A stretch of DNA of 62,817 nucleotides, counting the filler, from Actinomycetota bacterium (GTDB lineage: Bacteria; Actinomycetota; Acidimicrobiia; Spongiisociales; UBA4744), in the NCBI GenBank assembly GCA_013152275.1. It is 6 parts of 6 records of this genome, joined end to end, with 100 filler letters (N's around TTAATTAATTAA, not from the genome) between each part and the next. Parts side by side here need not be neighbours in the genome. Positions count along the whole stretch, not along the records: positions 43,203 to 59,385 come from JAADGS010000049.1; 5 more parts are not named here. The stretch is one strand, 5' to 3'. The notes beneath the pieces are model-generated. The model searched no databases. It worked only from the letters and a program-made list of their open reading frames with translations, and had not been told where the DNA came from. The translations under genes and the position numbers were made by a program. Numbering within the stretch: position 1 is the stretch's first letter; each line of letters begins with the position of its first letter. Below, piece by piece: positions 1 to 62,817 of this stretch.

Positions 1-297
1 CGCGGGTTCTGGGACACCCCCATCGGGTTCGTCACAGAGCTTCCTCACCCACTTCCCCCTGAGGGGGAAGGAAAGAATGGGTCCGGCGCTTCCTTCTGAG
101 GGTGTGGTTCCGGTTGCGCCAGCTCTGGGACACCCACATCGCCTCGAAGACTCACCCACTTCGCCCTGAGGGGGAAGGAAAGAATGGGTCCGGCGCTTCG
201 CCCTGAGGGGGTGGCTCCGGCTGCGCCGGTTCTGGGACACCCCCATCGCCCCGAAGGCTCACCTGCTTCCCCCCGAGGGGAAGCAGGTGAGGGGACC
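1..297. repeat. REP/BIME-like repeat cluster, ~106-107 bp period, with hairpin CTTCCCCCTGAGGGGGAAG
   Basis: ctcacccacttc..ctgagggggaaggaaagaatgggtccggcgcttc at ~45 and ~151; third degenerate unit at ~258; gggacaccc(c/a)catcg three times; same family at 22985, 40006 and 43040. Confidence 0.8.
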
Positions 298-299
298 GG

Positions 300-1313
300 C
301 TACTCGACCGTCCAGGTTCCTGCCGAGCGGAGAAGCTCGTCGAGGTCGCCGACGCCCTTCTTTTCCTGGGCAGTGTCGATCTGCTGCTGGAGAACGTCCT
401 CATAGACCGGCCGCTCCACGCTCCGGAAGATTCCAAGCGGGGTGGGGCCGTGCGGGCCGTGCGACAGGCGGCTCAGTGCGAATGCAACGCTCGGGTTCAC
501 CGCGTGCGCGTCGTGCACGACGATCTGTGACGGATCGACGGATGCCGTCGGAACCACCTTCGCGGCGCCGTTCTCCAGGATCACCGCATGCTCGCCCTCG
601 GGGCCGAACACGACCGGTTTGCCGTGCTCGAGATTGATCCGGTTCTCGTCACGAATCTGCTTCCCGGTCAGTTCCAGGAACGCATGATTGTTGAACACGT
701 TGCAGTTCTGGTAGATCTCGATGAGCGCGGTGCCCCGATGCTCGTACGCGGCCCGGAGAATCTCCATCGTGTGCTTGCGATCCATGTCGATGGTTCGCGC
801 CACGAACGAGGCCTCGGCGCCGAGCGCGAGGCTCACCGGGTTGAACGGCCGATCGATCGAACCCATCGGGCTCGACTTGGTGATCTTGCCGACTTCACTG
901 GTCGGCGAGTACTGGCCTTTCGTGAGGCCGTAGATCTGGTTGTTGAACAACACGAGCTTGACGTTCACGTTGCGGCGCATCAGGTGGATGAAATGGTTCC
1001 CGCCGATCGACAGTGCATCACCGTCGCCCGTGGTCACCCAGACAGACAACTCCGGACGGGTGATTGCGATGCCGGAGGCGATCGCCGGGGCCCGGCCATG
1101 GATGGTGTGCATGCCGTAGGTGTTCATGTAGTACGGGAAACGGGAGGAGCAGCCGATTCCCGAGATCACGACGAAGTTCTCTTTCGGCAGGCCTGCCTCG
1201 GCGAAGAACGACTGGATGGATGCCAGAATGGTGAAATCCCCACAGCCGGGGCACCACTTGACTTCTTGATCGGACTGGAAGTCCTTGCGTGTATAGGTGA
1301 GTGTCTCGGTCAT
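300..1313 (-). CDS. korB: 2-oxoacid:ferredoxin oxidoreductase beta subunit
   Basis: WCPGCGD, GIGCSSR, TIHGRA and the TPP-binding GDGD..NN motif; overlaps the alpha subunit gene. Confidence 0.93.
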   Translation of the reverse strand: MTETLTYTRKDFQSDQEVKWCPGCGDFTILASIQSFFAEAGLPKENFVVISGIGCSSRFPYYMNTYGMHTIHGRAPAIASGIAITRPELSVWVTTGDGDALSIGGNHFIHLMRRNVNVKLVLFNNQIYGLTKGQYSPTSEVGKITKSSPMGSIDRPFNPVSLALGAEASFVARTIDMDRKHTMEILRAAYEHRGTALIEIYQNCNVFNNHAFLELTGKQIRDENRINLEHGKPVVFGPEGEHAVILENGAAKVVPTASVDPSQIVVHDAHAVNPSVAFALSRLSHGPHGPTPLGIFRSVERPVYEDVLQQQIDTAQEKKGVGDLDELLRSAGTWTVE

Positions 1314-3172
1314 GCGAGGATCTCCCGGATCTTCTTCTCGACGGTCGATACCTTGAACGGGAACCCGGTCACCTGGTTGAGGCCCACGGCGGGCACCAGG
1401 TACTCGGCTCGGAGCAGATGACGAAGCTGCCCGGAGTTGACCTCCGGTACGAGAATCGTCCGATACTTCAACAGAATGTCACCGAGGTTGGCCGGGAACG
1501 GGTTCAGGTACCGCAGATGGGCTGTAGCGGCCTTCAAGCCGTCCTTGCGGACCCGCCTGACCGCCCCCATGATCGGTCCATACGTCGAACCCCAGCCGAG
1601 TACCAACAAGTCGGCGTCTTCGTCGCCTTCAACCTCCAACGAGGGAATGTCATTGGCGATGCCTCGGATCTTCCAGGCTCTGATGTCGGTCATCAGCTGG
1701 TGGTTGGCCGGATCGTACGAGACGTTTCCGATGACCTCCTGCTTCTCGAGGCCGCCGACACGATGTTCGAGCCCCGGTGTCCCCGGGATTGCCCACGGCC
1801 TTGCCAACGTCTTCTCGTCCCGCAGATATGGCAGGAAGCGCCCATCCGCGTTCGGTTCGACCGCGAAGGGAACGGAGATGTCCGGCAGCGAGTCGAGGTC
1901 CGGCAGCAGCCATGGTTCCGAGCCGTTGGCGATGTAGTTGTCGGACAGCAGGATCACCGGTGTCATGTACTTGAGAGCGAGTCTGGCCGCCTCGATCGCG
2001 GTATCGAACGCGTCGGACGGCGACTTGGCGGCAAGGATCGGCAGCGGAGCCTCCCCGTGGCGCCCATACATGGCGAAGAGCAGATCCGTCTGCTCGACTT
2101 TCGTCGGCAAACCCGTCGACGGCCCTGCCCGCTGAACATCGATGATCACCAGCGGCAGCTCGATGCTGACCGCCAGCGACACCGACTCACTCTTGAGGGC
2201 GAGGCCCGGTCCGCTGGTTCCCGTCGCGGCGAGGTGTCCGGAGAATGCAGCTCCGATGGCGGAGCCGATACCTGCGATCTCATCTTCCGCCTGGAACGTC
2301 ATGACATCGAAATTCCTGCGCTTCGCCAGTTCCTGCAAAATGTCCGACGCGGGAGTGATCGGGTAGCTGCCGTAGAACAGCCGGAGCCCTGCCGCCTTTG
2401 CAGCGGCGATCAGTCCCCAGGACAGCGCCGTGTTGCCGGTCACATTCGTGTACTCGCCGGGTTCGAGGGCCGCTTTCCGAACGTGGAACGTGTGTTTGAA
2501 CGCGGCCGTGTTCTCGCCGTAGTTGTAGCCACCCTTCAGGGAGGCGATGTTGGCTGCCGCGACCTCGGGTCTGGAGGCGAACTTCTTCTTGAGCCAGTCG
2601 ATCGTGGGGTCGATCGGCCGGGTGAAGATCCATCCGAGCAATCCGAGCGCGAACAGGTTCTTGGATCGCAACGCATCTCTGCTGCTGACCCCGGTGTCCG
2701 CGACGGCGGCCTTCGTGAGACGTTCCATCGGCACCGCGAAGACCCGGTAGCCGTCCAGCGAACCATCTTCCAACGGATTGGATTCGAAACCGGCCTTTTT
2801 CAGGTTCCGAGGTTCGAAAGCGTCGGCGTTCGCGATGATCATGCCGCCTGGTTTCACGCCCTTGAGGTGTGCCTTGAGTGCGGCGGGATTCATTGCCACC
2901 AAGACGTCGGCTTCATCACCTGGCGTGAGAATGTCGAAATCTGCGATCTGCACCTGGAACGAAGAAACGCCGGCGACGGTACCGGCCGGTGCCCTGATCT
3001 CGGCGGGGAAGTTTGGGAATGTTGCGAGGTCGTTGCCGAACAAGGCCGAATCGCTTGTGAAGCGGGTCCCGGCCAGCTGCATGCCGTCACCGGAGTCGCC
3101 TGCAAAGCGGACGATGACCTTGTCGAGCTCTTCTACCTCGTGTGGTTCGAGAGTGGTTGTGTCGTTCGACAC
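1310..3172 (-). CDS. korA: 2-oxoacid:acceptor oxidoreductase alpha subunit
   Basis: FAGDSGDGMQL, YPITPAS, QAEDEIAG, TSGPG and QRAGPSTGLPTK motifs. Confidence 0.93.
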   Translation of the reverse strand: MSNDTTTLEPHEVEELDKVIVRFAGDSGDGMQLAGTRFTSDSALFGNDLATFPNFPAEIRAPAGTVAGVSSFQVQIADFDILTPGDEADVLVAMNPAALKAHLKGVKPGGMIIANADAFEPRNLKKAGFESNPLEDGSLDGYRVFAVPMERLTKAAVADTGVSSRDALRSKNLFALGLLGWIFTRPIDPTIDWLKKKFASRPEVAAANIASLKGGYNYGENTAAFKHTFHVRKAALEPGEYTNVTGNTALSWGLIAAAKAAGLRLFYGSYPITPASDILQELAKRRNFDVMTFQAEDEIAGIGSAIGAAFSGHLAATGTSGPGLALKSESVSLAVSIELPLVIIDVQRAGPSTGLPTKVEQTDLLFAMYGRHGEAPLPILAAKSPSDAFDTAIEAARLALKYMTPVILLSDNYIANGSEPWLLPDLDSLPDISVPFAVEPNADGRFLPYLRDEKTLARPWAIPGTPGLEHRVGGLEKQEVIGNVSYDPANHQLMTDIRAWKIRGIANDIPSLEVEGDEDADLLVLGWGSTYGPIMGAVRRVRKDGLKAATAHLRYLNPFPANLGDILLKYRTILVPEVNSGQLRHLLRAEYLVPAVGLNQVTGFPFKVSTVEKKIREILA

Positions 3173-3262
3173 GTTGGTCCTTTCACGCGTAGAGCAGCCG
3201 TATCTCCCGGTGCTCGGCGTGAGTCTACCGATCCTGGCCGGTAGTCCAAGCAGGTGCCGACG

Positions 3263-4627
3263 TCAGGGAATCGGGGGCGGGGAGAAGGCCGCGATGCGAA
3301 GATTCTCAAGTGCCCTTCCCGTGGCGAGAAGGCGGTGTTCGGCCCACCGGGGAGCTATGAGTTGCAGGGAAGGAGGTGGTGTCCCCGGTGCGCGGAGCGG
3401 CACGCTCAAGGCCGGCACACCCATGTGGTTGACGAGTGAAGAGAACCACGAAAGTACCCTGCGATACGGGACACCATCGATGGTCGGTTCTCCGATCGTC
3501 TTGCGGGTTGCCGCGACCGTCGGTGTCAGAAGCAGGTCCACGTCCTGGAAGGCGAGCGCCGTCGCGTTGCGCAGCTTCGCCGTCCACTCGAGTGCGTCGA
3601 TGTATTGATCGATCGTGATATCGAATGCGGTGCGCAGCCGTTCGGCCACGGCCGGACCGTAGGGTCGGTTCCCGAACCATGGGCGGTGAACGTTCGCGGC
3701 CTCACCGCCGACGATCCATCCACCGTACCGGGACGGCACGAGTGTCGGGGCCCGGAGTTCGGTGACGATCGCACCCGCGTCGGAGATTCGATCGATTGCG
3801 GTCGCGAATGCAGTTACGACGTTCGGGGCCGCGGGAGCGTCGGTGATCCATGGCTGGGGGAGACCGATGCGTATCCCGGAGAGGTCGGCTCGTGCCTCGT
3901 CGGGTATCGGTACCGGGCGGGGAGCCGACCACGGGTCGTGTGGATCGTGTCCTGCCAGAGCCGTGTACAGGAGCGTCACGTCTTCGACGCTTCGTCCGAG
4001 CGGCCCGACCGTGTCCAGTGATTTGGCGAGCGGGAACACTCCGGTGAGCGGAACCCGTCCGTGGGTCACCTTGAGCCCGACAACGCCGCACATGCCCGCG
4101 GGCACGCGCACGGAACCGCCCGTGTCGGTCCCGATCGCGGCGGCAGCGAGACCCGCGGCGACAGCGACGGCGGAACCTCCCGACGACCCGCCGGGGGAAG
4201 TCTGGGTATCCCATGGATTGCGAACGGGACCGAACCAGTGGTTCTCACTCGAGAATCCGTAGGCGAACTCGTGGAGGCCGGTCCTGCCGATGATTACGGC
4301 GCCGGCCGCTTCGAGGCGTTCGACGATGGTTGCCGATCGGTCGGCGATCCGTTTGTAGAAGCCCGAGCCACAGGTCGTGGGGAGTCCCGCCTGATCGATG
4401 AGATCTTTGAGGGCGATCGGAACCCCGGCGAGCGGCCCTGGATCCTGGCCCCGGGCAACCAGCTGGTCAATGATCTTCGCTCGTGCCAGCGCGCGCTCCT
4501 CATCGATGAGCGTGTAGGCGTTGAGCGTGTCCTGGTAGGACTTGCTGCGGTCCAGGGCGCTCGCGATCACTTCCACCGCGCCGATCTCACCTCGACGGAC
4601 GGCTTCTGCGTTGCCGGAGACGTTCAC
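3263..4627 (-). CDS. Amidase signature family protein (GatA/AtzE-like)
   Basis: GVPIALKD, PGGSSGGSA, IGTDTGGSVRVPA; GTG start overlaps the upstream stop (GTGA 4627-4624). Confidence 0.88.
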   Translation of the reverse strand: MNVSGNAEAVRRGEIGAVEVIASALDRSKSYQDTLNAYTLIDEERALARAKIIDQLVARGQDPGPLAGVPIALKDLIDQAGLPTTCGSGFYKRIADRSATIVERLEAAGAVIIGRTGLHEFAYGFSSENHWFGPVRNPWDTQTSPGGSSGGSAVAVAAGLAAAAIGTDTGGSVRVPAGMCGVVGLKVTHGRVPLTGVFPLAKSLDTVGPLGRSVEDVTLLYTALAGHDPHDPWSAPRPVPIPDEARADLSGIRIGLPQPWITDAPAAPNVVTAFATAIDRISDAGAIVTELRAPTLVPSRYGGWIVGGEAANVHRPWFGNRPYGPAVAERLRTAFDITIDQYIDALEWTAKLRNATALAFQDVDLLLTPTVAATRKTIGEPTIDGVPYRRVLSWFSSLVNHMGVPALSVPLRAPGTPPPSLQLIAPRWAEHRLLATGRALENLRIAAFSPPPIP

Positions 4628-5700
4628 CACTCGATGTCGAGAGTGTCGGGGAAGATCGAGATCCATGGTTTGCCCGGGGGGACCGTCAGGGTGGATCCGT
4701 CGGGGCGTTTCAGGTGGAAGACTTCCTCGGTGGAGTCTCTGGTCCACGTGCCCTCTTCGACCTCGCCTCCCGCGAACACGAGGACGCGGCCCGAACCGAC
4801 GGTGTCCATGGCCGGGACGGACTTCCCGTCGGAAGGTTTGGGAGGCCGTGCCGTGTATCTGCGGGCGACGATCACGACGAGCGTGTCCGCTGCGATGGGG
4901 CCGGTTGTGCCATCTTTGGCGAGCCACTCGTGTGGCCTGCCGTCGGATGTGCGCGTGTAGTGCTCGCCGTCCCAGGTCCAGACGGTTCGTGGAGACCAGT
5001 AGAGGGTGATCTTGGTCGCGGGACCGTCGGGTTTGAGCGGTCCCCAGGTGAACAGGTTTGGTGGAGGTGCGTCGGGGAAGCGCAAAGAATCGGCGAGCGC
5101 GCGGAGCGCCGGAGTGCTGCCATACAGGTTATGGGGCGGTTTACGCAGGGAGATGCGGAACATCTCCGGTGAGGGCGCGTAGAGGAGGGGAACGTTCGCA
5201 TTGCGGATGAAGCGGGTGATCCAGTTCGAAGCTCCGCTGATGGCGAAGGTCGCTCCAAGGGGTTTGATCAGTCCAGGGTCGGTTGGGCGTCCAGACCGGA
5301 TCGGTCCGAGATACGTCGAATCACCCACATTGAACAGGGCTATGAATCGTGTGACCCCTTCGACGGGGAGTTCGATGATCGCGTCGGCGTCCGGCAGCCC
5401 CGACTGCGGGCGGGCAGCCGCGTGGTTGTCGATCTTGACGGCGAGCACTCTGCGGTCGATGAGCGCCGGATCGTCGACGGGAAGGCCGTTGAGTGGCGCG
5501 ACCGGACCGTCGTAGACGGTCGTGGTGGTCGTTGGCTCGGCCGTCGTGGTCGTAGCGGCCGTGGTCGTGGTCGTCGCGGCCGTGGTTGTGGTGGTCGTCG
5601 TCACGGCTGCAGTCGTCGTTGCGGTCGTATCCGCGGCCTTCCCCGAGCAGGCCGTCGCGAGCAGAGAGAGGGCGAAGATCGTGATGAGGAGCGATCGCAT
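4624..5700 (-). CDS. DUF3048 (YerB-like) lipoprotein with Thr-rich linker
   Basis: Lipobox LATAC; poly-Thr; VKIDN..ARPQSGL..AD, EG.TRF, GPIRSGR. Confidence 0.85.
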   Translation of the reverse strand: MRSLLITIFALSLLATACSGKAADTTATTTAAVTTTTTTTAATTTTTAATTTTAEPTTTTTVYDGPVAPLNGLPVDDPALIDRRVLAVKIDNHAAARPQSGLPDADAIIELPVEGVTRFIALFNVGDSTYLGPIRSGRPTDPGLIKPLGATFAISGASNWITRFIRNANVPLLYAPSPEMFRISLRKPPHNLYGSTPALRALADSLRFPDAPPPNLFTWGPLKPDGPATKITLYWSPRTVWTWDGEHYTRTSDGRPHEWLAKDGTTGPIAADTLVVIVARRYTARPPKPSDGKSVPAMDTVGSGRVLVFAGGEVEEGTWTRDSTEEVFHLKRPDGSTLTVPPGKPWISIFPDTLDIEW

Positions 5701-5787
5701 GACGGAACGAGTGTAGCGATGCTGCCCGGTTTCCCGTTCCCGGCAGTTGACGCGGCCTCGTCACGGTGGGGCCGTTCTGCCGGATGC

Positions 5788-6804
5788 TCAGAGGAGCGGC
5801 ATCAGTTCGGAGGCGATGCGTTCGAGTGTCTCGGTTTGCCGACTGTACGGCATCCCGGAGAACAGCGAGCGTGCCACGATGTGCAGGGGCACACCGACCC
5901 TGTCCCGCACGGCATGGAGCCGTTCTGCGATCTGCTCCGCGGGCCCGACCATCACCGATGCTCGCAGCTCCTTCTCGGAGGTCGGGTCGAGCGGTGGGGG
6001 AGCGGGAATCGGTCCCGTTCGACCGGCGGAGATCTCCATGTCCTCGTACTTCCAGCGCATGTGGTGGATGTGCTCGCGAATCTCCGACCAGCCCCGGTCT
6101 GCATCGTCGCTCGGGTAGATGATGGCGTAGTACGCCCAGGTGAAACGATCGGGATCTCGGTCGTGGCGGCGCATTTCCTCGGTCGCCATCTCGATCTGGG
6201 CCTCGAGGCCTTCGGGGGCCGCATTGGAGAAGAAGCCGTCCGCGAGTCGGGCAGCCCTGCGCACCGCGGCTGGAGCGCCGCCTCCGATCCAGATGGGGAT
6301 GTGGCCGGTCGGCGTTGGACGTACGGCCAACTCGGGGAAGTCATAGACCTGTCCCTCGTGGTGAAACGGCACGCCGGACCACGCCTTGGGGAGGATGTCG
6401 AGGATCTCGTCCATGGCCTTTCCGCGTGTGTGGAGATCGGCGCCAAAGCCCGCGTATTCGATGCCGGACCAGCCGAGCCCGAGACCGAGGATCAATCGCC
6501 CGCTGCTGATCAGGTCGACGACTGCCGCATCTTCGGCGAGCCGGAGAGGGTGGTGCAGCGGTGCCACGATCACGCCGGTCCCGATTCTGATCCGGGAGGT
6601 GCGCGCCGCCATGGCCGCCGAAAGCGGCAGCAGGGACGGCGCATACCCATCATCGACGAAATGGTGCTCGGTCGTCCAGATGGACGCGTAACCGAGCCGC
6701 TCCGCTTCAACCGTGAGATCGAGCGCCTCTCGATAGAGATCCTCCCACGTCCGCGGATCGCCCGCGGTTCGCTGGCAGGAGATCAGACCGACGCCGAGGT
6801 CCAT
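5788..6804 (-). CDS. LLM class flavin-dependent oxidoreductase
   Basis: [40 protein letters not shown]. Confidence 0.88.
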
Positions 6805-6808
6805 GGGC

Positions 6809-7588
6809 TCACTCCCCACAGCCGGTTCCTCCTTGGATCGACACGACCGTACCGTCGGGTCCGGTGAGAAAACCCCACAGAACTCCGGGTGGGGGGACGG
6901 ACACACTGAAGTAGTCGCCGAACTCGTCCGATGTGATCTCGACGGTGTCTCCGTACGCCGCACGAAGGTCTTCGGTCGTCGAGCCGAGCCCGATGCCCTC
7001 GGCAGTCTTGAGGCCGAGCAGATCGACGTCGAAGAGGACATAGCTGTAGAAGAAGAAGTGGCGTGTCCCCTCATCGGCCCACTGGGTTTGCGCGTCTGTG
7101 TACACGGTGGTCAGGTTCGGCCATTCCAGCACCCGGATCAAAGTGCCGGGGCACGGTCCATAGATCTGGTCCCCTTCGCCGTTCACGGGCGGCACCCACC
7201 CGGTGTCCGAGTTCGGAGGTCCGAGGATTTCCTCGAAGGACGTGATGGCCTGCTCTGCGTCGGTGCCAAACATGATCCCATCGATGTTCTCCGGTCCGAG
7301 AATGAGAATCTCCGACGGCGGGAGGGTCGTGCTGGTCGTGGTGGTCGTCGGCTCGGTGGTCGTCGACGAAGACGTCGTGGTCGGTTGGGTGGTCGTCGGC
7401 TCGGTCGTCGTCGACGAAGACGTCGTGGTCGGTTGGGTGGTCGTCGTGGTGGTGGTCACGGCGGCAACGGTGATCGTGGTCGCTGGTTCGGATGACGGGC
7501 TGGTCAGCGCCACAATGGCAACCCCTGCGAACACGAGTACGACGGCGCCTGCGAGCGCCCCGATGATGCGCTTCTGTGTAGGGGTCAC
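6809..7588 (-). CDS. Membrane-anchored Thr-rich hypothetical protein
   Basis: N-terminal TM helix, duplicated [16 protein letters not shown] linker, C-terminal [11 protein letters not shown]...YG domain. Confidence 0.7.
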
Positions 7589-8070
7589 GCGATCCTCGCA
7601 GGGTTCGGCCAGTACCGTGCGATGACCGTGTGGAGCAGTGCATCGATGGGAAGCGGTCCGACCTGCCTGCTGTCACCGGCGGAGAGATGCCGGGCATCGC
7701 CCAGGACGATGGCCTCGTGATCGTCGAGACTCCATTCGGTGTCCGGTCCGGAAGACTGGTCGGTCCAGGGTTCCTCGAGGACCGAGCCGTTGATGAGCAC
7801 GTTGCCGTCTCGTATCGTCACCTGCTCTCCAGGTAGGCCGATGACCCGTTTCACGAGCCAGGACTCGGGCCTGGTCGGATGTTCGAATACGACGATGTCT
7901 CCGCGCTTGGGAGTCCGCTCCCAGGTCAAGACCCGATCACCCGGCCGGAGTGTCGGTGTCATCGAGACTTCGCTGATCTCAAAGCGGGCGAGGCGCTGAT
8001 ACGTCCGGCGCGCCGCAGCACCACCGGCAAGGGCGACGAGCAATGTGCCCGCGATGCGCAGTTTTCCCAT
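7585..8070 (-). CDS. sodX: S26 peptidase, probable NiSOD maturation protease
   Basis: SM.PTL..GD and LVKRV.GLPG Ser/Lys dyad motifs; divergent from sodN. Confidence 0.75.
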   Translation of the reverse strand: MGKLRIAGTLLVALAGGAAARRTYQRLARFEISEVSMTPTLRPGDRVLTWERTPKRGDIVVFEHPTRPESWLVKRVIGLPGEQVTIRDGNVLINGSVLEEPWTDQSSGPDTEWSLDDHEAIVLGDARHLSAGDSRQVGPLPIDALLHTVIARYWPNPARIA

Positions 8071-8140
8071 GGGCCGTCTCCGTTAGCTATGTCCAGAGTG
8101 TATCGTCGGTGGCGTTAGCCCATTCTGCCAGGAGGTATTC

Positions 8141-8557
8141 GTGGGCCTGTTTGCCCCCGTACGTATCGCCCATGCCCACTGTGACCTGTTCTGCGGTGTC
8201 TATGACCCGGCGCAGGCGAAGATCGAGGCTCTGTCGGTACTCAAGATCACGCAGAAGTACCAGGAATCCGACGATCCCGTGTTCCGTGACCGGGCGCTCG
8301 CCCTGAAAGAGGAGCGGGCCGAACTGGTCAAACATCATCTGATGGTGCTGTGGGCCGACTTCTTCGGACCCGAGCACGTCGCGGCGTTTCCGCAGCTTCA
8401 CGATCTGTTCTGGCGTGCGATCAAGCAGGCGGGCATCGCAAAGAAGACCGTCGATCCTGAGGACGGGCGCAGACTGCTCGAGCTGATCGACGAGATCGCC
8501 GAGATCTTCTGGCAGACGGACAAGGCGAAGGCGATGGGGGTTTACCCGCCGAGTTGA
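8141..8557 (+). CDS. sodN: Nickel superoxide dismutase precursor
   Basis: 12-aa leader then Ni-hook HCDLFCGVYDPAQA; KEERAELVKHHL.VLW.D; RBS aggagg. Confidence 0.92.
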   Translation: MGLFAPVRIAHAHCDLFCGVYDPAQAKIEALSVLKITQKYQESDDPVFRDRALALKEERAELVKHHLMVLWADFFGPEHVAAFPQLHDLFWRAIKQAGIAKKTVDPEDGRRLLELIDEIAEIFWQTDKAKAMGVYPPS

Positions 8558-8623
8558 GTGTCGCGTCGCTGCCCGGGAATGCCGTTCGCATGACCGGGCA
8601 GGCCTCGGTCGCCCGGCGGGCTC

Positions 8624-10270
8624 CTACAGAGCCGTGTCGTCCAGTTTGGTGAACAGCGGGCCGATGTCGCCGAGGCGGGTGCCGCCGGGGACATCGGGTC
8701 TGCGCAATCCGCCCTGCGCGGCTTTCAGTCCAAGTATGTCATGGAGGCGAGCCGAGGTGAACGGCAGATAGGGCAGGAACCCGACGCTCAGCCCGGCGAT
8801 TGCCGAAAGCGCAGCCCAGAGAACGGTTGCGGCGCGTTCCCGGTCCTGTTTGATGACCTTCCATGGCTCCTGGGCATTGAGGTAGACGTTGACGACCTGC
8901 GCTCCTTGCATCGCGGTCCGCAGCCCCGAGCGCAACTCGACGTGTTCGATGAGATCGGCCTCGTCGGTGAGGGTCCGGTCGATGGTGTCGAGGAGCTCGC
9001 GATCCTCGGCGGTGAGCGTCCCAGGCATGGGAATCATCCCGTCGAACCTGTGAGCCGTCAGGTTCAGAACCCGGTTCACGAGGTTCCCCCAGGTGGCGAC
9101 CAGCTCTTCGTTGATGCGCCGCACGATCTCGGCATCGGACAGGTCGGTGTCGTTCTGCTCGGGGAGCGACGCTGCAACCGCGTAGCGTAGAGCGTCGGGT
9201 TCGAGCCGATCGGTGTACCAGGTGATGGAACGTCCGATCCCGCGACTGGCCGATCCCTTCTCTCCCTTGAACGTCACGTACTGGTTGGCCGGGACGTCGG
9301 TCGGCAGGTTGAGCCCCTCGTATCCCATGAGTTGACATGGCCAGATGACGGCGTGGAACACGATGTTGTCCTTGCCGATGAAGTAGTACGACTCGGCCTC
9401 CGGGTCCTCCCACCAGGCTCGCCAGGCTTGCGGATCGTCGGTCTGGCGCGCCCACTCCTTGGCAGCGGACAGGTAGCCGATGACGGCCTCGAACCACACA
9501 TAGATACGTTTGCCCTCTCCCAGATCCGAGAACTCGGGGGGGAGCGGGATTCCCCAGGTCATATCCCGCGTGATGGCTCGATCGTGGAGGCCATCCTTCG
9601 TGAATCCGATCGCCATGTTCTGGACGTGCTTGCGCCAGCCCTGTCGTGATTCCAGCCAAGCCAACAGGCGTTCCTCGAATGCGGACAGGCGCAGGAAGTA
9701 GTGCTCGGTCTCGCGCATCACCGGGGTGGTGCCGGAGAACCGGCTGCGAGGATCGATCAGATCCTCGGGGTCGAGCTGACGGCCGCAATCGTCGCACTGA
9801 TCGCCGCGCGCCCCGGTGTATCCACAGAACGGGCAGGTCCCCTCGACGTACCGGTCGGGCAGAAAACGGTCGGCCTCGGCGTCGTAGAACTGCGGCGTCG
9901 ATTTGGCAACGATGTACCCGTGCTCGTGGAGACGCCGGAAGACGTCCCAGGTGACTTCCCGGTGATTGTCGGTCCCTGTCGTCGTGTACAGGTCCCACGA
10001 GATGCCGAGACTCTCCCAGTTGGAGAGGAACTCCTGGTGGTACCGATCGACGATGACCGACGGTTCCACTCCCTCCTGGTCGGCGCGCACGGTGATCGGA
10101 GTCCCGTGGACGTCGCTTCCGGAGACCATCAGGACCTGGTTGCCTGCCAGACGGTGGTAGCGGGCAAAGATGTCGGCCGGGAGGTACGCGCCGGCAAGGT
10201 GACCGAGGTGCCGCGAGCCGCTTGCGTACGGCCACGCGACGGCGACGAGGATATGCCGAGAGTCACTCAT
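8624..10270 (-). CDS. metG: Methionine--tRNA ligase (short form, no C-terminal Trbp domain)
   Basis: AWPYASG..HLGH, SGSDVHG, Zn-knuckle CPFC..GDQCDDC, YVWFEA, FIGKDN. Confidence 0.95.
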   Translation of the reverse strand: MSDSRHILVAVAWPYASGSRHLGHLAGAYLPADIFARYHRLAGNQVLMVSGSDVHGTPITVRADQEGVEPSVIVDRYHQEFLSNWESLGISWDLYTTTGTDNHREVTWDVFRRLHEHGYIVAKSTPQFYDAEADRFLPDRYVEGTCPFCGYTGARGDQCDDCGRQLDPEDLIDPRSRFSGTTPVMRETEHYFLRLSAFEERLLAWLESRQGWRKHVQNMAIGFTKDGLHDRAITRDMTWGIPLPPEFSDLGEGKRIYVWFEAVIGYLSAAKEWARQTDDPQAWRAWWEDPEAESYYFIGKDNIVFHAVIWPCQLMGYEGLNLPTDVPANQYVTFKGEKGSASRGIGRSITWYTDRLEPDALRYAVAASLPEQNDTDLSDAEIVRRINEELVATWGNLVNRVLNLTAHRFDGMIPMPGTLTAEDRELLDTIDRTLTDEADLIEHVELRSGLRTAMQGAQVVNVYLNAQEPWKVIKQDRERAATVLWAALSAIAGLSVGFLPYLPFTSARLHDILGLKAAQGGLRRPDVPGGTRLGDIGPLFTKLDDTAL

Positions 10271-10302
10271 GGTCGCGCAGCGTACCAGGGGCGCGCCTAT
10301 GC

Positions 10303-11196
10303 CTACGGCACCACCGGTCGAGGGGTGTCCGTACGGTCCACCATGACAACTCCCACGAGGATCAGAACTGCAGCGAGGCCGATGACGACGGTGAGACGCT
10401 CGGACAGGAAAACCGCCCCGGTGACCAGACTGACCAGGGGGACCAGGTAGCCGATCAGTGAGGCATGTGTTGCAGTGGTTCGCTGCACGACCCAGAGAAA
10501 CCCGACGAACGGCACCACGGTTCCGATCGTCGCCAGGTAGCCGAGCAACCCCCACGAGACTGCTCCGATCGCACCGATCGACGTCGTTCCGAGGATCTCG
10601 GCCACAAGCAGGGACGCGCCGGCGGCGACGACGAACTGTGGACCTGCGAGCTCGGCAACGCTGTAGCGCTGCGTGTAGGTGCGGCTCAGCACACCGCCGA
10701 GCGAAGCCAGGAAGATCCCCAGGCCGGACCAGGCGACGCCGAGCAGTGGATTACCTCCGGTGATGCCACTCTCGCCGGTTGCGATCAGCACGGCCACACC
10801 GGCGAACGCGACAACGAGACCGCCGAGCTTCTTGGCGCTGAACGGCTCGTCGGCGAGGAGGAAGTGTGCCCAGACCGCCGTCGCGATCGGCACGAGCGTG
10901 ACGAGCAGGCCCCCGAGGCCGGCTGAGATGTGCTGGAGGCTCAGGGTGAAGAAGACCGTCGGTCCCGACATGTTCACGATCCCGATGGCGAGTCCAGCGA
11001 GCCACGCTCCACGGTTGGCCGTCAGGCTTCTTCGCCACAGGAGCCATCCGGCCAGCAGGAAGGCGGACAGCAGGTAGCGGATGGAGATCAGGGTGAACGG
11101 GTCGACGCCGTGGAGCAGGACGCTGCGCGTGGCAACGCCGCCGGTACCCCACCCGAACGCCGCCAGCAGCATCGCGATCCAGATCTTCCTGTTCAC
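10303..11196 (-). CDS. DMT/EamA family transporter
   Basis: About 10 hydrophobic helices in two EamA repeats; GYLVPLV...G.VFL.E. Confidence 0.85.
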   Translation of the reverse strand: MNRKIWIAMLLAAFGWGTGGVATRSVLLHGVDPFTLISIRYLLSAFLLAGWLLWRRSLTANRGAWLAGLAIGIVNMSGPTVFFTLSLQHISAGLGGLLVTLVPIATAVWAHFLLADEPFSAKKLGGLVVAFAGVAVLIATGESGITGGNPLLGVAWSGLGIFLASLGGVLSRTYTQRYSVAELAGPQFVVAAGASLLVAEILGTTSIGAIGAVSWGLLGYLATIGTVVPFVGFLWVVQRTTATHASLIGYLVPLVSLVTGAVFLSERLTVVIGLAAVLILVGVVMVDRTDTPRPVVP

Positions 11197-11233
11197 CGCA
11201 GGCAGACTAGGTGAGCCGCGCGGCGACGTAGCC

Positions 11234-11830
11234 CTACCGCTTGCGGGTTCCCCAGCGTCGCACGATGTAGAGCCAGAACGGTCCGGGATCCCGGGTCTCG
11301 GGAACCGGGTCGGCGGAGGGGACCGGCTCGGGTCGAGGCGCCGGCTGAGGCGGGGCCGGCGGTGGCTTCGCCGCGTCCTCGAGCCGCCCTCGCAGTTCTC
11401 TCACCCGTTCTTTGAGGAACTGGGCTTCGGTTTCGGCCTTCGCGGCGCGTTCGCGAGCGTCGGCGAGCTGCTGCCCGGCCTCATGCAGGTTGCCGAGCTG
11501 GTTGAGGATCCGACGCCACTCGTCGACCGGGACGAGCATCGACCCCTCCGGCACCGGGGGTTCGGGCGGAGTCGGCGGCGAAGCCTGGGCCGGAGGCACC
11601 TGCTTGGCACGCGAATGCGGATGTCCCAGGTGGTGTGCCCGTTCGATCACGTCGTCCCTCAGGACCAGTCGCACGTCTCCGTCCATCTTCGTGGAGACCT
11701 TTCGCTTCCGGGCCCAGTTCCGGATGGTCGTCGCGGGAACGCCGGCAAGGTCGGACGCCTGCTCCAGCGTGATCCAACCACGCGGAGGTGGGGGAGGGCT
11801 GGGCCTCTGCCAGACGAATGCGGGGTCCAT
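11234..11830 (-). CDS. HTH (MerR/excisionase-like) plus coiled-coil protein
   Basis: ITLEQASDLAGVPATTIRNWARKRKV helix-turn-helix; coiled coil QLADARERAAKAETEAQFLKERV. Confidence 0.65.
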   Translation of the reverse strand: MDPAFVWQRPSPPPPPRGWITLEQASDLAGVPATTIRNWARKRKVSTKMDGDVRLVLRDDVIERAHHLGHPHSRAKQVPPAQASPPTPPEPPVPEGSMLVPVDEWRRILNQLGNLHEAGQQLADARERAAKAETEAQFLKERVRELRGRLEDAAKPPPAPPQPAPRPEPVPSADPVPETRDPGPFWLYIVRRWGTRKR

Positions 11831-11910
11831 GTGCGTTGAGGTTAGTGCGATGGCTCGGTGGTCGTTCGCCTCGACTGCTCGCCGTGTGCCGATTCCCCTA
11901 GGATGCTCCT

Positions 11911-12468
11911 ATGCCTTCGGAGCAGGAAGTACGCGAGCTGGTCCGCGCCGCCGTAGAAGCTCTGACCGAGCCTGCACCCTCCCCGGTGACGTCGTCGACG
12001 GAGATCGCCTCAGGTCCGGTCGCCATCGCCGTGGGCTCGGACCATGGGGGCTTTCCCTTGAAGGAGAAGATCGCCTTCTCGCTGAGGGAACGTGGCTACG
12101 ACGTCCATGACTGCGGGACCGGGGGCAACGAGCCGGTGGACTACCCGGAGTTTGCCCACGCGGTTGCCCGACTCGTCGCCGACGGGACGTGTCGGTGGGG
12201 GATCATCGTCGACGGAGCAGGGATCGGATCCTGCATCGTCGCCAACAAAGTGCCCGGAATCAGGGCAGCCCTGTGCTACGACCTCTCTTCGGCCCGGAAC
12301 AGCAGGGAACACAACCACGCTAATGTCCTCACTCTCGGCGCAGGCCTGATCGGAACCAACCTCGCGATGCAGATCGTGGACGAATGGCTGGCGACCGAAT
12401 GGGGTCCGGGACGCCACGAACGACGAGTGGGATTGATCACCGAGATCGACCGCAGGTACCGCGCATGA
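11911..12468 (+). CDS. rpiB: Ribose-5-phosphate isomerase B with N-terminal encapsulation peptide
   Basis: GSDHGG, DYPEFA, ANKVPGIRAA, REHN.ANVL, GRH.RRV; N-terminal amphipathic SEQEVRELVRAAVEAL. Confidence 0.9.
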   Translation: MPSEQEVRELVRAAVEALTEPAPSPVTSSTEIASGPVAIAVGSDHGGFPLKEKIAFSLRERGYDVHDCGTGGNEPVDYPEFAHAVARLVADGTCRWGIIVDGAGIGSCIVANKVPGIRAALCYDLSSARNSREHNHANVLTLGAGLIGTNLAMQIVDEWLATEWGPGRHERRVGLITEIDRRYRA

Positions 12469-13289
12469 CGAACGAAGAGCTGATCGAGGCCATCACGAGG
12501 GAGATTCTCGCGGGCCTGCATCCGGATGAGGAGTTGTGTGATGGCGCGTGCGCATCCCACAGTCCGAACAAGGTCCGCGAAGTGGTCGCCAACGGGGCGA
12601 ATCGGGTCTCCTACCACGGGTCCGGTGCCGACGTTCCCCGAGACCTTGCCAAGTACATCGATCACACGTTGCTGAAACCCGACGCCACCGCAGACGATAT
12701 CGACCGTCTGTGCGCGGAAGCGGTCGAATACGGTTTCGCGGCCGTGTGCGTCAATCCGTTCTGGGTCAGGCGATGCAAGACGAACCTGCGGGGCACCGAC
12801 GTGAAAGTCGCCTCCGTCGTCGGGTTTCCCCTCGGTTCCACGCCCGCGGAGATCAAGGCGTTCGAGGCGCGGCGGGTCATCCGTGACGGGGCATCGGAGA
12901 TCGACATGGTGATCAATATCGGAGCGCTCCGATCCGGCGACTACGACCTCGTGCGCGACGACATCGCGAAAGTGTCGGACGCCTGTCACGAGTCGGGAGC
13001 ACTCAACAAGGTGATCATCGAGGCGGCGCTGCTCACCGACGAGGAGAAGGTGATCGCATCGTCGCTGGCGAGGGAGGCCAAGGCCGACTACGTGAAGACG
13101 TCGACGGGTTTCGCATCGAGCGGGGCCACCGTGCACGATGTGCTGCTGCTGCGCGAGACCGTCGGGCCGAAGATGGGGGTGAAGGCGGCCGGTGGTATCC
13201 ACACGGCCGAGGATGTGCGAGACATGGTGGCGGCCGGAGCGACGAGAATCGGCGCATCGGCAGGCGTTCAGATCGTGACCGGAGGTTGA
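12465..13289 (+). CDS. deoC: Deoxyribose-phosphate aldolase with N-terminal encapsulation peptide
   Basis: [41 protein letters not shown]-terminal [17 protein letters not shown] overlap with rpiB. Confidence 0.94.
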
Positions 13290-13293
13290 CCGA

Positions 13294-13917
13294 GTGAGTG
13301 ATGTCGAACTGAGAACCTACGCGTTCCTGGACAGCCTGCAGCCGCAGTACGCCGCGTTTCTCGGCACGACGGCCCAGGGATTCCTTCCGCTCGCCGGCGA
13401 CGCCTCCCTGTACGTCGAGATCTCTCCGGGAATCGAGATCAACCGTCTCACCGACATCGCGTTGAAGTCCACCACGGTCAAGCCGGGCATGCAGATCGTC
13501 GAGCGGTACTACGGGATGCTCGAGATTCATTCGCCGGAGCAGGCAGAGACCCGGGCCGCCGGGGCGGCGATCCTGGACGAGCTGGGCCTCACGGAGACGG
13601 ATCGGATCAAGCCCCGGATTCTGTCGAGTCAGCTCATCCGGCGCATCGACGACCACCAGGCGCAGCTCATCAACAGGACCCGGCACGGCCAGATGATCAT
13701 TCCTGGCCAGACGCTCTACGTGATGGAGGTCGAACCGGCGGCGTATGCGCCCCTGGCGGCCAACGAAGCGGAGAAGGCGGCCGACATCAACGTGCTCGAA
13801 GTTCGGGCGTTCGGTTCGATGGGCCGCGTGTACCTCGGTGGAGAAGAACGAGACATCGACGTCGGTTGGCGCGCCGCAGTTGCCGCCATCGAAGCCGTCG
13901 AGGGTCGCGAGAAATAG
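13294..13917 (+). CDS. BMC shell trimer, circularly permuted type (BMC-Tdp, CcmP-like)
   Basis: [38 protein letters not shown]. Confidence 0.88.
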
Positions 13918-13938
13918 GAAACGAGAGGAGACAGTCCG

Positions 13939-14241
13939 ATGGCTGAAGCGTTGGGGATGATCGAAGCCCGTGGCTTCGCAGCGATGGTCGAAGCGGCCGA
14001 TGCGATGGTCAAGGCCGCCAAGGTCGAATTGGTGAGCTACGAGAAGACCGGTGGCGGGTATGTGACCGCAGTGGTACGTGGCGACGTCGCCGCCGTGAAG
14101 GCGGCGATCGAGGCCGGCGTCCGGAATGCAGAGAAGGTCGGCGAGGTCATTGCTACCCATGTCATCGCCCGTCCGCACACCAACGTCGACCTCGTGCTGC
14201 CGCTTGGTCGTACCGAGGAGGCGCAAGCCGAGACCTCCTGA
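13939..14241 (+). CDS. BMC shell hexamer (BMC-H, EutM/PduA-like)
   Basis: [38 protein letters not shown]. Confidence 0.95.
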
Positions 14242-14252
14242 GAGGAGACGAC

Positions 14253-14540
14253 ATGTTTCTGGCGCGAGTCGCCGGGACGCTCGTCGCGACCAGGAAGGAG
14301 CCCAGCATGGAAGGGCTCAAGTTCCTGGTGCTGCGACAGCTCGACGTCGATGACAGCGAGACCGGCGGCTACGTCGTGGCCGCCGACGCTGTCGGTGCCG
14401 GCGTCGGAGAGGTCGTGATGTATGCGACCGGCAGTTCCGCCCGGCAAACCGAGATGACGAACAACCGGCCGTGTGATGCCGTCGTCATGGCGATCGTCGA
14501 CACGTGGGAGGTCGGCGGCGACGAGAAGTACCACAAGTGA
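14253..14540 (+). CDS. BMC vertex pentamer (EutN/CcmL family)
   Basis: [23 protein letters not shown]...GSSAR, DA..MAIVD. Confidence 0.93.
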
Positions 14541-15991
14541 TCACCGAAGCTGAGATTCAGGAGATCATCGACCGGGTCCGTAGGAAGCTCGGCGACGCCG
14601 GCGAACAGGTCGGGTCGGGGCTTCGCGGCGCGGCCGAACTCGAGGCGATCTCCGCAGTCGAGCTCGGTGACGGGATTCATGCCACCGTGGACGAGGCGGT
14701 CGCCGCGGCGAAGTGTGCGTACAACACGTTTCGCGGTGCAGGTCTCGAAGCACGCAAGACGATCATCGCTGCCGTGCGGGCCTCGATGCTCCGGCACGGC
14801 GAGCAACTGGCGGAGATGGCCCATGCCGAGACGGGACTTGGCAGGGTCGAGGACAAGATCGTCAAGAATCGTGTCGTCACCGTGAAGGCGCCCGGTCCGG
14901 AGGACCTCGAGTTGGAGGCGACGACCGGCGACCTGGGCATGATGGTGACCGAGTTCGCTCCCTTCGGGGTCATCGGGTCCATCACTCCCACGACGAACCC
15001 GACCTCGACGATCATCAACAACACGATCGCCGTGGTTTCTGCAGGGAACGCGCTGGTGTTCAATGTGCACCCGAGCGCGAAGCGGGTCTCGGCCGAGAAC
15101 GTCAGGATGATCAACCGGGCGATCGTCGCAGCCGGAGGTCCACCGGACCTCGTCACCGCCATCCCCAATCCGACGATCGCCTCCGCGCATGAGCTCATGG
15201 TCCATCCCGACGTCCCGGTGTTGCTCGTCACCGGCGGGGGAGGCGTCGTCAAGGAGGCGATGCGGACCAATAAGAGGGTCGTTGCCGCGGGCCCGGGAAA
15301 CCCGCCCTCGGTGGTGGATCAGACCGCGGATCTGGACAAGGCGGCGCGAGACATCATCCTCGGAGGATCGTTCGACAACAACATCGTCTGTGTGGACGAG
15401 AAGACGGTGATCGCCGTCGACACGATCGCCGACTCGTTGGTGAGGAGGATGTCCCATCACGGGGCGTATGTGCTCAAGGAGCATGAGCTTCGCAGGATCG
15501 AACGGGTCATCTTCTCCGAGATGGGACCGCCATCGAAGCCGGGCGTCATCAACAAAGAATGGATCGGCAAGAATGTCGGAGAGATCCTGGCCGAGATCGG
15601 CGTTCAGGTCGGATCCGACGTGCGCCTCGCCGTCGCAGAGGTGCCGGTGGAGCACAACCTCGTATGGACCGAACAGATGCTGCCGGTCGTGCCGGTCGTG
15701 CGCGTCTCCGACGTCGACCGCGCCATCGACCTCGCCGTCCGATCGGAACACGGCTTTCGCCACACCGCCTCGATCCACTCGACGAACGTCGACACGATCA
15801 CCAGGATGGCCAGGGCGATGAACTGCTCCATCTTCGTGGCGAACGGTCCCCACTACGCCGGACTCGGTGAAGGCGGGGAAGGATTCACGTCGTTCTCGAT
15901 CGCCAGTCCCACGGGAGACGGTCTGACCAGACCGCGGACCTTCTCTCGCGAACGTCGAATCACGGTCGTCGGATCCCTGAGGATCGTCTGA
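14537..15991 (+). CDS. CoA-acylating aldehyde dehydrogenase (EutE/PduP-like)
   Basis: [61 protein letters not shown]-terminal amphipathic helix. Confidence 0.92.
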
Positions 15992-16560
15992 TGCGCCCCG
16001 CGCTGGCGCTCCTCGAGTTCGATTCCGTGGCTCGCGGGATCGAGGCGGGTGACCAGATGGTCAAGCGCGCGCCCGTCGAAGTGATCCGGGCCGGAACCGT
16101 GCATCCGGGGAAGTACCTCGTTCTCGTCGCCGGCGAGGTGGCCGATGTCGAAGAAGCCGTCACCGCAGGTCGAGCGGTGACGACCCTCGTGGACGTCGTA
16201 CTGCTTCCGGACGTACACCCCGACGTCGCAGCGGCCGTCAAGGGAGTCCGACGTACCGGGGGAGGAGAGGCCCTCGGCATCATCGAGACGCGCACCGTGG
16301 CGGCGGTCATCCAGGCGGCCGATGCCGGGGTGAAAGGTGCAAAGGTGACGCTGTTGGAGCTTCGGATGGCCGATGGTCTCGGCGGCAAGGGCTACCTGCT
16401 GTTCCAGGGTGCGGTCTCCGATGTCGAGGCCGCGGTCGAGATCGGCTCCGCGAGCGTATCCGAACGGGTCATCTCGGTGGTCATCCCTCAGCTCCATTCT
16501 GAGATGGGGGACAACCTCTTCTCGAATGCGCGCTTTGCCGACCGGGTCGGCGAGGAGTAG
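15991..16560 (+). CDS. BMC shell tandem-domain trimer (PduT-like BMC-Ts)
   Basis: Two BMC domains: ALLEFDSVARGI.AGD.MVK..PGKY and ALGIIET..AADAGVK..ADGLGGK. Confidence 0.88.
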   Translation: MRPALALLEFDSVARGIEAGDQMVKRAPVEVIRAGTVHPGKYLVLVAGEVADVEEAVTAGRAVTTLVDVVLLPDVHPDVAAAVKGVRRTGGGEALGIIETRTVAAVIQAADAGVKGAKVTLLELRMADGLGGKGYLLFQGAVSDVEAAVEIGSASVSERVISVVIPQLHSEMGDNLFSNARFADRVGEE

Positions 16561-16562
16561 CC

Positions 16563-16835
16563 GTGCAACTGGGGCGAGTCATCGGAACGGTCGTCGCGAC
16601 GATCAAGGCGCCCGGTCTGGAGGGTGTGAAGTTTCTGATCGTGCAACCCCTCGATCGGGATCGGGGGCCGAAAGGGCGCCCGGTCGTCGCCGCAGATGCG
16701 GTGCACATGGCCGGCCCTGGCGAACTGGTCTACATCGTCGGGTCGCGCGAAGCGGCCCAGGCGCTCCCCGAAACGTTCGTGCCGGTCGATCACGCCATCG
16801 TCGGCATCGTGGACGCCGTCGAGGTGGGCCCATGA
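16563..16835 (+). CDS. BMC vertex pentamer (EutN/CcmL family)
   Basis: MQLGRVIGTVVATIK, VAADAV..AGPGE, PVDHAIVGIVD. Confidence 0.9.
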   Translation: MQLGRVIGTVVATIKAPGLEGVKFLIVQPLDRDRGPKGRPVVAADAVHMAGPGELVYIVGSREAAQALPETFVPVDHAIVGIVDAVEVGP

Positions 16836-17119
16836 AGGTCGCCAGAGTGGTCGGAACGGTGGTCTCCACGATCAGCTCGCCCGTCTTCGACCATCGCACG
16901 CTCCTGGTGTGCGATCTCCTCGATGCCGCGGGCGATGCCGATGGGGATTATCTGATCGCGGTCGACACCGTCGGCGCCGGGGCCGGGGAGACCGTGCTCA
17001 TCCTCGACGAGGGCACGTCTGCCCGCCAGGTGGTCGGATGGGAGACGGCACCGATCCGAGCCGTCGTGATCGGCATCGTCGACGAGATGGTGGTCGACGG
17101 CGAGACGATCATCTCGTAG
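16832..17119 (+). CDS. BMC vertex pentamer (EutN/CcmL family)
   Basis: MKVARVVGTVVSTI, IAVDTVGAGAGE.V..LDEG.SAR, PIRAVVIGIVD; ATGA overlap. Confidence 0.9.
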   Translation: MKVARVVGTVVSTISSPVFDHRTLLVCDLLDAAGDADGDYLIAVDTVGAGAGETVLILDEGTSARQVVGWETAPIRAVVIGIVDEMVVDGETIIS

Positions 17120-17221
17120 GCAGTCGGTCGTTCCACCCCTTGATCTTGCCGCGACGGCACGCCGCGGCCGAGGCACCAAGTACGGAATACGGCGTACGAG
17201 ATACGAAATACCTCTCCTGTC

Positions 17222-17260
17222 TTGACAAGTCGACATCAGGATGACATCATACTGACATCA
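17222..17260 (+). promoter_or_regulatory. Putative sigma70 promoter overlapped by three GACATCA direct repeats at 11-bp period
   Basis: TTGACA 17222-27, 17-bp spacer, CATCAT 17245-50; GACATCA at 17232, 17243 and 17254. Confidence 0.5.
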
Positions 17261-17492
17261 TTCGGGAGAGGGACAGTTGTTCGCCATCACACAAGGGTTC
17301 ACGAGGGCGGTGCAGGCATCGATCAGGCGCAAGGTTGCGAATCGTCAGGTGTCAGACTGGGTTCCTGCCTCACGGCGCAGGGTCTTGCGACAGAAGAATG
17401 CGAGAGGCAGCAAGCGGGCAGCCTGAGAACGTATGATTCCAGCGGTCACGATGGTAGGAGGAGTGCATGTGCGACACCATGACGACATCATC

Positions 17493-17789
17493 ATGCGCAC
17501 ACTCTTCATCGTCTGGAGCGGCCGGCTCGTCTCAATCGTAGGCTCGGGCTTGACGGGCTTTGCCCTCTTGATCCGGGTCTACCGGCAATCGAGATCCGGG
17601 ACGATGCTCGCCTGCATCATGCCGGCGGCCACGGTCCCGGGAGTGCTCGTCCCATCGGTCGCCATGCGTTCCAAGAGCTCGCGTGGGCTGCTTCGGTGGA
17701 TCGGAGGAGATCGCTACGCTCGCAGCGCCCACGTCGTGATGACGCTGCCACCGAGGAGGAATGCTCCGATGAGCGCGAGCAGGGCCTGA
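17493..17789 (+). pseudogene. N-terminal remnant of a DHA3/MefA-like MFS transporter
   Basis: MRTLFIVWSGRLVSIVGSGLTGFALLIRVYRQS resembles the first TM helices of this MFS group, then degenerates. Confidence 0.55.
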
Positions 17790-18007
17790 TCTCCGCCGCA
17801 CTCGGTGTCGTTGCAGAGGATGCCGTTCGTCTCCCAATTCCTGATCGCGGCGGTGAGTGACCCGACGCCGGCGAAACCTGCCGGGTCATCCGGGCCGTTG
17901 GTCGTGGCCGGCGCCGACGCGGTCCGAGGCCCGGTTGTCGTCGTCGGTGGGACCGTGGTGGTGGTCGCGGGTGGTGCCGTCGTGGTGGTGGTCGTCGTGG
18001 TGGTGGG
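17714..18007 (-). CDS. 3' end of a surface protein (Thr-rich linker plus C-terminal TM anchor), cut by contig end
   Basis: Open frame PTTTTTTTTTAPPATTTTVPP...LLALIGAFLLGGSVITTWALRA*; absent from the ORF track because its start is missing. Confidence 0.65.
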   Translation of the reverse strand, partial: PTTTTTTTTTAPPATTTTVPPTTTTGPRTASAPATTNGPDDPAGFAGVGSLTAAIRNWETNGILCNDTECGGDQALLALIGAFLLGGSVITTWALRA

Positions 18008-18107
18008 NNNNNNNNNNNNNNNNNNNNNNNNNNNNNNNNNNNNNNNNNNNNTTAATTAATTAANNNNNNNNNNNNNNNNNNNNNNNNNNNNNNNNNNNNN
18101 NNNNNNN
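18008..18107. other. Artificial contig linker (N44-TTAATTAATTAA-N44); also at 22885-22984, 39906-40005, 43103-43202 and 59386-59485
   Basis: Identical 100-nt blocks with a six-frame stop core. Confidence 0.97.
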
Positions 18108-18852
18108 CGATCATTTGGCGAGCCGTTGTGGGGTCGTCATCCCAGATGCTGTTCACTCCCTCAAGCTGGACCGCCACGGCGCTGAGCGTGTGCGCCAGTG
18201 TGTCATGCAATTCACGGGCCAGGCGCCGCCGCTCCTCGCTCATGGCCAACCGCTCGCGTGCAATTGCACCCTCCGCCAGGGCTTCGCGCTGCAAGCGGAG
18301 TGCGCTCACCAGCTTTGTGATGACAAGGCCGACAAACGTGAACAGGGTCGCCCGGCCGAGCATCAACCCGCCGAGCAGGGCGAGATCGGCGCCCATGTCC
18401 TCAAGCGGCGGAATTGTCAGCGCAGCCTCAAGGAAGAACGTTCCGACCGAGAAAAACAGCACCCAGCGGAACCGGTATTGCCACGCAACGAAGATCAGCG
18501 GGACGAACAGATAGAAGAACAACAACCAGTAGTCGGCAATCGCCTCGTTCGCCGAAGCACCCTCGGCGAGGCGGGCAATGATCGTGATCCTGCTCTCAAC
18601 AATCGGACCGATCGCCGCGACCCACAGGGCGATCGGCAGATACTTTCTCCCGAGCCGGGCCTGGAGCCGGTGAGTGGCGAGATAGATGAACAAGAACCCG
18701 AGGATGATGATCCCCGGTTCCGGGACGAACAGCGGGTCGCCCGCAGCACGGTCCTGTCCAATGAGCTGCAAGAACACCAATAGGGCGAGCCGAACCGCTA
18801 CGTACCAGCGGAACAAGCGGATGAGGCCCGGTTCGATATCTGTATGTGCCAC
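18108..18852 (-). CDS. Membrane sensor histidine kinase (HisKA_3, NarX/DesK type), 3'-truncated by contig end
   Basis: Multiple TM helices then EERRRLARELHDTLAHTLS; start could be 18852 or 18900. Confidence 0.88.
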
Positions 18853-18894
18853 GAATCCATTATCGGCGCTAAATCCCGTGTGGCCAGGGTTTTG

Positions 18895-18930
18895 TGACAT
18901 CTGTCATATGCGATGTGACAAATGCACATC
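18895..18930. promoter_or_regulatory. Putative LuxR/NarL-type response-regulator boxes between the divergent kinase and lipoprotein genes
   Basis: gTGACAtcTGTCAt inverted repeat followed by gTGACAaaTGcAc. Confidence 0.45.
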
Positions 18931-19014
18931 GGTTCGTGATCCCAGCTACTGGTCGCCAGGCGGCGGATGTCGTGCAATGGATATTGAAACCCAACGAGTT
19001 CATGGAGGTAAACC

Positions 19015-19500
19015 ATGAAGCAGAAAAAGATCCGCATACTGGCGAGTGTTGCCGCTCTGGCACTGATCGCCAGCGCCTGCAGCATCAACGTCGAACGCAA
19101 CGTCGACGGGTCGCTCCAGGTCACGGGAGAGATAACGGCCCAAGCGCTCGCCACCGAATTTGAGCGCGACCCGGACAACGACTCCGTGAAACTGTCCATC
19201 AACGATGGTGTCATGTTGCTCGACGTCGAGGGTGTCGACGAGAACGGCGAGTACGTTGCGAACCTTCGTATCGAACTCTCCGCCGTCGACGGGGTGCTGG
19301 TGGTCAACATCACCGAGGCGTTCTACAACGGTTGGACCGTTCCCGATGACATGAGGAAAGAGTTCAACGCCGAGATTTCGAAGGAAATCAGGGAGGGGCT
19401 TGACGAAAACCCCGACGCCACGCTGGTCTCCCTCGTCGCCGACAACGACAAGATAGTTGCCGAGTGGCGGGTCGAGACAGAGGACTCCAAGAAGAGCTGA
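19015..19500 (+). CDS. Acidic lipoprotein, hypothetical
   Basis: RBS ggagg; signal peptide with lipobox IASAC. Confidence 0.75.
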   Translation: MKQKKIRILASVAALALIASACSINVERNVDGSLQVTGEITAQALATEFERDPDNDSVKLSINDGVMLLDVEGVDENGEYVANLRIELSAVDGVLVVNITEAFYNGWTVPDDMRKEFNAEISKEIREGLDENPDATLVSLVADNDKIVAEWRVETEDSKKS

Positions 19501-19521
19501 TCCCACCTACGCACAAGCAAC

Positions 19522-19551
19522 GATGGGCCCGGGTTGTATCCCGGGCCCATC
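19522..19551 (+). terminator. GC-rich hairpin after the lipoprotein gene
   Basis: gatgggcccggg-ttgtat-cccgggcccatc, 12-bp perfect stem, no U-tract. Confidence 0.6.
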
Positions 19552-19802
19552 ACGCGTCACTGCCGTCTTCGGCGTGGTTCCCTGGGTTTTGGCGTAGCTG
19601 GGGGCCATATATGGCCCCCAGCTACNNNNNNNNNNNNNNNNNNNGAAGAAACGGGTCGTGGCTTGGAGGGTTTCGGGACGCCGGTCGAGGTTGCGTAGAT
19701 CGCATGCGAGATCGCGTGTCCGGTCACACGGATTGTTGCACGCATGCTCGCCCGACCAACCCTCGATAACCGGGCCGGGGTCGGTGCTAAGGTCCGCTGC
19801 CT

Positions 19803-20297
19803 ATGGTTGATCACGACGCAGACCTACGGGTTGAAGAGTTGGGGCTGGTCCTTCCCGAGGCTCCCGATCCTGTCGCCTCGTATGTGACGTTGGTGCAGTT
19901 TGGGGACCTTGGGTACACCTCTGGCCACGGCCCCGTACGTCTGGATGGCTCTTCCGTAGTTGGCAAGGTCGGTCTGGATCTGACCGTAGCTGCTGCCCAA
20001 GATGCAGCCAGACTCACCGCGTTGAACATACTGTCAACGATACGCACGCGCCTAGGTTCCCTGAACCGTGTCACCCGGGTGATCAAGGTATTGGGTTTGG
20101 TGAATGCAACACCCGAGTTCACTGAACATCCTGCGGTTATCAACGGCTGCTCGGATCTTCTTGTGGCAGTGTTTGGCGACATCGGTCGACACGCCCGTTC
20201 CGCAGTCGGAGTTGGTTCACTACCGGGAAACATCCCCGTCGAGATCGAAGTGATACTAGGTATCCGCGAGTTGGAAGCCAGCTCTCGCCCCACGTAG
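19803..20297 (+). CDS. RidA/YjgF family protein
   Basis: YTSGHGP, VIKVLGLVN, HPAVINGCSDLL..VFG..GRHARSAVG..SLP.NIPVEIE. Confidence 0.9.
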   Translation: MVDHDADLRVEELGLVLPEAPDPVASYVTLVQFGDLGYTSGHGPVRLDGSSVVGKVGLDLTVAAAQDAARLTALNILSTIRTRLGSLNRVTRVIKVLGLVNATPEFTEHPAVINGCSDLLVAVFGDIGRHARSAVGVGSLPGNIPVEIEVILGIRELEASSRPT

Positions 20298-21265
20298 GTC
20301 CGTCGAATGTTCGACATGTCTCGAGTCATCACAAGCTCCGCGGCCACTGCGCATCGACTCGTTTGGATGAGCAACGCTCTCGCCTTCTGAACTGACACCC
20401 ACATCCATGGACGGATAGGTCGCCCGCTGTTCTACGGTGGTCCGACTGCGGCGTGGTCCGCTGTGGACGGTCTGGACCTCGGTGCGACTCGCTCCGTGAC
20501 GCCTGAACTGCGGTGTGATGGTTGCCAAATTCGTCAGATGTCTTCACCGATACCCAGCGGAAAATCATTGGGGCGACGACGTGAGTCCGGTCGTCGCGCG
20601 AGAGTGTTCAAACCCGTATCGCCGGTCGACATCTTTGGCTGTCTTCCGCAGCCGCGAATGATCTGCAGATGGTCGAACCTGCCAAAGTCCATCGTTGGTT
20701 CGGTGAGCGCCTCGACAAGAGTATCCCGTCCGATGTCGGAGATGGGATTGGGTGAACTCACCGGATGGATCGCCGGAACGGATCAACTGTTGGTGGCCTC
20801 GGTTTCGTTGCCGATGATCGCGCTATAGGATGACAGAGCCCGGAAACACTCGGATGTGGATGCGAATCGGAAGTCCAATTGCAAAGCCCTGAATGCTCCG
20901 ATGCGCTACCCCGTGGGTCAGCACCTGAGTCGTCCTGGTATGGAATGCTGCGTCGTCGCTCGAAGTGCGAGCGACCTCCTCGGCGTGAGACGCGACCCGC
21001 CCAACCATCTGGCACGCCTCCAGGTGCTTCGCCAACCCCATGGCGTATCGTCGTGTCGGCCCTGGTGCGATGTTGCAACGGTGGGTGATCGGCCCGACTA
21101 TTTGTCATGTCTGCCTGACGACTTGTCCGGTCGGTGCCGGGGAGGTTTCGGTACCGTAGCCACCGTCGCGAACTCGACTGTATTCGGATACGGCTGAAGT
21201 ATTAGGCACCAAGGGACGCGACTAATAGTCAGATCTTTCGAGAATTGGTCGTAGGTGGTTTCTGC

Positions 21266-21294
21266 TTGACACTACGAAGAGGAGGTCGTAAGCT
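21266..21294 (+). promoter_or_regulatory. Sigma70-type promoter of the solute-binding protein gene
   Basis: TTGACA, 17 bp, TAAGCT, 50 bp upstream of the ATG. Confidence 0.6.
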
Positions 21295-21344
21295 CCTATC
21301 TGAACTGCTGTTCACAGACATGAACTACGGAGAGGGAGAACACC

Positions 21345-22766
21345 ATGACGGACTCGAATGCTTCTCGAGGGATAGATCGACGTCGATTTCTCAGGATTGT
21401 TGGCGGTACCGGGATAGGTATCGCAGCAGGAGGAATTTTCGCCGCATGCGGTGGGACGTCCTCCCCGACCACGACCGCGGGGGTGACGTCAACAATCGCA
21501 GGGGCGACTTCAATCCCTGGGACGACTGCAATTCCGGTCGGGACCTATCCAGGTGTCGACCTTCTCAAGTTCCATGCATGGGATTTCCAACCGGACGTAA
21601 TCGAGCAGCATCTGAAGAACTGGACCGCAAGGTCCGGTGTCGCCGTCGATCTCAGTGTGACGCCAAACGTCGGCTATTCCGCCGACTTGCAGACCAGGAT
21701 GCGTGGTGGCGAAAAGCTAGATCTCTTCTATAACTTCGTTCCCCAGTCGCAGGACTATGTGGTGAACGGTTGGTCGCAGGACCTTTCAGATCTGCCCGAT
21801 GTAGATCAGATGCTTGCGGAAATGTATCCCTCTTCACGCGAGAAGTACACCACGAAGAACGGGATGGTCATCAGTGTTCCGTACTTCAGCGCTGTTCATA
21901 GCGTGCAATACAACACGCGACACTTGGCTGATGCTGGCCTCTCCTTGCCGACGAGCTTTTCCGAGATATTTGATCAGTGCCAGACCCTGAAGGCCTCCGG
22001 AATCGCCTCCCCCTACACCGCGTTTTGGATCAAGCAGTTCACCGAGGAGTACTTCCTCACGTATCTCCTGGCCGAGGGCATCGTTCCCTATGGCGACAAC
22101 GGTGAACCCGTGTTCGCGGACGATTCGAGGACTGCCGACGTTCTCGCGTGGTGGCAATCCATGTACCAGGAAGGCCTGACACCAGCGTCAATTCTGACGG
22201 ATGATCCTGGCAAGAGTTCGCTCCTCATGTCTGAGGGGAAGGCAACGTTCTACACGATGCACAACTATTTCCTCAAGTTGATCCGCGATCTTGATGGGCC
22301 CGAAACTGCGAACATCGAGATGGCGCCAAAGATGCACGGCCCGACTGGCAAGACACTCCAAATCGGTGAGGTTGTCCAGATGGGAACCAAGACATCGGGT
22401 GACGCACGCAACGCCGCATGGGACCTCATGAAGGTCTACGGATGGAAGAATCCCCAGGGCGAATACGACGTCTTGAAATCGTGGGCCACGGCCGCGGGCC
22501 TGGGCGCCCCGTATCCCGGATTCTGGACTGATCCAAAGGTTATCGCGGCGTACCCCGATTACATGCCGATGGCTCTGATATCCGACATCTTCGAAAGTGG
22601 ATCTGATGTCGTTGGTGCGAGGTCATTGCCGTGGTACGGCGACTTCCAGATTGATGTCGGTGACCGCATTCACAAGATGATCCTCAACCAGGTAACTCCG
22701 GAGGAAACCGTCGCTCTGCTCGCAGAAGACGCCGTTGCCCGTTCAGAGGGAAGAGGTGGGCTGTAG
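21345..22766 (+). CDS. Carbohydrate-type ABC solute-binding lipoprotein with Tat signal
   Basis: IDRRRFLR twin-arginine motif, lipobox FAAC, SVPYFS...QYN..L.DAGL..P. Confidence 0.8.
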   Translation: MTDSNASRGIDRRRFLRIVGGTGIGIAAGGIFAACGGTSSPTTTAGVTSTIAGATSIPGTTAIPVGTYPGVDLLKFHAWDFQPDVIEQHLKNWTARSGVAVDLSVTPNVGYSADLQTRMRGGEKLDLFYNFVPQSQDYVVNGWSQDLSDLPDVDQMLAEMYPSSREKYTTKNGMVISVPYFSAVHSVQYNTRHLADAGLSLPTSFSEIFDQCQTLKASGIASPYTAFWIKQFTEEYFLTYLLAEGIVPYGDNGEPVFADDSRTADVLAWWQSMYQEGLTPASILTDDPGKSSLLMSEGKATFYTMHNYFLKLIRDLDGPETANIEMAPKMHGPTGKTLQIGEVVQMGTKTSGDARNAAWDLMKVYGWKNPQGEYDVLKSWATAAGLGAPYPGFWTDPKVIAAYPDYMPMALISDIFESGSDVVGARSLPWYGDFQIDVGDRIHKMILNQVTPEETVALLAEDAVARSEGRGGL

Positions 22767-22984
22767 GCCGCAGGGGTAGGTACGCGAGAGCGACGTAGAA
22801 GGGAAGCAAACGTGCGTCGACTAATGCGCCGGAACCCCTCTTGTTCCACGATTCGCCATGGATCCCTGAGGCCACTCGTATGAANNNNNNNNNNNNNNNN
22901 NNNNNNNNNNNNNNNNNNNNNNNNNNNNTTAATTAATTAANNNNNNNNNNNNNNNNNNNNNNNNNNNNNNNNNNNNNNNNNNNN

Positions 22985-23235
22985 TCGCCTCGAAGACTCG
23001 GCACTCTCTCCTGGGGCCGCGGGGACACCCCCATCGCCTCGAAGACTCGGCACTCTCTCCTGGGGCCGCGGGAACACCCCCATCGCCTCGAGGACTCGGC
23101 ACTTCCCCCTGAGGCCGCGGGGACACCCCCATCGCCTCGAAGACTCGGCACTTCCCCCTGAGGCCGCGGGAACACCCCCATCGGGTTCGTCGCTGGCGCT
23201 CCTCACCCACTTCCCCCTGAGGGGGAAGGAAAGAG
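22985..23235. repeat. Four tandem 49-bp units plus a terminal REP-like hairpin
   Basis: Unit tcgcctcga(a/g)gactcggcact....cctg(g/a)ggccgcggg(g/a)acaccccca at 22985, 23034, 23083 and 23132, then ctcacccacttccccctgagggggaagg. Confidence 0.9.
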
Positions 23236-23246
23236 GGGGCAGGGGA

Positions 23247-24221
23247 TCAGCGTCCTTCGGTGAGCTCTTCGAGGGCCCGTCGCACGAACACCGGGACCAT
23301 GCGCTTGCGGTAGCGAGAGGTGAGGTCGGTGTTGTGGAGGGGTCGGGCGAGTTTTCTCGCCGCCTCGGCCGCCTCGGCGATCGGGCCGGGACCGAAGGGC
23401 CGCCCGATCAACGCCTCTTCGGCGTCGGGAACCCGCAGAGGCGCGGAGGCGACCGCGCCGAGGACGATTCTGGCCGCGGTGCAGGTTCCCTCATCGTCGA
23501 GTCGGATGGCCGCGGCGACCCCGAGGATGGGGAAATCGACGCTTCCACGGCGTCGCAGCTTGTGGTAGGTCGCTAGCAGACCGGCGTCGGACGGGATGGT
23601 GATCTCGGTGAGGATCTCCTCGGGGGCCTTGGCGAGGTAGGCCATGCCGTCTTCGCGGTACAGCTCGTCGACGGCGATGTGCCGCTCCCCGCCGGGACCT
23701 ACGAGCGTGACCGAGGCGTCGACGGCGACCATCACCGGTGCGAGGTCCGATGAGCTCACGGCCCAACAGACCTGCTTCGCCGGCGCCACCCAGCAGGTGT
23801 CGCCTCCGGCCTTGAGGCATGGCTTGGCCGCCTGCCGCCACAGATCTGGAACGTTGAGCCAGAAGCATCGGGTGTCGACGCAGAGGTTCCCGCCGATGGT
23901 GGCCTGGTTCCGGATCGAGGGTGATGCCACCTCGGCGGCGGCACGCGCCACCACGGGAGGCACCACATCGGAGGAGGCGATCTCGCCCAGCGTGGTCCGG
24001 GCTCCGATGCGAACCTTCCCATCCTCGATTCGGATCCCCACCAACCCGTCGAGGCGGTCGAGTGAGATCACGGTCTCCACGGTGAGCTGGCGCCGCTTGA
24101 GGTTGGGGAGCAGGTCGGTGCCGCCGGAGAGCACGACCGCCCGATCGACCTCGGCCAGCAATCTCGTCGCCTCCTCCACGGTCTCCGGCGAGGCCAGAAC
24201 AAACTTCGGCAGGCGCATCAT
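23247..24221 (-). CDS. hcrB: 4-hydroxybenzoyl-CoA reductase beta-like subunit (FAD, extra [4Fe-4S] insert)
   Basis: GGTDLLPNLK, IRNQATIGGNLC.DTRC...C.K.GG..C........C insert typical of HcrB, LRRRGSVDFP. Confidence 0.82.
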   Translation of the reverse strand: MMRLPKFVLASPETVEEATRLLAEVDRAVVLSGGTDLLPNLKRRQLTVETVISLDRLDGLVGIRIEDGKVRIGARTTLGEIASSDVVPPVVARAAAEVASPSIRNQATIGGNLCVDTRCFWLNVPDLWRQAAKPCLKAGGDTCWVAPAKQVCWAVSSSDLAPVMVAVDASVTLVGPGGERHIAVDELYREDGMAYLAKAPEEILTEITIPSDAGLLATYHKLRRRGSVDFPILGVAAAIRLDDEGTCTAARIVLGAVASAPLRVPDAEEALIGRPFGPGPIAEAAEAARKLARPLHNTDLTSRYRKRMVPVFVRRALEELTEGR

Positions 24222-26602
24222 GAGATGCCTCCCGGAGAGTCCTTGGGCGGCTCGACTCGATACACCGGCGGGAACCGGTGGTCGGGGAGGGCGGTGGGAC
24301 CGACCCGTCCCGAGCCTCCTCGAGCGAGGTCGGCGAGCGCCTCCAGCACCGTGTCGGGGCGCACCGGCGTCTCGTCGATCCGGATCCCCAGGGCGTCGTG
24401 CACGGCGTTGACCACCGCAGGGATCACCGGGAGCAACGGGCCCTGGCCCACCTCCTTGGCGCCGAAGGGGCCCTCGGGGTCGTCGGTCTCCACGAGGATC
24501 GACTCCACGGCCGGCATCTCGAGGATCGTCGGAATCTTGTAGTCGAGGAGCGATGGCCCCTGATGGAGGCCGTCGTGGAAGACGTGTTCCTCCATGAGAG
24601 CCTCGCCGAGGCCCATGTGCACGCTTCCCTCGATCTGGCCGACCACCAGCAGTGGGTTGATGGCTCGTCCGATGTCGTGTGCCAGCCAGACCCGATCCAC
24701 GGTCACGAAGCCGGTCTCGGGATCACAGGTGACCTCGGCGACGCACGCCGAATACGAGTACGCGGGGGTGGGGCCGACGCCGGCGCCCCGGTAGCGACCG
24801 GCGATCCCGTCGGGGGGGCGGTAGCTCCCGGAGGTGACGAGGGTTCCGGAGCGGGCCTCGGCGAGCTGCACCGCCTCTTCCCACGAGACGCTCCGGGCGG
24901 GATCGTCGGCGGTGACGATCGCCCCGCCGTCTGCGGTGAGGGACTCCGAAGCAACGTCCAGTTTGATGGCGACCGCCTCGAAAACCAGGTCCCGCAGGCG
25001 CTCGGCGGCCTCGAGAGCCGCGTTGCCGGCCATGAAGGTGACGCGGCTGGAGTAGCTGCCGAGATCGATGGGTGTGAGGTCGGTGTCCGCGGTCACCACC
25101 GTCAGGTCCTTCGGGTCCAGGCCGAGGGCCTCGGCGACGATCGTGGCCAGTATCGTGGTCGAGCCCTGGCCGCAGTCTGTCGCCATCGAGTACACGGTGA
25201 CGCCTCCGCCGCGGCCCACCTTCAGCATGACCTCCGATTGGGGCATGTCGTTGAAGTGGATCGGAAACCCCGCTCCCGACAGATAGGCCGAGACGGCGAT
25301 TCCGACTCCCCTGCCCCGGGGGAGGGAGGCGTGCTTGTCGTCGAACCGGGACGCCTCGACGACACGATCGAGGCACTGCTCGAGGCCGCAGCTCGTGATG
25401 CGGAGATGGTTGACGGTGCGTGAGAACGGCTCCACGAGGTTGCGTCGCCGGAGCGTGACCGGGTCGATCCCGAGTTCGGCGGCCGCCCGGTCCAGGTGGC
25501 TTTCGATGGCGAAGCGGGGTTGAGGCGTGCCGTGGCCGCGCTTCGCGCCGCAAGGAGGCTTGTTGGTGAAGACACGCACCCCCTCGAAGCGGTAGCGGGG
25601 GATGCGGTACGTCGTGGTTTGGAGCTGACCGGTGTACAGCAGGCTGGCGGCGCCGTAACTGCCGTAGGCGCCACCGTCGAGGAAGGAGCGGAACCACATG
25701 GCGGTGATGTGACCTTCGGTGGTGAACCCGGTGCGGACCCACATGAGCACGGGGTGGCGCCCCCGGTGGGCGTAGAAGACCTCTTCGCGCGTGAGGGTGA
25801 TCTTCACCGATCGGCCGGTCGTGAGGGCGAGCTTGGCGGCAACGATCTCGTGGGAGAAGACGTCGGTCTTGCCTCCGAACCCACCTCCCACCGCGGTCGC
25901 GATCACGCGGATCCGGCTGACGGGAACCTCGAGAACCTTGGTGAGGATCTGGTGCAGGTAGTGGGGCACCTGCGTGGAGGACCAGACCGTGAGCCGGCCG
26001 TCCTCACCGACGGAGGCGACCACGGCGTGAGGCTCCAGGGCTGCGTGCGTCGTGCCCTGGAAGAAGTAGAGGTCTTCGCGGACGTAGTCGGCCGAGGCGA
26101 AACCCTCGTCCACGTCACCGAACTCGAGCGCCGTCTCCCGGTGGATGTTGGCGCCGGTGCCCTCGCCGTGGATGAGGGGCCCGGACGGGTCGAGCGCCTC
26201 CTCGATGGTCGTGACCCCCGGCAGCGGCTCGTACTCGATCTCGATGAGGTCCAAGGCCCGTTCGGCGATCTCGGGATCCGTCGCCGCGACGACGGCAACC
26301 GGCTCTCCCACATAGCGCACCCTGTCGATGGCAAGCGCGTTCTCGTCCTGGCTCACCGGAAGAATCCCGTAGCGGACGGGAAGGTCGGTTCCCGTGAGCA
26401 CCGCGTGGACGCCCGCAAGCGCACGGGCGGCGGACGTGTCGATGCGCAGGATCCGAGCATGGGCGTGGGGGCTGCGCAGGAGCTTGGCGGTGAGGGTGCG
26501 CGGGGGCATCAGATCGTCGGCGTAGACCGTCTGTCCCGTGACCTGGCCGAGTGCGTCGACCCGTCCGGAGGGTTTGCCAACGGCCCGGTAGGCGCTCTTC
26601 AT
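24218..26602 (-). CDS. hcrA: 4-hydroxybenzoyl-CoA reductase alpha-like molybdenum subunit
   Basis: LRSPHAHARI..IDTS, YGILPVS..E..LA, STQVPHY, GGGFGGK, RGHG, DLGSYSSRVTF. Confidence 0.82.
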   Translation of the reverse strand: MKSAYRAVGKPSGRVDALGQVTGQTVYADDLMPPRTLTAKLLRSPHAHARILRIDTSAARALAGVHAVLTGTDLPVRYGILPVSQDENALAIDRVRYVGEPVAVVAATDPEIAERALDLIEIEYEPLPGVTTIEEALDPSGPLIHGEGTGANIHRETALEFGDVDEGFASADYVREDLYFFQGTTHAALEPHAVVASVGEDGRLTVWSSTQVPHYLHQILTKVLEVPVSRIRVIATAVGGGFGGKTDVFSHEIVAAKLALTTGRSVKITLTREEVFYAHRGRHPVLMWVRTGFTTEGHITAMWFRSFLDGGAYGSYGAASLLYTGQLQTTTYRIPRYRFEGVRVFTNKPPCGAKRGHGTPQPRFAIESHLDRAAAELGIDPVTLRRRNLVEPFSRTVNHLRITSCGLEQCLDRVVEASRFDDKHASLPRGRGVGIAVSAYLSGAGFPIHFNDMPQSEVMLKVGRGGGVTVYSMATDCGQGSTTILATIVAEALGLDPKDLTVVTADTDLTPIDLGSYSSRVTFMAGNAALEAAERLRDLVFEAVAIKLDVASESLTADGGAIVTADDPARSVSWEEAVQLAEARSGTLVTSGSYRPPDGIAGRYRGAGVGPTPAYSYSACVAEVTCDPETGFVTVDRVWLAHDIGRAINPLLVVGQIEGSVHMGLGEALMEEHVFHDGLHQGPSLLDYKIPTILEMPAVESILVETDDPEGPFGAKEVGQGPLLPVIPAVVNAVHDALGIRIDETPVRPDTVLEALADLARGGSGRVGPTALPDHRFPPVYRVEPPKDSPGGIS

Positions 26603-27099
26603 CGTGAGGCCTCTCGGTCCGCGGACCCTGGGGCGGCCAACCGGACCGCCTCGAGAATCTTGATGTAGCCGGTGCACCGGCACATGTTTCCGGCGAGGGC
26701 GTCACGAATCCGGTCGAGGTCGGGGTCGGGCTCCTCGTCGAGCAGCGCGGCCGCGGTGATGATCATCCCCGGCGTGCAGTATCCGCACTGGGCGGCGCCG
26801 AGGGAGGCGAACGACTCCTGAAGCGGATGGAGGGCTCCGGGCGGGGCCAGCCCCTCGATCGTGGTCACTTCCCGCCCGGCGACCTGCGCCGCGAGGGTGA
26901 TGCAGGACAGTCGGGGGACCCCGTCCACGAGTACGGTGCAGGCGCCGCACTCGCCGAGATCACAACCGTGCTTGGTGCCGGTGAGCCGGAGGTCCTCCCG
27001 AAGCACTTCGAGGAGGGTCCGGTGGGCCGGCACCGTGAGGTCGTGTTGCTCCCCGTTCACTCGCAGCCTGAAGGGCTTCAACGGTGTCTCGCTCATCAT
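26599..27099 (-). CDS. hcrC: 2x[2Fe-2S] small subunit (HcrC/CoxS type)
   Basis: [34 protein letters not shown]. Confidence 0.85.
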
Positions 27100-27360
27100 G
27101 GCCGATTGTACTTTCGTGCCGCCTCGCCTGCGATGGTCTGCACCCCGGTCTCACCGAGGTCTTCTCCATCGCGGCTCGATCGCGTGCAGGCTCCGAAGGG
27201 ACGCCCGGCGGGTGCGGGGGCACCGAGATCGAGGGGGAGCGAGAGGTCCGTCACCTCGTTTCTTCGCGCCGACCAACGACCCTGCGACGAACGGCGAGCG
27301 ACTCGCCAATGCCGATGATGCATGACTCCCTCCAGGCCGATTGTCGGGTCCGACGTACCG

Positions 27361-27415
27361 TTGACAAGGGCCGAGCTTGTTCGTTATGATATTACCGACC
27401 GGTCAGTCGGTCGGT
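27361..27415 (+). promoter_or_regulatory. Sigma70 promoter plus TetR (PaaR-like) operator
   Basis: TTGACA, 18 bp, TATGAT, followed by inverted repeat accgaccg-gtcagt-cggtcggt (27394-27415). Confidence 0.7.
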
Positions 27416-27421
27416 GGATAT

Positions 27422-28045
27422 ATGACACAGAAGATAGCAGAACTTCCCACCAGGTCGGAGGCCACCGCGGCCCGGATCGTGGCCGCCGCCAGGAAGCTGT
27501 TCGTTGCGAGCACCTACGCCGACGTCACCACCGAGATGATCGCTCGGGCGGCCGAAGTCACCAAAGGTGGCCTGTATCACCACTTCGCCAGCAAGGAGCA
27601 GCTCTACTTCTCGATGATGCTCGAGGACTTCGAGCGCAAGCGCCGCCTCTTCGGGGAGGCCGTCTCGGCAGCCGGAACGTGTCGCGACCGCCTTGCCCGA
27701 CTCACCCGCGACTTTCTCGAACTTCCCGACGAGGAACGTGAACTGGCCCGCCTGGTCCGCCGCGACATCAACACGTTCACCGGCGAAAAGCGAGACCGCC
27801 TCGTGCGGGCATATCAGCAGGCCCTTCCCGAACAGGTCGAGATCATCATCCGCGATGGAATCGAGGACGGCGAGCTGGCCGATGGAGACGCCCGGATCCT
27901 CTCCTGGTGGTTCGTCGCCCTCGTGGAGGTCGTGATCGGAGCGTATGCGGATCGTGTGTTCGGAAGCACGCAGGCCCGCCTCGATCATGTGCTGGATCTC
28001 TTCTTCGAGGGAGCAGCCGCCAAGCCACTGGAGGGGACGGTATGA
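27422..28045 (+). CDS. TetR family regulator
   Basis: ARIVAAARKLF...YADVTTEMIARAAEVTKGGLYHHFASKEQL. Confidence 0.92.
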   Translation: MTQKIAELPTRSEATAARIVAAARKLFVASTYADVTTEMIARAAEVTKGGLYHHFASKEQLYFSMMLEDFERKRRLFGEAVSAAGTCRDRLARLTRDFLELPDEERELARLVRRDINTFTGEKRDRLVRAYQQALPEQVEIIIRDGIEDGELADGDARILSWWFVALVEVVIGAYADRVFGSTQARLDHVLDLFFEGAAAKPLEGTV

Positions 28046-29217
28046 CAACGACGGTAACGAGGACGTTTGACGAATGGCGTGACAAGACGCTCGCCGAGGC
28101 GCTGTTCGAGTGCCGGGAGATGGTCGAATCTCCCGAGTTCGAGACGGTGCGCCGCTGGCGCGAGGCCGGTGGCAAGGTGGCCGGCCACTTCCAGGTCTAC
28201 TTTCCCGAGGAGATCGTCCACGCGGCAGGCATGCTCCCCTTCAAGGTGCGGGGCGCCCCGGTGGAGGCGAACCGGGCCGATTCGAACTTCGGTTCCTATC
28301 TCTGCTCGATCCTCAAGACGTCCCTCGAACTCGTCCTGACCGATCGGGTCGAGCTGGACCTGTTCGTCTCCCACCCGATCTGTGACGCGGCTCGCAACCT
28401 CTCGGCGATATGGGGCCGCAACTTCGATTACCCGTGCCAGATCCTGTACCTGCCCCAGAACCCGAACTCGGCGGGGAGCCTCGAATACCTGCGTCACGAG
28501 TACGACCGGATGCGCCGGGTCGTCGAGGAGGTGTCGGGGCACGAGATCACCGACGAGGATCTCCGCAACTCGATCACCGTGTTCAACGAGAACCGCAGGC
28601 TTCTGCGGGAGCTCTATGACATCAAGAAGGACACGCCGTGGCTGATCGCGGCGGAGGATGCATACGCATTGGTCTCCCTTGCCGGGATGATCCCTCGTGA
28701 GGAGCACAACGAGCTTCTGGCGACGCTGCTGCCGATGATCCGGGAGAACACCACCAAACGGGAGGACCGCATTCGCGTGGTGTTCGAAGGAGGCTTCTGT
28801 GAGCAGCCTCCGTTCGATCTCGTACGGATGCTGGGCCGCACCTGCTACCTCGTGGACGACGACTTCCACATCGGGATGCGCTGGATCACCGAGGACGTAC
28901 CCCTCGACGGCGACCCGCTCGAGAACCTGGCCGTCTCGTACGTCGAGCACTCTTCGTACAGCTCCGTGCAGCACGATCTGCGCAAACCCAAGGAGAAGAT
29001 GCTCATGCGCCGAATCCGTCGTGCCGGTGCCGACGCCGCCATCCTCGCATCGGCCAAGATGTGCGAACCCGGCCTCGAGGAGCAGGTCGCCTACACGCAC
29101 GCTCTCGACACCGAAGGGGTCGCCTATTTCGTCAGCGAGTTCGAGGAGAGCATGACCTCCTTCGACCAGCTCGAGCTGCAAGTCGAGACATTCCTCGAGA
29201 ACCTGCTTTTCGCATGA
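28042..29217 (+). CDS. bcrC: Class I benzoyl-CoA reductase subunit C-like (HgdB family)
   Basis: VRRWRE..GK..G....YFPEEIVHAAGMLP, YLCSI, HPICD.ARNLS, GGFCEQPP, KMCEPGL. Confidence 0.8.
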   Translation: MTTTVTRTFDEWRDKTLAEALFECREMVESPEFETVRRWREAGGKVAGHFQVYFPEEIVHAAGMLPFKVRGAPVEANRADSNFGSYLCSILKTSLELVLTDRVELDLFVSHPICDAARNLSAIWGRNFDYPCQILYLPQNPNSAGSLEYLRHEYDRMRRVVEEVSGHEITDEDLRNSITVFNENRRLLRELYDIKKDTPWLIAAEDAYALVSLAGMIPREEHNELLATLLPMIRENTTKREDRIRVVFEGGFCEQPPFDLVRMLGRTCYLVDDDFHIGMRWITEDVPLDGDPLENLAVSYVEHSSYSSVQHDLRKPKEKMLMRRIRRAGADAAILASAKMCEPGLEEQVAYTHALDTEGVAYFVSEFEESMTSFDQLELQVETFLENLLFA

Positions 29218-29238
29218 AGGAGCGCATCATTCCAGGAG

Positions 29239-30549
29239 GTGGACATGACCACTCGAGATAGCACACCAGAACTGGTCGGCCGCGGCAACCGAGAGGGTGC
29301 CGCCCTGTTCCGGGCCTGGTTTGCCGAACTCGACGAGACGGCAAGGAACGGCGGCCAGTCCGCATACGTCTTCGTGATGGGGAGCATCAACGAGATCTTG
29401 AAGACGTTCGACCTTCCCGTCGTCTTTCCCGAGATCAACTCGCTCCAGACCGCGGTGCGCCGCGTCGCCCACGAATACCTCGAAGTGGCGGAGGACTACG
29501 GGTATTCGCCCGACATCTGCGGGTATGTCAAAGCCGATGTCGGCACCCAGCTACGCGGTGGAGAGCATCCCATGGGTCGGATACCGAAGCCGACCCTCTC
29601 GGTACTCACCAACGCCTGCAACACCTACATCAAGTGGGCCGAGATCTGGGAACGGATGTACGGAATGCACAACTTCACCATCGACATTCCCGGCACCCGT
29701 CAAGCCGGGGGCCAGACCTGGAGTGGTGATTCCGACTTCGAGGCCGACCGCAAGTACGTCGAGGTGCAGCTCGGTGAACTGATCACGTTGTGTGAGGAGG
29801 TCACCGGCAAGAAGTTCGACATCGACAAGTTCCGTGAGGTCCTCACTTACGCCAACACGATGAGCCGCTCGTGGAAACGGATTCTCGATCTCAACCGTGC
29901 GAAACCGTCCCTGTTCAACGCGCTCACCGACGGGACGATATTCCTCGGTGTCGCCAACGGCTTCAGGGGAACCGAGGCCGGCGCCCGCTACTTCGAGCGC
30001 CTGGTGGAGGAGATGGAGTACAAGGCGGCCAACGGGATCGGCCAGAGCATCGAGGAGCAGTACCGCCTGGTGTTCCTCGGGGTTCCCTGTTACCCGATCT
30101 TCCGCCGGTTCAACGAGCTGTTCACCGACTGGGGCGGCAGTTTCGTCAACTCGACGTATCTCTGGTTCGCCTCCGGCGGCACCAATCGCGGCTTCGAGTA
30201 CGACCTCGCACATCCGTTGGCGAGCCTGGCCGAGGGGGTGCTCGTGAGTGTCCGTGACGCCATGGATGCCATGTTCCACCAGAACGAGGCGCTGGCCCAC
30301 ATGACGGAGGACTTCGACGTGGACGGCATCGTCTACCACTCGATCAAGAGCTGCCGGACCGTCTCGACGGGGCTCGCAGACAGCCGTAGGCACATGACGG
30401 AGGATCTGGGCATACCGAGCCTGTTCATCGAGTCGGACATGATGGACCGGCGGGTCGTCTCCGAAGCTCAGATGAAGAACCGTGTCGACGCCTTCTTCGA
30501 AGGCTTGGCATCCCGCCGGCGACAAGCCCTTGCCGGCACAGAAGGATGA
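29239..30549 (+). CDS. bcrB: Class I benzoyl-CoA reductase subunit B-like
   Basis: [54 protein letters not shown]...AQ.KNR. Confidence 0.8.
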
Positions 30550-30559
30550 GGTGATCACA

Positions 30560-31378
30560 GTGGCATACGCAGCCGGAGTCGACGTCGGTTCGACCCAGAC
30601 CAAAGCCGTCATCATCGACGAGGACGGCAAGATCGCCGGCCGCTCTCTCATCGACACGGGAGCCAATGTCGTCAAGGCAGCGGAGTCGTCCTTCCTCGCC
30701 GCCCTCGAGGCGGGAAACATCAGCGAGGAGGAGGTCAACTACGTTGTCGGTACCGGATACGGCCGCTACCGGGTGACCTTCGGCAACACCCAGGTCACCG
30801 AGATCAGCTGTCACGGCAGGGGTGCGGTCCACCTGTTCCCCAACACGAGGACGGTCGTCGACATGGGTGGCCAGGACACCAAGGCGATCGCCGTCAACGC
30901 CGTCGGCGAGATCACCGACTTCTGCATGAACGACAAGTGTGCCGCCGGGACGGGACGCTTCCTCCAGGCCGCCGCTTCGGCGCTCGACATCCCCCTCGAC
31001 GATCTCGGCCCCCTCTCGCTCCAGAGCAGGAAGTCCGTCAAGATCAGCACGACCTGCACCGTCTTCGCAGAATCCGAGGTGCTGGCGTGGATCGGCAAGG
31101 GGAAGAAGATCGAGGACATCCTCTGGGGTGTCCACAAGTCCATCGCCGCTCGTTCGGCGAGCCTGATGCGTCGAGTCGGCATCAACGACGAGATCACCTT
31201 CACCGGTGGGGTGTCCCGGAACGACGGTATGGTCAAGGCGCTCTCGGACCGTCTGGGAAAGCCCCTGAACGTCAGCGCCGACTGTCACTACATCGGGGCA
31301 CTGGGGGCCGCCTTGTTCGCTCTCGACCACGTCATGGCCGGTCGTGCGCCGGTCTCCGGTATGGAGGTGGCATCGTGA
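30560..31378 (+). CDS. Benzoyl-CoA reductase ATP-binding activator subunit (ASKHA; BcrA/BzdQ-like, short)
   Basis: [57 protein letters not shown]. Confidence 0.88.
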
Positions 31379-32208
31379 TCTACACCGCAGGATTGGACAT
31401 AGGCTCCACCTACACGAAGGCTCTCATCCAGTCGGACGACGGGGAGATCGTCGGCAAGGCGTTCGGGCCGACCGGCTTCCGGCTCAAAGAGGTGGCGCGC
31501 GCGATGTATGACCGGGCGCTCGCGGACGCCGGCCTGAGCGAGGACGATATCTCCTATGTGATCGCCACCGGGGGCGGCCGCCACCATGCCGACTTCAAGG
31601 ATCTCCATGTGACGGACCTCACCGCAAGCGCCCGCGGGGCCTGTTTCCTGTTCCCGGGCACCCGCACGATCCTCGACGTGGGCGGTCAGACCATGAAGGC
31701 GAGTCGGGTGGACGCGTCGGCGAACGTCCTCTCGTTCCGGCTCAACGACAAGTGCGCCGCCGGCACCGGGGCCTTTCTGGAGAAGACGGCCCGCTACATG
31801 GGCTATGGCACCGAAGAGATCGGGGCACTGATGTCGACGTCGAAGGAGCCCGTTCCGATCTCGGGCGTGTGTGCGGTCTTCGCCGAGTCGGAAGTGATCA
31901 ACCACCTCTCGCTGGGTACGCCGCCGGCGGACATCATGCAGGGCGCCATCGAGTCGCTCACCGGACGCTCGGTACAGCTCATGAAACGGGTGCGGGCGGA
32001 ACCGGAGTTCACGCTCATCGGGGGAATCCTTCGGTTCGAGACCATGGGCAGATCCGTCAGCGAATCGCTCAAAGCCGAAGTGAACGTCCCCGACGGCGAC
32101 ATGGTGCAGTTCGTGTCGGCACTCGGGTGTGCCATCCTCGGTCGACGCCGCCTGGAGAAGCTTCGCTCCGACGGTGGCGTGCCGGCCACGGCGGGAACGT
32201 CGAAGTGA
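31375..32208 (+). CDS. Benzoyl-CoA reductase second ATP-binding subunit (BcrD/BzdP-like)
   Basis: [40 protein letters not shown]. Confidence 0.86.
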
Positions 32209-32477
32209 GCGGGACAGAACGTCCCGAGCCGGTCTACTGCTCCGAGGGCATCCAGATCCTGCGGGCGCTGGAGGCCGCCGACGAGGGCTGGGAGCGGCGC
32301 ACCGTCACGGACCCGGCCCGGATCGCCGAGCTGGTGGACCTCTATTCGAGCCTGGGCTTCGAGACGATGGTTACGGGGCTCGATCCGTCGAGCTTCGGTG
32401 AGGCGTGCACCAGTTGCGCAGTCACCGCATGTTCCGAATACGTTGCGCTGTTCACGCGCAAACGGGAAGCGGGCTGA
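32205..32477 (+). CDS. Small Cys-containing hypothetical protein translationally coupled to the bcr operon
   Basis: GTGA overlap; GWERR....P.R..E.V.LY..LGFE..CTSC....C..Y..LFTR. Confidence 0.7.
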   Translation: MSGTERPEPVYCSEGIQILRALEAADEGWERRTVTDPARIAELVDLYSSLGFETMVTGLDPSSFGEACTSCAVTACSEYVALFTRKREAG

Positions 32478-32544
32478 AGGCCCCGCGGGCTCTCGAGGCA
32501 CTAGGTCACGGATGGCGGCGGCGGGAGCATGTCGGTCCGGCCGG

Positions 32545-33276
32545 TTACTCCCCGGCCGCGCCTCCGAGATAGGCCGCATGGACCCGGTCGTCGTTCAGCA
32601 GGTCGGTGGCCGCTCCCTGCAGAACCACCTTTCCCACCTCCATCAGGTAGCCGCGACTGGCGAGTTTGAGAGCCGCGTGTGCGTTCTGCTCCACCAGGAG
32701 CACGGTGACGCCGCCGTCGCGGAGGCTGCGGATGACCTCGAACAGCTCCTTGACGATCAGCGGTGCCAGACCGAGTGACGGTTCGTCGAGCAGCAGCAGC
32801 TTGGGATCGGCCATCAGCCCGCGGGCGATCGCCAGCATCTGCTGCTGCCCCCCGCTGAGGGTCCCGGCCAGTTGGTTTCGGCGTTCCGAGAGGATGGGGA
32901 AGATCCCGAACAGCTTTTCGGCATCGGCCTCGACGGTTGCCTTCCCTACCTTGCGATAGCGGCGGTAGGCGCCGAGGATGAGGTTCTCGTCCACCGTCAT
33001 CGTGGAGAAGAGCTGCCGGTTCTCGGGGACATGGGAGATGCCCCGTGCGACGATTCGCTCCGCTCCGATCCGGGTGATCGACCGGCCGTCGAAGGTCACT
33101 TCGCCCGTGCGTGGGCGCATCATGCCGCTGATGGTCTTGAGGAGTGTCGTCTTGCCTGCCCCGTTGGCGCCGATGAGAGCCACGATCTCGCCCTCGCCCA
33201 CCTCGAGGGACACGGCATCGAGGGCGCGGATCCGCCCGTAGAAGGTGCTCACCTCGGAGACGACGAGACTACTCAT
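32545..33276 (-). CDS. Branched-chain/aromatic ABC ATPase (LivF-like)
   Basis: GANGAGKTT, LSGGQQQMLAIAR, LLLDEPSLGLAP. Confidence 0.92.
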   Translation of the reverse strand: MSSLVVSEVSTFYGRIRALDAVSLEVGEGEIVALIGANGAGKTTLLKTISGMMRPRTGEVTFDGRSITRIGAERIVARGISHVPENRQLFSTMTVDENLILGAYRRYRKVGKATVEADAEKLFGIFPILSERRNQLAGTLSGGQQQMLAIARGLMADPKLLLLDEPSLGLAPLIVKELFEVIRSLRDGGVTVLLVEQNAHAALKLASRGYLMEVGKVVLQGAATDLLNDDRVHAAYLGGAAGE

Positions 33277-34046
33277 TCCTCAGGCGCTCCGAGATAGGCG
33301 GCGATGACTCGCTCGTCGGCCTGGATCTCCGCCGGCGTGCCCTCGGCGATGGCAGATCCGTGATCGAGGACGAGCAACTCGTCCACGAGCCCCATGACGA
33401 ACTCCATATCGTGTTCCACCAGCAGGATCGTGGTCCCGCCGTCTCGAATCTTGCGGATCAGGCTCGCCAGCGACCGCCTCTCGACGGCGTTGAGCCCTGC
33501 TGCCGGCTCGTCGAGAAGCAGCATCGTCGGTTCGGTGGCCAGCGCCCTGGCGATCTCCAGGGTGCGCTGCAACCCGAACGGCAGGTCGGTCGCCTTCTCC
33601 GCGGCCCGTTCCGCCAGTCCGACCTGCCCGAGGAGCTCCGTGGCCATGGACACGATCTCGGACTCCTCCCGCCGGACGGAGGCCCGGTGCAGAGCCGCCT
33701 CGAGAAACCCCGATCTTCCATGGAGGTGGCGGCCCACCATCACATTCTCGAGAACGGTCATGTTGGAGAAGAGCCTCACGTTCTGGAACGTCCGGGTGAT
33801 GCCGAGCGCCGCCACCCGGTTCGGCTCCCGGCCGACGATGCTGTCGCCCTGAAAGGTGATGTCGCCGGTCGTGGGGGTGTAGATGCCGCTGATGAGGTTG
33901 AACAGCGTCGTCTTGCCCGCCCCGTTCGGCCCGATCAGCCCTTTGATCTGGCTTTGGCGCACCTCGGTCGTCACCCGGTTCACCGCCACCAGACCGCCGA
34001 AGAACATCGAGACGGCCGACAGCGAGAGAAGTGGGTCGCCGTTCAC
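33273..34046 (-). CDS. ABC ATPase (LivG-like)
   Basis: GPNGAGKTTLFN, RTFQN, LEIARALA, LLDEPAAG. Confidence 0.9.
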   Translation of the reverse strand: MNGDPLLSLSAVSMFFGGLVAVNRVTTEVRQSQIKGLIGPNGAGKTTLFNLISGIYTPTTGDITFQGDSIVGREPNRVAALGITRTFQNVRLFSNMTVLENVMVGRHLHGRSGFLEAALHRASVRREESEIVSMATELLGQVGLAERAAEKATDLPFGLQRTLEIARALATEPTMLLLDEPAAGLNAVERRSLASLIRKIRDGGTTILLVEHDMEFVMGLVDELLVLDHGSAIAEGTPAEIQADERVIAAYLGAPEE

Positions 34047-35128
34047 CCGCTCCATCGGCGCACCACCTCCTTCGTTCGGGCGACGACGCCCTCCGGCATG
34101 AAGATCATGATGAGGATCAGGATGATGCCGAAGGCGACGACCTCGTACGCGCCACCGACGGCGTCGATCACCAGACTGAGGTGGGTCCGCAGCAGGTCGC
34201 GCAGGATCACCACCGCGGCCACGCCGAAGGGGGCGCCCCACACCGACGCCATGCCGCCCACCGCGGCCATGACGACGAGTTCCAGCGAGGCGCCGAAGTC
34301 GAAGGGCTTGGGTGAGACCGCCACCCGGAAGTGGGCGTACAGGCTGCCCGCGATGCTCGCGTACATGGCGCTCAGCACGAGCGCCCGCACCTTGTACCGT
34401 GCCGTGTCCACACCGAGGGTCTCGGATGCCAGCTCGCTGCAGTGCAGGGCGCGCAGGGCGCGGCCCGAGCGCGACTTCACCATGTTCAAGGCGAGGAGGA
34501 TCCCTACGATCGCCACCAGCCAGACCAGGTAGTAGTAGCGCTCTATGGGCCAGATATCCCACGATCCGATGCTGAGCCGGGGGATGCCGTAGATGCCGTC
34601 GGAGCCGCCCGTGATGTTCACCTTGTCGACGGCGAAGCCGAGGTTCTCCCGAAAGAGGATGTTGACCATCACGCCGAGGCCAAGCGTCGCCATCGCCAGG
34701 TAGTGGCCCCGCAGGCGAAGGATGGGGCGACCCACCAGGTAGGCGAGGCCGCCTGTGAACACGGTGCCGACGAGCATGAGCAGCCACGGCCACCACCAGT
34801 GCCCGGACAGGCCCGACGCTCCGATCAGTGAGGGACGTGTGGTCAGGACCGCCGAGAAGTAGGCACCCAGCCCGATGAAGGCGACCTGGCCCAGCGACAC
34901 CTGCCCTGCATACCCCATGAGGAGGTTGAGGCCCACGACGGCCGTGGTGAGGATGCCGATCCGGACCATGGTGTCGAAGGTGACGACGCCACCGGTGAGC
35001 GCGGCGATGTTCAACCCGCCGGGCTGCGCGGACTCGAGCCACCCGATGACCAGGATGATGACGCTCAGTACCAGGATGCCGACGACGATGCTCCCGTACC
35101 TCTTCTGCGGGCGTTCGGTGAGCGTCAC
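34043..35128 (-). CDS. ABC permease (LivM-like)
   Basis: GLNLLMGYAGQVSLG, LRLRGHYLAMATL, PEGV. Confidence 0.9.
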   Translation of the reverse strand: MTLTERPQKRYGSIVVGILVLSVIILVIGWLESAQPGGLNIAALTGGVVTFDTMVRIGILTTAVVGLNLLMGYAGQVSLGQVAFIGLGAYFSAVLTTRPSLIGASGLSGHWWWPWLLMLVGTVFTGGLAYLVGRPILRLRGHYLAMATLGLGVMVNILFRENLGFAVDKVNITGGSDGIYGIPRLSIGSWDIWPIERYYYLVWLVAIVGILLALNMVKSRSGRALRALHCSELASETLGVDTARYKVRALVLSAMYASIAGSLYAHFRVAVSPKPFDFGASLELVVMAAVGGMASVWGAPFGVAAVVILRDLLRTHLSLVIDAVGGAYEVVAFGIILILIMIFMPEGVVARTKEVVRRWSG

Positions 35129-36135
35129 TCGAGCCCCCGCCCCATCTGACGGCGCTGTCGCAGGAGGACCGCGATCAGGACGATGAAGGCAAAGATGTCC
35201 TTGAGACCGGACTTGGTGACGCCCGCTGCGATGTTCTCGGTGAGACCGAGGAGGAGGCCACCCAACACGGCTACCGGCGAACTGACGAGACCTCCCATGG
35301 CCGCGGCGACGAAACCCTTGAGGCCGAGCTTGAGGCCCATGTCGTAGATGGGCCGGCTCGCCGGCGCAAGGACGATCCCGGCGACGGCTCCCATGGCCGC
35401 CGCCAGCCCGAAGGCGAAGATGGACATGCGTGAGGGGCTGATGCCCATGAGCCGGGCGGCGTACCTGTTGACCGAGCACGCCCGCAGTGCCTTGCCGAGA
35501 AGCGTCCGGCGGAGAAACACCATGAGGAGAGCCAGCACAACGGCCGTGGTCCCCCAGATCCACAGCGACTGCGCCTTGAGGACGATGCCGCCGGGCCGGA
35601 AGATGAGGTCGGAGGTCGCGACCGTCGTGAAGGCGGGCAGGATCCGGGCATTGCTCCCCCAGAAGATCAGAGCCAGGCCCTGGAGGGTGATGTAGACACC
35701 GACGGTGATGATGATCAGTGTCAGCGAGTCGGCGTTGCGGGCGGGGAAGATGGTCAGCCGTTCGACGATCACCCCTATCGCCGTCGTGGCGACGATGGCG
35801 AGAAGGGCGGCGACGATGAGGCCCGTGGCGCCGGTGCCTCCGATCTTGGATGCATAGAGGGTCACGGCGATCATCGACCCCAGCATCACGAAGGCGCCCT
35901 GGGCGAAATTGATGATGCCGGTGACGGTGTAGATCATCACGAAGCCGAGCGCGATGAGGGCGTAGATGGCACCGTCCCCGAGGCCGGCGACGATCAACTG
36001 ACCGTACTGCTGCGGGCCGAAGTTCTTTTGGGCTCCCAAGATGAGGATGAGCGCCACCACGGCGACGGTCGACCCGCCGACCGCCAAGAACTTATACGAC
36101 TTGTGCTTGAGCGATCGAAGCAAGAAATCTCTCAT
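35125..36135 (-). CDS. ABC permease (LivH-like)
   Basis: GAIYALIALG, INFAQG, GKALRA, KGFVAAAMGG. Confidence 0.9.
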   Translation of the reverse strand: MRDFLLRSLKHKSYKFLAVGGSTVAVVALILILGAQKNFGPQQYGQLIVAGLGDGAIYALIALGFVMIYTVTGIINFAQGAFVMLGSMIAVTLYASKIGGTGATGLIVAALLAIVATTAIGVIVERLTIFPARNADSLTLIIITVGVYITLQGLALIFWGSNARILPAFTTVATSDLIFRPGGIVLKAQSLWIWGTTAVVLALLMVFLRRTLLGKALRACSVNRYAARLMGISPSRMSIFAFGLAAAMGAVAGIVLAPASRPIYDMGLKLGLKGFVAAAMGGLVSSPVAVLGGLLLGLTENIAAGVTKSGLKDIFAFIVLIAVLLRQRRQMGRGLE

Positions 36136-36226
36136 GTCGCCGTGTTCTTTTCCCTCGGATTGGGAGTATGCGGGCCAGGGGACGACCGTAGCCGTCCCCC
36201 GGTACCGCTTGTCTCAGCCGGTTGCT

Positions 36227-37561
36227 CTACCAATCTTTCGGCGGGAAGTTGACGAACTTGCCTCCCTCGACACGGACGAAGGTGAGACCGGTGTACTTCA
36301 GGCCGAGGTGGTCATCTGCGGTGACGTTGAAGACACCGCCGGTGCCCGGCCAATCCTTGATGTTGGTTTCGATGTACTCACGGATTCCGGCCCGCCTGTC
36401 CTTCAAGTCGGGTCCCTCGTTGAGACTGCTCAGGCCCATGTAGGCCCACTGGAGGGCATCCCAGGCGTGTCCACCGAAGGTGCTTACCGGGTCTCCACCG
36501 GTGAACGCCGTGTAGTCGGCGATGTACTTCATCAGGACCGGCTTCTGCGGGTCGTTGTCCGGCAGGCCGTCGGCCACCATGAGGCGACCACACGGCAGCA
36601 CGACGCCCTCGGTGGCTTTGGGTGCCAGCGAGATGAACGTCGCATTGCAGACGCCGTGGCCCTGGATGACCGGAAGGTCGGGGACGAAGTCACGCAACGC
36701 CACCGTCACCATCGAGGCACCGGGCGGGATGGCTCCCACCACCACGGCCTGACACCCGGACGATTGGACTCCCTGCATCTGTGGGAACTCGGTATCGGAC
36801 CGCTCGAACGTGTCGCTGAAGACGATCTTGATGCCGGCCTCGGGGAAGAACTTCTTGGCGTTGTTCAGGGTGTCCTGCCCAAAACCACTGTTCTCGTACA
36901 GGTAGCACACGCTGGTGATGCCCTGCGACTTGAGGTAGGTGGCCTGCCAGCGGGCGCTGTGGCCGTTCTCCTGCGGCGTCTTGAAGATCCAGGGCCTGGT
37001 CACGCCGTCGGTCTCGATGATGCTGCGCGCGGAGCCCATGGAGATCATCGGGACCTCGGCCTCCTCCGCCAGCGGTGCCATCGCCAGAGCGTTGCCGCTC
37101 AGTGTGCCGGCGACCAGCACGTCGACATCCTTCTCGGTGATGAGGCGGCTCACCGCCGCCGCTCCGACGTCGGGGTTCGACTCCGAATCGAGGATGATGA
37201 CGTCCAGGGCGTGGTGTACCCCGTCGGGGCCCGTGATGCCGTCGGCCCACTGCTGAGCGAGCATGTGAGCCGTGTTCGTCTCGGGCATACCGAGGCTGGA
37301 ACCCGGGCCGGTGGCCGAGGCCACGAAGCCGATCTTGTAGGCGACCCCCTCGGCGGGTGGCGCCGCGGTCGTCGCCGTCACCGCGGTCGTTGCGGTCGTG
37401 GCAGGTGCCGCCGTCGTGGCAGGCGCCGCGGTCGTGGCGGGTGCCGCGGTCGTGGCAGTCGTTGCGGTGGTGCCGGCGCTACACGCCGCGGCAACGAACA
37501 TCATCACGACCACTACGGCCAACAGCCGTGGAGTCCTTTTGTTTCTTCGTCCCGTCGTCAT
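36227..37561 (-). CDS. ABC solute-binding lipoprotein (aromatic acid/LivK-like)
   Basis: Lipobox AAAC, ATTAAP repeats, KIG...SATGP.SSLG.PE, STFGGHAWDA. Confidence 0.85.
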   Translation of the reverse strand: MTTGRRNKRTPRLLAVVVVMMFVAAACSAGTTATTATTAAPATTAAPATTAAPATTATTAVTATTAAPPAEGVAYKIGFVASATGPGSSLGMPETNTAHMLAQQWADGITGPDGVHHALDVIILDSESNPDVGAAAVSRLITEKDVDVLVAGTLSGNALAMAPLAEEAEVPMISMGSARSIIETDGVTRPWIFKTPQENGHSARWQATYLKSQGITSVCYLYENSGFGQDTLNNAKKFFPEAGIKIVFSDTFERSDTEFPQMQGVQSSGCQAVVVGAIPPGASMVTVALRDFVPDLPVIQGHGVCNATFISLAPKATEGVVLPCGRLMVADGLPDNDPQKPVLMKYIADYTAFTGGDPVSTFGGHAWDALQWAYMGLSSLNEGPDLKDRRAGIREYIETNIKDWPGTGGVFNVTADDHLGLKYTGLTFVRVEGGKFVNFPPKDW

Positions 37562-38077
37562 TCCAGCCCTCCTTCAGTCTTCCGCAAGCCTTCCGCGGCT
37601 GTCTTTCTCGCTTCGAGCCGACCGACTTGTCGATCCCACATATACCCAGGATCCGGTTGGGCAGATCGAGCGTCGGGATGCTCTTCTCTCGGACCCACGT
37701 ACAGCGTACGGCTCGTCATCGTATCAGCCTCTCCCGTGTCATGCGTTGGGAACCATGATCTATTTCGCCTCTCCGGCGTCCTCGTCCGGGCCTCTACACG
37801 CACATCGCCGTGGCCCGAAAGAGCCCGGATCGTCGTGCGACATGCCGATCGAATCGGTCGACCCTGATGCAAATACATCAGGTCCAATCAAGACCAATTA
37901 GGTCATGAGAACGCGCACGAATAGGTGATCCATCGGTTCCTCTTGCCGACCTATTTGCCTCGTTGTAGGTTGTGTGCACAGATGACGACATTGATGGCGG
38001 TGGCGGTGACAGGACCGCCCCGAACAAACGAGTCGACCGGTTGGTAGCCTGGTCGCAAAGCTGACAGGAGGCTGACC

Positions 38078-39391
38078 GTGTTTCTTCCCGAAATCGAGAC
38101 ACTGCCCCCCACGGAGCTCAAGAAGCTGCAGGGGGAACGGCTGGTGGGTTTGATCGAGCGGCTGCGGGCGAGCAACGCCGAGTACTGGAAGAAGAAGTTG
38201 AACGGGGTCGGTCCGGTGACGTCGATCGAGGATCTCTCTTCCTTGCCGTTCACCTCGAAACCGGAGTTTCGCGAGCAGTATCCGACCGGAATGCTGGCGG
38301 TGCCGTTACGAGACGTCGTTCGGGTCCATGCCTCCTCGGGGACGTCGGGAAAGCCGACCATCGTCGGCTACAACGCCTCCGACGTCGCGCTCTTCGGCGA
38401 GGTCAATGCCCGCTGCCTCGCCGCGTGCGGCGGCACTGCCGATGACGTGATCCATGTCGCCTACGGCTACGGCCTCTTCACCGGCGGCCTCGGTGTCCAC
38501 TACGGGGCCGAGGCGCTCGGGGCGGTCACCGTTCCCGCCTCGGGAGGCAACGCCGTCTTCCAGGTGGGATTGCTTGCCGATCTCGGCGCCACCGGTCTCG
38601 CCGCCACACCCTCGTTCGCCCTCCGTCTGGCCGAGCAGGCGGCAGCCGACGGCAGGTTGGCCGACATCAAGCTGCGCTGGGGCATCCACGGCGCCGAGCC
38701 CTGGTCGGAGGGCTTCCGTGAGAAGATTCAGGAGGCCTGGGGTGGCGACTATGACGCCTGCGACCTGTACGGGCTCTCCGAGGTGATCGGGCCCGGAGTC
38801 GCCGCCGAGTGCTATCAGAACAAGGGCGGGTTGCACATCCTCGAGGATCACTTCTACCCCGAGATCGTGGATCCCGACACGGGCGAGCCGCTTCCCGACG
38901 GCGAGCTGGGCGAGTTGGTCCTCACCACGCTGACCCGCCAGGCACAGCCCGTGATCCGCTACCGGACGCGTGACATCACGCGGATCCTGGGGACGGGTTG
39001 CCCGTGCGGGCGGACCTCGCGACGCATCGACCGTTTCCAGGGCAGGGTCGACGACATGCTGATCATCCGTGGCATCAACGTCTACCCGCGGACGATCGAG
39101 TCGCTCCTGCTCGGCGACCCGTGCATCTCCGGGCAGTTCGCCATCGTCGTCGACCGCCGGTCGACCATGGTGGAGCTCGAGGCCAGGGTCGAGCTGGCGG
39201 ACCATTCGCTCGCACCCATGCGGGAGGAGATCGTCAAGCGGCTGAAGAAGAACCTCGCCGACACCCTCCGGGTGCGGGTCGAGGTGCTTCTCGGCGATCC
39301 CGGCAGCATCCCCCGCCAGGACACCGGCAAGGCGAAGCGGGTGTTCGTGAAAGAGGACGACACCGATCCCCTCGACGCCCTCCGAAACTAG
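38078..39391 (+). CDS. paaK: Phenylacetate--CoA ligase family protein
   Basis: RVHASSGTSGKP, YGYGLFTGGLG.HYG, GAEPWSE, YGLSE..GPG, RYRTRD, GR.DDM.IIRG.N. Confidence 0.85.
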   Translation: MFLPEIETLPPTELKKLQGERLVGLIERLRASNAEYWKKKLNGVGPVTSIEDLSSLPFTSKPEFREQYPTGMLAVPLRDVVRVHASSGTSGKPTIVGYNASDVALFGEVNARCLAACGGTADDVIHVAYGYGLFTGGLGVHYGAEALGAVTVPASGGNAVFQVGLLADLGATGLAATPSFALRLAEQAAADGRLADIKLRWGIHGAEPWSEGFREKIQEAWGGDYDACDLYGLSEVIGPGVAAECYQNKGGLHILEDHFYPEIVDPDTGEPLPDGELGELVLTTLTRQAQPVIRYRTRDITRILGTGCPCGRTSRRIDRFQGRVDDMLIIRGINVYPRTIESLLLGDPCISGQFAIVVDRRSTMVELEARVELADHSLAPMREEIVKRLKKNLADTLRVRVEVLLGDPGSIPRQDTGKAKRVFVKEDDTDPLDALRN

Positions 39392-39801
39392 CCGCGGTCT
39401 TCAGCGTGGTCTCGATGGCCGAGGGGTTGGCGTGCGCGAAAACGCCTTCCTGACAAGGGACGCCACACCCAGGTTGTCGATCATGTCGATCTGATGTGTC
39501 GTGCCTGCCAGGACCTCGACCTGGTCCGGATGCGGGACGCCCTCGGACACGTAACGGTCCCCGACCCAACCGGCGCGTGACCGTCCTCGCTCAACTATCG
39601 ACGAACCGCCTCCCCGCGCAGCTCCTTCTTCGACACGGTCCACTCCTCGCTCCGCCACCTTCGTCGATATGTTCATCACCGACGCGGTGTATGCGAGTCT
39701 CTGACATCTGACATGTGACCTTCGACCCGGTGCCGTCTCGCGCCGTTGGCCGACGGAGGACCTCGTCCGAGATCTGGAGGTTGGGGGCGGAGTGTCGATG
39801 T

Positions 39802-39905
39802 TTAGGGTGGTGTGCCGCTGGTGGTGTAGGTGTGGCCGAGTTTGGTGGTCCAGTGGTGGTCGCCGTCGGGGAGGGGCTGGTAGGTCCATCCGGCGTCGTG
39901 TCGGA
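39802..39905 (-). CDS. 3' end of a DUF222/HNH endonuclease-like gene, cut by contig end
   Basis: Reads RHDAGWTYQPLPDGDHHWTTKLGHTYTTSGTPP*, resembling the tail that follows the HNH motif in actinobacterial DUF222 proteins. Confidence 0.6.
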
Positions 39906-40005
39906 NNNNNNNNNNNNNNNNNNNNNNNNNNNNNNNNNNNNNNNNNNNNTTAATTAATTAANNNNNNNNNNNNNNNNNNNNNNNNNNNNNNNNNNNNNNN
40001 NNNNN

Positions 40006-40060
40006 CCCTTCAGGGGGAAGTGCCGAGTCTTCGAGGCGATGGGGGTGTGCCCGCGCTGGG
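40006..40060. repeat. REP-like repeat (reverse complement of the 49-bp family)
   Basis: cagggggaagtgccgagtcttcgaggcgatgggggtgt. Confidence 0.8.
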
Positions 40061-40128
40061 GGAGGCTCTACCCCATCTTCCTCGGTTGGTTCCTCGCTTC
40101 GGCCACTTCCCTCTGCCAGGAAAAGGCC

Positions 40129-41376
40129 CTATTCGTAGACTTTCTCGTCGGTGGCGTCTGCGTCGAGGGCGTCGGCTTCCCAGTCACGGTACGCGGTGCC
40201 GCGGCGGTGGCGGTCGGCGTACTCGCGGTACCACTCGTGGGCGATGATCATGCTCATCACCTCGTTGGTTCCGGTCCAGATCGACGCGAGGCGCAGATCC
40301 CGGTAGTGACGTTCGATCGGGTAGACGGACGTGTAGCCGATCCCGCCCATGACCTGCATGGCGTTGTGGACGACCTTCTGGCACGACTCGGTCACGAACT
40401 TCTTCGTCTCGGAGATGTGCCTGCGGGTCATGCCGGCGTCTGCGCCCTCGTCGACGGCGCGTGCGGTCGTGTACACCAGGGACCGTGCGGCGTCGAGGAG
40501 CATGGCCGCCTCGGCGACCTGAAAGCTGACCCCTTCGAACCGGTTGATCGTCTTGCCGAACGCCTTGCGGCGGGTCGTGTAGCCGCCGGCGACCTCCAGG
40601 GCCGCCGTGGCGGGCCCGATGGTCATCGCCGCGGTGGCGAGACGCTCGGGGATCATCATCGTGTTGAACACGTGCACCCCACCGTCGACGGTGCCGATCA
40701 CGTTCTCCTTGGGCACGATCACGTCCTTGAACACGACACGGCCCGCGCCTCCGCCTCGAGAACCCATCAGGTTGTACAGATAGTCGACCGTCACCCCGGG
40801 GCCTCGATCGACGATGAACGCCGTGATCCCATCCTGGGGCTTCACGTCGGTGTTCGTTCTCGCATAGGCCAGGAAGAAGTCCGCTCCCTCCGCGCCGACG
40901 ATGAAGCGTTTCTGACCGTTGAGCACGAAGTGATCGCCACGATCGACCGCCGATGTCGTGGTACCGAAGAAGTCGGATCCGCCGCGCGGTTCGGTGAGCC
41001 CCTCGGCGGCGAAGATCTCGCCCGCCAGCAGCGGCTTGACGTACTTGGCTTTCTGGGCGTCGGTGCCGTGGATGACGATGGCATCACACACCAGCTCGGC
41101 GCCCACCCCGAACGTGCAGGCGAAGATGTAGCCGAGTGTGCCGATCTCCTCCATCACCGCGCACGTCGTCACCCAGTCCATGCCCCGTCCGCCCCACCGT
41201 TTCGGGTAGCGGCAGCCGAGCAGGTTGCGACGTCCCGCCTCGGCGAGGAACTCGGTCGGGAAGCGGATCTCGTCGCGATCCATCTTGGCGATCATGTCTT
41301 TGGGAACCCACGCGACGAGGTCGCGGGCCTCGTCGCGCATCTTGCGCTGTTCGTCGTTCAACAGGAAGTCGTACAT
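40129..41376 (-). CDS. Acyl-CoA dehydrogenase
   Basis: GLTEPRGGSD, LNGQKRFI, RKAFGK.I..F, QVMGGIGY, RDLR...IWTGTNE. Confidence 0.92.
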   Translation of the reverse strand: MYDFLLNDEQRKMRDEARDLVAWVPKDMIAKMDRDEIRFPTEFLAEAGRRNLLGCRYPKRWGGRGMDWVTTCAVMEEIGTLGYIFACTFGVGAELVCDAIVIHGTDAQKAKYVKPLLAGEIFAAEGLTEPRGGSDFFGTTTSAVDRGDHFVLNGQKRFIVGAEGADFFLAYARTNTDVKPQDGITAFIVDRGPGVTVDYLYNLMGSRGGGAGRVVFKDVIVPKENVIGTVDGGVHVFNTMMIPERLATAAMTIGPATAALEVAGGYTTRRKAFGKTINRFEGVSFQVAEAAMLLDAARSLVYTTARAVDEGADAGMTRRHISETKKFVTESCQKVVHNAMQVMGGIGYTSVYPIERHYRDLRLASIWTGTNEVMSMIIAHEWYREYADRHRRGTAYRDWEADALDADATDEKVYE

Positions 41377-41386
41377 GGTCGCCTCT

Positions 41387-42910
41387 TCAGTCTGTCGCCG
41401 GGTCGTTGTCGAGCTCGTTGCGAAGTCGGTACTTCATGACCTTGCCGGTCGGTGTGTAGGGGAGCTCGTCGACGAAGCGGAACTCGCGGGGGATCTTGTA
41501 CCTGGCGAGATGGTCGCCGAGGAACGCCGTGAGGTCGTCTGCACTCACCGTCGTATCGGGTTTCGGCACGATCAGAGCGAGGACGGTCTCACCCCACTCG
41601 GGATGCGGTTTGGCGATCACCGCGACACCGGCCACGTCCGGGTGCGACATGATGACGTCCTCCACCTCTTTGGAGTACACGTTCTCGCCGCCGGTCACGA
41701 TCATGTCCTTGATCCGGTCGACGATGTAGAGGTAGCCGTCCTCGTCGACCCTGGCGATGTCGCCGGTGCGGTACCAGCCGTTCTCGAAGGCGGCGCCGGT
41801 GGCCTCGGGGTCGTTGTAGTAGCCGACCATCATGGAGTCGGCCATGAGCCAGACCTCGCCGACCTCACCGGCCTTCGCCTCTTCGGTCGTGCTCTTCATC
41901 ACCTTGACGTTGGCACCCGGCAGCGCGGTGCGGCCGATCGAACCGGCCTTGGAGACCTGCTCGGAGGGGAACAGCGCCGTGCCCGAAGGGCCTGCCTCGG
42001 TCATCCCGTACACCTGGTAGAAACGGTCGCTGCGGTACTTGTCCATCAGCACCCTCGCGTTCTTCGCGTCGATCGGACCGCCGCCGTAGATCCAGGCACG
42101 GATCGACGACAGGTCGAACTCGTCGAAGTTGGGCACCATCGCCAGCGGAGCCAGGTAGCTGATCGGGGCGCCGAAGTAGATGGTGCACTGCTCGTCCTGG
42201 ACCGCTTCGAGGAAGTGCAGCGGGTGGTACTCGCGCAGCAGCACGGTGGTGGCCCCCAGATACTGTGCGGCCACGAACCAGTTGTTCAGCGGGGACGAAT
42301 GCCAGATCGGCATCGCCAGCAACACCCGGTCGTCCTGGCTGTACTGCGCCAGCAGGGCGCCGGTGATCCCGGCCATGATGACGTTGCGGTGCGAGTGCAC
42401 GCACCCTTTCGGTTTTCCGGTCGTACCCGACGTGTAGAGGAGCTCGGCCATGTCGTCGTCGGCGACTTCGACCGGTGACGGGTCCGCCGCCGAGGCCAGC
42501 GCCGCGTCGAAATGGGGGTAGCCGTCGGCCGGAGTGTCGAGCGATCCCCGTTTGGCGGTCGTGTCGAGCTTGCCTGCCAGGGGGGCCAGCGCCCCGTCGA
42601 AGAGGAACACCTTCGCTCCGCTGTGGTCGAGGATGTACTCGACCTCGGGGACGGCGAGCTTGTGGTTGACGGGAACGACGGCTGCGCCGGCCGCGAGTGC
42701 GCCGAAGAACGCTATCGGAAACGACGGCGTGTTGAAGCTCATGATCGCCACACGATCGCCCTTGGTGACACCCCAGGACTGCAGCACCGCCGCGGCACGG
42801 TACGCCTGGTCGGTCAGATCGGCGAAGCTCAACCCCCGACCCTCGTAGCGGATGGCGTCCTTTTCGGGGAACTTCCTTGCATTGCGGTCCAGTATCTCGA
42901 TGAGGTTCAC
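41387..42910 (-). CDS. AMP-binding acyl-CoA synthetase
   Basis: YTSGTTGKPKG, YGMTE, WYRTGD, DR.KDMI.TGGENVY, TGKV.K. Confidence 0.92.
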   Translation of the reverse strand: MNLIEILDRNARKFPEKDAIRYEGRGLSFADLTDQAYRAAAVLQSWGVTKGDRVAIMSFNTPSFPIAFFGALAAGAAVVPVNHKLAVPEVEYILDHSGAKVFLFDGALAPLAGKLDTTAKRGSLDTPADGYPHFDAALASAADPSPVEVADDDMAELLYTSGTTGKPKGCVHSHRNVIMAGITGALLAQYSQDDRVLLAMPIWHSSPLNNWFVAAQYLGATTVLLREYHPLHFLEAVQDEQCTIYFGAPISYLAPLAMVPNFDEFDLSSIRAWIYGGGPIDAKNARVLMDKYRSDRFYQVYGMTEAGPSGTALFPSEQVSKAGSIGRTALPGANVKVMKSTTEEAKAGEVGEVWLMADSMMVGYYNDPEATGAAFENGWYRTGDIARVDEDGYLYIVDRIKDMIVTGGENVYSKEVEDVIMSHPDVAGVAVIAKPHPEWGETVLALIVPKPDTTVSADDLTAFLGDHLARYKIPREFRFVDELPYTPTGKVMKYRLRNELDNDPATD

Positions 42911-43039
42911 AGAGGGTCCTTTCCGCTTCGGCTGGTCCCGGAGCATCGGTTTGGTGACAACAGTCGAAGGCTAGTCACGCGCAGACGGTGCAAGTTCTCC
43001 GTGCGGGGCGGGGAGGCTAGAGGCTCGGCTGGTTCTTTT

Positions 43040-43102
43040 CTTCCCCCTTCAGGGGCAAGTGCCGAGTCTTCGAGGCGATGGGGGTGTTCCCGCGGCGAGG
43101 GG
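43040..43102. repeat. REP-like repeat (same family)
   Basis: ttcccccttcaggggcaagtgccgagtcttcgaggcgatgggggtgttcccgcgg. Confidence 0.8.
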
Positions 43103-43218
43103 NNNNNNNNNNNNNNNNNNNNNNNNNNNNNNNNNNNNNNNNNNNNTTAATTAATTAANNNNNNNNNNNNNNNNNNNNNNNNNNNNNNNNNNNNNNNNNN
43201 NNGCAATCAACTCGGTGG

Positions 43219-43292
43219 TGTCACACATCTGTCCGGAACACTGTCACACATGTGTCCGGAACGATCTGTCACCGATCTCCCCGGAATGAACA
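43219..43292. mobile_element. Probable end of an IS481-family element
   Basis: Three related repeats TGTCAC.cat.t..ccggaa (43219, 43242, 43267) ending in ACA; the transposase would lie beyond the contig end. Confidence 0.6.
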
Positions 43293-43352
43293 GGCGGGCT
43301 GTGAGAGGGTGTTTGACATTCTGCTGACAGGGTCATGCCGCAGTCTGAGGGT

Positions 43353-43550
43353 ATGGAAGCGACTCCCGAGACGGGTATCGGCCGGCTGGCGAGACGACCG
43401 ACCAGGGTCGTGATCGACGCCGCGGGACCTCCGGTGCTCACCCCGGCTGCGGCTGGAGTTCTGCAGCGCATCCTGCTGCACGCCGCTGAGCGCGACGGTA
43501 TGATGAATGTCGCACACTCTGCCGCTTGTGCGGTACGCTCGGATTCGTGA
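43353..43550 (+). CDS. 65-aa ORF translationally coupled to the serine recombinase (copy 1)
   Basis: TGATG overlap with the recombinase; same length and core TRV.IDAAGPP.L..AAA..L.RILL.AA as 56566..56763. Confidence 0.7.
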   Translation: MEATPETGIGRLARRPTRVVIDAAGPPVLTPAAAGVLQRILLHAAERDGMMNVAHSAACAVRSDS

Positions 43551-45189
43551 TGCGGTTCGCGTTCTACGGCAGGGTCTCCACAGAGGATCAACAGGACCCT
43601 GAGTCGTCACGCAACTGGCAGCTCGCCCGGTCCCGCCAACTGATCGAACCCGACGGTGAGATCGTCGCCGAGTTCTTCGACATCGGCCAATCCCGTTCAC
43701 TCCCCTGGTCACGCCGCCCGGAAGCCTCAAGGCTCCTTCACATGCTCGCCGATCCGGACCGGGGGTTCGACGCGGTGGTGATCGGCGAACCGCAGCGGGC
43801 TTTCTACGGCAACCAGTTCGGTCTCACCTTCCCCGTGTTTGTCCACTACGGGGTCGGACTGTGGGTCCCCGAAGTTGGCGGTGCCGTCGACCCGGGCTCT
43901 GATGCGCACGAGATCGTCATGAACCTCTACGGCGGGATGAGCAAGGGTGAACGCAACCGCATCAAAACCAGAGTCCGCACCGCGATGGCCGCCCAAGCAG
44001 CCATCGAAGGCCGCTTCCTTGGGGCCGGCCACCCTACGGGTACCAACTCGTCGACGCCGGCCCGCACCCCAATCCGGCCAAAGCGGCCACCGGCCAACAG
44101 CTGCACCGCCTCGAGCCGGATCCGATTGCGGCGCCGGTGGTCCAGAGGATCTTCACCGAGTTCGTCACCGGCCGGGGTCTCTACGCCATCGCCGAGGGAC
44201 TCACCGCAGACGAGATCCTCTCCCCCTCCGCACATGACCCGGCCCGCAACCGCCACCGCACGAGCAGTCGTGGCGCCTGGTCCAAATCGGCCGTTCGGGC
44301 CATCCTCCGCAACCCCCGCTACACCGGATACCAAGTCTGGAACCGCCAAGCCCGCCACGAGATCCTCATCGACGTCGATGACGTTGCTCTCGGCCATGAC
44401 ACCAAGATGCGATGGAACGACCACGACCAGTGGATCTGGTCTGAACAACAAACGCATGAACCGCTCATCACCATGGAGGAGTTCGAAGCGGTCCAAAGGA
44501 TCTTCCGAGGGGCAAATCGCTCAGCGGTCCGTCGCGAGAAGACCAAACGCGGCCCCTACATACTCAGCGGCATGATGCGCTGCGGGGTCTGCGGCCGGCG
44601 GATGCAGGGCTCTTGGAACCACAACCAGCCGTACTACCGCTGCAAGTTCCCGGCCGAGTACGCCATCACCGAGCAACAGCACCCCAAAACCATCTACATC
44701 AAAGAGACAGCAATCACCCCAAGCATCGACCGATGGCTCGCTCAGCTGTTCGACGACGACCACATAGACGACACCTGTGCCGCCCTGGAAGCCGCAACCG
44801 GCCAACAACGCGACGATGACAGCCGCCGGCTCGCCGCTCGTCGCACGATCAAAGCCTGCGACAGCAAGCTTGCCAAATACCGCCAGGCGCTCGAAGCTGG
44901 CACCGACCCCTCAATCGTCGGAGGTTGGATCGAAGAGGTCAAACTCGAAAGGAGGGCAGCCGAGCTGCGGCTTCGAAAGACACACCCCGCCCTGAGCAAG
45001 GACGACATCCGATCACTCGTCCTGCAATCCAAGGGAATCGTCGAGATTCTCGCTCAAGCCGACCCCGAAGACCGGCGAGCCGTCTACCAAGAACTCGGCA
45101 TCTCGATCACCTACCACACGAACGGTCGACTGCACGTTACGGCAGGACCAGCTTCGTGTACTAACGATGGTGTCGGAGGGGGGACTTGA
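43550..45189 (+). pseudogene. Large serine recombinase, frameshifted by one missing G at 44021-44024
   Basis: FYGRVSTEDQQ catalytic motif; colinear with the intact copy at 56763; GGRPPYG is broken in a G4 run; ends VGGGT*. Confidence 0.88.
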
Positions 45190-45192
45190 ACC
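45155..45192. other. Hybrid att site: recombinase 3' end fused to a 25-nt tRNA-Leu-like 3' fragment on the minus strand
   Basis: Reverse complement of 45168-45192 is GGTTCAAGTCCCCCCTCCGACACCA (T-loop, acceptor 3' strand, CCA); core GTGTCGGAGG at 45170-79. Confidence 0.7.
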
Positions 45193-45537
45193 TTGATCCC
45201 ACGCGGCAGCCCATCAGGCGAGTTCCCGCTAGCCGCGTGAAGCCGACAGAAGCCGGACAGGCCCTCCGAGGAACCGGTGAGCTCTGTCGTATAAACCTTG
45301 ATCGGAGCGATTCACTGACTCTGGAAAACGCCCGGGAACCTCTCCTCATCGGGGGTATTGGTTTGTCGCTTCTCCCCCGTTTCCCGGCGGACGATGTGCT
45401 CCTCGAGCTGCCGGGGATCGGACATCAAGGACCCGCGGACGAACACCTGAACGTTCGCGTAGCTCACAGCATCTGCATCGAGTCGGGACTCCCGCCTTCC
45501 CTGGCGTGAGTTGTCGGTGTTCCACACGGTCATCCGG

Positions 45538-46944
45538 CTACTCGTCTGCTCCGGACACTTGGTGCACCTCCGGCTGAGGGATGGAAAGAACTCCAGGAAG
45601 GGACTCGTGTGAAGTGACCTCCGGTTCCTTTTCCGCTTCCTTCGGCTCGGCGAGTTTGGGTGGTCTCGGCTGCCAGGCGGTCAGGTTCTGCACGACATCC
45701 CGGTAGAAGTCCAGTACCTGTGCTCGTGTGATCGCTACGAAGGATCCGTGGCCTTTGCCACGCTTCTCGCCCATCTCGCGGGTCACCGCGACAACGAACG
45801 CTTTCGGCTCCTTCTTCGGATCGGAGGTGAGCAGGACTGTCTCAGGCGACTTTTGCACGTCGGCTACCAGGGCCGAGGTGCTGTCTCGGGTGTGGGGGAA
45901 CTTGACTTCGATCCGGGTGTCGGGCGGAGCGTCTTTGAGCTGTCGGAGCAGCCAGTTGACTCGTGTCTTGGCTCTACCCTCTCGCGGGGCCTTGACCTCG
46001 ATCGACGTGGTCACCTGTCTGCTCACCAGGTCGGCTTCGATATTGACATGTCCGACCGCGTCCGGCACCCTGACCGTTGCTTTGAGCTTGTGCTCGTCGC
46101 GAGCTCCGAGAGTGTCGCAGTGCACGGCGAACCGGGACTTCGCGTCGCTCGCTCTTGGGTAGACCGGTGTCACTTCTCGAATGAGCTTCTGCCGGAGACC
46201 GAGGCACAGGTATTCGACGAATTGTACCCAGTCGGATGCTACCGACCCGATTCCCTTGTCGCCGGGCCGAAGGGTCCGTTGCCGGGCGGCGTTCCTCACC
46301 GCCACCCAATCTGCTCCCATCCCTTCGAAGCCACCTGCACCTGACTTCTCGCTGTCGAGGTAGTCGACCAACTGTCCGAGTATCCACGCCTGCTCAGGAT
46401 CAGAGATTCCATGACGCTGGTTCTTGATGACGGCCTCGGTGAAGATTCGGAACCACGACAGATGCCGGACTGCCTCGAGCTTGTTGAGAAGACGTTTGTT
46501 CGGTTTGAACGGAAGAGCATCAGGCGACGAAACGATCTGGTTCGAGATCGACAGGACGGCATCGAACCCATTGGCAACAGCGATCCCCATGTACCGGTTG
46601 ATCTGCTCGGCGGTGAGTTCGGCATCCCCTGTCTTCACCTCCACCAGGCACACCCATCTGGTCTTCCCCCGCTCGACGATGATCACGCCGTCCGGGATTG
46701 CTATCCCGTCCTCATCCTCGAACTGGACCTCGGTGAAGGTCGAAATCTGGCCTGCCGGTGCATTCAGGTAGGACAGGATCACCTTCCCGAACGAGGGGAC
46801 GATCCCCATCACGGCCAGCAGCGCCGAGGTGGCCCGCTGCTCCTGCTCCTTCACACTCCGAATGCCAACCACCGGGATCAGCCGGGCCGGATGCCACGAC
46901 TCCTCGGGCTTGTCGGTTGGATCGATTGAAATGTCAAGAGCCAT
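45538..46944 (-). CDS. PD-(D/E)XK nuclease-like protein (putative defence)
   Basis: ARLIP..G...EQE.RATSALLA, TFTEV.F, PDG....(W..LVEVK), Q...Y, FDAV.SISN. Confidence 0.65.
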   Translation of the reverse strand: MALDISIDPTDKPEESWHPARLIPVVGIRSVKEQEQRATSALLAVMGIVPSFGKVILSYLNAPAGQISTFTEVQFEDEDGIAIPDGVIIVERGKTRWVCLVEVKTGDAELTAEQINRYMGIAVANGFDAVLSISNQIVSSPDALPFKPNKRLLNKLEAVRHLSWFRIFTEAVIKNQRHGISDPEQAWILGQLVDYLDSEKSGAGGFEGMGADWVAVRNAARQRTLRPGDKGIGSVASDWVQFVEYLCLGLRQKLIREVTPVYPRASDAKSRFAVHCDTLGARDEHKLKATVRVPDAVGHVNIEADLVSRQVTTSIEVKAPREGRAKTRVNWLLRQLKDAPPDTRIEVKFPHTRDSTSALVADVQKSPETVLLTSDPKKEPKAFVVAVTREMGEKRGKGHGSFVAITRAQVLDFYRDVVQNLTAWQPRPPKLAEPKEAEKEPEVTSHESLPGVLSIPQPEVHQVSGADE

Positions 46945-47209
46945 GTTGTACCCCCTACATAGCCGTCTGGTCGCTCCCAACCTACTCCCGGCCGCCATCA
47001 CGGCGCAGATTCGAGTACTGGTCGGACGTTCCGGAAGGCACCGAATCCTGAGACGACACCCAAGACCATCTCGACCTCCACGCGACGACGGACCGCGAGA
47101 GCCCCCGCTGAGGCTGAGCATGACCTCTGCCATGTGAAAACCATCCATGGGGTGTTTGCCACCTGCGGACATGGCCGCCGACATGAGATGTCCGAGAGCG
47201 AGGAGTCGC

Positions 47210-47971
47210 TTACGCTTCGCCCTCGAGTCGGCCGAGAGCTTCCCGCACGACATCGAGGCAGGTCGCCGGGCAGGGCAGATCGCCAAGTTGGTGCCCGAGC
47301 TCAGCCTCCCATGACTCCTCGACCTGGCGTGGAACTCGGGATTCGAGCATCGCCAGGCTGAGTGCGGCGCCGGTGATCTCCTTCACCAGCGCAGGAACCA
47401 CGGAAGTGAAGTACCCGCGCAGCGCGAGATCGTGAAGATCGAACAGATCCCTGGGTGTATGACGGTCGCCCCACGCGATCAGCTTCATCGCAACAAACGA
47501 AGAGCCGGTCGGCACCGTAAGCAACACGTGCTCAGGGAGATCGGAGTACCGGAGCCTGACTTCGGCGGACGTAACTGGCAGCCCTCTCCAGTCGGAACGC
47601 CACCGCGCGAACTGAACGTTCAGCGCGATCGCGTCGCCAACCAGCAGGATCTTGGTATCGACCTCATGGCGTCGTCCACCATCCTCCCAGCGCGTATCTG
47701 GGAACTCTCGCCGAATGCCTCGTGATACCAGGCTCGGCAGTGTCTGGGCGGCATGATTGTGATCGTCAACAAGAAGATCGATGTCTTCCGACAGCCGGGA
47801 GTCTGCACACCACGTTCGACAGAGTGCCGTGCCACCAAAGAACACGATCTCGTTGTTCGAGGTCTCCGACAGCGCTCGGAGCACGTGGCTGATCAGGTGA
47901 TCACGCATGATCTGATCCTCGGGAACACCGAAGGCAGCAACGTGTGCTCGCAACTCATCGGCGGAGATCAT
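47210..47971 (-). CDS. AbiEii/AbiGii-family nucleotidyltransferase toxin (type IV TA)
   Basis: FFGGTAL, RLSEDIDL, K..AW.DR..PRDLFDL. Confidence 0.85.
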   Translation of the reverse strand: MISADELRAHVAAFGVPEDQIMRDHLISHVLRALSETSNNEIVFFGGTALCRTWCADSRLSEDIDLLVDDHNHAAQTLPSLVSRGIRREFPDTRWEDGGRRHEVDTKILLVGDAIALNVQFARWRSDWRGLPVTSAEVRLRYSDLPEHVLLTVPTGSSFVAMKLIAWGDRHTPRDLFDLHDLALRGYFTSVVPALVKEITGAALSLAMLESRVPRQVEESWEAELGHQLGDLPCPATCLDVVREALGRLEGEA

Positions 47972-48587
47972 CGAGAATCCTCCTGACCCGCTCGAGCGCC
48001 GCTCGTCCGCGCGATGCCGCAGCGACCTCCTCCAGGATCTCTGGTGACGCACGCAGAGCAAGAAGACGGATCATTTCCTCGCGCGCAGATTCGGTCACCA
48101 GCCAACGGGGCCAATCGCCCGAAAGGTCGAGCAACGTCTGCTCGACACTCGTCATCCACCCTGGAGTCAACTCCGTACTCGCTCGCACGAGGTCGAGCTT
48201 CGACACGTCGCGAACCACAAACTTGACTGAACCGGCAACGGTCGGCTTCCTGGGTCGCTGATTGGGCACGGCGACGACTGCGGCAGACAGAGCTCTTGGG
48301 TAGCATCCGTGAAGTCTCGCTGCCGAAGGTCCCAGAAGCGCGACTCTGTCGGTGCCATAGTCCGCAGTCGCGATCCCGAGAGCTGCAGCTTCAACCGTCG
48401 GTCGCCAACCCGATGCCGGTCCGCGGTAGGCCTCGGGGACAAGGGCGTAGTAGCCCGTGGCCAATCGGAGAAGTGCACCGGCAGCGGCGAGTCGTCGCAG
48501 TTCCGGTCCGGCATCTTTCACGCGGAAGTCTCCGACCCTCACCACACGATTGTCACGACGAGCTATCTCACTCAAGTAGGTTGACAT
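47955..48587 (-). CDS. AbiEi-family antitoxin (type IV TA)
   Basis: N-terminal wHTH L.RL...G...RL..GYY, L.G.SAARLHG, TSVEQTLLDL; directly upstream of the toxin. Confidence 0.8.
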   Translation of the reverse strand: MSTYLSEIARRDNRVVRVGDFRVKDAGPELRRLAAAGALLRLATGYYALVPEAYRGPASGWRPTVEAAALGIATADYGTDRVALLGPSAARLHGCYPRALSAAVVAVPNQRPRKPTVAGSVKFVVRDVSKLDLVRASTELTPGWMTSVEQTLLDLSGDWPRWLVTESAREEMIRLLALRASPEILEEVAAASRGRAALERVRRILDDLRR

Positions 48588-48595
48588 GGCCTTAG

Positions 48596-48637
48596 TTTAT
48601 AACGAAACGGAGTATTTAGCCCCTGTTTCATCATAAA
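48596..48637. promoter_or_regulatory. Inverted repeat, probable AbiEi autoregulatory operator
   Basis: tttataacgaaac ... gtttcatcataaa (11/13 match) just upstream of the antitoxin start. Confidence 0.55.
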
Positions 48638-48926
48638 GTTCTGCTCAACACCATGCCACGATGAACCCACACCTGGATACCGCGGAAATCCAAGACCATC
48701 AACTCGTCGTGGTAGCAGCCGCTTGCACCAGCCCTTGCACTGCAAGGGCTTGGAGTAGTCATCCGACCGCGACGTCATGCACTGTTTCACACCCTTTTGC
48801 CTGCTTGTCGCCTGCGTTCTCTATGTGTTCAATACCAGAGCACCCACTCCTGACAGGAGAACAAGCTGTGTCTCTGGTCGGGGAAAGACCCGCTCGCAGC
48901 CGTGTAAGTCGCGTCTGTTGTGGCGC

Positions 48927-49123
48927 ATGCTGGACGACGCCGACCCCGTCGGCAAGCGCGCCATCTACAGGGAACTCGGCGTCAAACTCACCTATCACAC
49001 CGACGGCCGGTAGACGTGCCGGCTGGAACGCCCCATGTACTTGGGGTTCGTGTCGGAGGACCGACACCCATGCCGACTACACGGTCAGCACCACTCAGTA
49101 ACTGGTACACAGTCGCGGCGTGA
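48927..49123 (+). pseudogene. 3' remnant of a third serine recombinase containing an att site
   Basis: LDDADP..KRAIYRELG..LTYH.DGR, frameshift, VRVGGPTPMPTTRSAPLSNWYTVAA*, homologous to the C-termini of both other copies. Confidence 0.8.
49034..49083. other. attP-like symmetric site
   Basis: TGTA-N10-GTGTCGG-A-GG-A-CCGACAC-N10-TACA, dyad centred on GG 49058-59. Confidence 0.75.
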
Positions 49124-49459
49124 GGCCCGGCGACTTCTGCGGTGTCAAGGTCTCTCCGGGCTTCCTCGCGCACGCGCACGACCGGGGCGGCTTTGCCACA
49201 CTGCCTGGTCAGGAACCTGATTGGTTGCTCAGCGTTTCGTGTCAATCATCGACGCTTCTCGGCCTCATGCAGACGCGGCGTGGTCGCGGAATTAGAGCCC
49301 GACTCGTCGGGGACAGGTCCATGGACGTGGCCCAGCATCGCAACCCAACAGCCCGATGTGGTCGGCACTCGTGACGTTCCCCCGAGAGAGAATGCCCCTC
49401 GTCGCGCACAAGTTGATCACAGCAACGGCTGTGTGAGAGGAGCTCGATCGCATCGAGTG

Positions 49460-50017
49460 TCACGGACAGGGGGCTTCGACGCCGAGCCGGACCTGTTCCG
49501 TCCGGCCGTCGGTGGTGACGGCAAGAGTGACGCAGGTTGGATCGTCCGATACCCATAGGCCCCCAGGGAAGACGATCCAGTTGTTCCCGTCTCCGGGGCA
49601 GGGACCGACCTCAATGCGAGTGGCCGGCCACCCTGGGTCCCGCGCTCCCTATTCCATGACGGCGGTTCCCGGCTCGGCCTTCACGATCTCGAGGGTCAAC
49701 GCCCGACCGGCACGGACGATGAGCCCAAACTTGGCGAAACGGAGCCCCTCGTGGGCTGTCCCCGGCTCACCATCGCGGCCGAGGTCGAGGGGACAGGGTT
49801 CCAGGGCGATGACGTCGAGCACCCGGAGCGAGAAGAAGGGATCAGGCGAGTTCTCATAGGAGTCGATGAAGCTGGTGCAGTCGACTCGAGTGGCGGGCCG
49901 AAGCGTGGTCGTGGTCGGAGCGACCGGCCCGCCCGTACAGGCCACGGCCACGAGGGACACCACCACGACCAAGACCCCCCAGGCCCCGGATGGACCTGGT
50001 CTCATCTTCTGGCTCAT
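49460..50017 (-). pseudogene. Lipoprotein with an in-frame TAG at 49649-49651
   Basis: Lipobox LVAVAC; frame continues after the stop as GARDPGWPATRIEVGPC...WIVFPGGLWV..PTCV.L...VRLGVEAPCP*. Confidence 0.65.
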
Positions 50018-50056
50018 TCCGGTTGTCCTTTCAGGCGTCTCCCCCGCTGCATCGAG

Positions 50057-50299
50057 TCAGATCGCCAAGAACAACAGCACAGCAACTATGCAGAACCCGA
50101 GGCCGGCTGTCCGGCCTCTGTCGCGGAGGCACTGAAGCTGGATGGTGATAGCCACCAAGTCATGGGAGTTCCTTCCACTTCCGGCTGGTCGGGCCGCAAG
50201 CCAGCCGACGGCACCAAGGAACCCGGCGGCGCACAACAGTCCGAACCACGGTTGTCCGAAGCCTACGGCGACGCCGGCCAGGAAAACCGTCCCAACCAT
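50057..50299 (-). CDS. Small hydrophobic hypothetical protein
   Basis: Three hydrophobic stretches; abuts the upstream gene. Confidence 0.4.
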   Translation of the reverse strand: MVGTVFLAGVAVGFGQPWFGLLCAAGFLGAVGWLAARPAGSGRNSHDLVAITIQLQCLRDRGRTAGLGFCIVAVLLFLAI

Positions 50300-51340
50300 T
50301 CATTCTCCCTCCACGTTGGGGCGACTTCGGGGAACTGTGACCACGCCCGACTCGAATGCTCCGAGGTAGGTGGTTGTGCCATCGGAGATGTCGATGAGCA
50401 GTGGACCTCCGTAGGTTTGGTCACACACAAGGTCGTCGCCGAGCCATTCTCCGTGGAAGCAGTACCCGCCCTCGATGTGCACGCCATCGGCGAGATGGAG
50501 AGTGAGTGTCGACGATCCCAGAGAGTCGCCATCGGCGAGTTGGTGGCGCGACAGCGTGAGGGTGGGTGTGTGATCCGGTTCTATCGCCCCGGTTTGCAGA
50601 AGGACTAGTTCGTCGCCCCTGCGAGACACCGTTAACAGAGAGTCCGTAGACACCGGCAGAACCCATACGACATCGCCTGACAGTGATTGTGTGATGAGGT
50701 CCGTTCCGCCTTCGTTGAGCCAGACCAAGGTCACGAGCCCATCGCTAAGGATCCCCTGTGTCACTCCCGACTCCCATCCGCCTACCGATCCCAGGTCGAT
50801 CCGCTCGTCGTTCTGCAGGTCGACCAGCAGCAACCGCTCGTCCGTGTCCTCGGGTGTCGAGCCGGTTCTCGAAGTCACCACCGCGACACGACGCCCGTCA
50901 GCCACCCCCGCATCGAGCAGGTGCAGATTCTCGTCGTCCTGTGGCAAGGATCGGACACCGTCAGAGTCGAACACGCGAATAGGCCCGTCAGCTGGCCGGG
51001 GGTACACGCTGCTCGGGGTTGATTCCTGAGCGACCACCAGATCGTCACCAAGCATGAATGCAATGGCAGTCGGCTGGTCCCAGAGCTGAACCGTCCCACT
51101 CTCGGTTGTCAGAAAGATCCCGTCATCCGAGGCGACCACCTCCTGCGCAGCCATCGGTAGCAGAGCCGACACAATCGTCGTCGAAGGGGCCCCGCCGGTC
51201 GTCGGAGTGGAGGTCGCCTCGGTTGTGCTGACCGTCGAGTGAGCAGTTGTTGGGGCCGCGATGCTGCTTGTCGTGACCGAGTCCGCAACGGCGCAGCCAG
51301 CAGCCAAGACCATGATCAACACGACGATCAGCCTTCTCAC
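50300..51340 (-). CDS. Acidic beta-rich lipoprotein
   Basis: Signal peptide with lipobox LAAGC, Thr/Ser linker, beta-propeller-like repeats. Confidence 0.7.
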   Translation of the reverse strand: MRRLIVVLIMVLAAGCAVADSVTTSSIAAPTTAHSTVSTTEATSTPTTGGAPSTTIVSALLPMAAQEVVASDDGIFLTTESGTVQLWDQPTAIAFMLGDDLVVAQESTPSSVYPRPADGPIRVFDSDGVRSLPQDDENLHLLDAGVADGRRVAVVTSRTGSTPEDTDERLLLVDLQNDERIDLGSVGGWESGVTQGILSDGLVTLVWLNEGGTDLITQSLSGDVVWVLPVSTDSLLTVSRRGDELVLLQTGAIEPDHTPTLTLSRHQLADGDSLGSSTLTLHLADGVHIEGGYCFHGEWLGDDLVCDQTYGGPLLIDISDGTTTYLGAFESGVVTVPRSRPNVEGE

Positions 51341-51380
51341 TTCTCCGCTCTCCCCTGGAGGGCTGCAGCTCGAGACACCG

Positions 51381-52166
51381 CTACTGCACCTCACTGCAAA
51401 TGTAGTCCCAGTAGCCAGCTGACCTGTTGGCAAGGCCATGTCGCATGATGTAGCCGAGGAACGTCTTCCACGACGCGGCTGACGTCAACGGATTGATGCA
51501 CGACATGTCCAAAGCGGACAGGAGAGAGGTCCATGCAGCCTGGGTGTTGTTGCCCCAGTACCCGTCCGTGTCGATGCCAGCCGAGTTGAAGTCGTTGCAC
51601 AGGTACTGGATGAACTTGGTGTCGTCCGAGTACCTGAGCCAGGGGTGATAGGGGGCCGCAACTGACCCGCAGCTCTTGTCAACATGGATGTGGTTGTCAT
51701 GACCAGTCGGATCGGAGGGAGCATCGATCGTCGCGTTGAAGTACCGCTGCAGGCTCGCGTCTATGGCCCAGTACAGTCGCCTCTCCGCCCGGCTCGACGA
51801 ATTCCAGCTCTCAGAAGGTCTGACAAAGTCCAGATAGGTGCCATTCGAGAAGCGTATGTGGTTCAAGTCCCACGCCTTGCAGTGCTGGTGCCACGAGCAC
51901 CGATTGTGGGCTTCCGTTCCGATGTGGCCGATCCAGGACAAGCCTGTTCCGCGATAGGTGCTGGCGTAGTACGCGAGATTGGCAACCCACGAGCTGCATG
52001 TGGACAGCAGGTCGTTATTGAATCGAGTGCTGACAATCGAGTAGTCATTTGGCCCACTGGTACCACCGTACTTAATCGTGTAGCCACCTACCGACGTGAC
52101 AACGGATGTATTGGAGGTAGACCCGCTACACGGAAGAGTCCCACAGGATTGATTCTGGCTACCCAT
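51381..52166 (-). CDS. Extensin-like/M15-type Zn peptidase domain plus peptidoglycan-binding domain
   Basis: SWH...KAWD (H-x6-D), HDNHIHVD, C-terminal FIQ..C......I..DGYWGNNT. Confidence 0.7.
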   Translation of the reverse strand: MGSQNQSCGTLPCSGSTSNTSVVTSVGGYTIKYGGTSGPNDYSIVSTRFNNDLLSTCSSWVANLAYYASTYRGTGLSWIGHIGTEAHNRCSWHQHCKAWDLNHIRFSNGTYLDFVRPSESWNSSSRAERRLYWAIDASLQRYFNATIDAPSDPTGHDNHIHVDKSCGSVAAPYHPWLRYSDDTKFIQYLCNDFNSAGIDTDGYWGNNTQAAWTSLLSALDMSCINPLTSAASWKTFLGYIMRHGLANRSAGYWDYICSEVQ

Positions 52167-53070
52167 CTACTGACCTCCGATCCGGACATCTACAGAAACC
52201 CCCGGGCCTGTAGAAAGCGATGCAATCTCCGTGGTGCTCTCCGGCCAGCTGTGATCGCCTCCTTCACGCAGAACGACAAAACCTCCTGACGTGTCGTACA
52301 GCACAAGGTCGCCGACAGGCGAAAACCCGACGATCCTCCTGTCGAGAGTGACGGTTGCGCTCGGGCCGCTCAGGGTGTTGTCGACTTCACCTGTCTGCGT
52401 GAGCTTCAGGATGCGCGCACCTGCAGTGGAGGACAGAGCGACGAGCGGGGATCGGCCCAGGAATCCAACGGCCGCTACGGTCTCATGGGCACCGGCTGAC
52501 GGACCCACAACGTGATCCTGTTCGAGGACGGCAATTGAGTCTCGACCGGCGCAGCCCAGTCGATAGAGGCTGAACGCCTCCGGCAAGCCCGCTTCGGCTA
52601 CCTTCTCGAGGAAGATGACGACTGCGTCATCAGAAACGGGAATCATGCCGGCAACCACCCCCCAAACGGCGTGCCAAAGCTTCCTCCCAGCCCGACACGG
52701 TGGAGTTCGGATCCCACCAACCTCCACATGCGAGGGGAGTACGTTGTGCGATTGACAACTCCGGTCCCGCCGGAGGGCCACTGGTCTACTCCGGGTTCAT
52801 CTCGGACATCGGGCGGTTGAACTGCGGTGTAGTCCCCGACGGCGTACTCGTACTCGAAGGCTTCCTCAACTACCCCACCTGCGATGTAGAGGTCGGATCC
52901 CCAATACATGAGTGCCCGCACCACCACTCCTTCAGGTAGCGAGTAGTCGCGCGACGCCCCGGACAGACGGTCGAACGTCTGCAGCGAATACCGAGCCATC
53001 ACACTGGCCACCGCAACCTCAGTGGAAGACGCAGCAACGGTCGCAACACCACTCCTGATCCCCGGGGTCG

Positions 53071-54468
53071 GAGATATCGCCAAATCTTGTGGATCGGGTC
53101 GGGGTGGTCAGGCGGCGTCCCTTGTGTGGTCGGTCCTCCTTTCGACTCGGATCCCGTCTTTGAACTCGATACCGGCTCGCACCTGGGCGACGAGTTCGGG
53201 ACTGTTGACTTTGCGCCATCGGTCCTCGGCGGCGTCGAGGAGCTTGTAGGCCATTACCAGGCCACGGCGACGGCTCCCCGCACCCTTCGTCACTCTCGTT
53301 CTCGCTCTTACGGTCGAAAAGGTCGACTCGATCGGGTTCGTGGTCCGCAGGTGAACCCAATGCGCTGCCGGATAGTCGTAGAAGGTCAACAAGACGTCCC
53401 GGTTCCGGGTGAGCTTCGCCGCGGCTTTGGGATACTTATCGCCGAATTGTCTGACGAACTGGTCGATGCCGGCTTCGGCATCGACCTTCGTCTCAGCCAG
53501 ATAGATCTCATGGATCGCAGCCTTCGCGGTGCGATGGAGCCGTTTCGGTAGAGCGTCGAGAATGTTCGCAGTCGCGTGTACCCAGCATCTCTGCTCAACT
53601 GTGTCAGGGAAGACGTCACCGAGTGCCGCCCAGAACCCCAATGCACCGTCACCGACAGCAACCATCGGCGCCTTCATACCCCGGTTCTTCAAGTCCCGGA
53701 GTACTCCGGCCCACGACTCGGTCGACTCGCGATACCCATCCGAACACGCCAGGAGTTCCTTGGTGCCATCGGCTTTCACACCGATGACGACGAGACAGCA
53801 CAGCCTGTCCTCGGCCAGACGGATACGGAAATGCACCCCATCGGCCCACACATACACCAAGTCCGACCCGGACAGGTCCCGGGACTCGAACGCCGCATAC
53901 TCGTCCGTCCACGTTTCGAGGAGTCGGGTGATCGACGACGCCGACAAGCCGGCATCGGTACCGAAGAACTCGCCCAACGCAGGGGCGAAATCCCCCGTCG
54001 ACAATCCACGCAGATACAACACCGGCAACACGTCGCCGACCTTGGGAGAGCGACGCGCATACTTGGGCAGGATGTAGGACGAGAAGCGGTGGCCGTCGCG
54101 ACGGTCATTGACACGAGGTGCCCGAATCGCCAACGGTCCCGCACCCGTGACCAGGCTCCGCTCCGCAGCCCGACCGTTGCGCACCACCAGGCGATGACCC
54201 ACCTCATCAACCAACCCGGCGTGACGTTCGATGTAATCGGCGACCTCCGTCTCAAGGCCAGCCATCAACATCCTGCGCGCCCCCTCAGCCACCAGATCAT
54301 CCAACGAACCGGCCAAGTCGTCGCGCTCGGCGTCGTCTGTGACTATCTTCAACATCAGGCGTACTCCTTCCCCGCCGGCCAACACCGGCAGAACCCGTTA
54401 CTTAGGTTTGGAAGGGTACGCCGCCCCTCTCTCCGAATCCCGTCATCCACAACATTCGGGTATAGCTC
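53071..54468 (-). mobile_element. IS256-family insertion sequence
   Basis: 23-bp imperfect IRs (gagatatcgccaaatcttgtgga / gagctatacccgaatgttgtgga); 9-bp target duplication ccggggtcg at 53062-70 and 54469-77. Confidence 0.93.
53108..54355 (-). CDS. IS256 (Mutator) transposase
   Basis: RNG...R, LYLRGLSTGD, YVWADG, GDGALGFW, QRCWVH, LRTTNPIES. Confidence 0.95.
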   Translation of the reverse strand: MLKIVTDDAERDDLAGSLDDLVAEGARRMLMAGLETEVADYIERHAGLVDEVGHRLVVRNGRAAERSLVTGAGPLAIRAPRVNDRRDGHRFSSYILPKYARRSPKVGDVLPVLYLRGLSTGDFAPALGEFFGTDAGLSASSITRLLETWTDEYAAFESRDLSGSDLVYVWADGVHFRIRLAEDRLCCLVVIGVKADGTKELLACSDGYRESTESWAGVLRDLKNRGMKAPMVAVGDGALGFWAALGDVFPDTVEQRCWVHATANILDALPKRLHRTAKAAIHEIYLAETKVDAEAGIDQFVRQFGDKYPKAAAKLTRNRDVLLTFYDYPAAHWVHLRTTNPIESTFSTVRARTRVTKGAGSRRRGLVMAYKLLDAAEDRWRKVNSPELVAQVRAGIEFKDGIRVERRTDHTRDAA

Positions 54469-55204
54469 CCGGGGTCGCCCCCGCAGCACTAGACGTCGCA
54501 ACACCAGGCAAGAACACGACACCTGATGCAGCCAACCCCGTCCTGATGAACTCCCTACGCGTCGGCATGTTGTCCTCCCAGAGTGCGGCTTTGCATCGTC
54601 CTCCCCCTCTATTCGAGTTACCGGCTCTTGCGGGTCCTTCCGCTGGTTCATGGTCCCTTCATGTCTGTATGTGTCCGTCAGGGCTGGTTTGTCGCGGGGT
54701 TTCTTGCGTTTGTTTTCGCGACCTGGGGCTCGAAGGGTGGATGCTGGTCGGTGCGGGGGACTGGGACGATGACGATCTGGTGACCAGCAGCTCACCGAGA
54801 CGCTCCAACGCGTCCCGGCCCGCCTCGTCGCCGACGACCCTTCCCAAGCTGGGCCGTCCCGGAGCTACGCGCAGCACCGCCGACCCCATAGAGGTTCGTT
54901 CCTCCGACGCCCATTCCGGCTCTCTTCGGCCATCGAATCGTCTCTTCACGCGAACCACCTCCGATCTTCCCGTGAGCTACGCCCGTTCCTCCCTTCAAGA
55001 GTTCTCTACTGCCTGGTCGCAGGCCTTTCACTTGTGTATTTGCCCGACGGGCGGTTTGGGTTCCCGATTTTGGGAGGCTTTGTTTTCGCGAGCTAGCTCG
55101 CTGGCGTGGTCAGGGGCTGTTCCGGTCGATGGGGGCGAGGAGAATCCGGGGGTGGTGTGGTCGAAAGAAAGCGACGGGCAGGGTTGCCCATCGAGAGAGT
55201 CTCG

Positions 55205-55750
55205 TCAACCGGTGAGGCCCTCTGTTCCGGACGCCCCCCGACGCTGGCGTGTGGACCCTCCGTGGCAGTGTTTGTACTTGCGGCCTGACCCGCACGGGCA
55301 CGGTTCGTTGCGTCCGACCTTGCCCCGCGGCTGTTCAGACCGAGCAGACAGTGCGGCGGCCAGTTCGGCCTGCCGTTCACGGGCGTCGAGGTCGCCCGCC
55401 CGTCGGCGGAGATGCTCGTCCCATGCACGTGGGCGATCTTCGCCGGCCTCCAAGGTCTGTTCGCGGTGGGCGATCTCCGCTTCCCGCTTTGCCAGTTCTT
55501 CGTGGGCCCGGGTCGCGAATACCGGCGCATCTTCTCGGTCGGTGTTGTCGACCACTCCGGCCAGCTCATGGTTGATCAGCATGGCGATGGCTCGGCCCAT
55601 CGAAACCCCGACCGTGTCGCAGTAGCGCCGCCAGGTCGACCACGTCGCCGGTGTCGTCGGGACCCGCACCATCCGCCAGGTCTCGTCTCCTCCGAGGCCC
55701 GAGAGTAGCCGGCGGTCGATCCTCGCGAGCACACCCCGGTCGATTCCCAT
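55205..55750 (-). CDS. Putative ribbon-helix-helix plus coiled coil plus SEC-C motif protein
   Basis: C-terminal [21 protein letters not shown]-terminal strand-helix-helix [29 protein letters not shown]. Confidence 0.7.
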
Positions 55751-55762
55751 CAGGATCCTCCC

Positions 55763-55778
55763 TGTCTACATGTAGACA
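55763..55778. promoter_or_regulatory. Perfect 16-bp palindrome upstream of the RHH/SEC-C gene
   Basis: TGTCTACATGTAGACA, 12 bp from the ATG. Confidence 0.55.
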
Positions 55779-56260
55779 TTGGCAACTGCGTTGCATGTGC
55801 GTGTGGTGTTGAGAGGGTTCTGTGCGCGAGTCGCGCATGTGGCCAGCGATGTCTGTCGGGTCGGGTCTTTCGGCTGCACGATCGTTGGTGGGTGTTGCAT
55901 CGGGTGGTCCTTTCGCTTCAGGTTTGGCTCTTCAGGTTCGGTTCTTTCGGTTTCCAGTCGATCGGCCGACTGGTTTCCCAGATGGGCGTTGTGACCTCCG
56001 GGTTGATTCGGGTTTCGGTGGCCCAGTCCGTGCATGGCAAGCGTTCTGAGCCGTCGAGAGCCCAATCGAGCGGAGATATTCCCCTCCTGTCCTCGCACTT
56101 GGGCACACACGGGGTCTGGCGGCCTCTCCTGGCCGTCTGGGAGGAGAACGGGGCCGATACATCGACTTGACAATCGTTGCTTCGTTTCGCAGCGGATGGG
56201 TTGCAGCGGATGGTCGGGGACATTGCCGAGATCTTCGCCGCCAACCCTGTCGCTGCGATG

Positions 56261-56424
56261 TCAGTAACCCTCCAACTCGACGCTCATGAACGAGGCCTGA
56301 GCATCCCACCCTGCTACCAGAGTGTCCGTAACCCTTTCAGTAACCCTCCAATTCGACGCTCATTGACGAGAACAACCTCCAACCCTTTCATCAGAGTGTT
56401 ATCAGAGTGTCCGTAACCCTTTCA
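56261..56424. repeat. Interleaved direct repeats, iteron-like
   Basis: 34-bp repeat at 56261 and 56337; 22-bp cagagtgtccgtaaccctttca at 56318 and 56403; AACCCT recurring. Confidence 0.7.
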
Positions 56425-56565
56425 ACCGGATCTTTTCGACCCGGCTGCTCCCCCACCGCACCAGCGGCGTCTCGCCCGAACATGAGACGGCGGTGCCGGC
56501 CAGCCGGCGGGCCCTAACAGGGTGTCCGGCATTCTGCTGACAGGGTCGTATCGCATTGTGTGGAG

Positions 56566-56763
56566 ATGGAACAGTCTGCGGGTTTGGACGCCGATCGACT
56601 GGCGAGAGCAGCGACCAGGGTCATCATTGATGCTGCGGGACCTCCGATCCTCAACGAGGCCGCAGCTCAGGCGCTGCTGCGCATCCTGCTGCGCGCCGCC
56701 GACCGCAACGATGTGCCGAATGTCGCACACCCAGTGGCTTCTGCGGTACGCTCGGTTTCGTGA
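56566..56763 (+). CDS. 65-aa ORF translationally coupled to the serine recombinase (copy 2)
   Basis: Homologous to 43353..43550; TGATG overlap. Confidence 0.7.
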   Translation: MEQSAGLDADRLARAATRVIIDAAGPPILNEAAAQALLRILLRAADRNDVPNVAHPVASAVRSVS

Positions 56764-58451
56764 TGCGGTTCGCGTTCTACGGCAGGGTCTCTACCGAAGA
56801 TCAACAAGACCCCGAGTCGTCTCGCAACTGGCAGCTCGCCCGGTCCCGCCAACTCATCGAACCAACAGGGGAGATCGTCGTCGAGTTCTTCGATGTGGGT
56901 CAGTCCCGCTCCCTCCCCTGGTCACGAAGACCAGAAGCCTCCAAACTGCTCCAGACGCTCGCCGATCCGGACCGGGGGTTCGACGCGGTGGTGATCGGCG
57001 AACCCCAGCGGGCGTTCTACGGCAACCAGTTCGGCCTCACGTTCCCCGTCTTTGTGCACTACGGGGTCGGCCTGTGGGTCCCCGAAGTCGGAGGTGCGGT
57101 CGACCCGGGCTCGGATGCGCATGAGATCGTCATGAACCTCTATGGGGGGATGAGCAAAGGGGAACGCAACCGTATCAAAACCAGAGTCCGCACCGCGATG
57201 GCCGCCCAAGCCGCCATCGAAGGCCGATACCTGGGCGGACGGCCACCCTACGGATACGTGTTGGCCGACGCCGGCCCGCACCCCAACCCCGCCAAAGCAG
57301 CCGCCGGTCAAACGCTGAAGAAACTCGAACCCGACCCGACAGCAGCGCCCGTGGTGCAGAGGATCTTCGCCGAGTACCTTACCGGGAAAGGTCTGTATGC
57401 GATCGCCGAAGGACTCACCGCAGACGGGATCCTCTCCCCCTCCGCTCACGACCCTGGCCGCAACCGGCACCGCTCCGGCAGTCGAGGCGCCTGGTCCAAG
57501 TCGGCGGTCCGGGCCATCCTCCGCAACCCCCGCTACACCGGACACCAAGTCTGGAACCGCCAACGACGCGACGAAGAACTCATCGACGTCAACGACGTCG
57601 GCCTCGGCCACCAAACCAGAATGCGCTGGAACCACCCCAACCAATGGATCTGGTCAGAGAACCCGACCCACCCAGCCATCATCGACGCCGAGACCTACCA
57701 GGCTGCCCAGGAGGCGTTCGGTCGCACCAAGCGACGGGCACCGCGCCGCACCGGGCGCCGCTACCTGCTCTCCGGTCTCATCCGCTGTGGAGTATGTGGG
57801 CGACGCATGGCCGGCCAGCAGAACCACGATCACCCTTACTACCGGTGTCGGTTTCCCGACGAGTACGGCATCGGAGCGGACCAGCATCCCCGCAACGTCT
57901 ACGTGAAAGAGTCCGCAGTGACCCCCGGGCTCGACCGGTGGCTCGGAACCCTCTTCGACGACGACCACCTCGAGGAGACGGCCGAGATTCTCGCCGGCTC
58001 CTCACAACCCGACCCCGACGACCAAGCCCGCAAAGGTGCCCTCGCCGAACAGATCCACGACTGCGACCGGCGTCTCGGCCAATACCAGGCCGTACTCGAC
58101 GAAGGCGCCGACGCCAAAGTGGTGGCCCGCTGGATGGCCCAAGTCCAACGAGAACGCGCCAACCTGCAAGCCCAGCTCGGCCACACCATCCCCGGCGGGA
58201 AACTCACCAGTACACAGGTCCGTGCTCTGGTCGAAGCCCTCCGCGACATCGTCACCGTCCTCGCCGAAGCCGACCCCCAAGACAAAGCAGAACTGTACGG
58301 AGAACTGGGTGTGGACCTGACTTATCACCCTGAAGGGAGCATCTCTGTGAAGATGCTCCCGCGTGGGGTAAAGGTTCGTGTCGGAGGAGCGATACCGATG
58401 CTGACTACACGACCGGCGCCACTCGCCAGGGCCTACTCCGTCACAGTCTGA
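56763..58451 (+). CDS. Large serine recombinase, intact
   Basis: Resolvase domain FYGRVST, recombinase domain GGRPPYGY..IL.NPRYTG, Zn ribbon LSGLIRCGVCG..YYRC, coiled coil. Confidence 0.95.
   Translation: MRFAFYGRVSTEDQQDPESSRNWQLARSRQLIEPTGEIVVEFFDVGQSRSLPWSRRPEASKLLQTLADPDRGFDAVVIGEPQRAFYGNQFGLTFPVFVHYGVGLWVPEVGGAVDPGSDAHEIVMNLYGGMSKGERNRIKTRVRTAMAAQAAIEGRYLGGRPPYGYVLADAGPHPNPAKAAAGQTLKKLEPDPTAAPVVQRIFAEYLTGKGLYAIAEGLTADGILSPSAHDPGRNRHRSGSRGAWSKSAVRAILRNPRYTGHQVWNRQRRDEELIDVNDVGLGHQTRMRWNHPNQWIWSENPTHPAIIDAETYQAAQEAFGRTKRRAPRRTGRRYLLSGLIRCGVCGRRMAGQQNHDHPYYRCRFPDEYGIGADQHPRNVYVKESAVTPGLDRWLGTLFDDDHLEETAEILAGSSQPDPDDQARKGALAEQIHDCDRRLGQYQAVLDEGADAKVVARWMAQVQRERANLQAQLGHTIPGGKLTSTQVRALVEALRDIVTVLAEADPQDKAELYGELGVDLTYHPEGSISVKMLPRGVKVRVGGAIPMLTTRPAPLARAYSVTV
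58362..58411. other. attP-like site inside the recombinase 3' end
   Basis: Core GTGTCGGAGG at 58378-87; right arm agcgataccgatgctgactacacg homologous to 49060-83. Confidence 0.7.
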
Positions 58452-58826
58452 AACGCGATGGAATCGGATTGGGGATGGTGAGGAGGATGACCTCCTCGTC
58501 GATCTCGTACACCTACGGCATACGTGAAGCAAAGCGGCAACAGTCTGCCACTCGACATCGAGGCGTTCTATCTTGCCATCGACCTGCTCAGAGCAGCCGG
58601 CCCAGGCCCCCAGGTACGAGCGGCCCTCATCGAAGTGTTCGCCGAACTCCTTGTCACCCTCGTCGACCAGACACCCGACGGATCCGTCGCACTCGCCATC
58701 AGCTACAACCAGCCCCCATACCTAAGTCACCGTCACGGCTCACACCCTTTGTCACCAACTAGCAAGCGTTTCTTGGAGCGAGGGCCGTGTTTCCGGGAAA
58801 CTGGAGACACGTCGACAGCTCGTTCC

Positions 58827-59385
58827 CTAGGGGGACGTTGCCTGCCGGGACGCGACCATCTGTTCGAGGATGGGAATAATGCTGTGGGAGCACGCCTGCT
58901 CGGCGGCTGCGAACTGCGCGTTAGCGACGCCTGAGAACGGGTCCCAGTTTGCTTCCTCAAGGAACGCCTGTTCCGATGGTGGCTCGGATGGCTGAAACCC
59001 GTGATCGATCAGGCACTGATACTGGACCAGCCTCGCCTGATACTCGGCAGCCCTGAACTCGTGGGTTGCGGGCGCGAGAGCAGCCACTAACCCCGAGTCG
59101 ATCGCCACCTGCCCACACGCGGCCCGCACTTGGTTGTACTGGTCCATCTGGACGCCGGTCGCTACCGCGAACCCCTGACCGCTAGGATCGAGGGTGACGG
59201 TGAACCCGGCCGACTCAATGCAGGAAGCGAGATAGCCGATGTGTTCCTCGCTGCCATATGGAACGATCCCCCCGCGAAGCAGCAAGTCGGCGTACGGTCC
59301 GAGCTTCTCTCGATACTCCGGGTCTTTGGGAGTCGGCACCGGTGGCGGCGCCCACCCCGACACCACCGTCCCCTCGCTCCCTGAG
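58827..59385 (-). CDS. Secreted/lipoprotein-like hypothetical with four spaced Cys, 5'-truncated
   Basis: CIESAG...AC...QCL..HG...EPPS.QAF...WDP...AC pattern; open to the contig end. Confidence 0.6.
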
Positions 59386-59501
59386 NNNNNNNNNNNNNNN
59401 NNNNNNNNNNNNNNNNNNNNNNNNNNNNNTTAATTAATTAANNNNNNNNNNNNNNNNNNNNNNNNNNNNNNNNNNNNNNNNNNNNATCATCTGCCCATTC
59501 C

Positions 59502-59578
59502 GGGGGTGTAGCTCAGTCCGGCAGAGCACTACGTTCGCAACGTAGGGGCCAGGGGTTCAAATCCCCTCACCTCCACCA
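59502..59578 (+). tRNA. tRNA-Ala(CGC)
   Basis: Acceptor GGGGGTG/CACCTCC with G3:U70, anticodon arm ctacg-ttCGCaa-cgtag, T arm agggg-ttcaaat-cccct, encoded CCA. Confidence 0.95.
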
Positions 59579-59581
59579 GTC

Positions 59582-59608
59582 AACAGCCCTTGCCTCGCAA
59601 GGGCTGTT
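59582..59608 (+). terminator. Hairpin after the tRNA
   Basis: aacagcccttg-cctcg-caagggctgtt. Confidence 0.7.
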
Positions 59609-59629
59609 CGTCATTTCATGGTCCTTGCC

Positions 59630-59672
59630 CTACAGCTCCAATCCCTATTTCGCGCGGGTTCTGTGCGCGACC
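59630..59672 (-). pseudogene. Last codons of a deleted tyrosine integrase
   Basis: AHRTRAK*GLEL* versus AHRTRTERGLEL* at the end of the integrase at 62121. Confidence 0.65.
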
Positions 59673-60013
59673 GGCCCCTGACCGCGCGAACACTCACGGC
59701 AGGTCGCGAAAACAATCCCTACGGATCACGCGACGAATCCGACCTACCTGACACATACACAAATGAAAGGCCGCCGAAGAGAGGAGTATCTCATGGCATT
59801 GCTGCAAGCCCGAAAAGATACTCAGAGCAACGAGAAGTTCATCAGACGGGACTACCTCACGTGGATCGGTACCGTCTCCGGCTTACCACTGAACGCCTTC
59901 GTCGAGGGGAAGTGGGTCAAGCGGCAGGAGGCCGATTGTGATCCAGAAACCCCTACGAGTGAAGAGTCGAGAGGCAAACGGCTCATCATCGCCGGGCACC
60001 GGAGTCGATCGCC

Positions 60014-60400
60014 GTGTTGACGACGCTCTCCCAGCGACGAGCAGCTCCTACCGGGCGCAGACCCGGTTCAACTATCAGCACCTCATCGACCAGTGTCCGA
60101 CCGCGACATACGAGTACTTTGTTCCCAAATGACCACGTGGGTGGCGCGCGTTACTACATTCCGTACGGTGTGCCAACGACGAACTACTGCAACCCATACC
60201 AGGCTGGTACTTCCTATACGAAGCAGAACGCAACTGCGGTCACCTGGTCCGGTGGCATCAACGTGCTGGGATTCTCGGCCACGACGAGATCCGGCTACAA
60301 CTCGAAGACCAAGATCTCCTTCACCTTCTCGGCCAACAGGCAACTCTGCGGTGACACGAACTACCCGAAGTGGGCGCGGCGGGTCCGTGTGAAGTTCTAG
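60014..60400 (+). pseudogene. Fragmented secreted-type protein
   Basis: Coding-like 3' part YCNPYQAG..TKQNATAVTWSGG..GYNSKTKISFTF..LCGDT..P; frameshift near 60125; no clear start. Confidence 0.45.
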
Positions 60401-60417
60401 TGACTCCGTCGAAGAGC

Positions 60418-61005
60418 ATGCAACGGCGCACACTGCTCGAGAGCAGCGACCCGTGGCTCACCGTGTGGCGGTGGATCGCGGGTCCACTCCTGGCAATCCT
60501 CGTCCTGGCTTCCTGCGCTCAGAGTGCAGAGCTTCGTGGCCGCCTCGAGCCGGAGTCGGTTGTGACGATCGGCTTTGACGACTTCTCCAGCACCTCGGTT
60601 GGCTCTACCGGGCACTCCGTGTGTGCCACCGGTCCGGGCGTCTTCCTGGAGTCGGTCGATGCCTTGAAGATCGACGGCGCGGCAGAACTCATCGGGGCTG
60701 TCGAGATCTCCGGTGTAGTGCAGCGGGATGGGTTCATCGGAGCGGTCTACGGCTTCCCACCTGAGGGTTGGGCTAGTGATGCTCTGGGTACGTACGCGGT
60801 CCCCGAGTGTGACCCTACCTCCCCGGATTCCGTGACTCAGGTGGTCTTGGGTGTGCGCCGGACGGAACCAACCGGAGGGGCAATCAGAGGCGTGTCGATC
60901 ACCTACCGATCCGGTGGCCGCACGGGGACGCTCGAGATCCCGAACTTCCATATCACACTCTGCGGCGACGATGGCCGGTATTGCGAAGATGAGCTGTCGT
61001 CCTAG
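60418..61005 (+). CDS. Lipoprotein, hypothetical
   Basis: Lipobox LASC; beta-rich, with four further Cys. Confidence 0.6.
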   Translation: MQRRTLLESSDPWLTVWRWIAGPLLAILVLASCAQSAELRGRLEPESVVTIGFDDFSSTSVGSTGHSVCATGPGVFLESVDALKIDGAAELIGAVEISGVVQRDGFIGAVYGFPPEGWASDALGTYAVPECDPTSPDSVTQVVLGVRRTEPTGGAIRGVSITYRSGGRTGTLEIPNFHITLCGDDGRYCEDELSS

Positions 61006-61957
61006 GACCCTGGCCCTGGTCCTGAGCCTGATACTCTTGATGTCTCGTCAGTCCACCACCGAGGTGCCGGGGACCTCGCTGGATCAAGAAGTGCGACCAC
61101 CGGCTGCTGATCCGGGGGCAACTGTGGCGATCGTCCTCGCGACGGAAAGTCGGAGTCCGTTCGTCGCGCAGTTCTGTGCTGGCGCGGTGATCGGCTCTCG
61201 GGTCGTTCTCACCGCTGCACACTGTATCGATGGGCGCGGGGCCGAGCAGATGAACGTTGTTGCCGGTCAGGTTGACCTCTGCGAACCGACACAGTCACCG
61301 GCAGAGCGCATTCGTGTCGAAGCGATACACACTCACCCGGCGTACCGTGCTCCAAGCAAGGGCTCCGATCTAGCAGTCCTCATTCTCGACAGATCAACGA
61401 ACGCATTGCCGGTTTCAATGAGCACCGAAACCGAGATCACCGGGGAGCAGGTGATCGTCCGCGGATGGGGCCGACAGGGGACGGATGGTTCGTTCCCTTG
61501 TCAGCTCACCTCGCTTCGCACCACCGTCGTCGAACGTGCCGGGTGCGCTCGCGATCTGACTATGAGGGAAGAGGCCCTTCCCATCGATGCCTTGTGCACA
61601 ATGGGTGGCGGGCAGACTTGTGTCGGCGACAGTGGTGGCCCAGTGATCGCCGGAGAACCCGGAAAACCGAATACACCGCGCCTCGTCGGGATCGTGAGCT
61701 GGGGTCGATCATGTGCTGGTGGTACGCCAGGAATCAACACGAATGTGGCGATTCATGCGGATTGGATCTGTCGTACCATCGCAGGACTCGACGAGGACCT
61801 CCCCTCGGCATGTCTCGAGAGTCGGCGGGGTTTCTCCGCGGTATCCGGCGGCCCCATGGAAGGGACAGGGTTTCCGGAGTCGGCTGCGGAGGATGGATAC
61901 GCTGATGACCGTGCGCGCTCCGCGCGCGAAACGCTGCGAAACCATGCAAGACGGTGA
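60989..61957 (+). CDS. Secreted S1 (trypsin-fold) serine protease
   Basis: FCAGAVI, LTAAHC, DLAVL, CVGDSGGP, GIVSWG. Confidence 0.9.
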   Translation: MSCRPRTLALVLSLILLMSRQSTTEVPGTSLDQEVRPPAADPGATVAIVLATESRSPFVAQFCAGAVIGSRVVLTAAHCIDGRGAEQMNVVAGQVDLCEPTQSPAERIRVEAIHTHPAYRAPSKGSDLAVLILDRSTNALPVSMSTETEITGEQVIVRGWGRQGTDGSFPCQLTSLRTTVVERAGCARDLTMREEALPIDALCTMGGGQTCVGDSGGPVIAGEPGKPNTPRLVGIVSWGRSCAGGTPGINTNVAIHADWICRTIAGLDEDLPSACLESRRGFSAVSGGPMEGTGFPESAAEDGYADDRARSARETLRNHARR

Positions 61958-62022
61958 GAGGTGTTGAGCACAAAACCCCCGGTCAGAGCAGATATGACCC
62001 GGTCAGAGTGGTGGGGGCGCTG

Positions 62023-62069
62023 CGTTCGCAACGTAGGGGCCAGGGGTTCAAATCCCGTCACCTCCACCA
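62023..62069 (+). repeat. Duplicated 3' half of tRNA-Ala (att site)
   Basis: Anticodon loop to CCA; no 5' acceptor strand or D arm upstream. Confidence 0.9.
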
Positions 62070-62120
62070 GGAAGTAGCCCCTGTGTCCCAAGGGCAGCCC
62101 GTCATTTCAGCCTTGCTGCC

Positions 62121-62817
62121 CTACAGCTCTAATCCTCGCTCTGTGCGCGTTCTGTGAGCGATCGCGTCGGCGATGATCTGTTCGAGGCGGTCGGCGGCGA
62201 CTTCGTCGAGGGGTTCGTAGAGGTGCCCGTAGATGTCGAGGGTGGTCTTGATCGACGTGTGGCCGAGTCGTGCCTGGAGTAGCTTCGGGTGCGTGTTCGC
62301 TGCGATCAGCAGCACAGCGTGGGTATGTCTCAGGTCATGAAACCGCATGGGTTGTCCGACGGATGCCGCCACGGCGGGGAGCCAGAATCGCTGCCGGAAG
62401 CTACGGCGCCGGAGCGGGCCGCCTTGCGGTGCGGTGAAGACCCGGTCAGTGCGTCCGGTGCCGTGGTGGTCGAGGTGGGCGGCGAGTTCCCCGAACCGTG
62501 CCCCGGTGTAGCCAGCGGTCAGGACAAGGGTGCGGTGGCGGGGGTCGATGGTGTCGGCGAGGTCGTGGAGTTCGTCCACGCTGAGGAACCGCTTCTCGGT
62601 CTCGATGCGTTTGGGGAGGTTCACATCCGCACAGGGTGTGCGTTGGATGAGGGCGTCGTCTGTGGCGGCGTTGAACGCCATGGACACCGACCCGTAGGCG
62701 AGCTGGATCGTGGCAGGCGCATAGCCCTCCTCGGCGAGTTCACTGATCCAGTCCTGAACGTCGTGTCGGGTGATGTCACGGAGCCGCCGGGTACCGAAGC
62801 AGGGGAGGACGAGGGAG
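62121..62817 (-). pseudogene. Tyrosine integrase, 5' cut by window end, with an internal in-frame deletion
   Basis: TGARFGEL, FHDLRH, RLGH, YGH present, but the beta-strand/catalytic Lys segment between box I and the following helix is missing. Confidence 0.8.

Follow-up and report, generated by a model that had tools for sequence, protein, structure and literature searches.

Tandem islands at tRNA-Leu(GAG) in Acidimicrobiia: a serine recombinase gene that very probably crosses its own attachment site and exchanges a likely Clp-degron tail

The ssrA-specific genomic islands of Dehalococcoides, with their large serine recombinase (LSR) DsiB, provide a close architectural precedent for the locus described here (McMurdie et al. 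2011, PMC3146451). In the available text of that paper, the 3′ end of the LSR gene overlaps the att site and its stop codon lies past the boundary, the islands stand in tandem at an RNA gene, some of them lacking a recombinase, and they carry a six-gene module with DsiA, ParB, Mom and others. The authors liken DsiB to CcrB and suggest that the att overlap may serve regulation; the same text calls the C-terminal part of DsiB divergent and makes no mention of a degron (PMC3146451). We analyzed a window of 62,817 nucleotides (six records of one Acidimicrobiia genome, assembly GCA_013152275.1, joined end to end with filler) that shares the overlap and the tandem arrangement and belongs to a family in which recombinase-less units likewise occur. 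Unlike the DsiB islands, which target tmRNA, the family in our window targets tRNA-Leu(GAG), and none of the 17 window ORFs scanned belongs to a DsiB-type six-gene module.

Staphylococcal SCC elements also form composite arrays at one site, and our islands resemble them in being LSR-driven composites. They differ from SCC in the recombinase, the window LSR scoring only 18 and 30 bits against the CcrB and CcrC models, far below the equivalog cut-off of 900. Outside the serine family, the long and short forms of the Mx8 tyrosine integrase reportedly differ in activity, and we know of no ssrA-like tail on the Mx8 or SSV integrases, both of the tyrosine family and in this unlike the window LSR. 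The integrase of mycobacteriophage BPs is likewise a tyrosine integrase. The Mx8 and SSV integrases extend across attP, and integration alters their own C-terminus (cited in Islander, PMC4383910). In BPs, attP lies inside the repressor gene and integration removes a C-terminal proteolysis tag, and the accessible part of the report does not describe the integrase's own tag as switched (PMC3694055). Our locus is like BPs in placing attP within an ORF, and unlike BPs in that the site lies within the recombinase ORF and the recombinase itself, rather than a repressor, would be switched. A C-terminal ssrA-like tag that integration would remove is seen as sequence in Acidimicrobiia and is absent in several lineages. 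Mycobacterium AICE provide a further parallel, as their serine recombinases integrate at one tRNA-Leu gene in Actinomycetota (Ghinet 2011, PMC3218068), and these recombinases are possibly of the same family as ours. However, AICE are conjugative, and the available text of PMC3218068 describes neither att overlap nor tail; AICE Tra (FtsK) and Rep genes are absent among the window ORFs scanned, on a contig that ends at gaps on both sides. The architecture is already known from DsiB and Mx8, and switching of a tag is known from the repressor of BPs; their combination was not found in the literature searched. That search, of accessible main texts, returned no account of a serine recombinase with a degron switched at att; the word tRNA is absent from the main text of Durrant 2022 (PMC10083194), and the accessible parts of PMC9513070, PMC10654092, PMC12884075 and PMC5861418 added nothing.

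The window holds one intact recombinase and two damaged relatives (Table 1). The intact copy 3 has Resolvase, Recombinase and zinc ribbon domains in the order typical of LSRs, its predicted fold matches serine integrase structures, with a coiled coil in the zinc domain (helices 419-474 of the predicted model), and R9, S11 and T12 of the N-terminal catalytic serine motif are invariant among 45 sequences. The sites of about 50 bp, with a 5-bp shift of the outer motif, are also those of an LSR. An extra T at 44022 (X1, X2) was not accepted as an intact allele of copy 1 because it may come from a paralog.

Table 1. Features of the tandem island array, in window coordinates (RDF, recombination directionality factor).
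Feature	Position	Strand	Remarks
65-aa conserved ORF	43353..43550	+	stop overlaps recombinase 1 start; candidate RDF
LSR copy 1	43550..45189	+	frameshifted near 44020; ends VGGGT-stop
Junction 1, P|P′ type	45154..45203	+	core 45170-45179; outer motif spaced as in element arms; tRNA gene absent
Tail 1, GEF..AA family	45180..45240	+	interrupted by TGA at 45187-45189; ends -FPLAA-stop
582-aa cargo protein	45538..47286	-	no Pfam/NCBIfam match
AbiEii/AbiEi type IV toxin-antitoxin pair	47210..48587	-	cargo
LSR copy 2, 3′-end remnant	48927..49059	+	frameshifted, contains stop
Junction 2, dyad	49034..49083	+	attP-type on both arms; core 49050-49059
Tail 2, 20 codons	49060..49123	+	ends -WYTVAA-stop; left end of 9.3-kb unit carrying recombinase 3
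Mutator-family transposase	53108..54385	-	cargo
SEC-C motif protein	55205..55750	-	similar ORF upstream of the C98 LSR and at the C12 end
65-aa conserved ORF	56566..56763	+	overlaps recombinase 3 start; candidate RDF
LSR copy 3, intact, 563 aa	56760..58451	+	Resolvase, Recombinase, Zn ribbon; long form, C-terminus -YSVTV-stop
Junction 3, P|P′ type	58362..58411	+	core 58378-58387, within recombinase ORF
Tail 3, 20 codons	58388..58451	+	donated by next unit

The core GTGTCGGAGG occurs at 45170, 49050 and 58378, always on the plus strand. By itself this count is only mildly unusual, since shuffled sequences average 0.5 matches and 3 of 100 shuffles reach at least three; the cores are nonetheless not chance matches, because every one of them marks the 3′ end of a stretch homologous to LSRs. 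They are the junctions of a tandem array of islands that LSRs inserted at the 3′ end of tRNA-Leu(GAG). The original prediction had these positions right, together with the dyad at junction 2 and the translations of the three ends, which read VGGGT-stop, PTPMPTTRSAPLSNWYTVAA-stop and AIPMLTTRPAPLARAYSVTV-stop, with the correction that the latter two tails have 20 rather than 19 residues after VGG. Its reading of copy 1 as the tRNA-integrated form did not survive. The inner right arm of junction 1 is identical to the 3′ end of tRNA-Leu(GAG) over 25 nt only, neither ARAGORN nor Rfam finds a tRNA at 45170, and the right arm carries a CACG motif at element spacing. Past its premature stop, the copy 1 frame reads TLIPRGSPSGEFPLAA-stop, and across 72 nt this tail is 83% identical to that of a complete element in L001. 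Copy 1 is thus joined to an element tail that a premature stop cuts short, and the true tRNA-joined copies of this genome are the LSRs on contigs C72 and C98, which end in a full tRNA-Leu(GAG).

A wider sample of 84 LSR gene ends, collected by protein homology, bears out the predicted tRNA-Leu target and the sharp breakpoint at GG. Antisense tRNA-Leu is entered by 64 of these ends and a non-tRNA arm by the other 20, and the two classes diverge exactly after the central dinucleotide. The half-site motif C[AG]TG is found at -24 in 37 of the 84 left arms and in 10 of the 20 right arms outside the tRNA class. In the tRNA arms its place is -19, in 61 of 64 cases. This distance from the central GG, 24 bp in element arms versus 19 bp in tRNA arms, matches at the sequence level the 5-bp shift rule for the attP and attB arms of LSRs (PMC3783163). 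In L001, a core-to-core element whose LSR shares 90% identity with copy 3, the DNA follows copy 3 as far as the core and continues into a tRNA arm. Among contigs assembled from sequencing runs, one in X4 departs from copy 3 at 58387 and runs into the tRNA arm, and one in X3 departs at 58389. The sequences thus make it almost certain that the LSR gene crosses its own attachment site, as had been proposed, and that its tail is swapped by joining. The tRNA-adjacent copy is short and the element-joined copy tailed because the recombinase gene spans its own site. The V-G-G frame proposed for the core holds for 26 of the 84 ends, but it is one of three in the family, alongside VSEG (40) and CPRG/CRRG (18).

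What is this tail for? Tails end in -AA at 26 of 64 sites, a set hand-picked by the start of the arm in which kin are not independent, against a background of 0.8-1.0%; such endings occur in 20 of the 31 genomes or records and at none of the 64 tRNA-joined LSR ends. Both alanine positions draw on all four codons, and each of the three stops is used. In the GEF family, identity at codon positions 1, 2 and 3 is 0.71, 0.95 and 0.42, falling to 0.33 past the stop, and the third position is lowest in three other tail families too. Read in the frame of the cognate recombinase, the tail reaches its stop at a distance of 19-27 codons from the core in 17 of 19 units, versus 3 of 38 for other frames. 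These sequence patterns show selection on the tails as peptides, in keeping with the open reading frame that had been expected. The tmRNA tags of 12 relatives all end in -AA, nine of them being AEDNFALAA, which the -AA tails resemble in sequence, and the genome has ClpX and ClpP motifs. We consider it probable from these likenesses, and from the low pLDDT of the tail given below, that the tail acts as a degron. The ssrA-like ending originally proposed is thus strongly enriched, but not universal. Against a degron, only 3 of 19 tails in units with a cognate recombinase or remnant end in -AA (5 of 19 end in -A), Streptosporangium tails end in -LD, -VD or -PE, and -AA is absent in several lineages, the sequence-level tag being seen in Acidimicrobiia. 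Within the window, the only intact recombinase currently ends in -VTV, and what precedes the -VAA tail at 49050 is a broken LSR remnant about 60 codons long and not a gene. Read in the VSEG frame, 12 of 64 sites give a short -LAA ending; these were left uncounted, because nearly all come from one arm motif, inseparable from DNA constraint, and one collection step selected for them.

The tail could instead be a module for activity or directionality that acts by folding back on the enzyme or by occluding the cofactor groove, giving the long and short forms a different balance of integration and excision, much as the forms of the Mx8 integrase reportedly differ in activity. Even without -AA, tails keep their length and frame (the 17 of 19 units above), Streptosporangium tails retain a W-L-x-L pattern and an acidic end, and one model has a short tail helix (554-562), all of which favor such a role. 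We nevertheless think it unlikely, as the ending hydrophobic-x-hydrophobic-A-A-stop recurs, by convergence, in at least five unrelated tail families with little else in common, and tails are shuffled among recombinase types. Neither of the two predicted models places the tail confidently (pLDDT <50, as expected from the shallow alignment there) or shows it folding back on the enzyme, a weak test. Less probable still is that the tail merely gives a nearby stop to a gene overlapping attP, its peptide likeness being a by-product of descent and of DNA-binding constraint on the P′ arm, a trivial reading listed for DsiB in the available text of McMurdie et al. (PMC3146451). The T-T-R or T-P-R segment does correspond to the CACG DNA motif, and frames differ across the family. 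Yet the last 8 codons lie outside the 25-bp arm and still show synonymous-site variation and an identity drop at the stop, -AA is about 40-fold above background, and a much nearer stop would be possible. For Acidimicrobiia the codon-position pattern already largely refutes this account, which may still hold in lineages without -AA.

Among units without detectable LSR sequence, a class that includes short remnants missed by the profile (such as the window's 45170-49050 unit), 11 of 26 have -AA tails, compared with 2 of the 8 units that hold a full LSR. This would suit a tag working mainly in trans, which recombinase-less cassettes would keep so as to graft it onto the resident recombinase by which they are inserted or co-excised. 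However, the samples are small and related, recent recombinase loss explains the pattern equally well, and frame mismatches exist in G111 and G296, where the displaced recombinases are untagged because they are out of frame with the neighbor's tail; we regard this as the most improbable of the three alternatives.

Returning to the degron, the sequences point to a likely arrangement of tandem islands at tRNA-Leu(GAG) in which the tRNA-adjacent copy is short and the element-joined copy carries a tail of about 20 residues serving as a Clp degron. The free circle would encode the tailed recombinase, and integration would strip the tail and leave a more stable enzyme. Newcomers would mostly insert at the tRNA side, passing their tail to the displaced recombinase, which would then decay. 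Taken to its limit, the tRNA-Leu arrays of Acidimicrobiia would be self-limiting cassettes, each unit starting with a graftable ssrA-mimic tail, only the tRNA-adjacent enzyme being stable and each insertion dooming its predecessor to proteolysis, a generalization that we find rather doubtful. Several observations count against the arrangement itself: in G094 a remnant stands next to the tRNA and the intact copies are found farther out, the displaced recombinases of G111 and G296 receive no tag, and characterized LSRs refuse the site pairings that tandem formation would need (PMC3783163). The predicted circular attP junction is absent from the contigs of four sequencing runs, and contigs drop rare forms. 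An X1 joint between 49060 and 58400, with 28 letters on its short side, probably reflects the misplacement of a paralogous contig (C12, for example) and was not used. As for free forms, there was no phage match, six viral contigs gave no clear circle and the tail pattern has 0 matches in viral contigs; of two plasmid records, one holds a tRNA-joined copy and the other lacks a recognizable core.

If the degron reading is true, the lifetime of a recombinase is set by the product of its own reaction, which would answer for one family the question left open by DsiB on the role of an att-overlapping 3′ end, and would provide a control mechanism for tandem arrays in which several recombinases share sites. 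Most annotated family members are the tRNA-joined short form, and those mining the family would therefore clone a form unlike that of the free element.

Across Actinomycetota, the target of the family is a conserved tRNA-Leu(GAG), and a candidate excision cofactor accompanies the recombinase. The 65-aa ORF upstream of the recombinase has no family match in Pfam or NCBIfam, and an Atlas search gives one unnamed actinobacterial cluster at 0.76, as a lead only. Its predicted complex with recombinase 3 scores 0.82, against 0.00 for the best of three controls, on a scale whose mark is reached by 116 of 157 solved pairs versus 2 of 215 mismatched pairs; the runs share at least 60% of contacts, with a partner pLDDT of at least 62. 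In these models the 65-aa protein is predicted to dock at the junction of zinc domain and coiled coil, where excision cofactors bind, and we predict on this structural basis that it is the excision cofactor.

The three cores in the window, their translations and the dyad were reproduced as first stated. The recombinase is a large serine recombinase (LSR), intact in copy 3 (563 aa), frameshifted near 44020 in copy 1 and reduced to a broken remnant in copy 2. The original prediction held that recombination would swap the C-terminal tail of this enzyme, the att site overlapping its own 3' end, and we consider such a swap near certain. Among 84 LSR ends at a core, comprising the relatives found by a genome scan (best 80 of 164 confirmed, across 79 loci) and the own-genome copies, 64 enter tRNA arms and 20 enter other arms, which shows that the identity of the recombinase end depends on the sequence across the core. 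The taxon-titled loci among these best 80 belong to Actinomycetota; no core was found in L055 and L070, and no match reached the end in L073. The genome itself holds two more LSRs, 66% identical to copy 3, that enter a complete antisense tRNA-Leu(GAG) at the same core, and its contig C12 carries three further tailed cores; C12, C78, C72 and C98 possibly derive from a single array. One related locus, L001, is a core-to-core element: a tail marks its left end, and at the other end its LSR, which shares 90% identity with copy 3, enters a tRNA arm. Four site classes, judged by eye, are filled out by L120, which looks like an empty site flanked by a hairpin, and by sites that join the flank to a tail (L117 at 2335, L083, L096, L100). 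Copy 1, proposed as the tRNA-joined form, does not hold that place: no tRNA was found at 45170, and past the stop its frame runs on to -FPLAA and a second stop, in homology to the left end of L001. Copy 3 now ends -VTV, not -AA.

The expected breakpoint at GG between tRNA-Leu and tail classes is also supported. Measured from the central GG, the motif C[AG]TG starts at a distance of 24 nt in 37 of the 84 left arms and in 10 of the 20 right arms that are not tRNA; in tRNA arms the distance is 19 nt (61 of 64). This difference equals the 5-bp motif shift between attP and attB arms described for LSR sites in the available text of PMC3783163, and centers the site on GG. The cut position cannot be fixed from the 10-bp identity alone. 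In one genome (G336), GA takes the central position in both element ends and in the tRNA.

A core-plus-motif pattern search matched 112 of the 401 genomes of the class, and 40 regions were taken from the 150 matches listed, selected on the first arm bases and blind to the tail end; with own-genome sites and three earlier loci included, the tail set comprised 64 unique non-tRNA sites (68 before removal of duplicates). In the VGG frame, a stop falls at 19-26 codons at 42 of the 64, versus 7/64 in each other frame, and the frame ends -AA at 26, against a background of 0.8-1.0% before a stop, a significance overstated because the sites are kin. Such a tail is present in 20 of 31 genomes or records, and at none of the 64 tRNA-joined LSR ends. 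Of 41 tails of 19-24 codons, a length range set after viewing the data, -AA closes 23; each of the four Ala codons occurs at either position, and all three stops are used. In four tail families, codon position 3 varies most and identity drops to about 0.3 past the stop; a fifth, in a different frame, mostly ends -LAA too. For 19 hand-assembled units, the longest of which may hold unseen cores, reading in the frame of the cognate recombinase reaches a stop 19-27 codons past the core in 17, compared with 3 of the 38 other frames; all three reading frames are represented in this result. The tails are conserved as an open frame in homologues. In the VSEG frame, one arm motif (L121-L127, L131, L147, L162-L183) has -LAA and a stop 8 codons on, and another of its frames holds a longer -AA tail; this is possibly a two-frame tag, inseparable from DNA constraint.

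C-terminal -AA residues are Clp signals. In 12 relatives the tmRNA tag invariably ends -AA (AEDNFALAA in 9). ARAGORN did not identify the tag of the genome's own tmRNA, in which a frame closing with -LAYAA and a stop can be read by eye. This tmRNA and those of 7/20 relatives score 62-74 bits versus 142-193 for the others, and are a divergent form. ClpX and ClpP motifs were matched in the genome, and the ClpC pattern gave no match there. Judged from the sequences, the tail is likely a degron in Acidimicrobiia; against this count the presence of -AA in only 3/19 cognate tails, the acidic ends of Streptosporangium tails and the present -VTV end of copy 3.

The architecture and the tag switch are each already known separately. 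DsiB islands share the architecture of the tRNA-Leu family, and in the portion of the paper available their authors left its meaning open (PMC3146451); Mx8 and SSV integrases also extend across attP (cited in PMC4383910), and LSRs at tRNA-Leu have been noted in Mycobacterium AICEs (PMC3218068). BPs, for which -AA as a Clp signal has been described (PMC3694055), has the tag switch in common, but switches a repressor where here it is the recombinase. The window recombinase belongs to none of the DsiB, Ccr and BPs types; the system likely works like the BPs switch moved onto the recombinase. The tail-switching recombinase is a real feature, and the combination of an att-overlapping LSR end with a tag switch was not found described in the parts of the literature searched.

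The free circle would encode a tailed, short-lived recombinase, which would restrain both activity and re-integration; once inserted at tRNA-Leu, the element would encode an untagged one. In arrays, the tRNA-adjacent recombinase would be the only untagged copy. In G111 and G296, displaced enzymes lie in another frame and gain no tag. By inspection, and among loci partly selected for intact genes, proximity to the tRNA usually goes with the more intact copy (the window, L002, G164, G083, G336 and three Streptosporangium arrays, but not G094), which suggests that new units insert on the tRNA side and that the left arm is read loosely. Characterized LSRs refuse the site pairings this would need, according to the available text of PMC3783163. 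The 49050-58387 unit has an attP-type junction at both ends and, by the same rules, may not excise alone. Of 38 core-to-core units, 26 are without detectable LSR sequence, and -AA tails occur in 11 of these 26 versus 2/8 units with a full LSR; on this ground, it is conceivable, if rather doubtful, that tRNA-Leu arrays in Acidimicrobiia are self-limiting, each unit grafting its ssrA-mimic tail onto the joined recombinase. At 4/56 sites without LSR homology, in three genomes, versus 0.5% of random windows, CGAAC-N4-GTTCG adjoins the core on the left; it resembles an SOS box.

A 50-65-aa ORF directly upstream of the recombinase scores in 72/80 loci with a profile built from 25 of the scored sequences; on the reverse strand of these loci, the profile gave 0 matches. 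Folded with copy 3 residues 190-540, its product scores 0.82 (best control 0.00), on a scale whose mark is attained by 116/157 solved pairs versus 2/215 mismatched pairs; at least 60% of contacts are common to runs, and the partner has a pLDDT of 62 or more. The predicted contacts (residues 381-415 and 482-532) lie either side of the coiled coil, where recombination directionality factors (RDFs) bind, a site for which the available text also reports false positives (PMC12286644). The small protein is presented as a candidate RDF from modeling; a role as a structural subunit is the alternative.

Coordinates of the recombinase locus and of features beside it
Feature	Source	Position	Remark
Host contig C78, 16,183 bp	window	43203-59385	one of 100 contigs, 3.07-Mb genome
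Core, copy 2	window	49050	
Core, copy 3	window	58378	
Public contigs branching off copy 3	window	58387; 58389	run X4, into tRNA arm; run X3
Cargo	window	45538-48587	unannotated 582-aa protein and AbiEii/AbiEi pair; possibly defence genes
SEC-C motif protein	window	55205-55750	counterparts upstream of C98 LSR and at C12 end; possibly belongs to recombinase module
Short direct repeats	window	56261-56370; 43219-43287	34 nt x2; 21 nt x3; upstream of small ORF and recombinase
tRNA-Leu(GAG) genes	C72; C98 (own genome, G000)	3783-3870; 11092-11179	identical, each behind own LSR; may be strain variants or duplication
tmRNA	C58 (G000)	18102-18456	
Two-unit block, about 22 kb	C59 of G094 (L110-L112)		twice in tandem; remnant adjoins tRNA
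CGAAC-N4-GTTCG	L128; L141; L144	3651 and 10829; 6057; 12167	oriented coordinates
tRNA-Ala(CGC), 148-nt 79% repeat of tRNA 3' part, tyrosine integrase piece	window, next contig	59502-59578; 62017-62687	a separate tRNA-Ala island
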